Shown one piece after another: positions 1 to 34,402 of a stretch of 34,402 nucleotides of DNA (within the stretch, counting starts at the first letter, position 1; each line of letters opens with the position of its first letter). The translations under genes and the position numbers were made by a program. The notes under the pieces were generated by a model. That model was given only the letters and a program-made list of their open reading frames with translations, did no database searches and was not told the DNA's origin. The DNA is from an uncultured Planctomycetota bacterium (lineage in GTDB: Bacteria > Planctomycetota > JAJSAM01 > JAKLKS01): assembly GCA_964633345.1 (NCBI GenBank), contig CAZWGT010000002.1:1-34402 (forward strand), given 5' to 3'.

Positions 1-32
1 TACGGGGGACGATCCCCGCGGGGAGGTGGACG

Positions 33-3000
33 GTGCCGGAAACCGGGGTCGGAACGCGGGCGTGCCTGCTGGGCCTCCTCGCGCTGGTCGGCGGGGGGTT
101 CCCGGTCGCGGCGGCGGGGACCGTGCGGACGGTGACGACGGCCTCCGATTCGGTGACCGACCCGCCCGTCGGCTCCCTGCGGCAGATCCTGAAGGACGTC
201 GCCCAGCCCGGGGACACCATCGTCTTCGAGCAGAACTTCTCCCTCCGCGTGGACCCGAAGTTCCGCATCACCGTCCCCGCGGGTCTCACGGGGATCACCA
301 TCGCGGGCCCCGTGGAGATCCGCGGCGGCGTCTTCGAGGTGATCGGCGACGGATGCACCGTCTCCGGGATCCGCTTCGCCGACTGCCACGTCCTCGGCGG
401 GTCGGGCACGAACTACGACGACGACTCCCGCACCGACGACTTCTGGTTCCACGACAACGTCCTCGTCGGCGACTCCAGCCTGGACCTGGTCCTCGCGGCG
501 AACGCGCTGATCGCGGACAACGAGTTCGACGTCCGCGCGCCGAACGGGGACAACGCCGTCTCCGACTTCGCCGGCGAACACAACCACTGGACCGCCAACA
601 CCTGGACCGCGACGTCACTCGGCGGGTTCGCCGAGGCCAACGGCACCGACCTGAAGTTCGACGGGGGCAACTCGGTCCACGGGGACGCGTGGTTCTTCCC
701 GCGCTCCGGCCGCATCGAGGGCAACGTCGTCAAGGGCCACCTGCGCGCCTACCGCGCCGACCTCGTCATGGACGGGCCCCTCGTGATCGAGGGGAACACT
801 TGCGGGACCCTGGGCTCGCGCCGCCCCGACCTCGAGGTCCGGGGCAACACGGTGACCGGGCAGCCGCTGGAGAAGGCCGCTGCGGTGGCGAAGCTGGTCC
901 GGAAGGCGGACGGGACGATCGTCCCCGTCGTCGAGAGGGAGCGCCGGGTCGCCGCCGTGTCCGTCGGGAACGCCCTCGCGATCGGCGACGGCGGGTACCT
1001 GGAGTTCGAGGACAACGTGATCGACGCGACGGACGGCTGGCTCACGGGGGCCATCGTCGGCGCCACGGCCGACGCGACCAGCATTACCGTTCTGGGGAAC
1101 CAGGTGACCGGCGGGAAGTCCTCGGGGCTCATCCTCGGCGTGGCCGGGTCGGCGACCGTGAAGGACAACACCGTCGTCAACGGCGGCAGGTCCGGGGCCA
1201 TCCAGCTGACCGGCGCCGGCGTCGAGGGCGTCCTCCTCGAGGGGAACGTCGTCACCGGCGGGACGGGGGTCGGCATCCTCGTCGGCGCGGGCGAGGGGAC
1301 GGCGACCCTCCAGGGGAACCAGGTCTCCGGCTGCAAGTCCTTCGGCCTGCAGGTGACGGGCCGGACCCTCGTGTCCGTGGACGGCCAGTACGGGACGTGC
1401 GGCACCGGGGTCCGGATCGGCAAGTCCACGAAGGCGACCCTGACCGGCGGCTCCATCACCGGGAACAAGGGGGCGGGCCTCGTCTGCGATCCGTACTCCG
1501 TCGTCGAGGTCGCGAGGGTCGCCTTCGGCGGCAACGGCGGCGCCGGCATCGACCTCGCGCCCGGCGGCGTCTCGATCAACGCGAAGAAGAAGACCGCCAA
1601 CGGGAACATGCCCTACCCGGAGACCCTGGAGTACGACCCGGCCGCGGGGAAGGCCAAGGGGGTCTCCGAACCCTTCGCCCGCGTCGACGCCTACGCCGTG
1701 GAGGAGGGGGCGCGCAAGGGCAACCCGAAGAACGGCGAGGGGGTCTCCTGGATGGGCGCGGTCGTCGCCGGGGCCGACGGGCGGTTCACCTTCCCGGCGG
1801 CGGGGCGGATCGCCTGCCCGCCGTCCCACCGGGTCACGTTCACCGCCACGCGCCAGGGGGCGGGGATCGACCCCGTCACCTCGGAGTTCTCCCTGGACGT
1901 GGACTGCTCCGGGGTGGCCCTCGTCCTCGTGGACCGCGCCCTGGACGGCGGCCCCGGGAACGACCAGGCCAACAGCAACCCGGCGCTGGACGAGCGGTTC
2001 CGGACCCTCTCCGACGACGGGCGCTTCGTCGCGTTCACCTCGGAGTCCACGGACCTCGTGGAGGGGGACACGAACGATGCCATCGACGTGTTCGTGCGCG
2101 ACCTGGCGAACGGCACGACGGAGCGCGTGAGCCTGACCCCGGAGGGCGGGCAGATCGTCTACGAGTTCTCCAACCAGGGCGACACCGGCTCGGCCCCGTC
2201 GATCTCGGCCGACGGGCGGTACGTCTGCTACACGAGCCGGTCCGAGGGGGCCTTCGACGGCGGCGCCTACTTCCACAACTACCCCGGCGCGATCCTCTAC
2301 GACCGCGAGACCGGCACGAGCACCGTCGTGGCCGACCCGAGGCACAACGAGGCGCCCTTCCCGAACGGCGACTACACGAACTACGGCGCCTACTACGCCT
2401 CGGTGAGCGGCGACGGGAGCGCGGTCATCTTCACCTCCCTCGGCCGGAACTACGCCGCGGGGACGGACGTGGGGGACGACGTCGACGTCTTCGTCTGGAC
2501 CCGCGCCACGGGGGCCTACGATCGCGTGAGCGTCCCGACGGGCGGCGGGGACCCCACGAACGGGTTCCAGGCGAGCGTCACCGGGACGCCGCGGCTGAGC
2601 CACGACGCGCGGTTCGCGACGTTCGCGACCCAGCAGGTCCTGGCCCCCGGCCTCACCGGGGGGATGCGGGTGTGGCTGCGGGACCGGCAGGCGGGGACGA
2701 CGGAGACCGTCTGCATCGACTCGACCGGCGCGGTGCGCTCCGGCTACGACGGCTGGGCGAGCGACGACGGGCGGTTCGTGGCCTTCTACTCCTACGAGTC
2801 CCTCGTGCCCGAGGACGACAACGGGTTCGCCGACGTCTACCTCCGGGACCGCCAGGAGGGGACCACGATCCTGGTCAGCGCCACGGACGAAGGGACGGCG
2901 ATGTACGGGGACTCCGTCGAACCGACGGTCTCCGGCGACGGGAGCCTCGTCCTGTTCCGCAACTTCGGGGACGTCTGGCTCTGGGATCGCGTGGCGGGCA

Positions 3001-3179
3001 CGAAGACCAACGTCTCCGGCAGCCCCACCGTCTACCCCAACGTCGGCTGCGCCTCGCCGCGCCTTTCCCGGACGGGCCAGTACGTCCAGTACGAGACCGC
3101 GGCGACCAACCTCCTGGACCTCGAGGGGCAGTCCTTCGTCACCCACGTCTACCTGCGGGACCTCTCCGCGGACGAGTAG
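33..3179 (+). CDS. Secreted multidomain protein: N-terminal right-handed parallel beta-helix (PbH1-like) repeats plus about 7 C-terminal PD40/TolB-like beta-propeller blades
   Basis: GTG start at 33 preceded by GGGAGG. Signal-peptide-like N-terminus (ACLLGLLALVGGGFPVAAAG). Repeated GN.V.G...G units (GNQVTGGKSSGLILG, DNTVVNGGRSGAIQL, GNVVTGGTGVGILVG, GNQVSGCKSFGLQV). About seven repeats of DG(R/S)xVAFxS....D.N...DV(F/Y)(V/L)RD...G (e.g. LSDDGRFVAFTSESTDLVEGDTNDAIDVFVRDLANGTTERVS). GC3-rich frame. Confidence 0.85.
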   Translation: MPETGVGTRACLLGLLALVGGGFPVAAAGTVRTVTTASDSVTDPPVGSLRQILKDVAQPGDTIVFEQNFSLRVDPKFRITVPAGLTGITIAGPVEIRGGVFEVIGDGCTVSGIRFADCHVLGGSGTNYDDDSRTDDFWFHDNVLVGDSSLDLVLAANALIADNEFDVRAPNGDNAVSDFAGEHNHWTANTWTATSLGGFAEANGTDLKFDGGNSVHGDAWFFPRSGRIEGNVVKGHLRAYRADLVMDGPLVIEGNTCGTLGSRRPDLEVRGNTVTGQPLEKAAAVAKLVRKADGTIVPVVERERRVAAVSVGNALAIGDGGYLEFEDNVIDATDGWLTGAIVGATADATSITVLGNQVTGGKSSGLILGVAGSATVKDNTVVNGGRSGAIQLTGAGVEGVLLEGNVVTGGTGVGILVGAGEGTATLQGNQVSGCKSFGLQVTGRTLVSVDGQYGTCGTGVRIGKSTKATLTGGSITGNKGAGLVCDPYSVVEVARVAFGGNGGAGIDLAPGGVSINAKKKTANGNMPYPETLEYDPAAGKAKGVSEPFARVDAYAVEEGARKGNPKNGEGVSWMGAVVAGADGRFTFPAAGRIACPPSHRVTFTATRQGAGIDPVTSEFSLDVDCSGVALVLVDRALDGGPGNDQANSNPALDERFRTLSDDGRFVAFTSESTDLVEGDTNDAIDVFVRDLANGTTERVSLTPEGGQIVYEFSNQGDTGSAPSISADGRYVCYTSRSEGAFDGGAYFHNYPGAILYDRETGTSTVVADPRHNEAPFPNGDYTNYGAYYASVSGDGSAVIFTSLGRNYAAGTDVGDDVDVFVWTRATGAYDRVSVPTGGGDPTNGFQASVTGTPRLSHDARFATFATQQVLAPGLTGGMRVWLRDRQAGTTETVCIDSTGAVRSGYDGWASDDGRFVAFYSYESLVPEDDNGFADVYLRDRQEGTTILVSATDEGTAMYGDSVEPTVSGDGSLVLFRNFGDVWLWDRVAGTKTNVSGSPTVYPNVGCASPRLSRTGQYVQYETAATNLLDLEGQSFVTHVYLRDLSADE

Positions 3180-3182
3180 TCC

Positions 3183-3199
3183 GCCGGCGGGTTGCCGGC
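3183..3199. terminator. Short GC hairpin between convergent genes (GCCGGC-GGGTT-GCCGGC)
   Basis: 6-bp perfect stem with a 5-nt loop in the 23-nt gap between stop codons at 3177-3179 (+) and 3203-3205 (-). No U-tract. Confidence 0.25.
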
Positions 3200-3202
3200 C
3201 GC

Positions 3203-4267
3203 CTACTTCAACTCCACCTCGAGCCTGCGGAAGGCCACCCGGACGTTCTGGATGTACAGGCCCAGGAAGCCCCCCTCCCGGCCGGAGGCCCGCGGCTCCT
3301 TGGCGAGGAGCTCGCCGTTGACGTAGGTCGAGACCTCGCCCTTGCGCAGGCGCATCTCGTAGAGGTTCCAGCCCTGCTTGTCGAAGGGGGTCTTCAGGTC
3401 CTCGACGAAGGGGGCGAGAATCTCCCGCCGGCCTTCGGGGACGGTCTTCTCGAAGAAGGTCACGTGGCCGTCGGCGTAGCCGACGTGGTACGCGTTGTAG
3501 CCGTCCTTCCAGCAGGTCTGGAGGCAGAACATGTAGGGGCTGGCCAGGACCTGGAGGACCTGCGCCTCGATCCGGACGTCGAAGTCGCCGTCGTACATCC
3601 TGTCGGTGCGCATCGAGAGCCCGGCGTCCTTCACCTCGCCGACGATCACCCCGTCCTTCACCTGCCAGTAGGGCGGCGCGTGGAGGGCCCAGCCGTCCAG
3701 GTCCTTGCCGTTGAAGAGGGAGATGGCCCTGACGGAAGGGAGCCCCAGCCTCTTGAGGGCCTCCTCGGCCTTCGGGTGGCCCGGCTTCACGGCAAGGGCG
3801 TTGCGGAGCGCCTTCTCCGCCAGGGTGCGGTCCTTCGACTCCCACTTCTTCGCGAGCTCGACGAGGCCGCCGGCGAAGCGCGCCGCGATCCTCTCGAGCT
3901 CGACGGCGGAGGCGTCGATCTCCCCCAGCTGCTTCTCCGCCCGGGTGCGCAGGAGCCGGACGTCGGAGGGCGGATCCGGCAGGGCCTCCGCCTCGGCGAC
4001 GAAGGTCCTCAGCTCCGCGACGGCGTCCGCGGTCCGGCCCGCTCCGAGGAGGGCCTGGGCCAGCCCGTGGCGGGCCTGGAGGAAGGTACCGTCCTCCTGG
4101 AGGGCGCGCCGGTAGTGTTCCTCCGCCTCGCCCCACTTCCTCTCGGCAAGCGACCTCTCCCCGCGCACCGCGAAGAACTTCGCGGACTCGCGGTCGGCGC
4201 GGGCGGTGCCGGCCGAACCCAGGAGGAGGACGGCCGCGAGCAGGAGCGGGAGGGCGGGGACCCTCAT
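3203..4267 (-). CDS. Secreted TPR-like + DUF1080/ConA-like (3-keto-disaccharide-hydrolase-like) domain protein
   Basis: ATG at 4267-4265 (MRVPALPLLLAAVLLLGSAGTARA signal peptide). The longer 760-aa ORF extension is R/G/P-rich junk. The helical TPR-like half is followed by SLFNGKDLDGWALHAPPYWQVKDGVIVGE, the hallmark opening of DUF1080 domains. Confidence 0.85.
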   Translation of the reverse strand: MRVPALPLLLAAVLLLGSAGTARADRESAKFFAVRGERSLAERKWGEAEEHYRRALQEDGTFLQARHGLAQALLGAGRTADAVAELRTFVAEAEALPDPPSDVRLLRTRAEKQLGEIDASAVELERIAARFAGGLVELAKKWESKDRTLAEKALRNALAVKPGHPKAEEALKRLGLPSVRAISLFNGKDLDGWALHAPPYWQVKDGVIVGEVKDAGLSMRTDRMYDGDFDVRIEAQVLQVLASPYMFCLQTCWKDGYNAYHVGYADGHVTFFEKTVPEGRREILAPFVEDLKTPFDKQGWNLYEMRLRKGEVSTYVNGELLAKEPRASGREGGFLGLYIQNVRVAFRRLEVELK

Positions 4268-4983
4268 CACAGCCTCCCGATGCGGTGGAGGCGCCACTCC
4301 GCGCGGCACTGCTGGTTGTACACGCCGACCACCCCTCGCAGGTCCCGGTCCGCGGGGACCTCGAAGGTCAGGCAGGCGCGCCCGTCGAGCCATACGTCGA
4401 TCGTGTGGTCCCGGACGGTGAACCCGAACCGGTGCCACGCTCCCGGGTCGACGGCGGAGATGTCCTTGCGGACCAGCTCCCTCTTCCCGGCGTCGGAGAC
4501 CGAGAAGACGACGAGGGCGCTCTTCTGCACGAAGACGGAGACGAAGTCCTCCGACCTCCCGCCCTCCTTCTCGGCGAAGGTGAGGCCGGTCAGCCAGTTG
4601 GACCCGTACTCCTCCTGGAGGCGGAACTCCATCTCGTAGGCGAAGTGGTTGCCGGGGTCGGTGGAGGACTTGGGCACCAGGCGGTCGGCGGTCTTCGAGT
4701 TGAAGATCATGTGCCCGTCCTTCATCTCGGCCATGTGGTCGGCCACGAAGCTCCTGCGCGAGAGGAAGTCGATCCAGGTCTTCACCGCGCGGAAGGGCGG
4801 CGGCACGCCGTCGTCCACCGGGCTCTCCGGCGCCTTCCCCCCGAGGTCGGCGTAGAGCTTCCGCGCCGCTTCGTGGCCGGGCCGGATCTTCAGGAGCATC
4901 TCCAGGGCCTGGCGTCCGGCCGCCGGCTCCTTCTCCGCCCGGGCCGAGGCGAACTTCATGACGTCCGCCGCGAAGGCATCCAC
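4267..4983 (-). CDS. ConA/DUF1080-like domain protein. This is the downstream part of a TPR + ConA-like gene interrupted by an in-frame TAG; protein-like sequence continues upstream to 5199
   Basis: Minimal ORF from GTG 4983. Stop TGA 4269-4267 overlaps the ATG of the next gene (ATGA). The C-terminal half (WIDFLSRRSFVADHMAEMKDGHMIFNS...WHRFGFTVRDHTIDVWLDGRACLTFEV) resembles the neighbour's lectin-like domain. The same frame is open and TPR-like from 5199 down to 4984. Confidence 0.65.
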   Translation of the reverse strand: MDAFAADVMKFASARAEKEPAAGRQALEMLLKIRPGHEAARKLYADLGGKAPESPVDDGVPPPFRAVKTWIDFLSRRSFVADHMAEMKDGHMIFNSKTADRLVPKSSTDPGNHFAYEMEFRLQEEYGSNWLTGLTFAEKEGGRSEDFVSVFVQKSALVVFSVSDAGKRELVRKDISAVDPGAWHRFGFTVRDHTIDVWLDGRACLTFEVPADRDLRGVVGVYNQQCRAEWRLHRIGRL

Positions 4984-5199
4984 CAGGGCGTCGTACTCCT
5001 TCTCGCCGGCCGCGAGGACGGAGACCCGCTTCTCCGCCAGAGGCTTCAGCTTCGCCTCCTCGGAGGTGGGCTTGCCGGTGCCCGCCTTCTCCCCGAGCAG
5101 GACCAGGAACTCGCGGTACGACTCTAGAGCGTCGGCCGCGGCGCCGCTGCGGTCCTGGCAGGCGCCCCTCCAGTAGACCGCCTCGATCAGGTCCGTGTC

Positions 5200-5421
5200 C
5201 TAGTCCCGGGCGCGCTGGACGTGGGTGAGCGCCTCGCCGTACTTCTTCTTCTCGAGGTACTCCCGTCCCGTCTTGAGCAGGGTCCGGGCGACCCCGGGAT
5301 CCCCGACGCCGGCGGCGCCCGCGGCGAGGAGGCAGGCGAGCAGGGCGGCAAGCAGGGCGGCCCCGCACCGGAGGGGTCCCGGAAACCCGATCCGCGGCCA
5401 GCGAGAATCCCCGGTCCCCAT
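5200..5421 (-). pseudogene. N-terminal fragment (signal peptide + first TPR helix) of the interrupted TPR + ConA-like gene, ending at in-frame TAG 5202-5200
   Basis: 73 codons: [38 protein letters not shown]...[22 protein letters not shown] then TAG. 5421 minus 4983 = 438 = 3 x 146, so it is in frame with ORF 4267-4983. Confidence 0.5.
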
Positions 5422-5605
5422 CGTGGACGGCTCCTTGCCCGGACGGGGGGGATCCTATCTCCGTCCCGGGGGAGGGTGTCCGCAACTTCCGCGTCGCGGG
5501 CGCGGACGGTCACCCCCGTCGGCACGGTCGGAACTCCCGCGGCCCGGGGCCGTCTGCGATACTGCCGCGCCTCCGTCGGATCCCCGCAGGAAAGGAAGGA
5601 CTCCC

Positions 5606-6832
5606 GTGAGCCAGCTCGTCCCGCCGCACGGCCGCGACAGGGTGCTGAAGCCGCTGCTCCTCGAGGGGGCGGCGCTGGCCGAGGCGAAGACGAAGGCCGC
5701 GACGCTGAAGCGCATCCCCATCACATCCCGCGAGACCGGCGACGCCATCATGATGGGCATCGGCGGGTTCACGCCGCTCCGCGGCTTCATGGGGAGCGCC
5801 GACTGGAAGTCCGTCTGCACGCGGATGCAGACCTCCGACGGCACCTTCTGGCCCATCCCCGTCACCGTCTCCGCGTCGAAGGCGGACGCCGACGCGATCG
5901 CGATCGGGAGCCAGGTCACCCTCGTGGACGAGGAGACCGGCACCGACATGGCGATCCTCACGGTCGAGGAGAAGTACGCCATCGACCGGGCCCTGGAGTG
6001 CCGGGAGGTCTTCCGCACCGAGGACCCCAAGCACCCCGGAGTCGCCATGGTCATGGCCCAGAAGGAGGTCAACCTCGGCGGCCCGATCCAGGTCCTGTCC
6101 GAGAGCTACTTCCCGGTCGAGTTCGCGGGGGTCTACAAGCGCCCGGCCGAGACCCGCCGGCTCTTCGAGGAGAAGGGGTGGAGGACGGTGGCCGCGCTCC
6201 AGCTCCGCAACCCGATGCACCGCTCCCACGAGTTCCTCGCCAAGATCGCGCTCGAGGTCCTCGACGGGCTCTTCATCCACCAGCTCGTCGGCAAGCTCAA
6301 GCCCGGCGACATCCCCGCCGACGTCCGCGTGCGGTGCGTGGACACCCTCGTCGACAAGTACTTCGTGAAGAACTCCGCGCTGCAGGGCGGCTACCCGCTG
6401 GACATGCGCTACGCCGGGCCGCGCGAGGCGCTGCTGCACGCGGTGTTCCGCCAGAACTACGGCTGCAGCCACCTCATCGTCGGCCGCGACCACGCCGGCG
6501 TGGGGGACTACTACGGGCCGTTCGACGCGCAGAAGATCTTCGACGAGATCCCGGCGGGCTCCCTCGAGACCGTGCCCCTGAAGATCGACTGGACATTCCA
6601 CTGCTCGAAGTGCCGCGGCATGGCGTCGATGAAGACCTGCCCCCACGGCAAGGAGGACCGGCTCATGGTCAGCGGGACCATGGTGCGCAAGACCCTCTCC
6701 GAGGGGGGCGAGCTCCACCCCGACTTCAGCCGGCCCGAGGTGCTCGCGATCCTCAAGGAGTACTACGCGGGCCTCGACACGAAGGTCGAGGTCAAGCTCC
6801 ACGGCGCGGCCACGGGGGACGCGAAGCGCTGA
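5606..6832 (+). CDS. sat: Sulfate adenylyltransferase (ATP sulfurylase), about 400-aa homo-oligomeric type
   Basis: GTG 5606 preceded by GGAAAGGAAGGA. Motifs [11 protein letters not shown] and GRDHAG, plus the C-terminal region with CSKC...CPH. The upstream part of the 535-aa ORF is R/P-rich and rejected. Confidence 0.9.
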
Positions 6833-6898
6833 GCCGCGCGGCCGGGCCCCTCCGCTCCCCGTGCTACCATCGCGCCCTCCACGGGGGACGCCCACCGC

Positions 6899-9268
6899 AT
6901 GTACCGTCGCCTCCTCGACCGGGGCTGGCTCGCCGTCGTCCTGCTCTTCGCGGCGGGCGTCGCGGGCCTCGGGGCATTCCTCCCCGGGCTGACCGTGGAC
7001 GCCTCCACGAACATCCTCCTCGACGGGAAGGACCCCGACCTCACGTACTACTCGCGGTCGCGCCGCCTCTGGCCCGGGGACGACGAGTTCGCCATCGTCT
7101 GCGCCCGCCGGGCCGACTGGTTCACGCCGGAGTCCCTCGCCGTCCTCCGCGGCCTGCAGGACGATCTCGAGAAGGCCCCCCGCGTCCAGAAGGTCCTCTC
7201 CCTCCTGTCCGTGCCGCTCCTGCGCCAGGGGCCGATCCCCGTCCCGATGCTGGTCGAGGCGAAGAAGGTGGACCTCGCGAAGGCCAGGGAGGAGCTCCTC
7301 GGCCACGCCGTCGCCCGGGGGACCTTCATCTCCGCCGACGGGAAGGACGCGGTGCTCCTCGCCTACCTCGACCAGCCCCCCGAGTACCGTCGCCTCGACC
7401 GCGAGCGGGCCGCCATGAACGACGCGGGGGACGCCGCGGGGCTGGCCGCCACGGAGGAGGCCTTCGAGGCGGCGGCCGGGGAGATGCGGGCCCGTCGCCG
7501 GGAGATGGTCGAGGGGCTGCGGGCGGTCGCGGCGCGGTGGACGCCGCGGATGGAGACCCCGATCCGGCTCTCGGGGCTGCCGATCATCAACCTCAACCTC
7601 ATCGAGTTCGTGCGCCACGACCTCGACGTGTTCGGCGCGGCGAGCCTCGTCCTGTTCCTCCTCGCCTTCGCCCTCGTCTACCGGAGGCTCCGCTGGATCG
7701 GGCTGCCCATCGTCGCCTGCGCCATCCCGGTCGTCCTCATCCTCGGGGCGATGACGGCCCTCGGCCTGAAGCTCACCGTCATCACCGCCAACCTCCCGCT
7801 CCTCCTCTTCGTCGTCATGCTCCCGTACACCGTGTACTTCATCGAGCGGTACCGGGAGCGGCGGGCGCGGAGGACCGGCGAGGACCACCTCGAGTCCACG
7901 GTCGGGGCGGCGCGGGACGTCTGGCTGCCCTGCCTCTACTCCTGCACGACGACCATGGCCGGCTTCGCCTCCCTCCTGACGAGCGGCGTCAAGCCGGTCT
8001 GGTGGTTCGGGTTCATGATGACCGTCGGGCTCGGGGTCGGCCTCGGCTGCGCCTTCCTCTTCCTCCCCGCGGCGACGCGGCCGCTGGGGGCCCTGGAGGA
8101 CCCGCGCGCTGAGGCGGACCCGAAGCCCCACGGGCTCGTGCTCCTCCTCGAGAGGCTCGTGCTCGCCGCCCCGCTCCCCGTCGTGCTGTCCGGCGTGGTG
8201 CTGCTGGCCGGGGCGGTCTGGGGCTGCACCCGCATCACCGTCGAGAACAAGTTCATCGACTACTTCCGGCCCGACACCGAGGTCTACGCGGGCCTGGAGT
8301 ACATCGACCAGCACATGGGGGGAACGACGCCCCTCGACGTCATCCTCGTCTCGAAGGAGCCCGGCTTCTTCAGGCGCCCCGAGGGGATCGAGGCGATCCG
8401 CGCCGCCTCGGCGTACCTCGCGAAGGTCCCCGAGGCGGCGAGCGTGACGTCGCTGGCGACGCTCCTCGACGAGGCGCGCAAGGCGAAGGCGTTCTCGAGG
8501 ATGACCGTGGAGAGCCTGTCGAAGATCAAGGCCGTGGAGCCGCTCCTGCTCGACGTGGCGACCGCCGACTTCTCGACGGCCCGAGTCCTCGTGCGCTTCC
8601 GGGAGACCGCCCCGACCCTCAACCGCAAGGCGATCCTCGACGGCCTGCGGGCCGACCTCGCGTCCAGGAAGGAGCTCGCGGACCTCTCGCCGCGGGTGAC
8701 GGGGGTGTTCCTCCTCTACGCGAACATGCTCCAGTCCCTCCTCCAGAGCCAGAAGGACACCTTCTGGACCGTCGTGGGGGCGATCTACGCGATGCTGTTC
8801 CTGCTGTTCGGGGGGCTCCGGGCGGCCGGGCACGCGGCGGCGCTGTCCGTGGTGGTCGTCGTGCCGCAGGTGCTGCCGGCGGTGGCGATCCTCGGGGTGA
8901 TGGGCTGGACCGGGGTCCCGCTCGATCTCATCACGGTGACCATCGCGGCCGTGGCCATGGGGGTGGGGATCGACGCCGCCATCCAGTACACGGTGCGCTA
9001 TCGGATCGAGCTGGCCGCCACGGGCGGGGACCGGCGGGAGTCGGTGCGGAGGAGCCACGCGACCATCGGGCGCTCCATCTGGATCGCCACGTCGATCATG
9101 GTGGCGGGGTTCGCGGTCCTGGCCCTGTCCGACTTCGTCCCCACGGTGATGTTCGGGCTGTTCAACGCGCTGGCCATGGTGATGGGACAGTTCGCGGCGC
9201 TGACCGTGCTCCCCTCCCTCTTCCTTCTGACGGGGCTGCCGCGGCACGAACCGGCGGCGCCCCCGTGA
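6899..9268 (+). CDS. MMPL/RND-superfamily exporter (HpnN-like lipid transporter family)
   Basis: 789 aa. Two blocks of about 6 TM helices, each following a large soluble loop. Typical MMPL strings (LPIINLNLIEFVRHDLDVFG, TTMAGFASLLTSGVKPVWWFG, AVAMGVGIDAAIQY, SIMVAGFAVLALSDFVP). Confidence 0.85.
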   Translation: MYRRLLDRGWLAVVLLFAAGVAGLGAFLPGLTVDASTNILLDGKDPDLTYYSRSRRLWPGDDEFAIVCARRADWFTPESLAVLRGLQDDLEKAPRVQKVLSLLSVPLLRQGPIPVPMLVEAKKVDLAKAREELLGHAVARGTFISADGKDAVLLAYLDQPPEYRRLDRERAAMNDAGDAAGLAATEEAFEAAAGEMRARRREMVEGLRAVAARWTPRMETPIRLSGLPIINLNLIEFVRHDLDVFGAASLVLFLLAFALVYRRLRWIGLPIVACAIPVVLILGAMTALGLKLTVITANLPLLLFVVMLPYTVYFIERYRERRARRTGEDHLESTVGAARDVWLPCLYSCTTTMAGFASLLTSGVKPVWWFGFMMTVGLGVGLGCAFLFLPAATRPLGALEDPRAEADPKPHGLVLLLERLVLAAPLPVVLSGVVLLAGAVWGCTRITVENKFIDYFRPDTEVYAGLEYIDQHMGGTTPLDVILVSKEPGFFRRPEGIEAIRAASAYLAKVPEAASVTSLATLLDEARKAKAFSRMTVESLSKIKAVEPLLLDVATADFSTARVLVRFRETAPTLNRKAILDGLRADLASRKELADLSPRVTGVFLLYANMLQSLLQSQKDTFWTVVGAIYAMLFLLFGGLRAAGHAAALSVVVVVPQVLPAVAILGVMGWTGVPLDLITVTIAAVAMGVGIDAAIQYTVRYRIELAATGGDRRESVRRSHATIGRSIWIATSIMVAGFAVLALSDFVPTVMFGLFNALAMVMGQFAALTVLPSLFLLTGLPRHEPAAPP

Positions 9269-9885
9269 TCCGGCTGGCCGTCGTGGCCGGGGCGCTGCTC
9301 CTGTGGTTCTGGACCCAGAGGCTGCTCGGCCGCCGCCCTCCCCCGGAGGGGACGGTGGGGGACCGCGTCCACGGGTGGACGGCCGCCCTGCACGCCCGCC
9401 TCCTCGCCCGGCCCCGCGCCGCCGACGCGACCCTCGTCGCCTCCTCGCTCCTCATCGACGCCGTCGGTCTCTCCCTGGTGGCGGCCTCCCTCCTCGGCCC
9501 CACCTTCCGCCCCTTCCTCGCGCTCATGGTCGTGTTCACCCTCCGCCAGGCCTGCCAGGCCCTCTGCACCCTGCCCGCGCCGCCGGGGATGATCTGGCGC
9601 GACCCGGGGTTCCCGACCCTCCTCGTGACCTACAAGGTGGGGAACGACTTCTTCTTCAGCGGCCACACGGCCATCGCGGTCCTCGGCGCCCTCGAGGCGG
9701 CGCGGTCCGGGCCCCCCTGGCTGGCCGCCGCCGCCGCGGCCGTGGCGGTCCTCGAGGCCGGCGCCGTCCTCGTCCTGCGGGCCCACTGGACGATGGACGT
9801 CCTCGCGGGGGTCCTCGCGGCTGTCCTCGGCGACGCCCTCGCCGCGCGGGCGGCACCCTTCGTGGACGGGTGGCTCGGGCCCTGA
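9265..9885 (+). CDS. PAP2_C / sphingomyelin-synthase-like phosphotransferase, small 4-6 TM membrane protein
   Basis: GTG 9265 overlaps the MMPL stop (GTGA). Motifs GNDFFFSGHT and HWTMDV match the SMS D3 (CGDxxxSGHT) and D4 (HYTxDV) motifs. Preceded by LRQACQALCTLP (D2-like R...T.LP). Confidence 0.8.
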   Translation: MIRLAVVAGALLLWFWTQRLLGRRPPPEGTVGDRVHGWTAALHARLLARPRAADATLVASSLLIDAVGLSLVAASLLGPTFRPFLALMVVFTLRQACQALCTLPAPPGMIWRDPGFPTLLVTYKVGNDFFFSGHTAIAVLGALEAARSGPPWLAAAAAAVAVLEAGAVLVLRAHWTMDVLAGVLAAVLGDALAARAAPFVDGWLGP

Positions 9886-9936
9886 CGGGGATTCGCGCCC
9901 GCCCGCGGGGCCGTCCGGGAGCGGTACCGCCCCGCC

Positions 9937-9968
9937 GATGGCCATCCATTGTTTGGATGGATGGCATC
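9937..9968. promoter_or_regulatory. AT-rich imperfect palindrome upstream of the selenoprotein candidate
   Basis: GATGG-CCATCCA-TTGTT-TGGATGG-ATGG-CATC. 7-bp perfect inner stem (9942-9948 / 9954-9960) plus a 4-bp outer stem. Lies in the 173-nt gap 9886-10058 and is one of the few AT-rich spots in the window. Confidence 0.25.
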
Positions 9969-10058
9969 GAAGAACGCCCCGTTCCCCGCGGGGGATCCTT
10001 CTTCCCCGCGACCATGGGTCGGACCGAGACTCGTCGCCGTCCACTGGAGGGACCAACC

Positions 10059-11042
10059 ATGAGGCGCACCCTGGCGGCCGCGCTCGCCGGGATCCTGCTC
10101 GCGGCCGCGGCCGGATCGGCCGCGGCGGCGCAGGACCCGGGCGCCGAGAAGAAGGCCAAGCAGCAGGCCGAGTTCAAGGCGAAGCTCGAGGCGAAGCTGA
10201 AGGAGCCGTGGCTCGTCGACTACGGCTGGATGACCGACTACGACAAGGCGCGGGAGAAGGCGGCGGCGGAGAAGAAGCTCATCGTCGCCTACTTCACGCG
10301 CTCCTACTCGCCCTGACCGCCCTGCGAGCAGCTGGAGGGCAGTGTGCTCTCCACCCCGGAGTTCAAGGAGTTCGCCAAGGACGTGGTCCTCTTCACCAGC
10401 ATCATGTCCCGCGTCGAGGGGGACAAGTACCCGAACCTGCTCTCCGAGAAGGGCGGGAACGGCTTCCCCTACGTCGTGGCCATGGACGCGAAGGGGGAGG
10501 TCCTCTCCGACCTGTCCTCCCGGTCGGTGGACGGGTTCAAGGCGATGATGAAGGGGGCCGCCGACTACCAGGCCCTCCGCGCGAAGAAGGACCACACGCC
10601 GGCGGAGCAGCTGAAGCTGCTGGGCCTCGACCTCGCCCGCGGCCGCATCAAGGGCCCCGAGTACCGCGAGCGGGCCGCGAAGATCGATGGCCTCGACGAG
10701 GCGGCGATCCAGGAGCGCACCGCGACGATCCTCCACCTCGACATCGCCGCCGAGCTGGAGAAGATCCGCAACGCCGGCGGCCCGGCGCCGGAACTCCGGC
10801 ACGAGGTCGGCGGGAAGTTCGCCGGGTGGCACAAGGCGGGCCTCGGCCCCAGGGACCCGCGGTACGCCGGCTCCTTCTACGAGCTCATCATGAACTACGC
10901 GGAGAAGGAGAAGGACGCCGAGCTGTTCGGCGCCGCCCTCGCGAAGCTGAAGGAGTTCTTCGGGGACCAGAAGCGCCTCGAGGGCTACTTCAAGGGCCTG
11001 CAGGAGAAGCTGGACAAGCTCAAGGCCGACGCCGGGAAGTAG
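10059..11042 (+). CDS. Secreted thioredoxin-fold protein with in-frame TGA (10314-10316) at the first position of the CxxC motif (U-P-P-C); candidate selenoprotein with a helical C-terminal domain
   Basis: ATG 10059 with GGAGGG 10046-10051. Signal peptide MRRTLAAALAGILLAAAAGSAAAAQ. Translation reads ...KKLIVAYFTRSYSP[TGA]PPCEQLEGSVLSTPEFKEFAKDVVLF...NGFPYVVAMDAKGEV (cis-Pro loop). ORFs 9303-10316 and 10344-11042 share one frame (10344 minus 10059 = 285). A hairpin lies 16 nt after the TGA. Confidence 0.65.
10333..10353 (+). promoter_or_regulatory. Candidate bacterial SECIS-like hairpin
   Basis: UGGAGGG-CAGUGUG-CUCUCCA: 7 bp (one G-U) with a 7-nt loop containing GU. The stem begins 16 nt 3' of UGA 10314-10316. 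Confidence 0.45.
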
Positions 11043-11048
11043 GAGCCG

Positions 11049-11825
11049 TCAGCGCACCAGCGTGGTGACCATCCTCGCCGCGACCGCGACGGCCGCGGCG
11101 AGGAACACCCACCGGAGGAAGCGCGCCCCCTTCGCGATGGCCATGCGCGACCCGCACCAGCTCCCCGCGGCGTTGGCGGCCGCCATCGGGATCGCCACCG
11201 GCCACGCGACGAGCCCCTTGGCGATGAACGTCGCGAGGGAGGCGGCGTTCGATCCGAAGTTCATGCACTTCGCGTTCCCCGTCCCGACCACGTAGTCGAA
11301 GCGCAGGAACCGCACCATCGCGAAGACGAGGAAGGACCCGGTCCCGGGCCCGAAGAACCCGTCGTAGAAGCCGATGAGGACCCCGGCGGCCGCCGTGATG
11401 GCCAGATTCCGGGGCGTCGGCCCCTCGAAGGCGCTCTCCCCGCCGAGGGACCTTCGGAAGAACATGTGCAGCGCCGCGGCCACGAGGAGGACGCCGAAGA
11501 TCGCCTCCGCGAGCCCCTCGTCCGCCCTCCCCAGCCGGGCGAGGGCCAGCGCGCCGGACACCGCCCCCGCGGCGGCCGCCGCCGCGCCGAGGCCGGCGAT
11601 CCTCCGATCCACCTTCCCCTTCCACAGGAAGGTCAGGGTCGCCGTGACGGAGCCGGCCGTGCCCACGACCTTGTTCGTCCCGCCCACCAGGGGCATCGGG
11701 AAGCCGAAGGAGGCGATGGCGGGGACCGTGAGGATCCCTCCGCCGCCGGCCATCGCGTCGATCCACCCCGCGGCGAAGGCGACCGCGGTGCAGAGGGCGA
11801 CGTGGAGAGTTTCGGGCTCGGGCAC
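11049..11825 (-). CDS. TauE/SafE (DUF81) family anion/sulfite exporter-like permease
   Basis: Typical strings AGWIDAMAGGGGILTVPA and IGFYDGFFGPGTGSF. The ORF is open to ATG 11939, but the first 38 codons are R/P-rich. GTG 11825 gives about 258 aa, which fits the family and avoids overlap with the divergent gene. The start is uncertain (11825 or 11939). Confidence 0.75.
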   Translation of the reverse strand: MPEPETLHVALCTAVAFAAGWIDAMAGGGGILTVPAIASFGFPMPLVGGTNKVVGTAGSVTATLTFLWKGKVDRRIAGLGAAAAAAGAVSGALALARLGRADEGLAEAIFGVLLVAAALHMFFRRSLGGESAFEGPTPRNLAITAAAGVLIGFYDGFFGPGTGSFLVFAMVRFLRFDYVVGTGNAKCMNFGSNAASLATFIAKGLVAWPVAIPMAAANAAGSWCGSRMAIAKGARFLRWVFLAAAVAVAARMVTTLVR

Positions 11826-11865
11826 GGGCCCCGGAGGATACCGGGGGCGCGGCGGAGGGGGACCC

Positions 11866-12855
11866 GTGGAACCGAGCAGGCCGAGGCCGGCGCGCCTCGC
11901 CGCCGCCACCCTCGCCCTCTTCCTCGTCTGGAGCAGCACCTTCCTCGCCTTCGAGGTCCTGCTCGCCCCGTCCGCGGGGCCGGCGCCCCTCGGCTGGGCC
12001 GAGCTCCTCCTGGCGCGGTACGTCCCCGCGGCGGCGCTCTGCGGGGGCTGGTGCCTCCTGTTCCGGCGCGCGGAATCGGCGGCCGTCGTCCGCCGCCACG
12101 GGGGGCGGCTCCTCCTCGCGGGCCTCCTCTGCGTCCCGGGCTACAACGGGCTCCTCTACCACGGGATGGAGGGGCGCGTGGAGGGGCCCATCGCGTCGGT
12201 CCTCACCTCGCTGACGCCGCTCTACCTCGCGGTCCTGGGGGCGGCCTTCCTCGGGGAGGCGATGACGGCGCGCAAGGTGGCGGGGCTCGTCCTGGGGTTC
12301 GGCGGGGTGGCCGTGCTGGCCTCGGCGAAGGAGGGGGCGGGCGCGCCGCGCGCGGTCCTCGTGGCGGAGGTGGCCCTCGCCCCCCTGTGCTGGTCGGCCT
12401 ACTCCGCCCTGACCCGCCCGGTCGCGAGGGAGCACCCGCCCGTGGTGTGGACCTTCCTCGTGCTCGCCGCGGGGGGGCTGCTCTCGACCCCGCTGCTCCT
12501 CGTCGCGGACGCCGGGCGGGTCGCGGCCCTCGACGGGACCGGCCTCGCCCTGGTCGCGGGCCTCGTTCTCCTGGCCACCGTGTTCGGGTTCGCCGTCTGG
12601 TCCTGGCTCCTCCGCCACCTGCCGGCGAGCACCGTCGGCCTCACGGTCTTCCTCAACCCGCCGATGACGATGGCGTCCAAGACCGCCCTCGCCGCGCTGT
12701 TCCCGGCGTCCTTCGCCGTCTCCGTCTCGCCGAGGGAGTGGGCGGGCGGGGCGCTGGCGCTCCTCGGCGTGGCGGTGGCCGTCGTGCGCCTCACCCCCGG
12801 GACCGCCGCCACCACCACCACCCCGCCAGGTGGAGCAGGACCACCAGCGCCGTGA
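11866..12855 (+). CDS. DMT superfamily (EamA-like) transporter
   Basis: GTG 11866 preceded by GGCGGAGGGGG. About 10 TM helices in two halves (LFLVWSSTFLAFEV..., VFGFAVWSWLLRHLPASTVGLTVFLNP). The upstream part of the 493-aa ORF is antisense to the TauE gene and was rejected. Confidence 0.8.
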   Translation: MEPSRPRPARLAAATLALFLVWSSTFLAFEVLLAPSAGPAPLGWAELLLARYVPAAALCGGWCLLFRRAESAAVVRRHGGRLLLAGLLCVPGYNGLLYHGMEGRVEGPIASVLTSLTPLYLAVLGAAFLGEAMTARKVAGLVLGFGGVAVLASAKEGAGAPRAVLVAEVALAPLCWSAYSALTRPVAREHPPVVWTFLVLAAGGLLSTPLLLVADAGRVAALDGTGLALVAGLVLLATVFGFAVWSWLLRHLPASTVGLTVFLNPPMTMASKTALAALFPASFAVSVSPREWAGGALALLGVAVAVVRLTPGTAATTTTPPGGAGPPAP

Positions 12856-13069
12856 CGGCGAGGTAGGACCCCTTCCGCGTCTTGTGGCGGAAGAGCAGGG
12901 CGCCGAGGATCGCGCCGGGCCAGCCGCCGAGGAGTTCGAGGAGGTGGAGGGTCGCCTCCGGGATCCGCCCGCCCCCCCGCGCCGCGGCGGCCTTGTCCCA
13001 CGCGAAGGCCGCCAGCGCGACGGCGCTCATGACGGCGTACGCGGCTCCGATCGTGGCAGGGTCTCCCAT
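12791..13069 (-). CDS. DUF1294 family small membrane protein
   Basis: 92 aa. RIPEATLHLLELLGGWPGAILGALLFRHKTRK is the characteristic DUF1294 core. The 3' end overlaps the EamA 3' end by 65 nt (convergent). Confidence 0.75.
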   Translation of the reverse strand: MGDPATIGAAYAVMSAVALAAFAWDKAAAARGGGRIPEATLHLLELLGGWPGAILGALLFRHKTRKGSYLAVTALVVLLHLAGWWWWRRSRG

Positions 13070-13160
13070 GGATCCGTTCTACCCCGGACCGTGGTAGAAG
13101 ATCCCGACTCGGCGGGCCCCACGGGTGGGGGCCGGAGGCGAACGCGGACAAGGAGGTCCC

Positions 13161-13814
13161 ATGAGGACGCGCACGGCGCTGGTCGCGATGGCGATGGTCT
13201 TCGGTCTCGGCTGGACGGCGAACCGGGTCTTCTCCCAGGACGGCGGCATGGAGGGGAAGAAGCCCGAGGCGAAGGAGGAGGAGAAGAAGGCCCCCGCGGG
13301 CCCGACCGCCGAGGAGATGGCGGCCTGGGAGAGGGCGATGACCCCGGGCGAGCCCCACAAGAAGATGGCGGCCCAGGAGGGCGCCTGGGAGTCCACCGGG
13401 AAGATGTGGATGGATCCCGCCCAGCCCCCGACCGAGATGAAGGGCGCGGCGAAGTTCCGGATGATCTTCGGCGGGCGCTACCAGATCCAGGAGTACACCG
13501 GCGAGATGATGGGCATGCCCTTCGAGGGGATGTCCATCGCCGGGTACGACAACGTCCGGAAGAAGTACTTCTCCACCTGGATCGACTCGATGGGCACCGG
13601 GGTGATGAACAGCGAGGGGACGGCCGACGAGAAGGGGACCGTGACCTACCACGGCATGATGACCGACCCCGCGACGGGCGGCGACTGCAAGGTGCGGATG
13701 GTCTTCCCCGCCGCCAAGGACAAGGACTCGATCGCCTTCGAGATGTACGTGGACGACGGGAAGGGCAAGGGCGAGGTGAAGTGCATGGAGATGAACTACA
13801 CGCGCAAGAAGTAG
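13161..13814 (+). CDS. DUF1579-like secreted protein
   Basis: ATG 13161 preceded by a perfect AGGAGG (13151-13156). Signal peptide MRTRTALVAMAMVFGLGW. Also MTPGEPHKKMAAQEGAWESTGKMWMDP...FGGRYQIQEYTGEMMGMPFEGMSIAGYDNVRKKYFSTWIDSMGTG. Confidence 0.8.
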   Translation: MRTRTALVAMAMVFGLGWTANRVFSQDGGMEGKKPEAKEEEKKAPAGPTAEEMAAWERAMTPGEPHKKMAAQEGAWESTGKMWMDPAQPPTEMKGAAKFRMIFGGRYQIQEYTGEMMGMPFEGMSIAGYDNVRKKYFSTWIDSMGTGVMNSEGTADEKGTVTYHGMMTDPATGGDCKVRMVFPAAKDKDSIAFEMYVDDGKGKGEVKCMEMNYTRKK

Positions 13815-13825
13815 GAGCAGGGGGG

Positions 13826-13862
13826 AGCCCGGTCCGCCGTCCTCGCCGCGGCGGGCCGGGCT
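13826..13862. terminator. Strong GC hairpin between convergent genes (bidirectional terminator candidate)
   Basis: AGCCCGGTCCGCCG-TCCTCGCCG-CGGCGGGCCGGGCT: 14-bp stem (one G-U) with a 9-nt loop, between stop 13812-13814 (+) and stop 13861-13863 (-). Confidence 0.5.
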
Positions 13863-14415
13863 ACTTCGCGCGACGGAGCTCGAAGACCGCCGCGTGACCG
13901 GGCTTTCCTTCCTCCCAGTAGGTCCAGGTGGTCTTCACCTGGTCGGGGCCGAGAAGCTGGAACCGCGCCTCATGCATGTGCCCGTCCCCGGCCGCCATGT
14001 TGCTCCCCCGGAGGAACGCGAACTTCAGGTCCGCCGGGTCGTCGCCGGGCGCGAGGACCATGGTGGGCTGGTTCCCCGCGGCGCAGTAGTGGGTGAGGAG
14101 CAGGCGCCCCGAGTCGAGGTGGTAGAGGGTGACCATCTCGTGGGGCTTCCCGCGGAAGAGGATCTCCTCGATCGCGCTCCCGCCGGCCGTCACGCGGTAG
14201 TCAACGGTGTCGCGACCCTTCGACTCGCCCATCGAGAAGTCCCCCTCCCAGGTCCCGGCGAGGGAGGCCAGGCTCCGGAACGCGGCCTCGGACCGGGCCG
14301 CGTCGGCGGCCGCCGGCTCGGGGAACAGCGGGGGGACGTGGGTGTCCGGGTGGGCGCAGCCGGCGGCGAAGGCCGACACGGCGAGCAGCGCGGCGGCGAG
14401 GGCGCGGCGGACCAT
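13861..14415 (-). CDS. Hypothetical lipoprotein (beta-rich, possibly DUF1579/lipocalin-like)
   Basis: ATG 14415 preceded by AAGGAGG. Lipobox SAFAAGC. Protein-like composition (GTWEGDFSMGESKGRDTVDYRV...LLLTHYCAAGNQPTM). Confidence 0.75.
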   Translation of the reverse strand: MVRRALAAALLAVSAFAAGCAHPDTHVPPLFPEPAAADAARSEAAFRSLASLAGTWEGDFSMGESKGRDTVDYRVTAGGSAIEEILFRGKPHEMVTLYHLDSGRLLLTHYCAAGNQPTMVLAPGDDPADLKFAFLRGSNMAAGDGHMHEARFQLLGPDQVKTTWTYWEEGKPGHAAVFELRRAK

Positions 14416-14441
14416 GGGGGCCTCCTTCCGTGGGGGGGCAT

Positions 14442-14473
14442 TGTAAATGGGAATGGCGGCCTTGCCTTCTACA
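14442..14473. promoter_or_regulatory. Candidate BirA-type operator (bioO-like) in the bioF upstream region
   Basis: TGTAAAT-N18-TTCTACA, an imperfect inverted repeat (5 of 7 positions complementary) spanning 32 nt. It lies in the AT-richest patch of the 71-nt divergent gap, 14 nt before the bioF ATG. Confidence 0.3.
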
Positions 14474-14486
14474 CTCGGCCGACCCC

Positions 14487-15608
14487 ATGAGCCCCGGCCC
14501 CCATTCCGAGTTCGTCGCGCGATCCCTCGAGGCCTGGGAGAGGGAGGGCCTCCGCCGCCGCGTCCGGACGGCGCCCGGCCCGGGGCCGCGGACGACCCTC
14601 GACGGGCGCGCGGTGGTCTCCTTCGCCTCCAACGACTACCTCGGCCTCGCCGGGGATCCGCGCCTGGCCGCCGCCGCGGCCCGTGCCGCCGAGGAGGAGG
14701 GCTCGGGCGCCGGGGCCGCGCGGCTCATGACCGGGAGCCGCCCCTCCCACGACGCCCTGGAGCGGGAGGCCGCCGCGTTCAAGGGCGCGGAGGCGGCGCT
14801 GCTGTTCGGCTCGGGGTACGCGTGCAACGTCTCGCTGATCCCGGCGCTGGCGGGGAAGGGGGACCTCGTCGTCTCCGACGCCCTCAACCACGCCAGCCTC
14901 GTGGACGGGTGCCGTCTCTCGGGGGCGGAGATCGCCGTCGTCCCCCACGCCGACGCCGCGGCCGCGCGGGCGGCGCTGCTCCGCCCCGGGTTCCGCCGGC
15001 GCGTGCTGGTGACCGAGGGCCTCTTCTCCATGGAGGGGAGCGTCCCCGACCTCCCCGCCCTGGCGGCGGCGGCGCGGGAGGCGGGGGCGCTGCTCGTCGT
15101 GGACGACGCCCACGGCACCGGGGTCCTCGGGCCCGGCGGGCGCGGGGCCGTCGCGGCGGCGGGCCTCGCCCCCGGCCCCGACCTCCTCGAGGTCGCCACC
15201 CTCGGCAAGGCCTTCGGCGCCTACGGGGGGTTCGTCGCGTGGACCGCGGAGGGGATCGACTTCCTCCGCCACCGCGCACGGGGCTTCGTGTTCTCCACGG
15301 CCCTCCCCCCCTCCGTCGCGGCCATGGGGCGGGAGGGGATGCGGATCGCCGCGGCGGAGCCGGAGCGCCGGGATCGCGTGCTCGCCCTGGCGCGGCGGTT
15401 CGGCGGCACGACCCCCGTCGTCCCCGTGGCGGTGGGGGACGTCGCGGAGACGGTCCGCGCCTCCGAACGCCTCCTCGATCGCGGGTTCTGGGTCCCCGCG
15501 GTCCGCCCCCCGACGGTGCCCGAGGGGACGGCGCGCCTCCGCGTCAGCCTCTCCGCGGCGCACACCGAGCACGAGGTGGACGCGCTCCGGGAGGCCCTCC
15601 GTGGCTAG
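14487..15608 (+). CDS. bioF: 8-amino-7-oxononanoate synthase
   Basis: 373 aa. ASNDYLGL, GSGYACN, DALNHASL, VVDDAHGTGVLG and ATLGKAFG (PLP lysine) motifs typical of the BioF/KBL alpha-oxoamine synthase family. Operon context with bioDA and bioB. Confidence 0.9.
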   Translation: MSPGPHSEFVARSLEAWEREGLRRRVRTAPGPGPRTTLDGRAVVSFASNDYLGLAGDPRLAAAAARAAEEEGSGAGAARLMTGSRPSHDALEREAAAFKGAEAALLFGSGYACNVSLIPALAGKGDLVVSDALNHASLVDGCRLSGAEIAVVPHADAAAARAALLRPGFRRRVLVTEGLFSMEGSVPDLPALAAAAREAGALLVVDDAHGTGVLGPGGRGAVAAAGLAPGPDLLEVATLGKAFGAYGGFVAWTAEGIDFLRHRARGFVFSTALPPSVAAMGREGMRIAAAEPERRDRVLALARRFGGTTPVVPVAVGDVAETVRASERLLDRGFWVPAVRPPTVPEGTARLRVSLSAAHTEHEVDALREALRG

Positions 15609-17655
15609 GGGCGTCCTCGTCACCGGCACAGGGACCGGGGTCGGCAAGACCGCCGTGGCGGCGGCGCTGGCGCGGATCCTCCTGCGGCGCGGCCTCTCCG
15701 TCGGCGTGATGAAGCCCGCGGCGACGGGCGTGCCGCCCGACGACGACGCCGATCTCCTCCGGGCCGCGGCGGGATCGGACGATCCCCCCGACCTCGTCTC
15801 CCCGCTCCGCTTCCGTGATCCCCTCGCCCCGGCCGTCGCCGCGGACCGCGAGGGGAGGAGCCCCGATCCGGAGGCGATCCGGCGCGCCTTCGCCGCGATC
15901 GCGGGGCGCCGCGCGTTCACCGTCGTCGAGGGCGTGGGCGGGCTCCTCGTCCCCGTCGCGTGGGGGTTCACCGTCGCCGACATGGCGCGGGACCTCGGCC
16001 TCCCGCTGCTCGTCGTCGCCCCGGCGGGCCTGGGGACCCTCAACCACGCGGCGCTGACCGTGGAGGCGGCGCGGTCCCGGGGGATCCCGGTGCTCGGCGT
16101 GGTGCTCGTGCGCGAATCCGCGGGGGCGCCGGGCCTCGCCGAGGAGACCAATCCCGCGGCCCTCGAACGGTTGTGCGGGGTCCGCGTGCTGGCGGTGATG
16201 GAGCGCGTCGCGGCGGGCAGGGAGCGGGATCCCGACGCCCTGGCCGACGCCCTCGGCCCCGGCGCCGCGTCGATCCTCGCCGATGCGCTCCCCGCGGGCG
16301 GGGACGCCGTCGCCCGCTGGAAGCGCCTCGACCGGGCCCACGTCTGGCACCCGTTCACGCAGATGCAGGAGTGGACCGACCCCGTCGTCATCGAGAGGGG
16401 CGAGGGCCCGTACCTCTGGGACGTCGAGGGCCGCCGGTACATCGACGGGGTCTCCTCCCTCTGGGTCACCGTGCACGGCCACCGCACGCCGGAGATCGAC
16501 GCCGCCGTCGCCTCCCAGCTCGGGAAGCTCGCCCACTCCACGCTGCTGGGCCTCTCCAACGTGCCGTCCATCGAGCTGGCCGAGCGCCTCGTGCGCGTCG
16601 CCCCGCCGGGCCTCGTCCGCGTCTTCTACTCCGACTCCGGGTCCACCGCGGTGGAGGTCGCCCTCAAGATGGCCTTCCAGCACCAGCGCCGCCGCGGGGA
16701 GGAGCGCCGCACGAAGTTCGTCTTCCTCGAGGGCGGCTACCACGGGGACACCCTCGGCGCCGTGAGCGTGGGGGGGATCGACCTCTTCCACCGGCTCTTC
16801 CGCCCGCTCCTGTTCGCCTCCCACCGCGTGCCTGCGCCCCACTGCTTCCGCTGCCCCGTCGGGAAGACGTTCCCCTCCTGCGGGATCGACTGCGTGCTCC
16901 CCCTCGAGGAGGCGCTCCGCGACCACGGGCCGGAGATCGCCGCGGTGATCGTCGAGCCGGTGATGCAGGGCGCGGCGGGGATGATCCCCCAGCCCGCGGG
17001 ATGGCTCCCGCGCGTGGCGGCGGCGGCGCGGGCGGCCGGGGCGCTGCTCATCGCCGACGAGGTGGCCGTCGGGCTCGGCCGGACGGGGCGGTGGTTCGCC
17101 GTGGAGCACGAGGGCGTGCGCCCGGACCTGCTGGCCGTCGCCAAGGGCCTCTCCGGGGGCTACCTCCCCCTCGCGGCGACGCTCGCGACGGAGGAGATCC
17201 ACGCCTCCTTCCTCGGGCGCCACGAGGAGATGCGCACCTTCTTCCACGGGCACACCTACACGGGCAACCCGCTGGCCTGCGCCGCCGCGGTCGCCAACCT
17301 CGACCGCATGACGCGGGAGGGAACCGTCGGGGAGGCGGCGCGCAAGGGGGAGATCCTCGGCGCCCTCCTCGAGCCCCTGCGGTCGCTCCGTCCGGTGGGG
17401 GACGTCCGCCGGCGGGGCATGATGGCCGGCGTGGAACTGGTCCGGGACGCCGCCTCGCGGGAGCCCTTCCCGCCGGGGGAGCGGGCCGGCCGGAGGGTCT
17501 GCGAGGAGGCGCGGCGGCGCGGCGTGCTGCTCCGCCCCCTCGGGGACGTCGTCGTCGTGATGCCGCCCCTCGGGACGCCGGACGTCGTGCTGGGGGAGAT
17601 CGCCGGGGTCCTGGCCGCGTCGATCCGCGCGGCACTACCGGAGGAGAACCGATGA
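15601..17655 (+). CDS. bioDA: Bifunctional dethiobiotin synthetase (N-terminal) / adenosylmethionine-8-amino-7-oxononanoate aminotransferase (C-terminal) fusion
   Basis: GTG 15601 overlaps the bioF stop by 8 nt. N-terminal P-loop VTGTGTGVGKT and VEGVGGLLVP (BioD). From about residue 240: HVWHPFTQM, DSGSTAVEVALKMA, DEVAVGLGRTG and AKGLSGGYLPL (PLP Lys), which mark BioA. Single uninterrupted 684-codon frame. Confidence 0.9.
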   Translation: MARGVLVTGTGTGVGKTAVAAALARILLRRGLSVGVMKPAATGVPPDDDADLLRAAAGSDDPPDLVSPLRFRDPLAPAVAADREGRSPDPEAIRRAFAAIAGRRAFTVVEGVGGLLVPVAWGFTVADMARDLGLPLLVVAPAGLGTLNHAALTVEAARSRGIPVLGVVLVRESAGAPGLAEETNPAALERLCGVRVLAVMERVAAGRERDPDALADALGPGAASILADALPAGGDAVARWKRLDRAHVWHPFTQMQEWTDPVVIERGEGPYLWDVEGRRYIDGVSSLWVTVHGHRTPEIDAAVASQLGKLAHSTLLGLSNVPSIELAERLVRVAPPGLVRVFYSDSGSTAVEVALKMAFQHQRRRGEERRTKFVFLEGGYHGDTLGAVSVGGIDLFHRLFRPLLFASHRVPAPHCFRCPVGKTFPSCGIDCVLPLEEALRDHGPEIAAVIVEPVMQGAAGMIPQPAGWLPRVAAAARAAGALLIADEVAVGLGRTGRWFAVEHEGVRPDLLAVAKGLSGGYLPLAATLATEEIHASFLGRHEEMRTFFHGHTYTGNPLACAAAVANLDRMTREGTVGEAARKGEILGALLEPLRSLRPVGDVRRRGMMAGVELVRDAASREPFPPGERAGRRVCEEARRRGVLLRPLGDVVVVMPPLGTPDVVLGEIAGVLAASIRAALPEENR

Positions 17656-18653
17656 ACCGCGACTGGATGGCGCTGGCGGACGAGGCGATCGCCGCCGACG
17701 GGATCTCCAGGGAGGGGGCCCGGGCGGCCCTGGCCGCGCCGGAGAGCGAGGCGTGGGCGCTGCTGGCCGCGGCGGGCCGGGTGCGGAACCGCTTCCACGG
17801 CAACCGCGTCCGCGTCCACGTGCTCCAGAACGCCAAGCTCGGCGGCTGCCCCGAGGACTGCGGCTTCTGCGCCCAGTCCTCCCGCTACGAGACCCCGGCG
17901 GGCCGCGCCCCGCTCCTCGACCGCTCGGCCATCGTGGACGGCGCCCGCGAGGCGGCCGCGGCCGGGGCGTGGAAGTTCTGCATCGTCACCGCCACCCGCG
18001 GGCCCTCGGACCGGGACCTCGACGTCCTCTGCGACGCGGTGCGGGAGATCAAGGCCACGATCCCCGTGAAGGTCTGCACCTCCCTCGGGCTCCTCGACGG
18101 GCCGAAGGCGAGGCGCCTGGCCGAGGCGGGCGTGGACCGCTTCAACCACAACCTCGAGACCTCGCGCCGCCTCTTCGGGGAGGTCTGCACGACCCACACC
18201 TTCGACGACCGCGTGGAGACCCTCCGCCACGCGCGGGAGGCCGGGATGGAGGCCTGCTGCGGATGCATCGTGGGCATGGGGGAGACGGACGAGGATCTCC
18301 TCGACCTCCTCTGGTCGCTGAAAGAGGTGGGGCCCACGTCGATCCCCGTGAACTTCCTCGATCCCCGCCCGGGAACGCCGATGGCGGGCCGTCCGCGGCC
18401 GACCCCCCTGCGCTGCCTGCAGGTCCTGTCCGTCTTCCGCCTCGTCCATCCCCGGCCGGATCTCCGGGTGGCCGGAGGACGGGAGGTGAATCTGCGCGCG
18501 CTCCAGGCGGCGGCCCTCGTCGCCGCGAACTCCATCTTCACCAACGGCTACCTGACGACGCCGGGAAACGAGGCCTCGGCCGACCTGCGGATGATCGAGG
18601 ACGCGGGCTTCGCGATCGAGACCGTGATGGAAGGGGAGGCGCGGGCGGTGTGA
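17652..18653 (+). CDS. bioB: Biotin synthase (radical SAM)
   Basis: ATG 17652 overlaps the bioDA stop (ATGA). CPEDCGFCAQS is the CxxxCxxC cluster motif. Also VCTSLG, FNHNLETS and CCGCIVGMGET. Confidence 0.92.
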   Translation: MNRDWMALADEAIAADGISREGARAALAAPESEAWALLAAAGRVRNRFHGNRVRVHVLQNAKLGGCPEDCGFCAQSSRYETPAGRAPLLDRSAIVDGAREAAAAGAWKFCIVTATRGPSDRDLDVLCDAVREIKATIPVKVCTSLGLLDGPKARRLAEAGVDRFNHNLETSRRLFGEVCTTHTFDDRVETLRHAREAGMEACCGCIVGMGETDEDLLDLLWSLKEVGPTSIPVNFLDPRPGTPMAGRPRPTPLRCLQVLSVFRLVHPRPDLRVAGGREVNLRALQAAALVAANSIFTNGYLTTPGNEASADLRMIEDAGFAIETVMEGEARAV

Positions 18654-18675
18654 GGGGCGGCGGTATCATGCGCCC

Positions 18676-19971
18676 ATGATCAGGACCCTCCCCGCGCTCC
18701 TGCTCCTCCTCCTCGCCGCCGCTCCGCCCGCCGCCGCGCAGGACGAGACGCGGTCCAGCGCCCACTACACCTGGAACATCCACGGGAACTGCCCCGAGGC
18801 GCCGGAACTCATGAAGGTGGCCGAGGCGGCGTGGGGCCAGTTCGCGGCCTACTTCGGCGCGCGCCCGGGCGGCAAGCTCGAGATCGAGTACTTCGAGAAG
18901 TCCTCCGACTACGCCTCCATCCTCACGGGGAAGGGGGCCGACGTGGAGGGGGCCGGGGGCGTGCCCTCCCAGGGCCGCTACTGGTACGAGAACAAGAGGG
19001 TCTACCAGCCGCGGATGCAGCGCCCCTGGGAGACGCGGCAGTGGCTCATCGTGAACCTCGCCCAGCAGTTCATGGCCCTCGGCGTCGTGGGGAAGGGGAA
19101 GAACGTCCCCTCCTGGTACTCCGCCGGGATCACCATGCGCTTCGCCCTCCACCGCTGGGACGGGAAGACCCTCGTCACCGGCGTGGACGACGATCCCTGC
19201 GCGTGGGGGCGCTCCATCGCCCAGCTCGCCGACGGCGCGAGGGAGGGGAAGTGGGACCCCATGGACGCGGTGAGCTCCGACTCCAAGGTCTACGTCGAGT
19301 GCTGGGCGGCCGTGCAGTTCCTGCTCTCGGGGGCGGACAAGGGGGCCATGGCGAGGTTCAAGGCCCTCGAGCGGAAGATGTGGGACGGGATGGAGTCCCG
19401 CGAGGCCGCGACGGCCCTCCTCGGGGCGGACCCGAAGAAGATCCGCAAGGCCTCCCGGGACTGGATCGTCGCCCTGCCCCGGCCGTGGAATCCCCTGGCG
19501 GACATCTGGGAGCGCACTTCCGAGGACTCCTTCCTCGCGGAGCCCTTCAACAAGGACCGCCCCGCGATCCTCCTGCGGGAGGCCGACGCGGGCCCCTCGC
19601 CCTTCATCGAGGCGACCATCGCCCCCGCCGAGAAGGGCGAGGGGGGCCTGATGATCGGCTTCACCGAGGCCGCGGGCGGGCTCGTCGTCGCGTGGTCCCC
19701 CTCCTCGAAGATCGAGCTTCTCCGGGTCGCCGGCCCCGGCAGGGGCCAGGTCCTGGCGTCCGCGGACGGCCCCCCGGGCGCCGAGGCGAGGCTCCGCGTC
19801 GAGATCGCGGGCCCCGTGGTGAAGGTCCTCCTGGCGGGCAAGGAGGTCCTCACCTGGACGGGCGAGGGGGAGTCGGCTCCTTCCGAGGGGAAGACGGGCC
19901 TCCTGTGCGACGGCGGCAAGGTGCGATTCACCGGGGTGAAGGGGTCCGACGCGAAGGTCGGGAAGAAGTAG
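18676..19971 (+). CDS. Secreted protein: N-terminal DUF1570/peptidase-MA-like domain with degenerate metal site + C-terminal ConA-like beta-sandwich
   Basis: Signal peptide MIRTLPALLLLLLAAAPPAAAQ. SSAHYTWNIHG opening. VNLAQQ sits where HExxHQ would be expected, and SWYSAGITMRFA where W..EG.A.YFE would be. The C-terminal beta-rich region is GLMIGFTEAAGGLVVAWSPSSKIELLRV...RLRVEIAGPVVKVLLAGKEV. Confidence 0.75.
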   Translation: MIRTLPALLLLLLAAAPPAAAQDETRSSAHYTWNIHGNCPEAPELMKVAEAAWGQFAAYFGARPGGKLEIEYFEKSSDYASILTGKGADVEGAGGVPSQGRYWYENKRVYQPRMQRPWETRQWLIVNLAQQFMALGVVGKGKNVPSWYSAGITMRFALHRWDGKTLVTGVDDDPCAWGRSIAQLADGAREGKWDPMDAVSSDSKVYVECWAAVQFLLSGADKGAMARFKALERKMWDGMESREAATALLGADPKKIRKASRDWIVALPRPWNPLADIWERTSEDSFLAEPFNKDRPAILLREADAGPSPFIEATIAPAEKGEGGLMIGFTEAAGGLVVAWSPSSKIELLRVAGPGRGQVLASADGPPGAEARLRVEIAGPVVKVLLAGKEVLTWTGEGESAPSEGKTGLLCDGGKVRFTGVKGSDAKVGKK

Positions 19972-19990
19972 AATCCCCGCGGGAGGCGGC

Positions 19991-20839
19991 ATGAGAGGAC
20001 CGTCGGCGGTGCTCGCCCTGGTGCTGGCCGCGGCGGCGGCCCCGGCGGCCGATCCGCTCCACGGGGATCTCCCCTTCCTCCCGTCCCTGGAGTCGGCCCG
20101 CGCCGAGGCGGCGTGGCGGGGAAAGCCGCTGCTGGTCTTCTACTGCCTGCGGGACGACGCGATCTCCCTGAGCGTGGCGGACTCCACCTTCCGGGACGCG
20201 GCCGTGGCCGTCCGCGCGTCGGCCTTCGTGCCCGTGCTGGTGGACGCCGAGGCCGACGAGCGGTTCGGCCTCGAGCACTCCGTGAAGACCGTGCCGACGA
20301 TCCTCCTCCTCGACAGGGAGGGGAGGGAGGCGGGACGGTCGCCGGGGAACGCCGGTCCGGCGGATGTCCTGCGCGTGCTGGACGAGGCCCTGCGGCGCAC
20401 CGGCCCCCGGCGGCCGACGAAGGAGGCGCGCGCCGTCGAGAAGGCGGCGGCGGACCTCGAACAGGCGCTGGCGAAGGGGGAGTGGAGGTCGGTCCTCCGG
20501 GCCGTGGTCGCCATCGAGCGAATCGCGCACCCCGGACCGGAGGCGGACGCGGCGGCGAAGGCCCGTTCGGCCGCGGCGGACGAGTCGGCCCGGCGCCTCG
20601 CCGAGGCGAAGAAGCTCCTGAAGGACGGCCGGCGCGACGAGGGGCGGGCGGCGCTGCGCCGCATCGTGAAGGACTTCCCCGGCCTCGACGCGGCGGTGGA
20701 GGCGAAGAACCTCGTCAAGGAGATGGACGGCCCCGCGCCGGGGGACGCGGACGGCGGGGGCGGCGGCGGCTCGAAGGGAAAGCACGGGAGGCGCGGCTCC
20801 GGGAGGCGCCGGGCGGATCCCGGCGGCTCCGGAGACTAG
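19991..20839 (+). CDS. Secreted thioredoxin-like fold protein lacking the CxxC motif, with a helical/TPR-like C-terminus and a Gly/Arg-rich tail
   Basis: ATG 19991 preceded by GGGAGG. Signal peptide. SLESARAEAAWRGKPLLVFYCLRDDAISLSVADSTFRDAAV...VKTVPTILLLDREGRE follows the Trx_7/DUF255-like beta-alpha-beta layout with a cis-Pro (VPT) but no CxxC. Confidence 0.7.
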   Translation: MRGPSAVLALVLAAAAAPAADPLHGDLPFLPSLESARAEAAWRGKPLLVFYCLRDDAISLSVADSTFRDAAVAVRASAFVPVLVDAEADERFGLEHSVKTVPTILLLDREGREAGRSPGNAGPADVLRVLDEALRRTGPRRPTKEARAVEKAAADLEQALAKGEWRSVLRAVVAIERIAHPGPEADAAAKARSAAADESARRLAEAKKLLKDGRRDEGRAALRRIVKDFPGLDAAVEAKNLVKEMDGPAPGDADGGGGGGSKGKHGRRGSGRRRADPGGSGD

Positions 20840-21792
20840 TCGGCCGCGCCGTCCCCGAGGCGTTTCATCCTCTCGAGCCGCTTCGGCTCGTCGCGCTGGA
20901 GCCACGGGTCCTTCGAGAGCAGCTCCCACGCCTTCGCGAAGTGCGGCCTCGCCTCCTCCTTCCGGCCGAGCGCCCGCAGGCACTCGCCGATCTCCTCGAA
21001 CACGTAGCCGTCGGGGGTCCCGGCCGCCTCGTACGCCGCGCGGAGCGCCTCCTGCATCGCGAGGGCCTCCTCCGTCCGTCCGAGCGACCGGAGAGCGCGG
21101 GCCACGGTCCAGCGGGCCACGCCCGCGTCGTAGGAGTCCGCCTTCCTCGCCTCCTCGAAGGCCTGGTTCCTCCGGAAGAGGGCCAGGGCCTCCTCGTAGC
21201 GGCCGGCGTTGTGGTGGTCCCAGCCGGTGTTGTTGTAGAGGGACCCCAGCCACGCCTTCGCGGCCGGATCCGGCGACTCCTCGGCGTAGGCGATGGCCCT
21301 GAGGTTCCACTCGAGGGACCCGTCCGGCATGCTCGCGATGGCCATCATGTGGGCGGCGTCCACCGCCAGGCCGCCGAGCCCGGCGGCGCGCGCCTCGTCC
21401 CAGGCCTTCAGGAAGTAGGGCTTCGCCTCCCCCTGCCGTTTCGAGGAGTTCCGGACCCGGCCCCGCTCGAGGAGGCAGAGGACGGTCGCCCGGGGCATGC
21501 CGTCGCCCAGGAACGTCTCCGCCTCCGCGAGGGTCGCGTCGGCCTCGTCGAAGCGGAGCTGGAGGCCCTGGGTGCGCGCGATCTGCGAGAGCAGTTCGGC
21601 GAGGTAGGCCCGGTCCCCGGACGCGCGCGCGGCGGGGAGGATCTCGCGGAACTTCGCCTCGGTGCCGGCGGGGTCCTGGAAATTCCAGAGGGTGCGTATC
21701 ACAGGGAGAGACTGTGGCGCGGGGGCCGGGGCCGCGGCGCACGCGGAGAGGAGCACGGCGATCGCGGCCAGAAGCACGAGGGTCGGGGTCAT
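20836..21792 (-). CDS. TPR-repeat lipoprotein
   Basis: ATG 21792 preceded by AGGAGA. Lipobox LLSAC. TPR-like helices (GRYEEALALFRRNQAFEEA, GRTEEALAMQEALRAAYEA, GRKEEARPHFAKAWELL). The upstream 202 codons of the 520-aa ORF were rejected. Its stop shares CTAG with the convergent gene. Confidence 0.8.
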   Translation of the reverse strand: MTPTLVLLAAIAVLLSACAAAPAPAPQSLPVIRTLWNFQDPAGTEAKFREILPAARASGDRAYLAELLSQIARTQGLQLRFDEADATLAEAETFLGDGMPRATVLCLLERGRVRNSSKRQGEAKPYFLKAWDEARAAGLGGLAVDAAHMMAIASMPDGSLEWNLRAIAYAEESPDPAAKAWLGSLYNNTGWDHHNAGRYEEALALFRRNQAFEEARKADSYDAGVARWTVARALRSLGRTEEALAMQEALRAAYEAAGTPDGYVFEEIGECLRALGRKEEARPHFAKAWELLSKDPWLQRDEPKRLERMKRLGDGAAD

Positions 21793-21871
21793 GGGCTCTC
21801 CTGTGATTCGGAAAGGGGTAATCGATGGCGGGGGCGGGCGCAAGCGCCATGATCCCGGCAGGAGGTGGACC

Positions 21872-23593
21872 ATGATGCTCTCCACGATCCTGCTCGCCGC
21901 CGCGTGCGCCGGAGCGGCGGAGCCCGTGGACGTGCAGGAGTACCGGATCACGGTGCTTCTCCAGCCGGACGGGATCGAGGTGGAGACGACCATCCTCGTG
22001 TCCGGGGACCTTCCCGACCGGTGGCCCCTCGATCTCGTCCCGGAGATGACGGTCAAGGCGGGCTCGGTGACGGCGAAGGTCGGAGGGTCCAGCCGCCCCG
22101 TCCCGTTCGCGGTCGTCGATCGCGGAATCGTCCTCGACCTGTCGGGCTCCCGCGGTGCGTACATCGTCTCCATCGTGTGCGAGGGGGCGCCGTCGGAGAG
22201 GTTCTCGAAGGACCGTGGCGGGTTCGTCCGGTCGGCCGTCCGGGACGACCTCCTGTACGTCCGCAGCCAGGTGGCCTGGCATCCCCGCGTCCCCGACGAC
22301 CCGGCCGTCCACCACGTCGCCATCCTGGGCAGGGACGGGTGGGCGAGGAGATCGGCCGGGGACCCCGCGAAGGAGTGGTTCGAGAGCGGGGGTCCCATCG
22401 ACCGCGCCGGCCTCGCGGCGGGGCCGTGGAAGGTCGTGAAGGACGGCGACTACGACGCCCTCGTCTTCGCCGGCCGCGAGAGGCAGGCGGCGGCGCTCCT
22501 GCCCGTCGTGAGGAGGGCCGTGGACTTCCACGCGGCCGATCTGGGCGCCCTCCCCCGCAAGGGGTACACCCTCGTCGAGATGCCGAAGGAGTTCGGGACG
22601 GGCAGCGGCTACTCCGAGTGCGGATACATCCTCCTCGGCCCCGGGGCGTTCGAGGCGGGGCCGAAGGCCGACTGGGTCCCGGGCTTCCTCGCCCACGAGG
22701 CCGCCCACCAGTGGTGGGGTCACGACGGGCTCTTCTCCGACTTCGCCAGCGAGGCGCTCGCGGAGTACTCGGCCTGGCGGTTCCTGCGCGCGAGCGCGGG
22801 GAAGGACGCGGCCGAGAGGAAGCGGAGGTCGGTCGCGGAGCGCGTGTCCCGCGCGAACATGGGCGGCAAGTCGGCGGCCCTCTCGGAGATCCGCGGGTGG
22901 GGCGGGACCATGGACCCGGAGACCTACGAGGCCACCGCCTACGGCAAGTCGATGCTCCTGCTCGCCGCCGTCGAGGACGCCGTCGGCGCGGAGGCGATGA
23001 CCGCCCTGCTCCGGGGGTTCCTGGGCACGGCCCGCAGGACGAGGGTCGGCTGGTCCGACCTGCGGTTCGCCCTGTGCGCCGCGGGGCCGGAGGCGAAGGC
23101 CGCGGTCGAGACGTGGGAGGGCCGGGGGTTCCCGTCCAGGGGAGCGCCGAGCCCCCCGCCCCCCGGCGAGGCCGAGGCGAAGGCCGCCCTCGACGCGGGG
23201 ATGAAGGTGGCCAACAGCCACGCCGAGGCGGACCCGAAGATCCTCGGGAAGGCCATCGAGGACCTCCGGGCCGCGAGGGCCTCGCCGCACCTCGCCGACG
23301 GCGAGAAGGCCGCCGCCCGGACCGGCATCGGCCGCTGCCTCTTCCGCCTGGGGAAGCTGGAGGAGGCGGAGAAGGAGCTGGAGGAGGCGCTGGAGGCGGG
23401 CGGGGGCGGCCCCTTCCACCGCGGGTGGATCGAACTCCACCTCGGCAACATCGACGACCTCCGCGGGAAGCGGAAGGACGCGCTGGCGCACTACCGGGCC
23501 GTCGTGGACAACGCGGGCGCTTCGAAGACCGCCGTCGCGAAGGCGAAGGCCTTCCTCGAGAAGCCCTATAGGGGGTTCGCGCAGGACGGATAG
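21872..23593 (+). CDS. M1-family (gluzincin, aminopeptidase N-like) zinc metallopeptidase with C-terminal TPR-like extension
   Basis: ATG 21872 preceded by GGAGG. HEAAHQWWG followed 18 residues later by E (SEALAEY), i.e. HExxH-x18-E. GSGYSECGYI sits at the GxMEN position. N-terminal hydrophobic leader MMLSTILLAAACAG. Confidence 0.85.
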   Translation: MMLSTILLAAACAGAAEPVDVQEYRITVLLQPDGIEVETTILVSGDLPDRWPLDLVPEMTVKAGSVTAKVGGSSRPVPFAVVDRGIVLDLSGSRGAYIVSIVCEGAPSERFSKDRGGFVRSAVRDDLLYVRSQVAWHPRVPDDPAVHHVAILGRDGWARRSAGDPAKEWFESGGPIDRAGLAAGPWKVVKDGDYDALVFAGRERQAAALLPVVRRAVDFHAADLGALPRKGYTLVEMPKEFGTGSGYSECGYILLGPGAFEAGPKADWVPGFLAHEAAHQWWGHDGLFSDFASEALAEYSAWRFLRASAGKDAAERKRRSVAERVSRANMGGKSAALSEIRGWGGTMDPETYEATAYGKSMLLLAAVEDAVGAEAMTALLRGFLGTARRTRVGWSDLRFALCAAGPEAKAAVETWEGRGFPSRGAPSPPPPGEAEAKAALDAGMKVANSHAEADPKILGKAIEDLRAARASPHLADGEKAAARTGIGRCLFRLGKLEEAEKELEEALEAGGGGPFHRGWIELHLGNIDDLRGKRKDALAHYRAVVDNAGASKTAVAKAKAFLEKPYRGFAQDG

Positions 23594-23684
23594 GGCGGCC
23601 GGCCTCCGCCCCGCCCGATTCTCTCCGCCGGTCACGCGATCGAGGGCTACCCTCACCCGGCCGGGACCCGGGAGCGCCGGAATC

Positions 23685-24971
23685 GTGGTCGTCGAAACGG
23701 AACAGGGGACCTTCCTCTTCTTCTCCGCCCTCCTCGGGAGGGCGGTCCGCGACGATTCCACCGGGCGCGCCCTCGGCACCCTCCGCGAGATCGCCTGCCG
23801 CACGGACACGGCGTATCCCCGGGCCGCGCGCCTGTTCTGGCGGAGGGGGTGGTTCGGCCCCTGGTCGGAGGCCCCGTGGTCCGCCGTGCGGGCCGTCGGC
23901 GCCGAGGGGATCCGCGTCGACCCGTCCGGCGCCGCGGAGCACCCGGGCCGGCCCGAGGGCCGATCCGGGGAGGTCCTCCTCGAGTGCGACGTCCTCGACC
24001 AGCAGGTCGTGGACACCGACGGCGCCAAGGTCGTCCGGATCAACGACGTCCACCTCTTCCTCCACGGGACGGACGCCTACCTCGCCCACGTGGACATCGG
24101 CACGCGCGGGCTCCTGCGGCGCCTGGGGTACGAGAGGGTCGTCGCCGAGGGGATCCGCCTGCTCACGGACGTGAGGCTCAAGGAGCACCTCGTCGCGTGG
24201 AAGCACCTCCACCTCCTCCCGTCCGGGGTCGAGGATCCCCACCAGGCCGCCATGGTGAAGCTCAACGTCTCCCAGAGCCGGATCACCGACCTCCACCCGG
24301 CCGAGGTCGCCGACCTCCTCGAGGAGCTCGACGCCAGGACCCGGGACCGCGTCTTCGACGCGCTCCCCACGGAGGCCGCGGCCGAGGCCCTGGCGGAGGC
24401 CCGGCCCGGGGTGGCGCAGGAGATCCTCGGCTCCGTGGAGGAGGGCAAGGCCGCCGACATCCTCGAGGCCATGGACCCCGGCGAGGCGGCCGGCGTCGTG
24501 CGCGACATGCCGGGGCCCGAGGCGGAGACGCTGCTGGAGGCCATGGAGCCGGAGGCGGCCGAGACGGTGCGCGCCCTCCTCTCCCACCCTGAGGAGTCCG
24601 CGGGGGGCCTCATGACGACGAGCTACCTCGTCGCCGATTCATCCTGGACCGCACTCCACGCCATGCAGGAGGTGCGCCGCCGCTCCGCCGAGGCCGAGGT
24701 CTTCACCTACCTCTTCGTGCTCTCGTCGGAGGGCGTCCTCGTCGGCATCGTCAGCCTCAAGCAGCTCTTCCAGGCCCCGCCGAGGGTCGCCATCGGCAAG
24801 GTGATGACCACCAAGCTCGTGACGGTCCATCCCTGGACGCCGCGCCAGGAGGTCGAGCGGGTCCTCGCGAAGTACGGCTTCCGCAACGTCCCGGTGGTGG
24901 ACCGGGACGGGCGCATGCAGGGGGTGGTCCGCTTCCGCCGCATCCTCGAGACCCTGGAGCGCCGCCCGTGA
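23685..24971 (+). CDS. PRC-barrel-like + MgtE N-terminal domain + CBS-pair protein (MgtE cytosolic sensor module without the membrane pore)
   Basis: LHPAEVADLLEELDARTRDRVFDALP, ILEAMDPGEAAGVVRDMP and LLSHPEESAGGLMTTSY mark the MgtE_N domain. Two CBS-like units follow (VFTYLFVLSSEGVLVGIVSLKQL, FRNVPVVDRDGRMQGVVRFRRI). The protein ends right after CBS with no TM helices. Confidence 0.85.
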   Translation: MVVETEQGTFLFFSALLGRAVRDDSTGRALGTLREIACRTDTAYPRAARLFWRRGWFGPWSEAPWSAVRAVGAEGIRVDPSGAAEHPGRPEGRSGEVLLECDVLDQQVVDTDGAKVVRINDVHLFLHGTDAYLAHVDIGTRGLLRRLGYERVVAEGIRLLTDVRLKEHLVAWKHLHLLPSGVEDPHQAAMVKLNVSQSRITDLHPAEVADLLEELDARTRDRVFDALPTEAAAEALAEARPGVAQEILGSVEEGKAADILEAMDPGEAAGVVRDMPGPEAETLLEAMEPEAAETVRALLSHPEESAGGLMTTSYLVADSSWTALHAMQEVRRRSAEAEVFTYLFVLSSEGVLVGIVSLKQLFQAPPRVAIGKVMTTKLVTVHPWTPRQEVERVLAKYGFRNVPVVDRDGRMQGVVRFRRILETLERRP

Positions 24972-26242
24972 CGGCCGGCCCCCGCCGCCTGCGCCGCCGC
25001 CTGGCGATCCTGGTCGCCGTCGCGGGGCCGGGGATCATCACCGCCAGCGTGGACAACGACGCCGCCGGGATCACGACGTACTCCATCGCCGGGGCCGACT
25101 GGGGGACGGCCATCCTCTGGACGTTCCTGCCGATGGCGCTCCTGCTCGTCGTCGTGCAGGAGATGGTGAACCGGATGGGCGTGGTCACGGGCAAGGGGCT
25201 GGCCGACCTGATCCGGGAGAACTACGGCGCGCGCACGACCTTCCACGTGCTCGCGGCGCTGGTGTTCTCGAACCTCGGCACCGTGGTCGCCGAGTTCGCC
25301 GGGATCACCGGGGCGGCGCGCCTGCTCGGCCTCAACCCCTACCTGACCGTGTTCGGGGCGGTGCTGCTGCTCTGGGTCGTGGTCGTGAAGGGGAACCAGA
25401 AGAGCGTCGAGCGGGTGTTCCTCGTGGCGTGCCTCTTCTACGTGGCCTACGTCGTGGCCGGCGTCCTGGCGAAGCCCGACTGGGGGGAGGTCCTGCGCGA
25501 CTCCGTCGTCCCCACGCTTCCCCCGGAGGATCGGCGCGCGGCCTGGATCCTCATGGTCGTCGGGCTCGTCGGCACCACCGTCTCGCCCTGGATGCAGTTC
25601 TACCAGCAGGCCGCGGTGGCGGAGAAGGGGGTGAAGGTCGAGCAGCTGCGGTACTCGACCATCGACACCTTCCTCGGCGGCCTGACGGTGATGGTCGTGG
25701 CGGGATTCGTCGTCGTCGCCTGCTCCCGGGCCTTCCCCTTCGACGGCCCGCCGGAATCGGGCCACCGGATCGAGGGGGCCGCGGACGCCGCCCGCGCCCT
25801 CGTGCCCGTGGCCGGGGTCCACGCCGAGAAGCTGTTCGCGGGCGGCCTGCTCTGCGCCTCCCTGTTCGCCGCCTCCATCCTCCCGCTCTCCACGTCCTTC
25901 TCCGTGTGCGAGGGGCTGGGCTTCGAGACCGGCGTGAACAAGCGCGTGCCCGAGGCCCCCGTCTTCTACCTCCTCTACGGCCTGCTGCTCCTGGTCGGGG
26001 CCTGCGTCGTCTTCGTCCCGGAGTCCTGGCTCGTGCGGATCATGTTCTACAGCCAGGTGATCAACGGGCTCATCCTGCCCGTGGTCCTGTTCTTCATCGT
26101 CCGCCTCGTGGCCGACCGCCGCGTCATGGGGCCCTACGCGAGCGGCCGGGCCCTCGGGACGATCGGCTGGGTCGTGTCCGGGGCGGTGAGCCTCCTGACC
26201 CTGGTGTCCCTGGCGTACCTGACGGGGATCCTGGGCGGATAG
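24968..26242 (+). CDS. NRAMP/SLC11-fold cation transporter, non-canonical metal-site motifs
   Basis: GTG 24968 overlaps the upstream stop (GTGA). 424 aa, about 11 TM helices. GPGIITASVDNDAAGITTYS (TM1 region) and LVGTTVSPWMQFYQQ (TM6 region) align to NRAMP GPG...DPGN and GA..MPH. Confidence 0.85.
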   Translation: MTAGPRRLRRRLAILVAVAGPGIITASVDNDAAGITTYSIAGADWGTAILWTFLPMALLLVVVQEMVNRMGVVTGKGLADLIRENYGARTTFHVLAALVFSNLGTVVAEFAGITGAARLLGLNPYLTVFGAVLLLWVVVVKGNQKSVERVFLVACLFYVAYVVAGVLAKPDWGEVLRDSVVPTLPPEDRRAAWILMVVGLVGTTVSPWMQFYQQAAVAEKGVKVEQLRYSTIDTFLGGLTVMVVAGFVVVACSRAFPFDGPPESGHRIEGAADAARALVPVAGVHAEKLFAGGLLCASLFAASILPLSTSFSVCEGLGFETGVNKRVPEAPVFYLLYGLLLLVGACVVFVPESWLVRIMFYSQVINGLILPVVLFFIVRLVADRRVMGPYASGRALGTIGWVVSGAVSLLTLVSLAYLTGILGG

Positions 26243-26250
26243 GGAACGGC

Positions 26251-26271
26251 GGGCCGGGCTCCGCCCGGCCC
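26251..26271. terminator. Perfect GC hairpin between convergent genes
   Basis: GGGCCGGGC-TCC-GCCCGGCCC: 9-bp perfect stem with a 3-nt loop in the 29-nt gap between stop 26240-26242 (+) and stop 26272-26274 (-). Confidence 0.45.
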
Positions 26272-26985
26272 CTACCGGGACCCGGCCCAGGCCTTCGCCT
26301 CGGGGGACCCGTACGCGAGGAGGTACTCGACGCACCGCGCGCGGTCCTCCGGCCGGAGGCGGCCCGTGGCGTCGAGGTGGCCGAGGGCCTCCGTCATCGT
26401 CACCGCGGGGAGGACCGGGACGCCGGTGTCCGCGGTGAAGCGCGCGCAGGCGTCCCTCCCGTCGGGGCCGACCTCCTGGCGGTTGACCGCGACCACGAGG
26501 GCCGGGAAGCGCACGCCGGGGACGAGGGAGCGGAGCATCTCGACCGCCTCCCGCTTGGTGGCGCCGTCGGTGAGGACGTCGTCCACGAGGGCGATGCGCT
26601 CCCCGTCCGCCGGGCGGTGGCCCACCAGGAGGGACGCGGCGGCCGCCTTCGCGGAGGCCTCCTCCCCGTGGGTCTTCCTCTCCTTGCGGTCGAAGAGGTA
26701 GGGCTTGCGGACCCCCTTCGCGGCCAGCGCCACGGCCGTCGCCACGGCGAGGGGGATCCCCTTGTAGGCCGGCCCGAAGACGGAATCGAACCCGTCGGGG
26801 CCGACGGCGTCGAGGAGCCTCCCGCCGAAGGCCTCGCCCAGGCGCAGCAGGCCCTGGCCGTCCTCCACGAGCCCGAGGTTGACGAAGGTGGGGGAGACCC
26901 GCCCGCTCTTCAGCGTGAAGGTCCCGATGCGGAACGCCCCGCACTCCCACAGGAAGTCGGTGAACTGCCTCTGGTAGTCCTGCAT
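26272..26985 (-). CDS. pyrE: Orotate phosphoribosyltransferase
   Basis: 237 aa. FTLKSGRVSPTFVN, GPAYKGIPLA and the PRPP-binding loop ALVDDVLTDGATK. Confidence 0.88.
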   Translation of the reverse strand: MQDYQRQFTDFLWECGAFRIGTFTLKSGRVSPTFVNLGLVEDGQGLLRLGEAFGGRLLDAVGPDGFDSVFGPAYKGIPLAVATAVALAAKGVRKPYLFDRKERKTHGEEASAKAAAASLLVGHRPADGERIALVDDVLTDGATKREAVEMLRSLVPGVRFPALVVAVNRQEVGPDGRDACARFTADTGVPVLPAVTMTEALGHLDATGRLRPEDRARCVEYLLAYGSPEAKAWAGSR

Positions 26986-27105
26986 GGCGGGGATCCTACG
27001 GACGCCCGAGGGGCGCCGGGGAGGGAATGCCGGGGAGGTTCCCCCGACGCCTCTTTACTCCGGCGGGGCGGGCCGCTACCTTCCCGGCTGGAAGGAGGGC
27101 GGCCG

Positions 27106-27771
27106 ATGGCACGGCACGGGATGCTGACGCCGGGCAACATCGTCGGCCACGTCCTCCTGGCCACGATCTGGGCGGGTGTGCTGCTCAACGGGCACCCCTC
27201 CGTGGCCTTCGTCTACTTCCTGGCGAGCCGCGCCCTCTACGTCTCCTTCGTGGGCTTCTCCCTCCGGGCCCAGGACGAATCGGGCTGGTGGACCCGCCGG
27301 TGGGGCCCCGAGGGGGGCTTCCGCCGCTTCAAGTTCGCCTGCACCTTCATCATGCACAACGACGCGGTCTCCATCGGGATGGTCTGCTGGACCAGCCGGA
27401 TGACCCTCGGCGACACCGTCCCCCTCGGCGTCCTCGAGGCCCTGGGGATCCTCCTTATCGTCGCCGGCGTCGGGGTGAAGGCGTGGGCCGTCGCCACGCT
27501 CGGGAAGGGGTCCTACTACTGGAGGAGCTTCTTCATCCCCCGGACCCACTCGAAGTACGTCGTGGCCGGCCCCTACCGGTGGTTCGAGAACCCCATGTAC
27601 ACGGTGGGGTACGCGCAGGCCTACGGCATCGCGCTCTGCCTGGCCTCCCTGCCCGGGCTCATCGCCTCCCTCGTGGCCCAGTCCCTCGTCCTCGTCCTCA
27701 ACCACTGGGCGGAGAGGCCCCACACCGAGAAGATGCGGGAGCTGACCCCGGAGGCGGAGGCCGCCGCCTAG
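27106..27771 (+). CDS. PEMT/ICMT-family membrane methyltransferase-like protein
   Basis: ATG 27106 preceded by GAAGGAGGG. About 5 TM helices. VVAGPYRWFENPMYTVGYAQAYG resembles the G.Y...RHP.Y core of phospholipid / isoprenylcysteine methyltransferases. Confidence 0.7.
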   Translation: MARHGMLTPGNIVGHVLLATIWAGVLLNGHPSVAFVYFLASRALYVSFVGFSLRAQDESGWWTRRWGPEGGFRRFKFACTFIMHNDAVSIGMVCWTSRMTLGDTVPLGVLEALGILLIVAGVGVKAWAVATLGKGSYYWRSFFIPRTHSKYVVAGPYRWFENPMYTVGYAQAYGIALCLASLPGLIASLVAQSLVLVLNHWAERPHTEKMRELTPEAEAAA

Positions 27772-27787
27772 GCGTCCCCGCGGTAGC

Positions 27788-29365
27788 ATGGGCTCCATGC
27801 TCCGACACGTCGCCGCCGGCACGGTCCTGCTCGGGCTCCTCCTCGCCCCCGTCCCCGCGCCCGCGGCCGAGGAGGGGGACGCCTTCACGGCGCTCGTGAA
27901 GGAGTTCGTGCCCGGGGTCTCGGCCCACGCCGAGCCCGGGAGCCGCGTCTCCCTCGTCACACGCCTGGCCGGCTACGACGACCCCGACGGGGCGAAGCTC
28001 CTCGTGGCGGGGCTGGCGGCCCTGGTGGACCGGCTGGACCGCGACCTCGCGAACTACACCGCCCTCCGCAAGCGCTACGAGGAGGTCAACGTTCCCCTCG
28101 ACGTGGCCAAGGACAACTACAGGACGCGCACGGAGCTCCAGAACCGCCTCGCCGAGGAGGACCAGCGGCAGCGGGACGACGCCCGGGTGCTGGAGGCTCT
28201 CCGCAAGGCGATGGGGAGGTACAAGGACGCGCAGGCGCTGTCCACCCTCACCGCGGAGATCCGCAAGCTCAAGGCCTGGCGCGCCCGCGAGGTCGGGGCC
28301 GAGGGCCTCGCCGCCAACCCGGGCGGAGCCGAGGCGGCCATCCGGATGGGGAGGGAGAAGGACGACCGCGTCGCCGCCGCCGTGCTCCGCGGGCTGCGCG
28401 GCCGGAACGAGGGCTTCGTCTTCGACTTCGCGAAGGACTCCCTGAAGTCCGAGTCCTGGCCCACGCGCCTCGAGGCGGCCCTCACGCTCGAGAAGGTGAA
28501 CCAGCCCCGCATCATCCCCCCCCTCATCGAGGCCCTCGCCCGGGAGGAGGGGCGCCTCAAGGAGGACGTCCGCGACGTGCTCCGCCGCGTCACCAGCCAG
28601 AACTACGACACCGAGGCGGAGCAGTGGCGCCTGTGGTGGGTGGAGAACAAGAAGTCCCTCGAGGGGGAGAACCCCACGACGGCCCTCTTCGGCACCTTCA
28701 AGGGCCGGGTCCCCCAGCCGGAGAAGAAGTCGGTCTACGGCATCGAGACGCGCTCGCGGAAGCTCCTGTTCGTCATCGACACGAGCGGGTCCATGCGGGA
28801 GCCCATCACCCAGGCCAAGGGGACCCCGACGGACGTCAGCGCGGACGACCTCGAGAACATGAACATGACGAAGATCGACCGGGCCAAGAAGGAGCTGAAG
28901 CGGGCGCTCCGCGCGATGGAGCCCGACGCCTCCTTCAACATCATCGCCTTCGGGTCGAACGTCGTCTGCTGGAAGGAGAAGCCGGCCAGGGGGGACATGA
29001 CGACGAAGAACGAGGCGCTCACCTTCGTGAACGACCTGGAGGCGGCCGGGGGGACCTGGGCCTACGGCGCGTTCCAGGAGGCGTTCCGCCTCGCCGGCAT
29101 GGGGGCCCTCGACAAGTACTACGACCCGGCGGTGGACACGATCTACTTCATCTCCGACGGGGCGCCGACCAACAACGACATGGACAAGCCGGAGGCCATC
29201 GACCCGGAGACGCTGCTGGCCGCGGTGCGGGAGTGGAACCGCCTCGGGAAGCTCCGGATCCACGCCATCGCCATCGATCCGAGGGCCGGGGGCGGGAAGT
29301 TCATCGACTTCATGAAGAAGCTCGCGGCCCAGAACGACGGCCAGTACACCGAGTGTGACCGGTAG
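27788..29365 (+). CDS. Secreted HEAT-repeat + von Willebrand factor A (VWA) domain protein
   Basis: Signal peptide. HEAT-like segment (WPTRLEAALTLEKVNQPRIIPPLIEALA). WRLWWVENKK motif. VWA with MIDAS LLFVIDTSGSM ... IYFISDGAPT. Confidence 0.85.
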   Translation: MGSMLRHVAAGTVLLGLLLAPVPAPAAEEGDAFTALVKEFVPGVSAHAEPGSRVSLVTRLAGYDDPDGAKLLVAGLAALVDRLDRDLANYTALRKRYEEVNVPLDVAKDNYRTRTELQNRLAEEDQRQRDDARVLEALRKAMGRYKDAQALSTLTAEIRKLKAWRAREVGAEGLAANPGGAEAAIRMGREKDDRVAAAVLRGLRGRNEGFVFDFAKDSLKSESWPTRLEAALTLEKVNQPRIIPPLIEALAREEGRLKEDVRDVLRRVTSQNYDTEAEQWRLWWVENKKSLEGENPTTALFGTFKGRVPQPEKKSVYGIETRSRKLLFVIDTSGSMREPITQAKGTPTDVSADDLENMNMTKIDRAKKELKRALRAMEPDASFNIIAFGSNVVCWKEKPARGDMTTKNEALTFVNDLEAAGGTWAYGAFQEAFRLAGMGALDKYYDPAVDTIYFISDGAPTNNDMDKPEAIDPETLLAAVREWNRLGKLRIHAIAIDPRAGGGKFIDFMKKLAAQNDGQYTECDR

Positions 29366-30917
29366 CGCCGCGTCCGGCCGGGGCCTCGTCGCGGCGATCC
29401 TCCTCGCCCTCGCCCCCTCCGCGGCCCCCGCCCAGGACGCCGACGCCCTCGCCAAGTTCCGGAGGGCCTTCGACGCGCCCGCCTCCGCCGACGCGCGGGT
29501 CGCCGCCGCCGAGGGGCTCGCCTCCGTGAAGGGGCGCAACGGCCCGGAGCTCGTCTGCCGGGCGCTGGCCGCGTCCCTCGAGAGGACCGACGCCCTGTCG
29601 AAGGAGCGCGCGAAGTACCGGGACGAGCTCGCGGTCCTGAGCGCCAAGATCGAGTCCCAGGGGAACTCGGGGACGGGCGAGGAGATCGCCCGGCAGAAGG
29701 CGCTCCGGGAGCTGGAATCGACCCTCCGGGAGAGGGGCGACGAGGAGGCCCGGGTCGAGACGGCCCTCCGGGCGGTCCTCCTCCGGTTCACCGACCCGAA
29801 GGCGCTGGAGTGGCTCGCCGGGAGCGGGATCCGCGGCAGCCCCTCGGGCGCCGTGCGCGCCGCCGCCGCCGAGGCGCTGGGGCTGTCCGGGAGCGCCGAC
29901 CCCGGGGTCCTCAAGTCGGTCCGCGGCGCCCTCAAGGACAAGGACCCCCAGGTCCGCGAGGCGGCCCTGAAGGCGGTCTCGCTGCTGGCGGCGAAGGAGG
30001 AGGAGACGCTGCGCAACCTCGCGGCCTCCCTGGAGGACTCCCGCTGGACGGTGCGCGTCGCCGCCGCCCGCCGCCTGGCCGACATGGCCACGCCCGCGGC
30101 CGTGGACCTCCTCGTGTCGCGCCTCCCCAGGGAGGAGGGGAACGAGGCCCGCATCCTCGGCGCGCTCCTCGGGGCCCTCACCGGGCAGAGGTTCGGGACC
30201 GAGGCGACCGGCTGGCGCCACTGGTGGGAGGAGAACCGGGCGGCCTTCGTCGCCGGGACGAAGGTCCTGGCCGAGGGCGCCGGCTCCATCCAGGCCGCCG
30301 ACGCCACGGCCGAGGGGGCGAACTACTACGGGATCCCCGTCGCGAGCCGGCGCGTGCTCTTCGTCATCGACCTGTCCGGGTCCATGAAGTCGCCGGGCGG
30401 GACGGACCCGAAGCTCACCAAGGAGGACGAGGCGAAGCGGGAGCTGCAGCGCTGCATCAAGGCCTTCGACCCCGCGTCCTCCTTCGGGCTCTTCTCCTTC
30501 AGCGACACGGTGCGGAAGTGGAAGCCCGGGATCGTCAAGGCCGGGGCGCCGGAGAAGGAGGACGCGCGGAAGTGGGTGGAGGCGCAGGCGGCCAACGGGT
30601 GGACGAACACGTACGCCGCCCTCGAGGAGGCGATCCGCGCCTCGGCGGCCGACCCGAAGAACAACATGGGGGAGGACTACGGCCTGTTCGCCGACACGAT
30701 CTTCCTCCTGACCGACGGGAGCCCGACGGACTCCACCGGCAAGGCGGAGGACAAGAACGGGAAGCCGGAGTGGCCGCGGGTCCTCGAGGCCGTGCGCGGC
30801 TGGAACCGGGAGAAGCGCGTGGCCATCCACTGCATCGGGGTGGGGCCGGCGGTGAACGACGCGTTCCTCGCGTCGCTCGCGTCCGAGAACGGCGGGACGT
30901 ACGTGAGGGTGAAGTGA
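29355..30917 (+). CDS. Secreted HEAT-repeat + VWA domain protein (paralogue of the preceding gene)
   Basis: GTG 29355 overlaps the previous gene by 11 nt. Signal peptide. HEAT-like units (DPQVREAALKAVSLL, RWTVRVAAARRLADMATPAAVDLLVSRL). WRHWWEENRA. VWA with VLFVIDLSGSM ... IFLLTDGSPT. Confidence 0.85.
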   Translation: MTGSAASGRGLVAAILLALAPSAAPAQDADALAKFRRAFDAPASADARVAAAEGLASVKGRNGPELVCRALAASLERTDALSKERAKYRDELAVLSAKIESQGNSGTGEEIARQKALRELESTLRERGDEEARVETALRAVLLRFTDPKALEWLAGSGIRGSPSGAVRAAAAEALGLSGSADPGVLKSVRGALKDKDPQVREAALKAVSLLAAKEEETLRNLAASLEDSRWTVRVAAARRLADMATPAAVDLLVSRLPREEGNEARILGALLGALTGQRFGTEATGWRHWWEENRAAFVAGTKVLAEGAGSIQAADATAEGANYYGIPVASRRVLFVIDLSGSMKSPGGTDPKLTKEDEAKRELQRCIKAFDPASSFGLFSFSDTVRKWKPGIVKAGAPEKEDARKWVEAQAANGWTNTYAALEEAIRASAADPKNNMGEDYGLFADTIFLLTDGSPTDSTGKAEDKNGKPEWPRVLEAVRGWNREKRVAIHCIGVGPAVNDAFLASLASENGGTYVRVK

Positions 30918-30939
30918 GTCCGGCGCGAGGAGGCCTCCC

Positions 30940-31692
30940 ATGTCCACGGTGCTGACCGACGTGAAGGACCGGATCGCCGTGATCACGGTGAACCGTCCCG
31001 AGAAGCTGAACGCGCTGAACGACGGTGTGCTGGACGAGATCGGCGGCGCCTTCCGGGGGCTGGACGTCGGCGCGGGCGCGGTGATCCTCACCGGCGCGGG
31101 GCCGAAGGCCTTCGTGGCCGGGGCGGACATCGCCGAACTCGCGACGATGACGGCGATGTCGGCCGTGGCCGTCTCCGCCAAGGGGCAGGCTCTCATGGAC
31201 TCGATCGAGAACTGCGGCAGGCCCGTGATCGCCGCCGTCAACGGCTTCGCCTTCGGCGGCGGCCTCGAACTCGCCCTGGCCTGCCACCTCCGGGTCTTCT
31301 CCGCGACCGCGAAGGTCGGGCTCCCCGAGGTCGGCCTCGGCCTCATCCCCGGCTACGGGGGCACCCAGCGCCTGCCGCGCATCGTCGGCCGCGGCCGCGC
31401 CCTCGAGCTGATCCTGACCGGGGACCCCGTCGACGCCGAGACGGCGCTCCGGTTCGGGCTGGCCAACCGCGTCGTCCCGCCCGAGGCCCTCCTCGACGAG
31501 GCCCGGAAGCTGGCCGGGGCGATCCTGGGGAAGGGGCCCGTCGCCCTCCGCCTCGCCCTCGAGGCCGTCCTCGCGGAGGGGGGGATGGACGCCGAGCGCC
31601 ACCTCTTCGGCCTGGCCGCCTCCACCGAGGACATGAAGGAGGGGACGGGGGCGTTCCTCGGGAAGCGCAAGGCGGCCTTCCGGGGGCGCTGA
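30940..31692 (+). CDS. Enoyl-CoA hydratase (crotonase family)
   Basis: ATG 30940 preceded by GAGGAGG. ITVNRPEKLNAL, AFVAGADI, AAVNGFAFGGGLELALACH and GLPEVGLGLIPGYGGTQRL. Confidence 0.9.
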   Translation: MSTVLTDVKDRIAVITVNRPEKLNALNDGVLDEIGGAFRGLDVGAGAVILTGAGPKAFVAGADIAELATMTAMSAVAVSAKGQALMDSIENCGRPVIAAVNGFAFGGGLELALACHLRVFSATAKVGLPEVGLGLIPGYGGTQRLPRIVGRGRALELILTGDPVDAETALRFGLANRVVPPEALLDEARKLAGAILGKGPVALRLALEAVLAEGGMDAERHLFGLAASTEDMKEGTGAFLGKRKAAFRGR

Positions 31693-31702
31693 GCGCCCCC
31701 GG
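31680..31702. terminator. GC hairpin centred on the enoyl-CoA hydratase stop codon, between convergent genes
   Basis: CCGGGGGCGC-TGA-GCGCCCCCGG: 10-bp perfect stem whose 3-nt loop is the TGA stop at 31690-31692. Confidence 0.4.
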
Positions 31703-31713
31703 GGCCGCGGAGC

Positions 31714-32172
31714 CTAGAGACCGAGCTGCTTCACGGAGAACTTCAGGTCGGAGTAGTGGGTCGGGCTCAGGAAGAACCCGTCGGCCTTCAGGACGACGCT
31801 CCCCGGCTTGCCCTTGGCCGTGCCCGTGAGAACGACGGTTTCACCTTCGCCGACGACACCGGACAGCCAGAAGTTCCCGTTCCCGGCGAATCCCGACAGC
31901 TCCCACTGGAAGGACTCCTCGTCGGGTGGGGAGATCGTGACGGTGGCGCTGATGTAGTCCCCCTCCTGGCTCACGCCGAACTGGGCGCCGAAGGCCCCCT
32001 TGCCCGGCTCCTCGGCCCCGATGACCCGGTTGACGGAGACCCCCTTCCCGGAGTAGGCCCCTCCGACGTTCTCGATGGGGGTCGCGGCCTCGGTGCGCGG
32101 CTGGAAGAGGACGGCGGCGAGGGCTCCGGCGAGGACGAGCCCGGCGGCGGCGAGAGGCAGGCGGCGCTTCAT
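31714..32172 (-). CDS. Small secreted hypothetical protein (beta-rich)
   Basis: ATG 32172 preceded by AAGGAG. Signal peptide MKRRLPLAAAGLVLAGALAAVLF. Only the last 152 codons of the 580-aa ORF look protein-like; the rest is antisense to the thiolase gene. Confidence 0.7.
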   Translation of the reverse strand: MKRRLPLAAAGLVLAGALAAVLFQPRTEAATPIENVGGAYSGKGVSVNRVIGAEEPGKGAFGAQFGVSQEGDYISATVTISPPDEESFQWELSGFAGNGNFWLSGVVGEGETVVLTGTAKGKPGSVVLKADGFFLSPTHYSDLKFSVKQLGL

Positions 32173-32388
32173 GACCACTCCTTTCCGTGGCGCCCGGCCG
32201 GGGCGCCACTCGGGGCGGAAAGGTACCGGGCGGAGGGGGGGAGTGGCAAGGGCCCGCCCTCGCGGGTCGCCGGGACCGCCACGGTGGTATTCCTGACCCC
32301 CCGGGGGGAGGGGACCTAGAATGCCGGGCCTCCGGCGGCTTCCCGGGCGAGGGAAGCCGTCGTGGTCCGGCGGAGCCCAGGAGATTCC

Positions 32389-33600
32389 ATGAGCGCGAAG
32401 GAGATCGTGATCGTCGGCGGCGCCCGAACCGCCATGGCCGAGTACGTGGGGACGAAGGGCTTCGGGCTCTTCAAGGACCTCTGCGCCAACGACCTCGGCG
32501 CCCGCGCCATCGAGGGCGCCCTCCTCCGCGCGAAGGTCCCCGCCGCCCGCGTCGAGCACGTCGTCATGGGCAACGCCGAGCAGACCTCCGGCGACGCCCT
32601 CTACGGAGCCCGCCACTCGGCCCTCAAGGCCGGCATCCCCATCGAGACCCCGGCCCTGACCGTGAACCGCATCTGCGGCTCGGGCATCCAGTCCATCGTC
32701 TCCGCGGCCCAGATGATGATGCTCGACGAGGCCTCCGTCGCGGTGGCCGGCGGCATGGAGAACATGAGCCAGGCGCCCCACGTGGTGCGGGGCGGCCGCG
32801 AGGGCTTCCGCCTCGGCCAGAAGATCGAGTTCGAGGACATGCTCATGGTCGCCCTCCTCGACCCGTTCTGCGGCTTCTACATGGCCCAGACGGCCGAGAA
32901 CCTCGCGAAGAAGATGGGGATCACCCGCCAGGCCCAGGACGAATTCGCCCTCCGCAGCCACCAGCTCGGCGCGAAGGCCGTCCAGGCTGGATTGTTCGCC
33001 GAGGAGATCCACCCCGTCAAGGTCAAGCGCGGCCGCGAGGAGATCGTCGTCGACAAGGACGACCACATCAAGCCGGAGACCGCCATCGACAAGCTCGCGA
33101 AGCTCCCGCCCGCCTTCGGCAAGGACGGCACCGTCACGGCCGGGAACGCCTCCGGCATCGTGGACGGGGGCGCCGCCGTCGTGCTCGCCACCGCCGAGGA
33201 GGCGAGGAAGTCGGGCTGGGAGGTCCAGGCCGTCGTCCGCGGCTGGGGGATCGCCGGCGTGCCGCCGGACATCATGGGCATCGGCCCCGTCCCGGCCATC
33301 CGCAAGGTCCTCGAGAAGAGCGGCCTCGGCCTCGACCGCGTCGACCTCATCGAGATCAACGAGGCGTTCGCGGCCCAGTACCTCGCCTGCGAGAAGGAGC
33401 TCGGCCTCGACCGCGAGAAGGTCAACGTGAACGGCGGCGCCATCGCCCTCGGGCACCCGCTGGGGGCCACGGGCACCCGGCTCGTGATCACCCTGGTCCG
33501 CGAGCTCCGCCGCCGCAACAAGAAGTACGGGATCGCCTCCGCCTGCATCGGCGGCGGGCAGGGCATCGCGATCCTGGTCGAGAACCCCAAGGCCTCCTGA
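32389..33600 (+). CDS. Acetyl-CoA C-acetyltransferase (thiolase II)
   Basis: ATG 32389 preceded by AGGAGA. VNRICGSGIQ (active-site Cys), NASGIVDGGAA, NEAFAAQ, NVNGGAIALGHPLGATG and CIGGGQG. Confidence 0.92.
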   Translation: MSAKEIVIVGGARTAMAEYVGTKGFGLFKDLCANDLGARAIEGALLRAKVPAARVEHVVMGNAEQTSGDALYGARHSALKAGIPIETPALTVNRICGSGIQSIVSAAQMMMLDEASVAVAGGMENMSQAPHVVRGGREGFRLGQKIEFEDMLMVALLDPFCGFYMAQTAENLAKKMGITRQAQDEFALRSHQLGAKAVQAGLFAEEIHPVKVKRGREEIVVDKDDHIKPETAIDKLAKLPPAFGKDGTVTAGNASGIVDGGAAVVLATAEEARKSGWEVQAVVRGWGIAGVPPDIMGIGPVPAIRKVLEKSGLGLDRVDLIEINEAFAAQYLACEKELGLDREKVNVNGGAIALGHPLGATGTRLVITLVRELRRRNKKYGIASACIGGGQGIAILVENPKAS

Positions 33601-33611
33601 GGAAGACCTCC

Positions 33612-34402
33612 ATGCACGACATCGCCGTCATCGCCGGGGACGGGATCGGCCCCGAGGTCGTCCGCGAGGGCCTGAAGGTCCTCGACGCCGCCTCGGAAAT
33701 CCACGGTTTCAAGTACGCGACCGAGTCCATGCCCTACGGGGCGGAGCACTTCCTGAGGACGGGGGAGACCTTCCCCGACTCGGCGCTCCGCGCCGCCCAC
33801 GACTTCAAGGCCGTCCTTCTCGGCGCCATCGGCGACCCGCGCGTGGAGACCGGGAAGCTCGAGCGGGCCATCATCTCGGGCCTGCGTTTCGGCCTCGACC
33901 TGTACGTGAACCTCCGCCCCGTGCGCCTCTACGACGCCCGTTTCTGCCCCCTGAAGGACCGGGGGCCCGCGGACCTCGACTTCATCGTCGTCCGCGAGAA
34001 CACGGAGGACGCCTACGCCGGCCTCGGCGGCATCCTGAAGAAGGGGACCCCGAACGAGGTCGCGGTGCAGGAGATGATCTACACGCGCTCCGGCTGCGAG
34101 CGCGTCGTCCGGTACGCCTACGACCTCTGCCGCAAGAGGGGCAAGCACAAGCGGCTCACCCTCGTGGACAAGGCCAATGCGGTGCGGGCCCAGGACATCT
34201 GGACCCGGACCTTCGCCGAGGTGGGGCTGGAGTACGACGACGTCCAGCAGGACCACGCCTACGTGGACGCGGCCTGCATGTGGATGGTCAAGAACCCCGA
34301 GTGGTTCGACGTCATCGTCACGACCAACCTCTTCGGCGACATCATGACCGACCTCGTCGCCCAGCTCGTGGGCGGCATGGGGATCGCCGCCAGCGGCAAC
34401 AT
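33612..34402 (+). CDS. Isocitrate/isopropylmalate dehydrogenase family protein (3-isopropylmalate or tartrate dehydrogenase-like), 3'-truncated by the window end
   Basis: ATG 33612 preceded by GAGGAAG. IAVIAGDGIGPEV, NLRPV, VVRENTEDAY, VDKANA and TNLFGDIMTDL. The frame is open to the last base, so it is absent from the ORF track. Confidence 0.85.
   Translation, partial: MHDIAVIAGDGIGPEVVREGLKVLDAASEIHGFKYATESMPYGAEHFLRTGETFPDSALRAAHDFKAVLLGAIGDPRVETGKLERAIISGLRFGLDLYVNLRPVRLYDARFCPLKDRGPADLDFIVVRENTEDAYAGLGGILKKGTPNEVAVQEMIYTRSGCERVVRYAYDLCRKRGKHKRLTLVDKANAVRAQDIWTRTFAEVGLEYDDVQQDHAYVDAACMWMVKNPEWFDVIVTTNLFGDIMTDLVAQLVGGMGIAASGN

What the first reader, a model, noticed from the sequence alone, without database searches (positions are those of the whole stretch)
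10059..11042. Candidate secreted selenoprotein: thioredoxin fold with TGA-P-P-C in place of CxxC
The frame from ATG 10059 (SD GGAGGG, clear signal peptide) meets TGA at 10314-10316 and continues in the same frame to TAG 11040-11042. Across the stop it reads KKLIVAYFTRSYSP-[TGA]-PPCEQLEGSVLSTPEFKEFAKDVVLF...GNGFPYVVAMDAKGEV. This is the beta1 / redox motif / alpha1 ... cis-Pro loop order of a thioredoxin fold, and the TGA falls exactly where the N-terminal nucleophilic Cys of CxxC belongs (U-P-P-C). Neither half would be a complete Trx fold: the upstream 85-codon piece lacks alpha1 and the cis-Pro, and the downstream ORF (GTG 10344) lacks the signal peptide, beta1 and the first redox residue. 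UxxC thioredoxin-like selenoproteins are an established bacterial class. This one is unusual in being exported and fused to a roughly 190-aa helical C-terminal domain. A SECIS-like hairpin follows (separate finding).
Basis: partly seen in the sequence, partly recalled or inferred. Interest (0 to 1): 0.8.

Follow-up and report, generated by a model that had tools for sequence, protein, structure and literature searches.

The report
Exported thioredoxin-like selenoprotein, mis-annotated as truncated
The in-frame TGA at 10314 almost certainly encodes selenocysteine in the active site of a secreted thioredoxin-fold redox protein, which belongs to a large, mostly Planctomycetota family that public annotation splits in two and that I could not find in current selenoprotein catalogues.

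Summary
ATG 10059, TGA 10314-16 and TAG 11040-42 lie in one frame. GC3 is 0.99 on both sides, and a Pfam Thioredoxin_7 match above threshold spans the TGA.

- **Conservation of the TGA.** It sits in the same column (YFTRSY-x-x-U-[P/G]-P-C) in 6 close metagenomic orthologues. It is also there in at least 110 genes from about 92 species-representative genomes, nearly all Planctomycetota.
- **Cys forms.** Many full-length homologues have CxxC at that position.
- **SECIS hairpin.** A 9-bp hairpin (10333-10353, loop GUG, 25 nt after UGA, -13.3 kcal/mol) meets every criterion of the published bacterial SECIS model. It is found in 101 of 116 Sec forms and shows compensatory changes. It is more stable than synonymous-codon randomisation predicts, and it is missing at that place in all 5 Cys forms examined.
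- **Fold.** An AlphaFold model of a Cys homologue (pLDDT 93.5) puts the residue at the N-cap of helix alpha1 of a DsbH/DsbD-gamma-like fold. An all-alpha C-terminal domain with no known family follows.

Not shown: selA/B/C/D in this genome, and any biochemistry. The kind of protein is well known. The family appears uncatalogued (no NCBIfam or Pfam model reaches threshold).

The parts
10046..10051 (+). Shine-Dalgarno-like GGAGGG, 7 nt before the ATG
   Evidence: read directly from the sequence
10059..11042 (+). Complete recoded gene: 327 codons plus TAG, with selenocysteine (UGA) as codon 86
   Evidence: Single frame. GC3 is 0.99 on both sides of the TGA. Full-length Cys homologues of 300-350 aa are colinear with it.
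10059..10130 (+). Predicted Sec-type signal peptide (about 24 residues, AAA|AQ site; the boundary is approximate)
   Evidence: N-terminal basic residues plus a hydrophobic 10-mer (KD 2.65). The same feature is present in 79 of 81 full-length family representatives. This is a heuristic only.
10227..10490 (+). Thioredoxin_7 (DsbH/DsbD-gamma-like) domain, residues 57-144, spanning the UGA
   Evidence: Pfam PF13899, 35.9 bits against a cut-off of 27. 41 of 43 family members match it. Family profile against PDB sequences: DsbH 2ju5, E 4.5e-10. Foldseek top hit is 2ju5.
10314..10316 (+). UGA read as selenocysteine (U86)
   Evidence: TGA is in the same alignment column in L001, L002, L003/4/8, L005, L006 and L009, and TGC in L007. 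At least 110 further genes keep TGA there.
10314..10325 (+). Redox motif U-P-P-C (TGA CCG CCC TGC)
   Evidence: Sec forms carry U-PP-C (81), U-GP-C (30), U-AP-C (3). Cys forms are mostly C-x-x-C. In the model of the Cys homologue the first Cys is at the N-cap of helix alpha1, right after strand beta1.
10333..10353 (+). Bacterial SECIS hairpin: 5' arm 10333-10341 (UGGAGGGCA), loop 10342-10344 (GUG), 3' arm 10345-10353 (UGCUCUCCA). It starts 16 nt after the UGA, and the apical loop is 25 nt after it.
   Evidence: -13.3 kcal/mol. Meets all four constraints of the published bSECIS model (PMC13188914). Conserved with compensatory changes. Present in 101 of 116 Sec forms at 23-25 nt. Absent at this place in 5 Cys forms.
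10467..10469 (+). Codon of the cis-Pro-loop proline (P137 in G-F-P-Y)
   Evidence: The column is nearly invariant in the family (P147 of P0002) and lies immediately before strand beta3 in the model. That it is cis is inferred from the thioredoxin fold.
10527..11039 (+). C-terminal all-alpha domain (about 170 residues, eight helices counting the linker helix; boundary approximate)
   Evidence: AF2 model of the homologue P0002: helices 167-332 with pLDDT above 90. No Pfam or NCBIfam family. Only weak TPR-like structural resemblances.
10344..11042 (+). The truncated 232-aa ORF that public annotation calls in place of the real gene. Its GTG start lies inside the SECIS hairpin (last loop base plus first two bases of the 3' arm).
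   Evidence: P0001, source NCBI, 100% identical to this stretch

Best explanation
The region 10059-11042 is one gene for an exported two-domain selenoprotein. During translation the UGA at codon 86 is recoded. The hairpin 16 nt downstream (apical loop G-U-G, 25 nt from the UGA) is a bacterial SECIS element. It would tether SelB-GTP-Sec-tRNA(Sec) to the ribosome, so that selenocysteine is inserted and translation continues to TAG 11040. The product carries a cleavable signal peptide and is exported. The mature protein of about 300 residues has a DsbH/DsbD-gamma-type thioredoxin fold. Its attacking nucleophile is Sec86, in a U-P-P-C motif at the N-terminus of helix alpha1, with Cys89 as the resolving residue. 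An all-alpha C-terminal domain follows, which probably holds a partner or substrate. The most likely activity is periplasmic thiol/selenol-disulfide exchange in the reducing direction: reduction or isomerisation of disulfides, or reduction of oxidised Cys/Met, in envelope proteins. Shown here: one frame, the conserved UGA/Cys pair, the conserved covarying hairpin, the fold, and the family distribution. Inferred: SelB dependence, export, the direction of the redox reaction, and the role of the helical domain.
For: Reading frame and domain:
- One frame, with coding composition on both sides of the TGA.
- A Thioredoxin_7 hit above threshold across the TGA.

Conservation of the UGA/Cys pair:
- Six independent metagenomic orthologues (56-75% identity) keep TGA in the same column, and the 9 codons between the TGA and the annotated GTG start are conserved as protein.
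- The 54%-identical homologue L007 has TGC at that position.
- phmmer against 1.84 billion representatives finds 817 family members. Of the best 155, 85 are full length (50 with CxxC) and 70 begin just after the motif, which is the signature of split Sec genes.
- A DNA pattern for YF[TS]RS[YF]xx-TGA-xx-C found at least 120 places in species-representative genomes. 110 of these are true homologues by BLASTP, and almost all are in Planctomycetota MAGs. All 13 chance matches are from other phyla.

Hairpin:
- 9 bp, loop GUG, 25 nt from the UGA, -13.3 kcal/mol, so it satisfies all four published bSECIS constraints.
- 101 of 116 distinct Sec forms have such a hairpin, 100 of them with the loop 23-25 nt from the UGA.
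- 84% of stem cells are paired. 79 cells carry changes on both sides against 22.6 in shuffles (0 of 500 shuffles reach the observed value), and slid registers give 41-72% paired.
- Observed stability is -12.9 kcal/mol against -7.7 after synonymous-codon randomisation.
- All 6 close Sec forms keep a rare T-ending codon ([A/C]GT) that supplies the loop U, in genes with GC3 of 0.96-0.99.
- Five Cys forms lack a hairpin at that place.

Other points:
- UGA is an ordinary stop for neighbouring genes, so the code is not reassigned.
- The AF2 model of the Cys homologue (pLDDT 93.5, pTM 0.83) puts the residue at the N-cap of alpha1. The closest structures are DsbH 2ju5 and DsbD-gamma.
- Complete selA/B/C/D sets are documented in several Planctomycetes (PMC4807772, Table S8).
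Against: - The Sec machinery (selA, selB, selC, selD) could not be looked for in the genome this contig comes from. None of it is in the window or in any of about 105 fetched 8-kb loci.
- The organism of the window was not identified directly. The Planctomycetota assignment rests on the family's distribution and on a DUF1579 gene nearby.
- There is no experimental evidence of selenium incorporation for any member.
- Part of the stem complementarity comes from the conserved peptide L-E-x-G-x-L-S: randomised synonymous versions still fold to about -7.7 kcal/mol.
- Only 5 Cys-form DNAs were available as a control.
- 15 of 116 Sec forms have only an imperfect stem by my strict scan.
- The structure model is of a 54%-identical Cys homologue, not of this protein.
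- The gene neighbourhood gives no functional clue, so the reducing direction and the substrate are analogy only (DsbH).
- A His that is nearly invariant in the family (H124 of P0002) is Ser114 here.
Confidence: 0.9

Rival explanations
1. UGA is a real stop here. The locus would hold two separate genes (an 85-residue exported peptide and a 232-residue cytoplasmic protein starting at GTG 10344), or a pseudogene broken by a nonsense mutation or a sequencing error.
For: This is how gene callers and the public annotation treat it. All close homologues are recorded as an 85-aa ORF plus a roughly 240-aa ORF, and P0001 is the only product on record for this contig.
Against: The same 'nonsense' codon in the same column in at least 110 genes from about 92 genomes cannot be error or decay. 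The 27 nt between the TGA and the GTG are conserved as in-frame protein (P-P-C-x-x-L-E). Neither half is a complete fold, and the Pfam domain and the confident AF2 fold both run across the position. Cys forms are contiguous. The supposed GTG start sits inside a stable hairpin, and no Shine-Dalgarno-like purine run (GGAGG/AGGA) lies in the 20 nt ahead of it (read).
Confidence: 0.03
2. The UGA is read through, but not as selenocysteine. The hairpin would stimulate near-cognate read-through (Trp, Cys or Arg), or the lineage would reassign UGA.
For: Sec machinery was not demonstrated in this genome. Downstream hairpins can stimulate read-through in general (own knowledge).
Against: UGA terminates neighbouring genes in the window, and this is the only TGA in 34 kb with coding sequence on both sides, so there is no reassignment. 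The position is the nucleophilic Cys of a CxxC motif and alternates only with Cys across the family, which is the classic Sec/Cys pair. The hairpin has the size, spacing and G-[G/U] apical loop of SelB-binding SECIS elements rather than an arbitrary structure. Planctomycetes with full Sec machinery are documented.
Confidence: 0.05
3. The hairpin is only a by-product of the conserved peptide L-E-x-G-x-L-S (GAG pairs with CUC) and has no RNA function.
For: Cys forms also keep L-E-x-G-x-L. Synonymously randomised sequences still fold to -7.7 kcal/mol on average.
Against: Observed stems are about 5 kcal/mol more stable than randomised ones, with a median z of -2.15 over 115 genes. Compensatory double changes occur at synonymous third positions, for example CUG...UCC to CUC...UCG at pair 27-45 (GC 63, CG 14). 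A rare T-ending codon that supplies the loop U is fixed in the close Sec forms. Five Cys forms with the same peptide motif lack a hairpin at that place.
Confidence: 0.04

Closest known systems
DsbH, the periplasmic disulfide reductase of Chlamydia (PDB 2ju5; NCBIfam NF043050)
   Same: It is the closest solved structure by sequence profile (E 4.5e-10) and by fold (Foldseek E 4.7e-4, TM 0.64 on the target, rmsd 3.0 A). Both are exported Thioredoxin_7-type domains with xFTxS-x-x-C-x-x-C and a G-F-P cis-Pro loop.
   Different: DsbH is a single domain of about 150 residues with Cys (C-M-W-C) and no helical C-terminal domain. The window protein scores 32.5 bits against an equivalog cut-off of 190, so it is not a DsbH orthologue. 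The reducing function of DsbH is carried over here only by analogy.
DsbD gamma domain and DsbD-like C-terminal domains (1uc7, 2fwe, 3f9u)
   Same: Same Thioredoxin_7 fold and the same periplasmic location.
   Different: DsbD-gamma is tethered to a membrane electron-transfer domain. Here the protein is soluble, there is no transmembrane domain, and no DsbD/CcdA gene is conserved nearby.
Catalogued thioredoxin-fold UxxC selenoproteins: thioredoxin, thiol:disulfide interchange protein (PF13098), DsbG-like, DsbA-like, GOS_C, SaoT, HUIPC-motif (table in PMC13188914)
   Same: Same logic: Sec replaces the N-terminal Cys of CxxC in a thioredoxin fold, Cys homologues exist, and a bSECIS lies directly downstream.
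   Different: None of the NCBIfam models for these families matches at E<=1. PF00085, PF01323 and PF08534 do not hit, and PF13098 scores only 19 bits against a cut-off of 27. The uncharacterised helical C-terminal domain and the largely Planctomycetota distribution are specific to this family.
Selenoprotein families built on the Thioredoxin_7 fold: Trx7/PDZ (NF041199), VPGUxxT type 2 (NF041383), rhodanese/DsbD-fusion TsoB (NF045694)
   Same: Weak similarity of the thioredoxin domain (E 4e-4 to 6e-3 for the window protein, down to 1e-8 for other members).
   Different: Scores of 15-18 bits against cut-offs of 275-805. The motifs differ (CxxU, VPGUxxT, UxxxxU) and so do the partner domains (PDZ, rhodanese).
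E. coli fdhF-type SECIS and the consensus bSECIS model (Zhang and Gladyshev, as summarised in PMC13188914)
   Same: A stem-loop directly after the UGA inside the coding sequence, with a 3-5-nt apical loop beginning G-U or G-G, 23-25 nt from the UGA, and MFE well below -7.5.
   Different: No sequence similarity to the E. coli element, and no Rfam family matches. The stem is a perfect 7-10-bp helix with no conserved bulged U. SelB binding is untested.
CnoX/YbbN chaperedoxin of E. coli (own knowledge, not tested here)
   Same: The architecture of an N-terminal thioredoxin domain followed by a helical TPR-like domain that binds client proteins.
   Different: CnoX is cytoplasmic, has an SxxC motif and true TPR repeats. 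Here the resemblance of the C-terminal domain to TPR proteins is weak and not significant (Foldseek E 0.45 or above).

Membership tests
Bacterial selenoprotein gene (UGA recoded to Sec) | In-frame UGA with protein-coding sequence on both sides in one frame | tested here: met
Bacterial selenoprotein gene (UGA recoded to Sec) | Homologues with Cys aligned to the UGA (Sec/Cys pair) | tested here: met
   L007 has TGC. 50 of 85 full-length representatives have CxxC.
Bacterial selenoprotein gene (UGA recoded to Sec) | UGA-containing orthologues in other organisms at the same position | tested here: met
   6 close orthologues. At least 110 genes in about 92 species-representative genomes.
Bacterial selenoprotein gene (UGA recoded to Sec) | bSECIS element: 3-9-nt apical loop, 4-16-bp stem, G in the first two loop positions, 16-37 nt from the UGA, MFE <= -7.5 kcal/mol | tested here: met
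   Loop GUG, 9 bp, 25 nt, -13.3 kcal/mol. Family-wide 101 of 116. Covariation.
Bacterial selenoprotein gene (UGA recoded to Sec) | selA, selB, selD and tRNA-Sec present in the same genome | not testable with these tools
   Only this contig is held, and none of these genes lies in the window or in the fetched loci. The trait is documented in other Planctomycetes.
Bacterial selenoprotein gene (UGA recoded to Sec) | Selenium shown in the protein (75Se labelling or mass spectrometry) | not testable with these tools
   experiment
Thioredoxin_7 (PF13899) / thioredoxin fold | Pfam score above the gathering cut-off | tested here: met
   35.9 bits against 27. 41 of 43 family members match.
Thioredoxin_7 (PF13899) / thioredoxin fold | Redox motif at the N-cap of alpha1 after beta1, with a cis-Pro loop before beta3 | tested here: met
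   AF2 model of the Cys homologue P0002 (pLDDT 93.5): beta1 85-91, C96, helix 97-107, P147, beta3 148-152. The motif columns are nearly invariant.
DsbH equivalog (NCBIfam NF043050) | Score at or above the curated cut-off of 190 bits | tested here: not met
   32.5 bits. For 38 of 43 members this is only a weak hit.
Trx7/PDZ, VPGUxxT type 2 and TsoB selenoprotein families (NF041199, NF041383, NF045694) | Score at or above the curated cut-offs (300, 275, 805 bits) | tested here: not met
   15.6, 17.4 and 18.5 bits
'Thiol:disulfide interchange protein' selenoprotein family (PF13098, UxxC; Kryukov and Gladyshev list) | Membership of PF13098, and homology to the representative WP_011366075.1 | tested here: inconclusive
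   PF13098 scores 19 bits, below the cut-off of 27, for the window protein. The source database records a PF13098 hit for P0002. The representative's sequence could not be fetched for a direct comparison.

The most novel reading that the evidence does not exclude
This gene would be a member of a previously uncatalogued selenoprotein family found largely in Planctomycetota: a DsbH-like thioredoxin domain with U-[P/G]-P-C joined to a new all-alpha domain. The family is present in 2-3 or more copies per genome, including in anammox bacteria (Kuenenia, Brocadiaceae), and almost half of its sequence clusters are Sec forms. That would make it one of the more Sec-rich redox families known and a main periplasmic reductant or antioxidant of these bacteria. 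Public databases systematically split it into two ORFs.
Probability: 0.55. Interest if true: 0.6.

Novelty: new member of a known kind. Interest (0 to 1): 0.5.

Why it matters
**Annotation.** In this record and in more than a hundred MAGs the gene is split. Gene callers record an 85-aa ORF and a roughly 240-aa ORF in the metagenome assemblies, and in this record only the 232-aa fragment was found on record. So the active-site half of the protein is lost from protein databases.

**Selenium biology.** The family adds a large, phylum-restricted group with a clean, strongly covarying SECIS hairpin to a catalogue dominated by Desulfobacterota and Pseudomonadota. It also indicates that Sec use in Planctomycetota, including anammox lineages, is broader than the few cases described so far.

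**Envelope redox biology.** It points to an exported selenol-based oxidoreductase with an unknown partner-binding domain, in bacteria whose periplasmic redox systems are poorly known.

Tried and rejected
- **First genome-contig scan** with the close-orthologue alignment found nothing, because its peptide patterns were too clade-specific. A hand-made degenerate DNA pattern that includes the TGA then worked.
- **Metagenome scan** gave only a third copy of the L003 gene.
- **Rfam** at gathering threshold gave no match anywhere in the window. Rfam has no general bacterial SECIS model that fits this element.
- **tRNA-Sec search** with ARAGORN in the window and about 105 loci found none. This says little, because the flanks are only 8 kb.
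- **dN/dS by Nei-Gojobori** on both sides of the TGA gave values of 0.2-0.9. I do not use them, because extreme GC3 (0.96-0.99) depresses dS.
- **Folding 76 nt around the site as a whole** gave a z-score of +1.1. GC-rich shuffles fold just as well, so total MFE is the wrong statistic. Position-specific, comparative and synonymous-randomisation tests were used instead.
- **Neighbourhood clustering** over the loci found no conserved partner gene (the largest cluster covered 9 loci), so there is no operon-based functional inference.
- **First AF2 run** with a shallow N-terminal alignment gave a poor thioredoxin domain (pLDDT 70), and its Foldseek hits were not significant. It was repeated with 43 full-length sequences.
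- **Look-up of the window's own proteins** for an accession or assembly gave no accession and no encoding record, so the source organism stays unidentified.
- **ATP sulfurylase stop.** I considered whether the TGA at 6830-32 (followed in frame by the MMPL ORF) is a second recoding site. It fails the two-sided coding-composition test.
Full report
**1. The observation**

- GGAGGG lies at 10046-51 and ATG at 10059.
- An in-frame TGA lies at 10314-16, and the same frame continues to TAG 11040-42.
- The translation across the stop is ...KKLIVAYFTRSYSP-*-PPCEQLEGSVLSTPEFKEF...

The contig has 72.5% G+C, so codon-position composition is a sharp test of coding. GC3 is 0.99 in 10059-10313, 0.89 in the 27 nt between the TGA and the next GTG, and 0.99 in 10344-11039. 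It is 0.74 in the upstream intergenic stretch. I scanned both strands of the window for TGA codons with 60 stop-free codons and coding-like composition on each side. Only this one qualified. With Cys placed at the stop, Pfam Thioredoxin_7 (PF13899) matches residues 57-144, across the stop, at 35.9 bits against a gathering cut-off of 27. Neighbouring genes end in TGA, so UGA is not reassigned in this organism.

**2. Close relatives**

A word-indexed search of 5.8 billion proteins found only seven sequences.
- One is the 232-aa downstream ORF of this very contig, from NCBI.
- Five are metagenomic proteins of 232-251 aa that cover only the C-terminal 70% of the query.
- One is a full-length 343-aa protein, P0002 (54% identity).

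On the contigs of the five truncated proteins, an 85-aa ORF precedes each by exactly 27 nt. Read on the DNA, each has TGA in the same column, S-Y-S-[P/F]-TGA-P-P-C, with conserved protein on both sides. P0002 has TGC there (S-Y-Q-A-C-P-Y-C). A more distant member (L009, 41% identity to P0002) shows the same arrangement.

**3. The family is large**

phmmer of P0002 against 1.84 billion cluster representatives gave 817 hits at E<=1e-3 and 338 at E<=1e-10. Of the best 155:
- 85 are full length (about 300-350 aa). 50 of them have C-x-x-C, 9 have S-x-x-C, and the rest are degenerate.
- 70 are 210-260 aa and begin a few residues after the motif. That is the footprint of gene callers stopping at a Sec codon.

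They contain 123 matches. 110 of these are true homologues of P0002 by BLASTP, with an open frame through the TGA.

By record title, the 107 loci that hold them break down as follows:
- 96 are labelled Planctomycetota, including Candidatus Kuenenia stuttgartiensis, Brocadiaceae, Planctomycetia and Singulisphaera.
- 10 are unnamed 'bacterium' MAGs.
- 1 is a Gemmatimonadota MAG.

All 13 chance matches come from other phyla. The 107 loci come from about 92 assemblies. At least eleven assemblies have 2-3 copies, and some copies are tandem (L044, L049, L068). The dipeptide between Sec and Cys is PP in 81, GP in 30 and AP in 3 of 116 distinct sequences.

**4. The SECIS element**

In the window, 16 nt after the UGA, lies UGGAGGGCA-GUG-UGCUCUCCA (10333-10353). 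It has 9 bp, the loop GUG, an apical loop 25 nt from the UGA, and -13.3 kcal/mol.

The published consensus model for bacterial SECIS elements asks for four things (PMC13188914, Fig. 2 legend):
- a 3-9-nt apical loop on a 4-16-bp stem;
- a G in the first two loop positions, usually followed by G or U;
- 16-37 nt between the UGA and the loop;
- MFE <= -7.5 kcal/mol.

All four are met.

Among the six close Sec forms the hairpin is nearly invariant. The only changes are A-U to G-U (in the window itself) and a widening of the loop (L006, L009). The codon that supplies the loop U, [A/C]GT, is the only A/T-ending sense codon shared by all of them, in genes where 95-99% of codons end in G or C. The Cys homologue L007 folds to only -2.4 kcal/mol over the same 25-nt hairpin segment.

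Family-wide, an ungapped alignment of 118 sequences (A5) gives the following for the nine pairs.

| Measure | Observed | 500 column shuffles |
|---|---|---|
| Cells forming a standard pair | 84.1% | 76.8% (0 of 500 reach the observed value) |
| Cells changed on both sides | 79 | 22.6 (0 of 500) |
| Covariation score | 0.352 | 0.230 |

Slid registers give 41-72% paired. The -2 slide reaches 72% because one subclade (L-E-G-G-P-L-Q-S-x-W-W-K-K) uses a stem shifted by one base on each side. Pair 27-45 alternates G-C (63) and C-G (14) at synonymous third positions (CUG...UCC against CUC...UCG).

A strict scan for perfect stems that meet the model finds one in 101 of 116 distinct Sec forms. In 100 of these the loop lies 23-25 nt from the UGA. 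Stems are mostly 7-10 bp and the median energy is -12.3 kcal/mol.

The peptide L-E-x-G-x-L-S itself favours some complementarity. I therefore randomised synonymous codons using each gene's own codon usage. The observed mean is -12.9 against -7.7 kcal/mol, with a median z of -2.15 over 115 genes. Five Cys-form genes that keep the peptide motif give -6.1 to -12.4 kcal/mol. None has a model-compliant hairpin at 23-25 nt. That control is small.

**5. The protein**

- **Signal peptide.** The N-terminus looks like a Sec-type signal peptide. 79 of 81 full-length representatives share this feature by a hydrophobicity heuristic. Few have a lipobox or a twin-arginine motif.
- **Model.** AlphaFold2 on the Cys homologue P0002 with 43 full-length family sequences gave mean pLDDT 93.5 and pTM 0.83. 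The elements are a long N-terminal helix, alpha0, beta1 (85-91), Cys96 (the Sec column) at the N-cap of helix 97-107, beta2, Pro147 before beta3, beta4, a helix (167-185), and then seven further helices (191-332).
- **Nearest structures.** Foldseek against the PDB puts DsbH of Chlamydia (2ju5) first (E 4.7e-4, TM 0.64 on the target, rmsd 3.0 A). A DsbD-like C-terminal domain (3f9u), DsbD-gamma, and AGR2/AGR3/ERp18 follow. The family profile finds 2ju5 by sequence at E 4.5e-10.
- **C-terminal domain.** It has no Pfam or NCBIfam family. It shows only weak, non-significant resemblances to TPR-like proteins.
- **Gene context.** No neighbour is conserved across the family. Among the closest orthologues, the local order MMPL - PAP2-like - [gene] - TauE (opposite strand) - EamA is shared with L001 and in part with L005.

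**6. Mechanism**

- **Shown:** a single reading frame, a Sec/Cys pair at the nucleophilic position of a thioredoxin-fold redox motif, and a conserved, covarying hairpin with the geometry of SelB-binding elements.
- **Inferred from established knowledge of bacterial Sec decoding:** SelB-GTP-Sec-tRNA(Sec) binds the hairpin and delivers Sec at the UGA. The full-length protein is exported. Sec86 attacks substrate disulfides or oxidised sulfur, and Cys89 resolves the selenenylsulfide.
- **By analogy only:** the reducing direction (from DsbH and DsbD-gamma) and a client-binding role for the helical domain (from architectures such as CnoX, own knowledge).

**7. What could not be done**

The Sec machinery could not be searched for in the source genome. 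The window and all fetched flanks lack selA/B/D and tRNA-Sec, which is uninformative at this scale. Literature shows complete selA/B/C/D sets in several Planctomycetes, namely two Porphyra-associated strains, Gemmata obscuriglobus and Isosphaera pallida (PMC4807772, Table S8). The organism of the window itself was not identified.

**8. Comparison with what is known, and novelty**

UxxC thioredoxin-fold selenoproteins with Cys homologues and a coding-region SECIS are the commonest kind of bacterial selenoprotein. Exported ones are already listed, for example DsbA-like, DsbG-like and thiol:disulfide interchange protein. The kind is therefore known.

This particular family reaches no NCBIfam cut-off in release 20:

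| NCBIfam model | Score (bits) | Cut-off (bits) |
|---|---|---|
| DsbH | 32.5 | 190 |
| TsoB | 18.5 | 805 |
| VPGUxxT type 2 | 17.4 | 275 |
| Trx7/PDZ | 15.6 | 300 |

GOS_C and the other catalogued thioredoxin-like selenoprotein models do not hit at all. PF13899 does not appear in the 2026 review's text, including its family table. The BSepDB paper's main text does not mention it, Planctomycetota or thioredoxin. The deep-Sep paper's main text does not mention Planctomycetota or thioredoxin (PF13899 was not searched there). The one listed family it might have been lumped into is 'thiol:disulfide interchange protein' (PF13098). I could not compare it with that family directly.

I rate this a new member, in effect a new family, of a known kind. 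Interest is moderate. It is a real, well-supported recoding event that is systematically mis-annotated, in a large lineage-specific family. Its principle would not surprise a specialist.

Noticed in passing
window 10342-10346: The GTG that public annotation uses as the start of the truncated 232-aa ORF (10344) is the last loop base plus the first two bases of the 3' arm of the SECIS hairpin. In the close orthologues and L009 the called ORF likewise starts 27 nt after the TGA (M-L-S-T...), at the corresponding position of the hairpin, and many of the truncated representatives also begin M-L.
   Followed up: partly
L056 (JACKIB010000002.1), minus strand, about 4058-5943 in strand coordinates: Three family paralogues lie in tandem about 920-960 nt apart. 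One is a Sec form (U-P-P-C), one a Cys form (C-P-S-C), and one has a degenerate motif (C-I-D-S). Tandem pairs of Sec forms also occur in L044 (divergent), L049 and L068.
   Followed up: partly
A5 alignment; e.g. L046, L047, L052, L093, L099, L121, L124: A subclade with the peptide L-E-G-G-P-L-Q-S-x-W-W-K-K uses a SECIS stem shifted by one base on each side (loop GGA or GGU). This is why the -2 slide control still pairs in 72% of cells. The hairpin position is conserved but its register is not.
   Followed up: partly
window 10398-10400 (Ser114): A His that is nearly invariant in the family (H124 of P0002, in L-F-x-H-V/I-T) is Ser in the window protein and Asn in L003/L004/L008. The other close orthologues keep His. 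Whether it lies near the active site was not examined.
   Followed up: no
window 5204-9268: The ATP sulfurylase ORF (PUA_2 plus ATP-sulfurylase) ends with TGA at 6830-32. The next stop-to-stop ORF (the MMPL transporter, ATG 6899) follows in the same frame with no gap. It fails the two-sided coding-composition test, so it looks like an ordinary stop with chance frame continuity.
   Followed up: yes
window 6899-12855 and L001 4881-12487, L005 862-2214: The local gene order is conserved among the closest orthologues only: NosD/beta-helix protein, MMPL transporter, PAP2-like (AtPDCT1_2) membrane protein, the selenoprotein gene, a convergent TauE/SafE-family transporter, then an EamA transporter. 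L001 has two extra ORFs (364 and 205 aa) before the selenoprotein gene. The order is not conserved across the wider family.
   Followed up: partly
window 15013-17655: One long ORF combines a dethiobiotin-synthetase-type AAA_26 domain with a class-III aminotransferase domain, which looks like a BioD-BioA fusion.
   Followed up: no
window 27746-30917: Two adjacent paralogous genes each combine HEAT repeats with a von Willebrand factor A domain. A DUF1579 gene (a domain first described in Rhodopirellula; own knowledge) lies at 13098-13814. Both fit a Planctomycetota origin for the contig.
   Followed up: no

Follow-up and report, generated by a model that had tools for sequence, protein, structure and literature searches.

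The window analysed here, a stretch of DNA of 34,402 nucleotides, carries a two-gene operon in which a gene for a soluble, pore-less MgtE-like protein is followed directly by a gene for a transporter that we assign, from its sequence, to the NRMT clade of the SLC11/NRAMP family. The pairing is conserved and is not new; the window adds a new, divergent case to a type of gene pair known since 2014. There is about an even chance that this is an operon of the known type in which the pore-less MgtE partner acts as a regulatory subunit of the NRMT carrier and exerts feedback control on it. A new detail is that a PRC-barrel-like module forms a constant part of the NRMT partner.

Reading of the open reading frames placed gene 1 at 23685-24971 (428 aa) and gene 2 at 24968-26242 (424 aa), both on the plus strand, as are all the features described below. 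The ORF coordinates given in an earlier note on this DNA, its GTGA at 24968-24971 and all the peptides that it quoted, including VDNDAAG at 25049-25069 and GTTVSPW at 25571-25591, were confirmed in the sequence. The GTG of gene 1 at 23685 is the earliest start possible downstream of an in-frame stop, a Shine-Dalgarno-like GGGAG (23670..23674) lies 10 nt 5' of it, and near homologues of the protein are 427-428 aa long, with query coverage of 99-100%. A second such sequence, GGAG (24956..24959), lies within the end of gene 1, 8 nt 5' of the GTG of gene 2. The stop of gene 1 and the start of gene 2 overlap in GTGA (24968..24971), thereby coupling the two genes translationally, and the same 4-nt overlap was present at two loci of close relatives (L092 and L094). 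Gene 1 had a GC3 of 0.91 and gene 2 one of 0.87, and ORFs overlapping the two genes in other frames were rejected as artefacts of high GC. The structure of the 91-nt leader was not unusual (z = +1.33). A scan around the operon for the consensus of a sigma-70 promoter or of an intrinsic terminator gave no match, but such a scan is uninformative at the 72.5% GC of the window. Neither an M-box nor any other Rfam family was detected in the window at gathering thresholds, or around the leader at E <= 10.

The product of gene 1, identified by Pfam, TIGR00400, homologues, AF2 and Foldseek, consists of the PRC-barrel-like module, an MgtE_N helical domain (aa 203-304; 24291..24596; Pfam, 7e-24) and a pair of CBS domains (aa 306-424; 24600..24956; Pfam, 4.6e-17, and structure comparison), in that order. 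The MgtE_N region is strongly acidic, with 27 D/E against 8 K/R in aa 196-305. The AF2 model had a pLDDT of 86.6 and a full-length pTM of 0.53, which makes the domain arrangement uncertain, and the linker that joins the MgtE-like half to the PRC module (aa 178-195; 24216..24269) was of low confidence (pLDDT <50). The C-terminal half superposed on the MgtE cytosolic domains 8gpv and 2yvy with a TMt (TM-score normalised by target length) of 0.86 and an rmsd of 1.5-1.8 A. The likeness to Thermus thermophilus MgtE (2yvx, 2yvy, 5x9g) thus covers the N domain, which is acidic in both, and the CBS pair; gene 1 differs from MgtE in its additional N-terminal PRC module, in the family-wide loss of the Mg5 ligands, and in having neither the plug helix nor the C-terminal five-helix TM pore domain that make up the rest of the channel. 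TIGR00400 scored 133.5 bits against a cut-off of 232.75 and covered model positions 23-253 of 450, a Pfam scan gave no match to PF01769, and no TM-like segment was found in gene 1, its sole hydrophobic stretch being the CBS beta core. The homology is therefore specifically to MgtE_N and CBS with the membrane domain absent, as in the ancillary proteins described by Shin et al. (2014). The domain assignments made earlier for genes 1 and 2 proved right by Pfam, with PRC below threshold in the window and above it in homologues. The accompanying statement that gene 1 ends exactly where the pore would begin was correct as to the absence of the pore, but the end lies at the boundary between the CBS pair and the plug helix and not at the start of the pore.

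The PRC module comprises about 180 aa, or about 40% of the gene 1 protein. Its first beta-barrel, of PRC-barrel fold (aa 9-86; 23709..23942), was recognised from Pfam in homologues, AF2 and Foldseek; the Pfam PRC match in gene 1 itself (aa 10-49) reached 18.4 bits, under the 21.2-bit cut-off, and homologues scored 25-36 bits. A second, shorter beta domain with two helices (aa 96-171; 23970..24197) was delimited from alignments and secondary structure, and a second PRC stretch was detected in some homologues. This part of the protein holds two near-invariant motifs, LDxQ(I/V)VD..G.KVVR(V/I)ND in the second beta domain (aa 104-121) and D(I/V)G.RGLLRRLG.E (aa 137-150; nt 24093-24134). When aa 1-180 were modelled separately by AF2, the pLDDT was 90.2, and the top Foldseek match was the reaction-centre H subunit (probability 0.96-0.98, with a weak E of 0.18-0.5); with the full-length model, Foldseek returned MgtE and CBS matches only. 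A PRC match at E <= 0.01 was present in 65 of 75 members of the gene 1 family. The available part of Shin et al. (2014; PMC4072509) makes no mention of an N-terminal PRC module, and our literature search found no paper joining PRC-barrel, MgtE and CBS.

Gene 2 was recognised by Pfam as Nramp (PF01566; 4.8e-82) and by a sequence match in the structure database as a relative of EleNRMT of Eggerthella lenta (7qia; 322 bits, E 6e-95), to which it aligns over its full length with 43% identity over 403 aa. The best MntH scored 71 bits (E about 1e-18), NRAT (8ont) scored 38.5 bits, and NF001923 (MntH) gave 108.8 bits against a cut-off of 430. Placement relative to MntH, NRMT and NRAT, which had been proposed as a check, thus falls to NRMT by score, and the Mg2+-transporting NRAMP-related clade of known structure that the earlier note had mentioned is indeed the one to which gene 2 belongs. 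The protein shares with canonical MntH/NRAMP transporters the LeuT-type fold, the TM1 Asp, the alpha-3 Glu (E109, kept as in EleNRMT) and the alpha-10 Gln. However, the canonical motifs DPGN of TM1 and A..MPH of TM6 are absent; gene 2 reads NDAAG and TTVSPW at these places, and alignment agrees with the earlier observation that the canonical Asn, Ala/Met and His are not in place, with the TM1 Asp retained. The alpha-1 motif D31-A-A-G34 (25058..25069) corresponds to the DxxG of NRMT, and D31 and G34 were found in 91/91 related NRMT ORFs. The alpha-6 motif T203-T-V-S206-P-W208 (25574..25591) corresponds to TxxA/T followed by the Trp that replaces the first alpha-6b His, a residue of the H+ pathway; T203 and W208 were each present in 90/91 relatives. 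Q363 on alpha-10 (26054..26056), invariant in the 91 relatives, aligns with EleNRMT Q379, a residue required for transport (Ramanadane et al. 2022, eLife, PMC8806188). The window differs from EleNRMT at two positions: A33 stands where EleNRMT and 81/91 relatives have G, and S206 replaces A227, a position with A in 82, T in 6 and S in 3 of the relatives. S206 falls outside the literal A/T consensus, but it is a small residue with no thioether, and the soft Met ligand is absent. EleNRMT transports Mg2+ and Mn2+, but not Ca2+, with no H+ coupling, and its T224, the equivalent of T203, is needed specifically for Mg2+ (Ramanadane et al. 2022, PMC8806188). By homology with EleNRMT, gene 2 is predicted to be a proton-uncoupled carrier of hydrated Mg2+ and also of Mn2+. 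An earlier proposal of Mg2+ or another hard cation as substrate agrees with this as to Mg2+ and was too narrow, since the NRMT clade carries Mn2+ too.

Co-occurrence of the two genes across genomes, as the earlier note had predicted, was strongly borne out. Among 71 NRMT loci drawn from species-representative genomes, the partner lay upstream on the same strand at 60 (about 85%), and all three modules were present at 59 of these; 11 loci had no partner. Gaps between the partner and NRMT genes ranged from -4 to about 100 nt. Relatives 91-92% identical to EleNRMT have a PRC, MgtE_N and CBS partner 3-4 nt upstream, and conversely, all four distant partner homologues that were inspected have an Nramp gene directly downstream. 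A profile search with the N-terminal module matched 2,978 cluster representatives. The pore-less partner is found at full length across many phyla, archaea included, and 112 of 120 homologues, among the matches listed, were 400-449 aa long. Gene 2 of the window is itself divergent: in species-representative genomes, none of its 80 top-scoring NRMT matches exceeded 53% identity. An M-box Mg2+ riboswitch was located directly 5' of the partner gene in 4/44 loci (L016, L036, L040 and L045). An M-box as substitute for the partner was sought at the 11 partner-less NRMT loci, and none was found.

According to Shin et al. (2014, PLoS Genet, PMC4072509), most NrmT genes adjoin a gene for an MgtE cytosolic domain, and feedback regulation was proposed; the pairs named are Ca_c0685 and Ca_c3329 of Clostridium acetobutylicum and Acp2976/Acp2977 of Acidobacterium capsulatum, and an M-box upstream of an NrmT-type pair was already reported there. 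As in the window, the gene directly 5' of the NRAMP-related transporter in these operons encodes a soluble protein homologous to the cytoplasmic region of MgtE, and the A. capsulatum pair likewise has no M-box. The window differs from the operons described in that source by its 4-nt overlap, its rare S206, and G266 and G270 in the partner. The same source states that the A. capsulatum NrmT fully rescued a Mn2+-transport mutant and partly rescued a Mg2+-transport mutant, that co-expression of the partner had no effect on rescue, this being the sole experiment reported on the partner, and that the C. acetobutylicum NrmT transports without its partner. EleNRMT was also studied without its partner and transports alone (Ramanadane et al. 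2022, PMC8806188). The idea that an MgtE-type sensor gates an NRAMP-fold permease in trans was already published as speculation by Shin et al. (2014), who give chaperone activity of the partner as an alternative. The NRMT partner goes unmentioned in the SLC11 phylogeny papers of Cellier (2022, 2023), and in the literature after 2014 we found no paper on the role of the NRMT-adjacent MgtE-like protein.

The combination of PRC module, MgtE_N and CBS pair was also found in MgtE-like proteins of 593-656 aa that possess a TM region (among them P0296, P0285, P0313, P0269 and P0347), for which we found no name in the literature searched. PF01769 was matched in 4 of the 6 that were scanned, and 4-6 TM-like segments were present in 11 of 11; P0347 and P0296 are 42% identical over the N-terminal module, MgtE_N and CBS part. 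Where gene 1 stops, these long forms go on with a plug-helix-like EEESAEDL segment followed by the TM segments. At two loci (L095 and L100), the long PRC-bearing gene lies directly upstream of an NRMT gene, and at one or more others (L097) a PRC-bearing MgtE-like protein with a TM region has no NRMT neighbour. Since the PRC module is present in TM-bearing MgtE-like proteins, two of which are linked to NRMT, the partner looks like a pore-less MgtE lineage, and is best read as an MgtE that has lost its pore and belongs to the PRC-bearing MgtE lineage. Presence of the module in TM-bearing proteins also weakened an idea considered during the analysis, namely that the module, with its RGLLRRLG helix, is an NRMT-specific docking device.

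The Mg2+-site residues of MgtE are partly retained in the partner family. Acidic residues were kept, among 75 members, at the positions of T. thermophilus E59 (69/75), D91 (54/75), D95 (72/75) and D247 (65/75), while D226 and D250 of the Mg5 site, which bridges to the missing plug helix, are absent. Gene 1 of the window has E234 at the E59 position and an acidic residue at the D247 position, but G266 and G270 replace D91 and D95, which are among the acidic residues of the Mg4 and Mg6 sites; 72 of 75 relatives have Asp at the D95 position. Judged from these two Gly replacements, Mg2+ sensing by the partner in the window may be altered.

We consider gating of NRMT in trans by the partner plausible. 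The partner would be a regulatory subunit, probably a CBS-mediated dimer as in MgtE, and its acidic N-domain and CBS interfaces would be neutralised by cytosolic Mg2+, or possibly by Mn2+ or an adenine nucleotide. The compact partner could then bind NRMT from its cytoplasmic side and hold back inward transport, giving feedback control on a uniporter devoid of H+ coupling that could limit accumulation. With a stop/start overlap of 4 nt, the two proteins would tend to be made in matching amounts. In favour of this reading are the conserved pairing, the M-box upstream of some pairs, the acidic residues that the family keeps at MgtE sensor positions, and the lack of H+ coupling in EleNRMT. Against it count the transport by C. 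acetobutylicum NrmT and EleNRMT in the absence of the partner, the unchanged rescue on co-expression of the A. capsulatum partner, the 11 partner-less loci and, in the window, the two Gly replacements and the absence of an M-box.

Other readings of the same data differ in the signal or in the role that they assign to the partner. The pair could serve mainly for Mn2+ uptake, as inferred for A. capsulatum, with the partner answering Mn2+ or another signal and not Mg2+. The rescue pattern of the A. capsulatum NrmT and its want of an M-box, as given by Shin et al. (2014; PMC4072509), point in this direction, as do the transport of Mn2+ by EleNRMT (PMC8806188), the absence of an M-box from the window, the rare site-adjacent A33 and S206, and the two MgtE Mg-site aspartates missing from the partner. 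However, T203, whose EleNRMT equivalent is specifically needed for Mg2+, is present, the remaining NRMT site residues are all conserved, the soft Met that favours transition metals is absent, and equally distant relatives include M-box-controlled pairs; we therefore regard this reading as rather unlikely.

It is less probable still that the partner is no gate of NRMT at all, being instead a cytosolic buffer of Mg2+ or other metal, a chaperone (the alternative offered by Shin et al. 2014, PMC4072509), or a CBS-interface partner of a full-length MgtE encoded elsewhere, with co-transcription reflecting a shared role in Mg2+ homeostasis. NRMTs do function alone in vitro, and the full-length PRC-bearing MgtE-like genes adjoining NRMT at L095 and L100 indicate that linkage is possible between two independent transporters. 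Nevertheless, the tight and widespread linkage and the conserved overlap fit a stoichiometric complex better, and no MgtE TM gene was found in the window, where the 22 ORFs scanned against Pfam gave no match to the MgtE TM domain. That gene 1 is a functionless, decaying remnant of a truncated mgtE agrees with its end at the place where the plug helix would start and with the existence of relatives keeping the C-terminal TM region, but is extremely improbable and effectively refuted by conservation: the pore-less form is full-length across many phyla and in archaea, the N-terminal module recurs in thousands of cluster representatives, length and near-invariant motifs are maintained, the fold is confident, and gene 1 combines high GC3 with a conserved coupled start of gene 2.

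Returning to regulation by the partner, its strongest form makes the PRC, MgtE_N and CBS protein an obligate cytosolic gate that acts on NRMT in trans. It would descend from a PRC-bearing MgtE channel that was first linked to NRMT and that, after loss of the pore, was retained as a dedicated regulatory subunit; we advance this reading only tentatively. The partner question is no more tractable in this window than in existing model systems. The present survey nonetheless sharpens it, through the frequent co-occurrence, which extends to close relatives of EleNRMT, the PRC module, and the TM-bearing relatives likewise encoded beside NRMT genes. Should the partner prove to be a true gate, this would account for the way in which an uncoupled Mg2+ uniporter is kept from overloading the cytoplasm. 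If the gate is moreover obligate, an unrelated transporter of LeuT fold would have come under the control of a ligand sensor taken over from a channel, and the published NRMT structures and kinetics would cover only half of the native system.

Gene 1 (23685-24971, plus strand, 428 aa) and gene 2 (24968-26242, plus strand, 424 aa) both begin with GTG and have in common the GTGA at 24968-24971, as the earlier note had placed them. Shine-Dalgarno-like sequences precede both starts (GGGAG at 23670-23674 and GGAG at 24956-24959), each start is the furthest upstream possible, and that of gene 1 is common to homologues of 427-428 aa covering 99-100% of the query. GC3 was 0.91 for gene 1 and 0.87 for gene 2; the numerous other-frame ORFs overlapping the pair are compositional artefacts of a window with 72.5% GC. 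The upstream neighbour, an M1-peptidase-like/TPR gene, and the convergent phosphoribosyltransferase (PyrE-like) gene 29 nt downstream (26272-26985, minus strand) are unrelated to the pair, and therefore gene 1 and gene 2 form a two-gene operon.

A convergent PyrE-like gene was also present in the related locus L092 (7100-7547, minus strand), beyond an intervening TPR gene, and in Smithella/Syntrophales loci a divergent PyrR-binding leader lies just upstream of the gene 1 homologue (L008:2445-2547, L023:2442-2546, L037:2425-2527 and L047:2442-2549, all minus strand). This recurrence of pyrimidine/PRPP genes beside the pair is possibly a coincidence. Elsewhere on the plus strand of the window, a single ORF with dethiobiotin-synthase-like AAA_26 and class-III aminotransferase domains (15013-17655) looks like a BioD-BioA-type fusion, tandem paralogues each carry HEAT repeats and a VWA domain (27788-29365 and 29316-30917, overlapping by ~50 nt), and a DUF1579 protein is encoded at 13098-13814. 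ORFs 18628-19971, 19940-20839, 4267-5199 and 10317-11042 had no Pfam match despite strong coding signal (GC3 0.93-0.99).

Pfam analysis of gene 1 revealed an MgtE_N domain (aa 203-304) and two CBS domains. The MgtE equivalog model matched at positions 23-253 of 450, with a score about half of the cut-off, and no TM-like segment was found in gene 1, in agreement with the earlier reading of an MgtE_N domain and CBS pair without the membrane pore. Since the alignment with T. thermophilus MgtE spans residues 25-254 only, gene 1 stops at the boundary between CBS and plug helix. Its AF2 model (pLDDT 86.6) superposes on crystal structures of the MgtE cytosolic domain (TMt 0.86, rmsd 1.5-1.8 Å). The first 180 residues constitute a separate, confidently modelled module (pLDDT 90.2, pTM 0.84), with a beta-barrel (aa 9-86) ahead of a second, shorter beta domain and a pair of helices. 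Its best Foldseek matches were photosynthetic reaction-centre H subunits, with high probability and weak E-values; the H subunit is the archetypal PRC barrel. The Pfam PRC match was sub-threshold in the window's gene 1 and above threshold in homologues, at times in two stretches (65 of the 75 family members gave a match); the earlier description of PRC-barrel-like repeats was fair. The second half of this module contains LDxQ(I/V)VD..G.KVVR(V/I)ND and D(I/V)G.RGLLRRLG.E, which are more strongly conserved than any other motif of the protein.

Gene 2 matched Pfam Nramp (4.8e-82) and fell below the MntH cut-off. Among solved structures it aligned over its full length with EleNRMT, a Mg2+ transporter of Eggerthella lenta (7qia; E 6e-95, 322 bits, 43% identity over 403 residues), as against ~70 bits for MntH structures and 38 bits for the plant Al transporter NRAT, which places the permease in the NRMT clade. 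NRMTs are defined by DxxG in alpha-1 and TxxA/T in alpha-6; Trp replaces the first alpha-6b His, and an alpha-10 Gln is required for transport (Ramanadane et al. 2022). The corresponding residues of gene 2 are D31-A-A-G34, T203-T-V-S206, W208 and Q363, bearing out the altered metal site noticed earlier. D31, G34 and Q363 were invariant in 91 related NRMT ORFs, T203 was kept in 90, and at position 206 Ala was found in 82 ORFs, Thr in 6 ORFs and Ser in the other 3. On the EleNRMT match and these residues gene 2 is an NRMT, its Ser at 206 being rare yet conservative, and it should, as predicted from sequence, carry Mg2+ and Mn2+ uncoupled from H+. Among the best matches listed from species-representative genomes, which include a Planctomycetia locus, no NRMT was more than 53% identical to gene 2; the window's lineage is therefore poorly represented there. 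That Planctomycetia locus, the DUF1579 protein and the GC content of 72.5% are hints of a Planctomycetota origin of the window.

The pairing proved strongly conserved. An Nramp gene lay directly downstream in 4/4 distant homologues of gene 1 (the partner) that were looked up (32-38% identity). From the transporter side, an NRMT profile was searched against one genome per species and the best 80 loci were kept (Acidobacteriota, Desulfobacterota/Syntrophia, Omnitrophota, Zixibacteria, Planctomycetota, Firmicutes and several archaea). Among the 71 for which 1.5 kb or more of upstream sequence was available, a co-oriented MgtE_N-type ORF preceded the NRMT gene in 60, with N-terminal module, MgtE_N and CBS pair all found in 59 of them. 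The 4-nt overlap recurs in two close relatives of the window (70% and 78% identity), as do the genes that flank the pair. In Paraeggerthella and other Eggerthellaceae (L086-L091), whose NRMTs are 91-92% identical to the crystallised EleNRMT, a 450-aa PRC+MgtE_N+CBS gene lies 3-4 nt upstream; a tRNA gene is found further upstream in L086 and L089, and no M-box was found in these two. At eleven NRMT loci, mostly of Terriglobia (L020, L027, L046, L049, L055, L058, L065, L077, L079, L081 and L084), neither a partner gene within 4 kb nor an M-box was found.

An Rfam scan of the window detected neither M-box nor any other element, and the leader of the pair had no notable structure. In 4 of 44 related species-representative loci sampled (L016:2434-2600, L036:2420-2590, L040:2456-2640 and L045:2113-2289), an M-box (RF00380, 115-136 bits) immediately precedes the partner gene; the hosts are Geobacteraceae, Firmicutes and, for two loci, Acidobacteriota. 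The M-box finding of Shin et al. 2014 (PMC4072509) is thereby reproduced in lineages that are no closer to the window than the rest. Mg sites assigned by Maruyama et al. 2018 in T. thermophilus MgtE were mapped onto the 75 partner family members. E59 (Mg7) is D/E in 69 (E234 in the window), D91 (Mg4) is D in 54 (G266), D95 (Mg6) is D in 72 (G270) and D247 (Mg4) is D/E in 65 (E422), while D226 (Mg5) is Ala in 68 (N401) and D250 (Mg5) is Ala or Leu in 57 (E425). The family-wide loss of Mg5 is coherent, because Mg5 bridges to the plug helix, which partner proteins lack. Two conserved aspartates are thus Gly in the window's gene 1 (aa 266-270, nt 24480-24494), whose MgtE_N region is very acidic (27 D/E versus 8 K/R). 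The family may plausibly sense cations; for the window's own copy this is somewhat less certain.

The NrmT clade was named by Shin et al. 2014 (PMC4072509), who found most NrmT genes adjacent to a gene for the MgtE cytosolic domain and speculated that the partner serves 'cytoplasmic feedback regulation of transport', or else chaperone activity. The interpretation in the earlier note is thus a rediscovery of that published hypothesis, and the window's pair is a new divergent example of a system known since 2014, real and conserved. The later structural and phylogenetic papers on NRMT and SLC11 that were searched do not take up the partner. What the two genes encode and that their operon is conserved can be regarded as established. 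Synteny, translational coupling, a sensor architecture that has been kept and an uncoupled uniporter in need of a brake suggest that the partner would regulate NRMT by restraining uncoupled Mg2+ uptake, and we consider the chances of its being a regulatory subunit to be about even.

Against such regulation, NRMTs are active on their own in vitro, 15% of NRMT loci have no partner, and a single co-expression test was negative. In that test (Shin et al. 2014, PMC4072509), the transporter of the A. capsulatum pair, M-box-less like the window's, fully rescued a Mn2+ defect and partially a Mg2+ defect, and co-expression of the partner made no difference to rescue. A pair centred on Mn2+, compatible with regulation, is an unlikely though serious reading beside this stronger Mn2+ rescue and the Mg2+-linked M-box loci. 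A role of the partner as buffer, as the chaperone of the 2014 speculation or in a function directed at MgtE, whose cytosolic fold it shares, is less probable still, next to its position beside NRMT. That gene 1 is a dead remnant we regard as highly improbable, given how widely the protein without a pore is conserved.

A profile of the N-terminal module, run against 1.84 billion representative proteins, gave 2,978 matches, and the best 150 of these included eleven long forms (593-656 aa; among the ~600-aa proteins with PRC module and C-terminal TM region are P0269, P0285, P0296, P0313, P0347 and P0360). All eleven had 4-6 C-terminal TM-like segments, 4/6 scanned against Pfam had the MgtE TM domain PF01769, and the long forms run beyond the end point of gene 1 through a plug-helix-like EEESAEDL segment. 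The PRC module as an invention specific for docking to NRMT was rejected, since it occurs in these TM-bearing proteins. A long form is directly followed by an NRMT gene in L095 (3501-6759, 209-nt gap, motifs NDAGG and GCTIAPW) and in L100 (792-3915, 7-nt gap, motifs NDAGG and GTTIAPW); that of L097 had no NRMT neighbour, and the contig of L099 ends too early to show one downstream. In a rough neighbour-joining tree with T. thermophilus MgtE as the root, ten long forms grouped together and one fell beside the root. This is no more than suggestive, and fits a PRC-bearing MgtE lineage that became linked to NRMT and in most lineages then lost its pore. No description of PRC-bearing long MgtE proteins was found in the literature searched. 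The value of the finding lies in that close relatives of the solved EleNRMT bear the same partner, and that TM-retaining, PRC-bearing MgtE-like proteins are likewise linked to NRMT genes.
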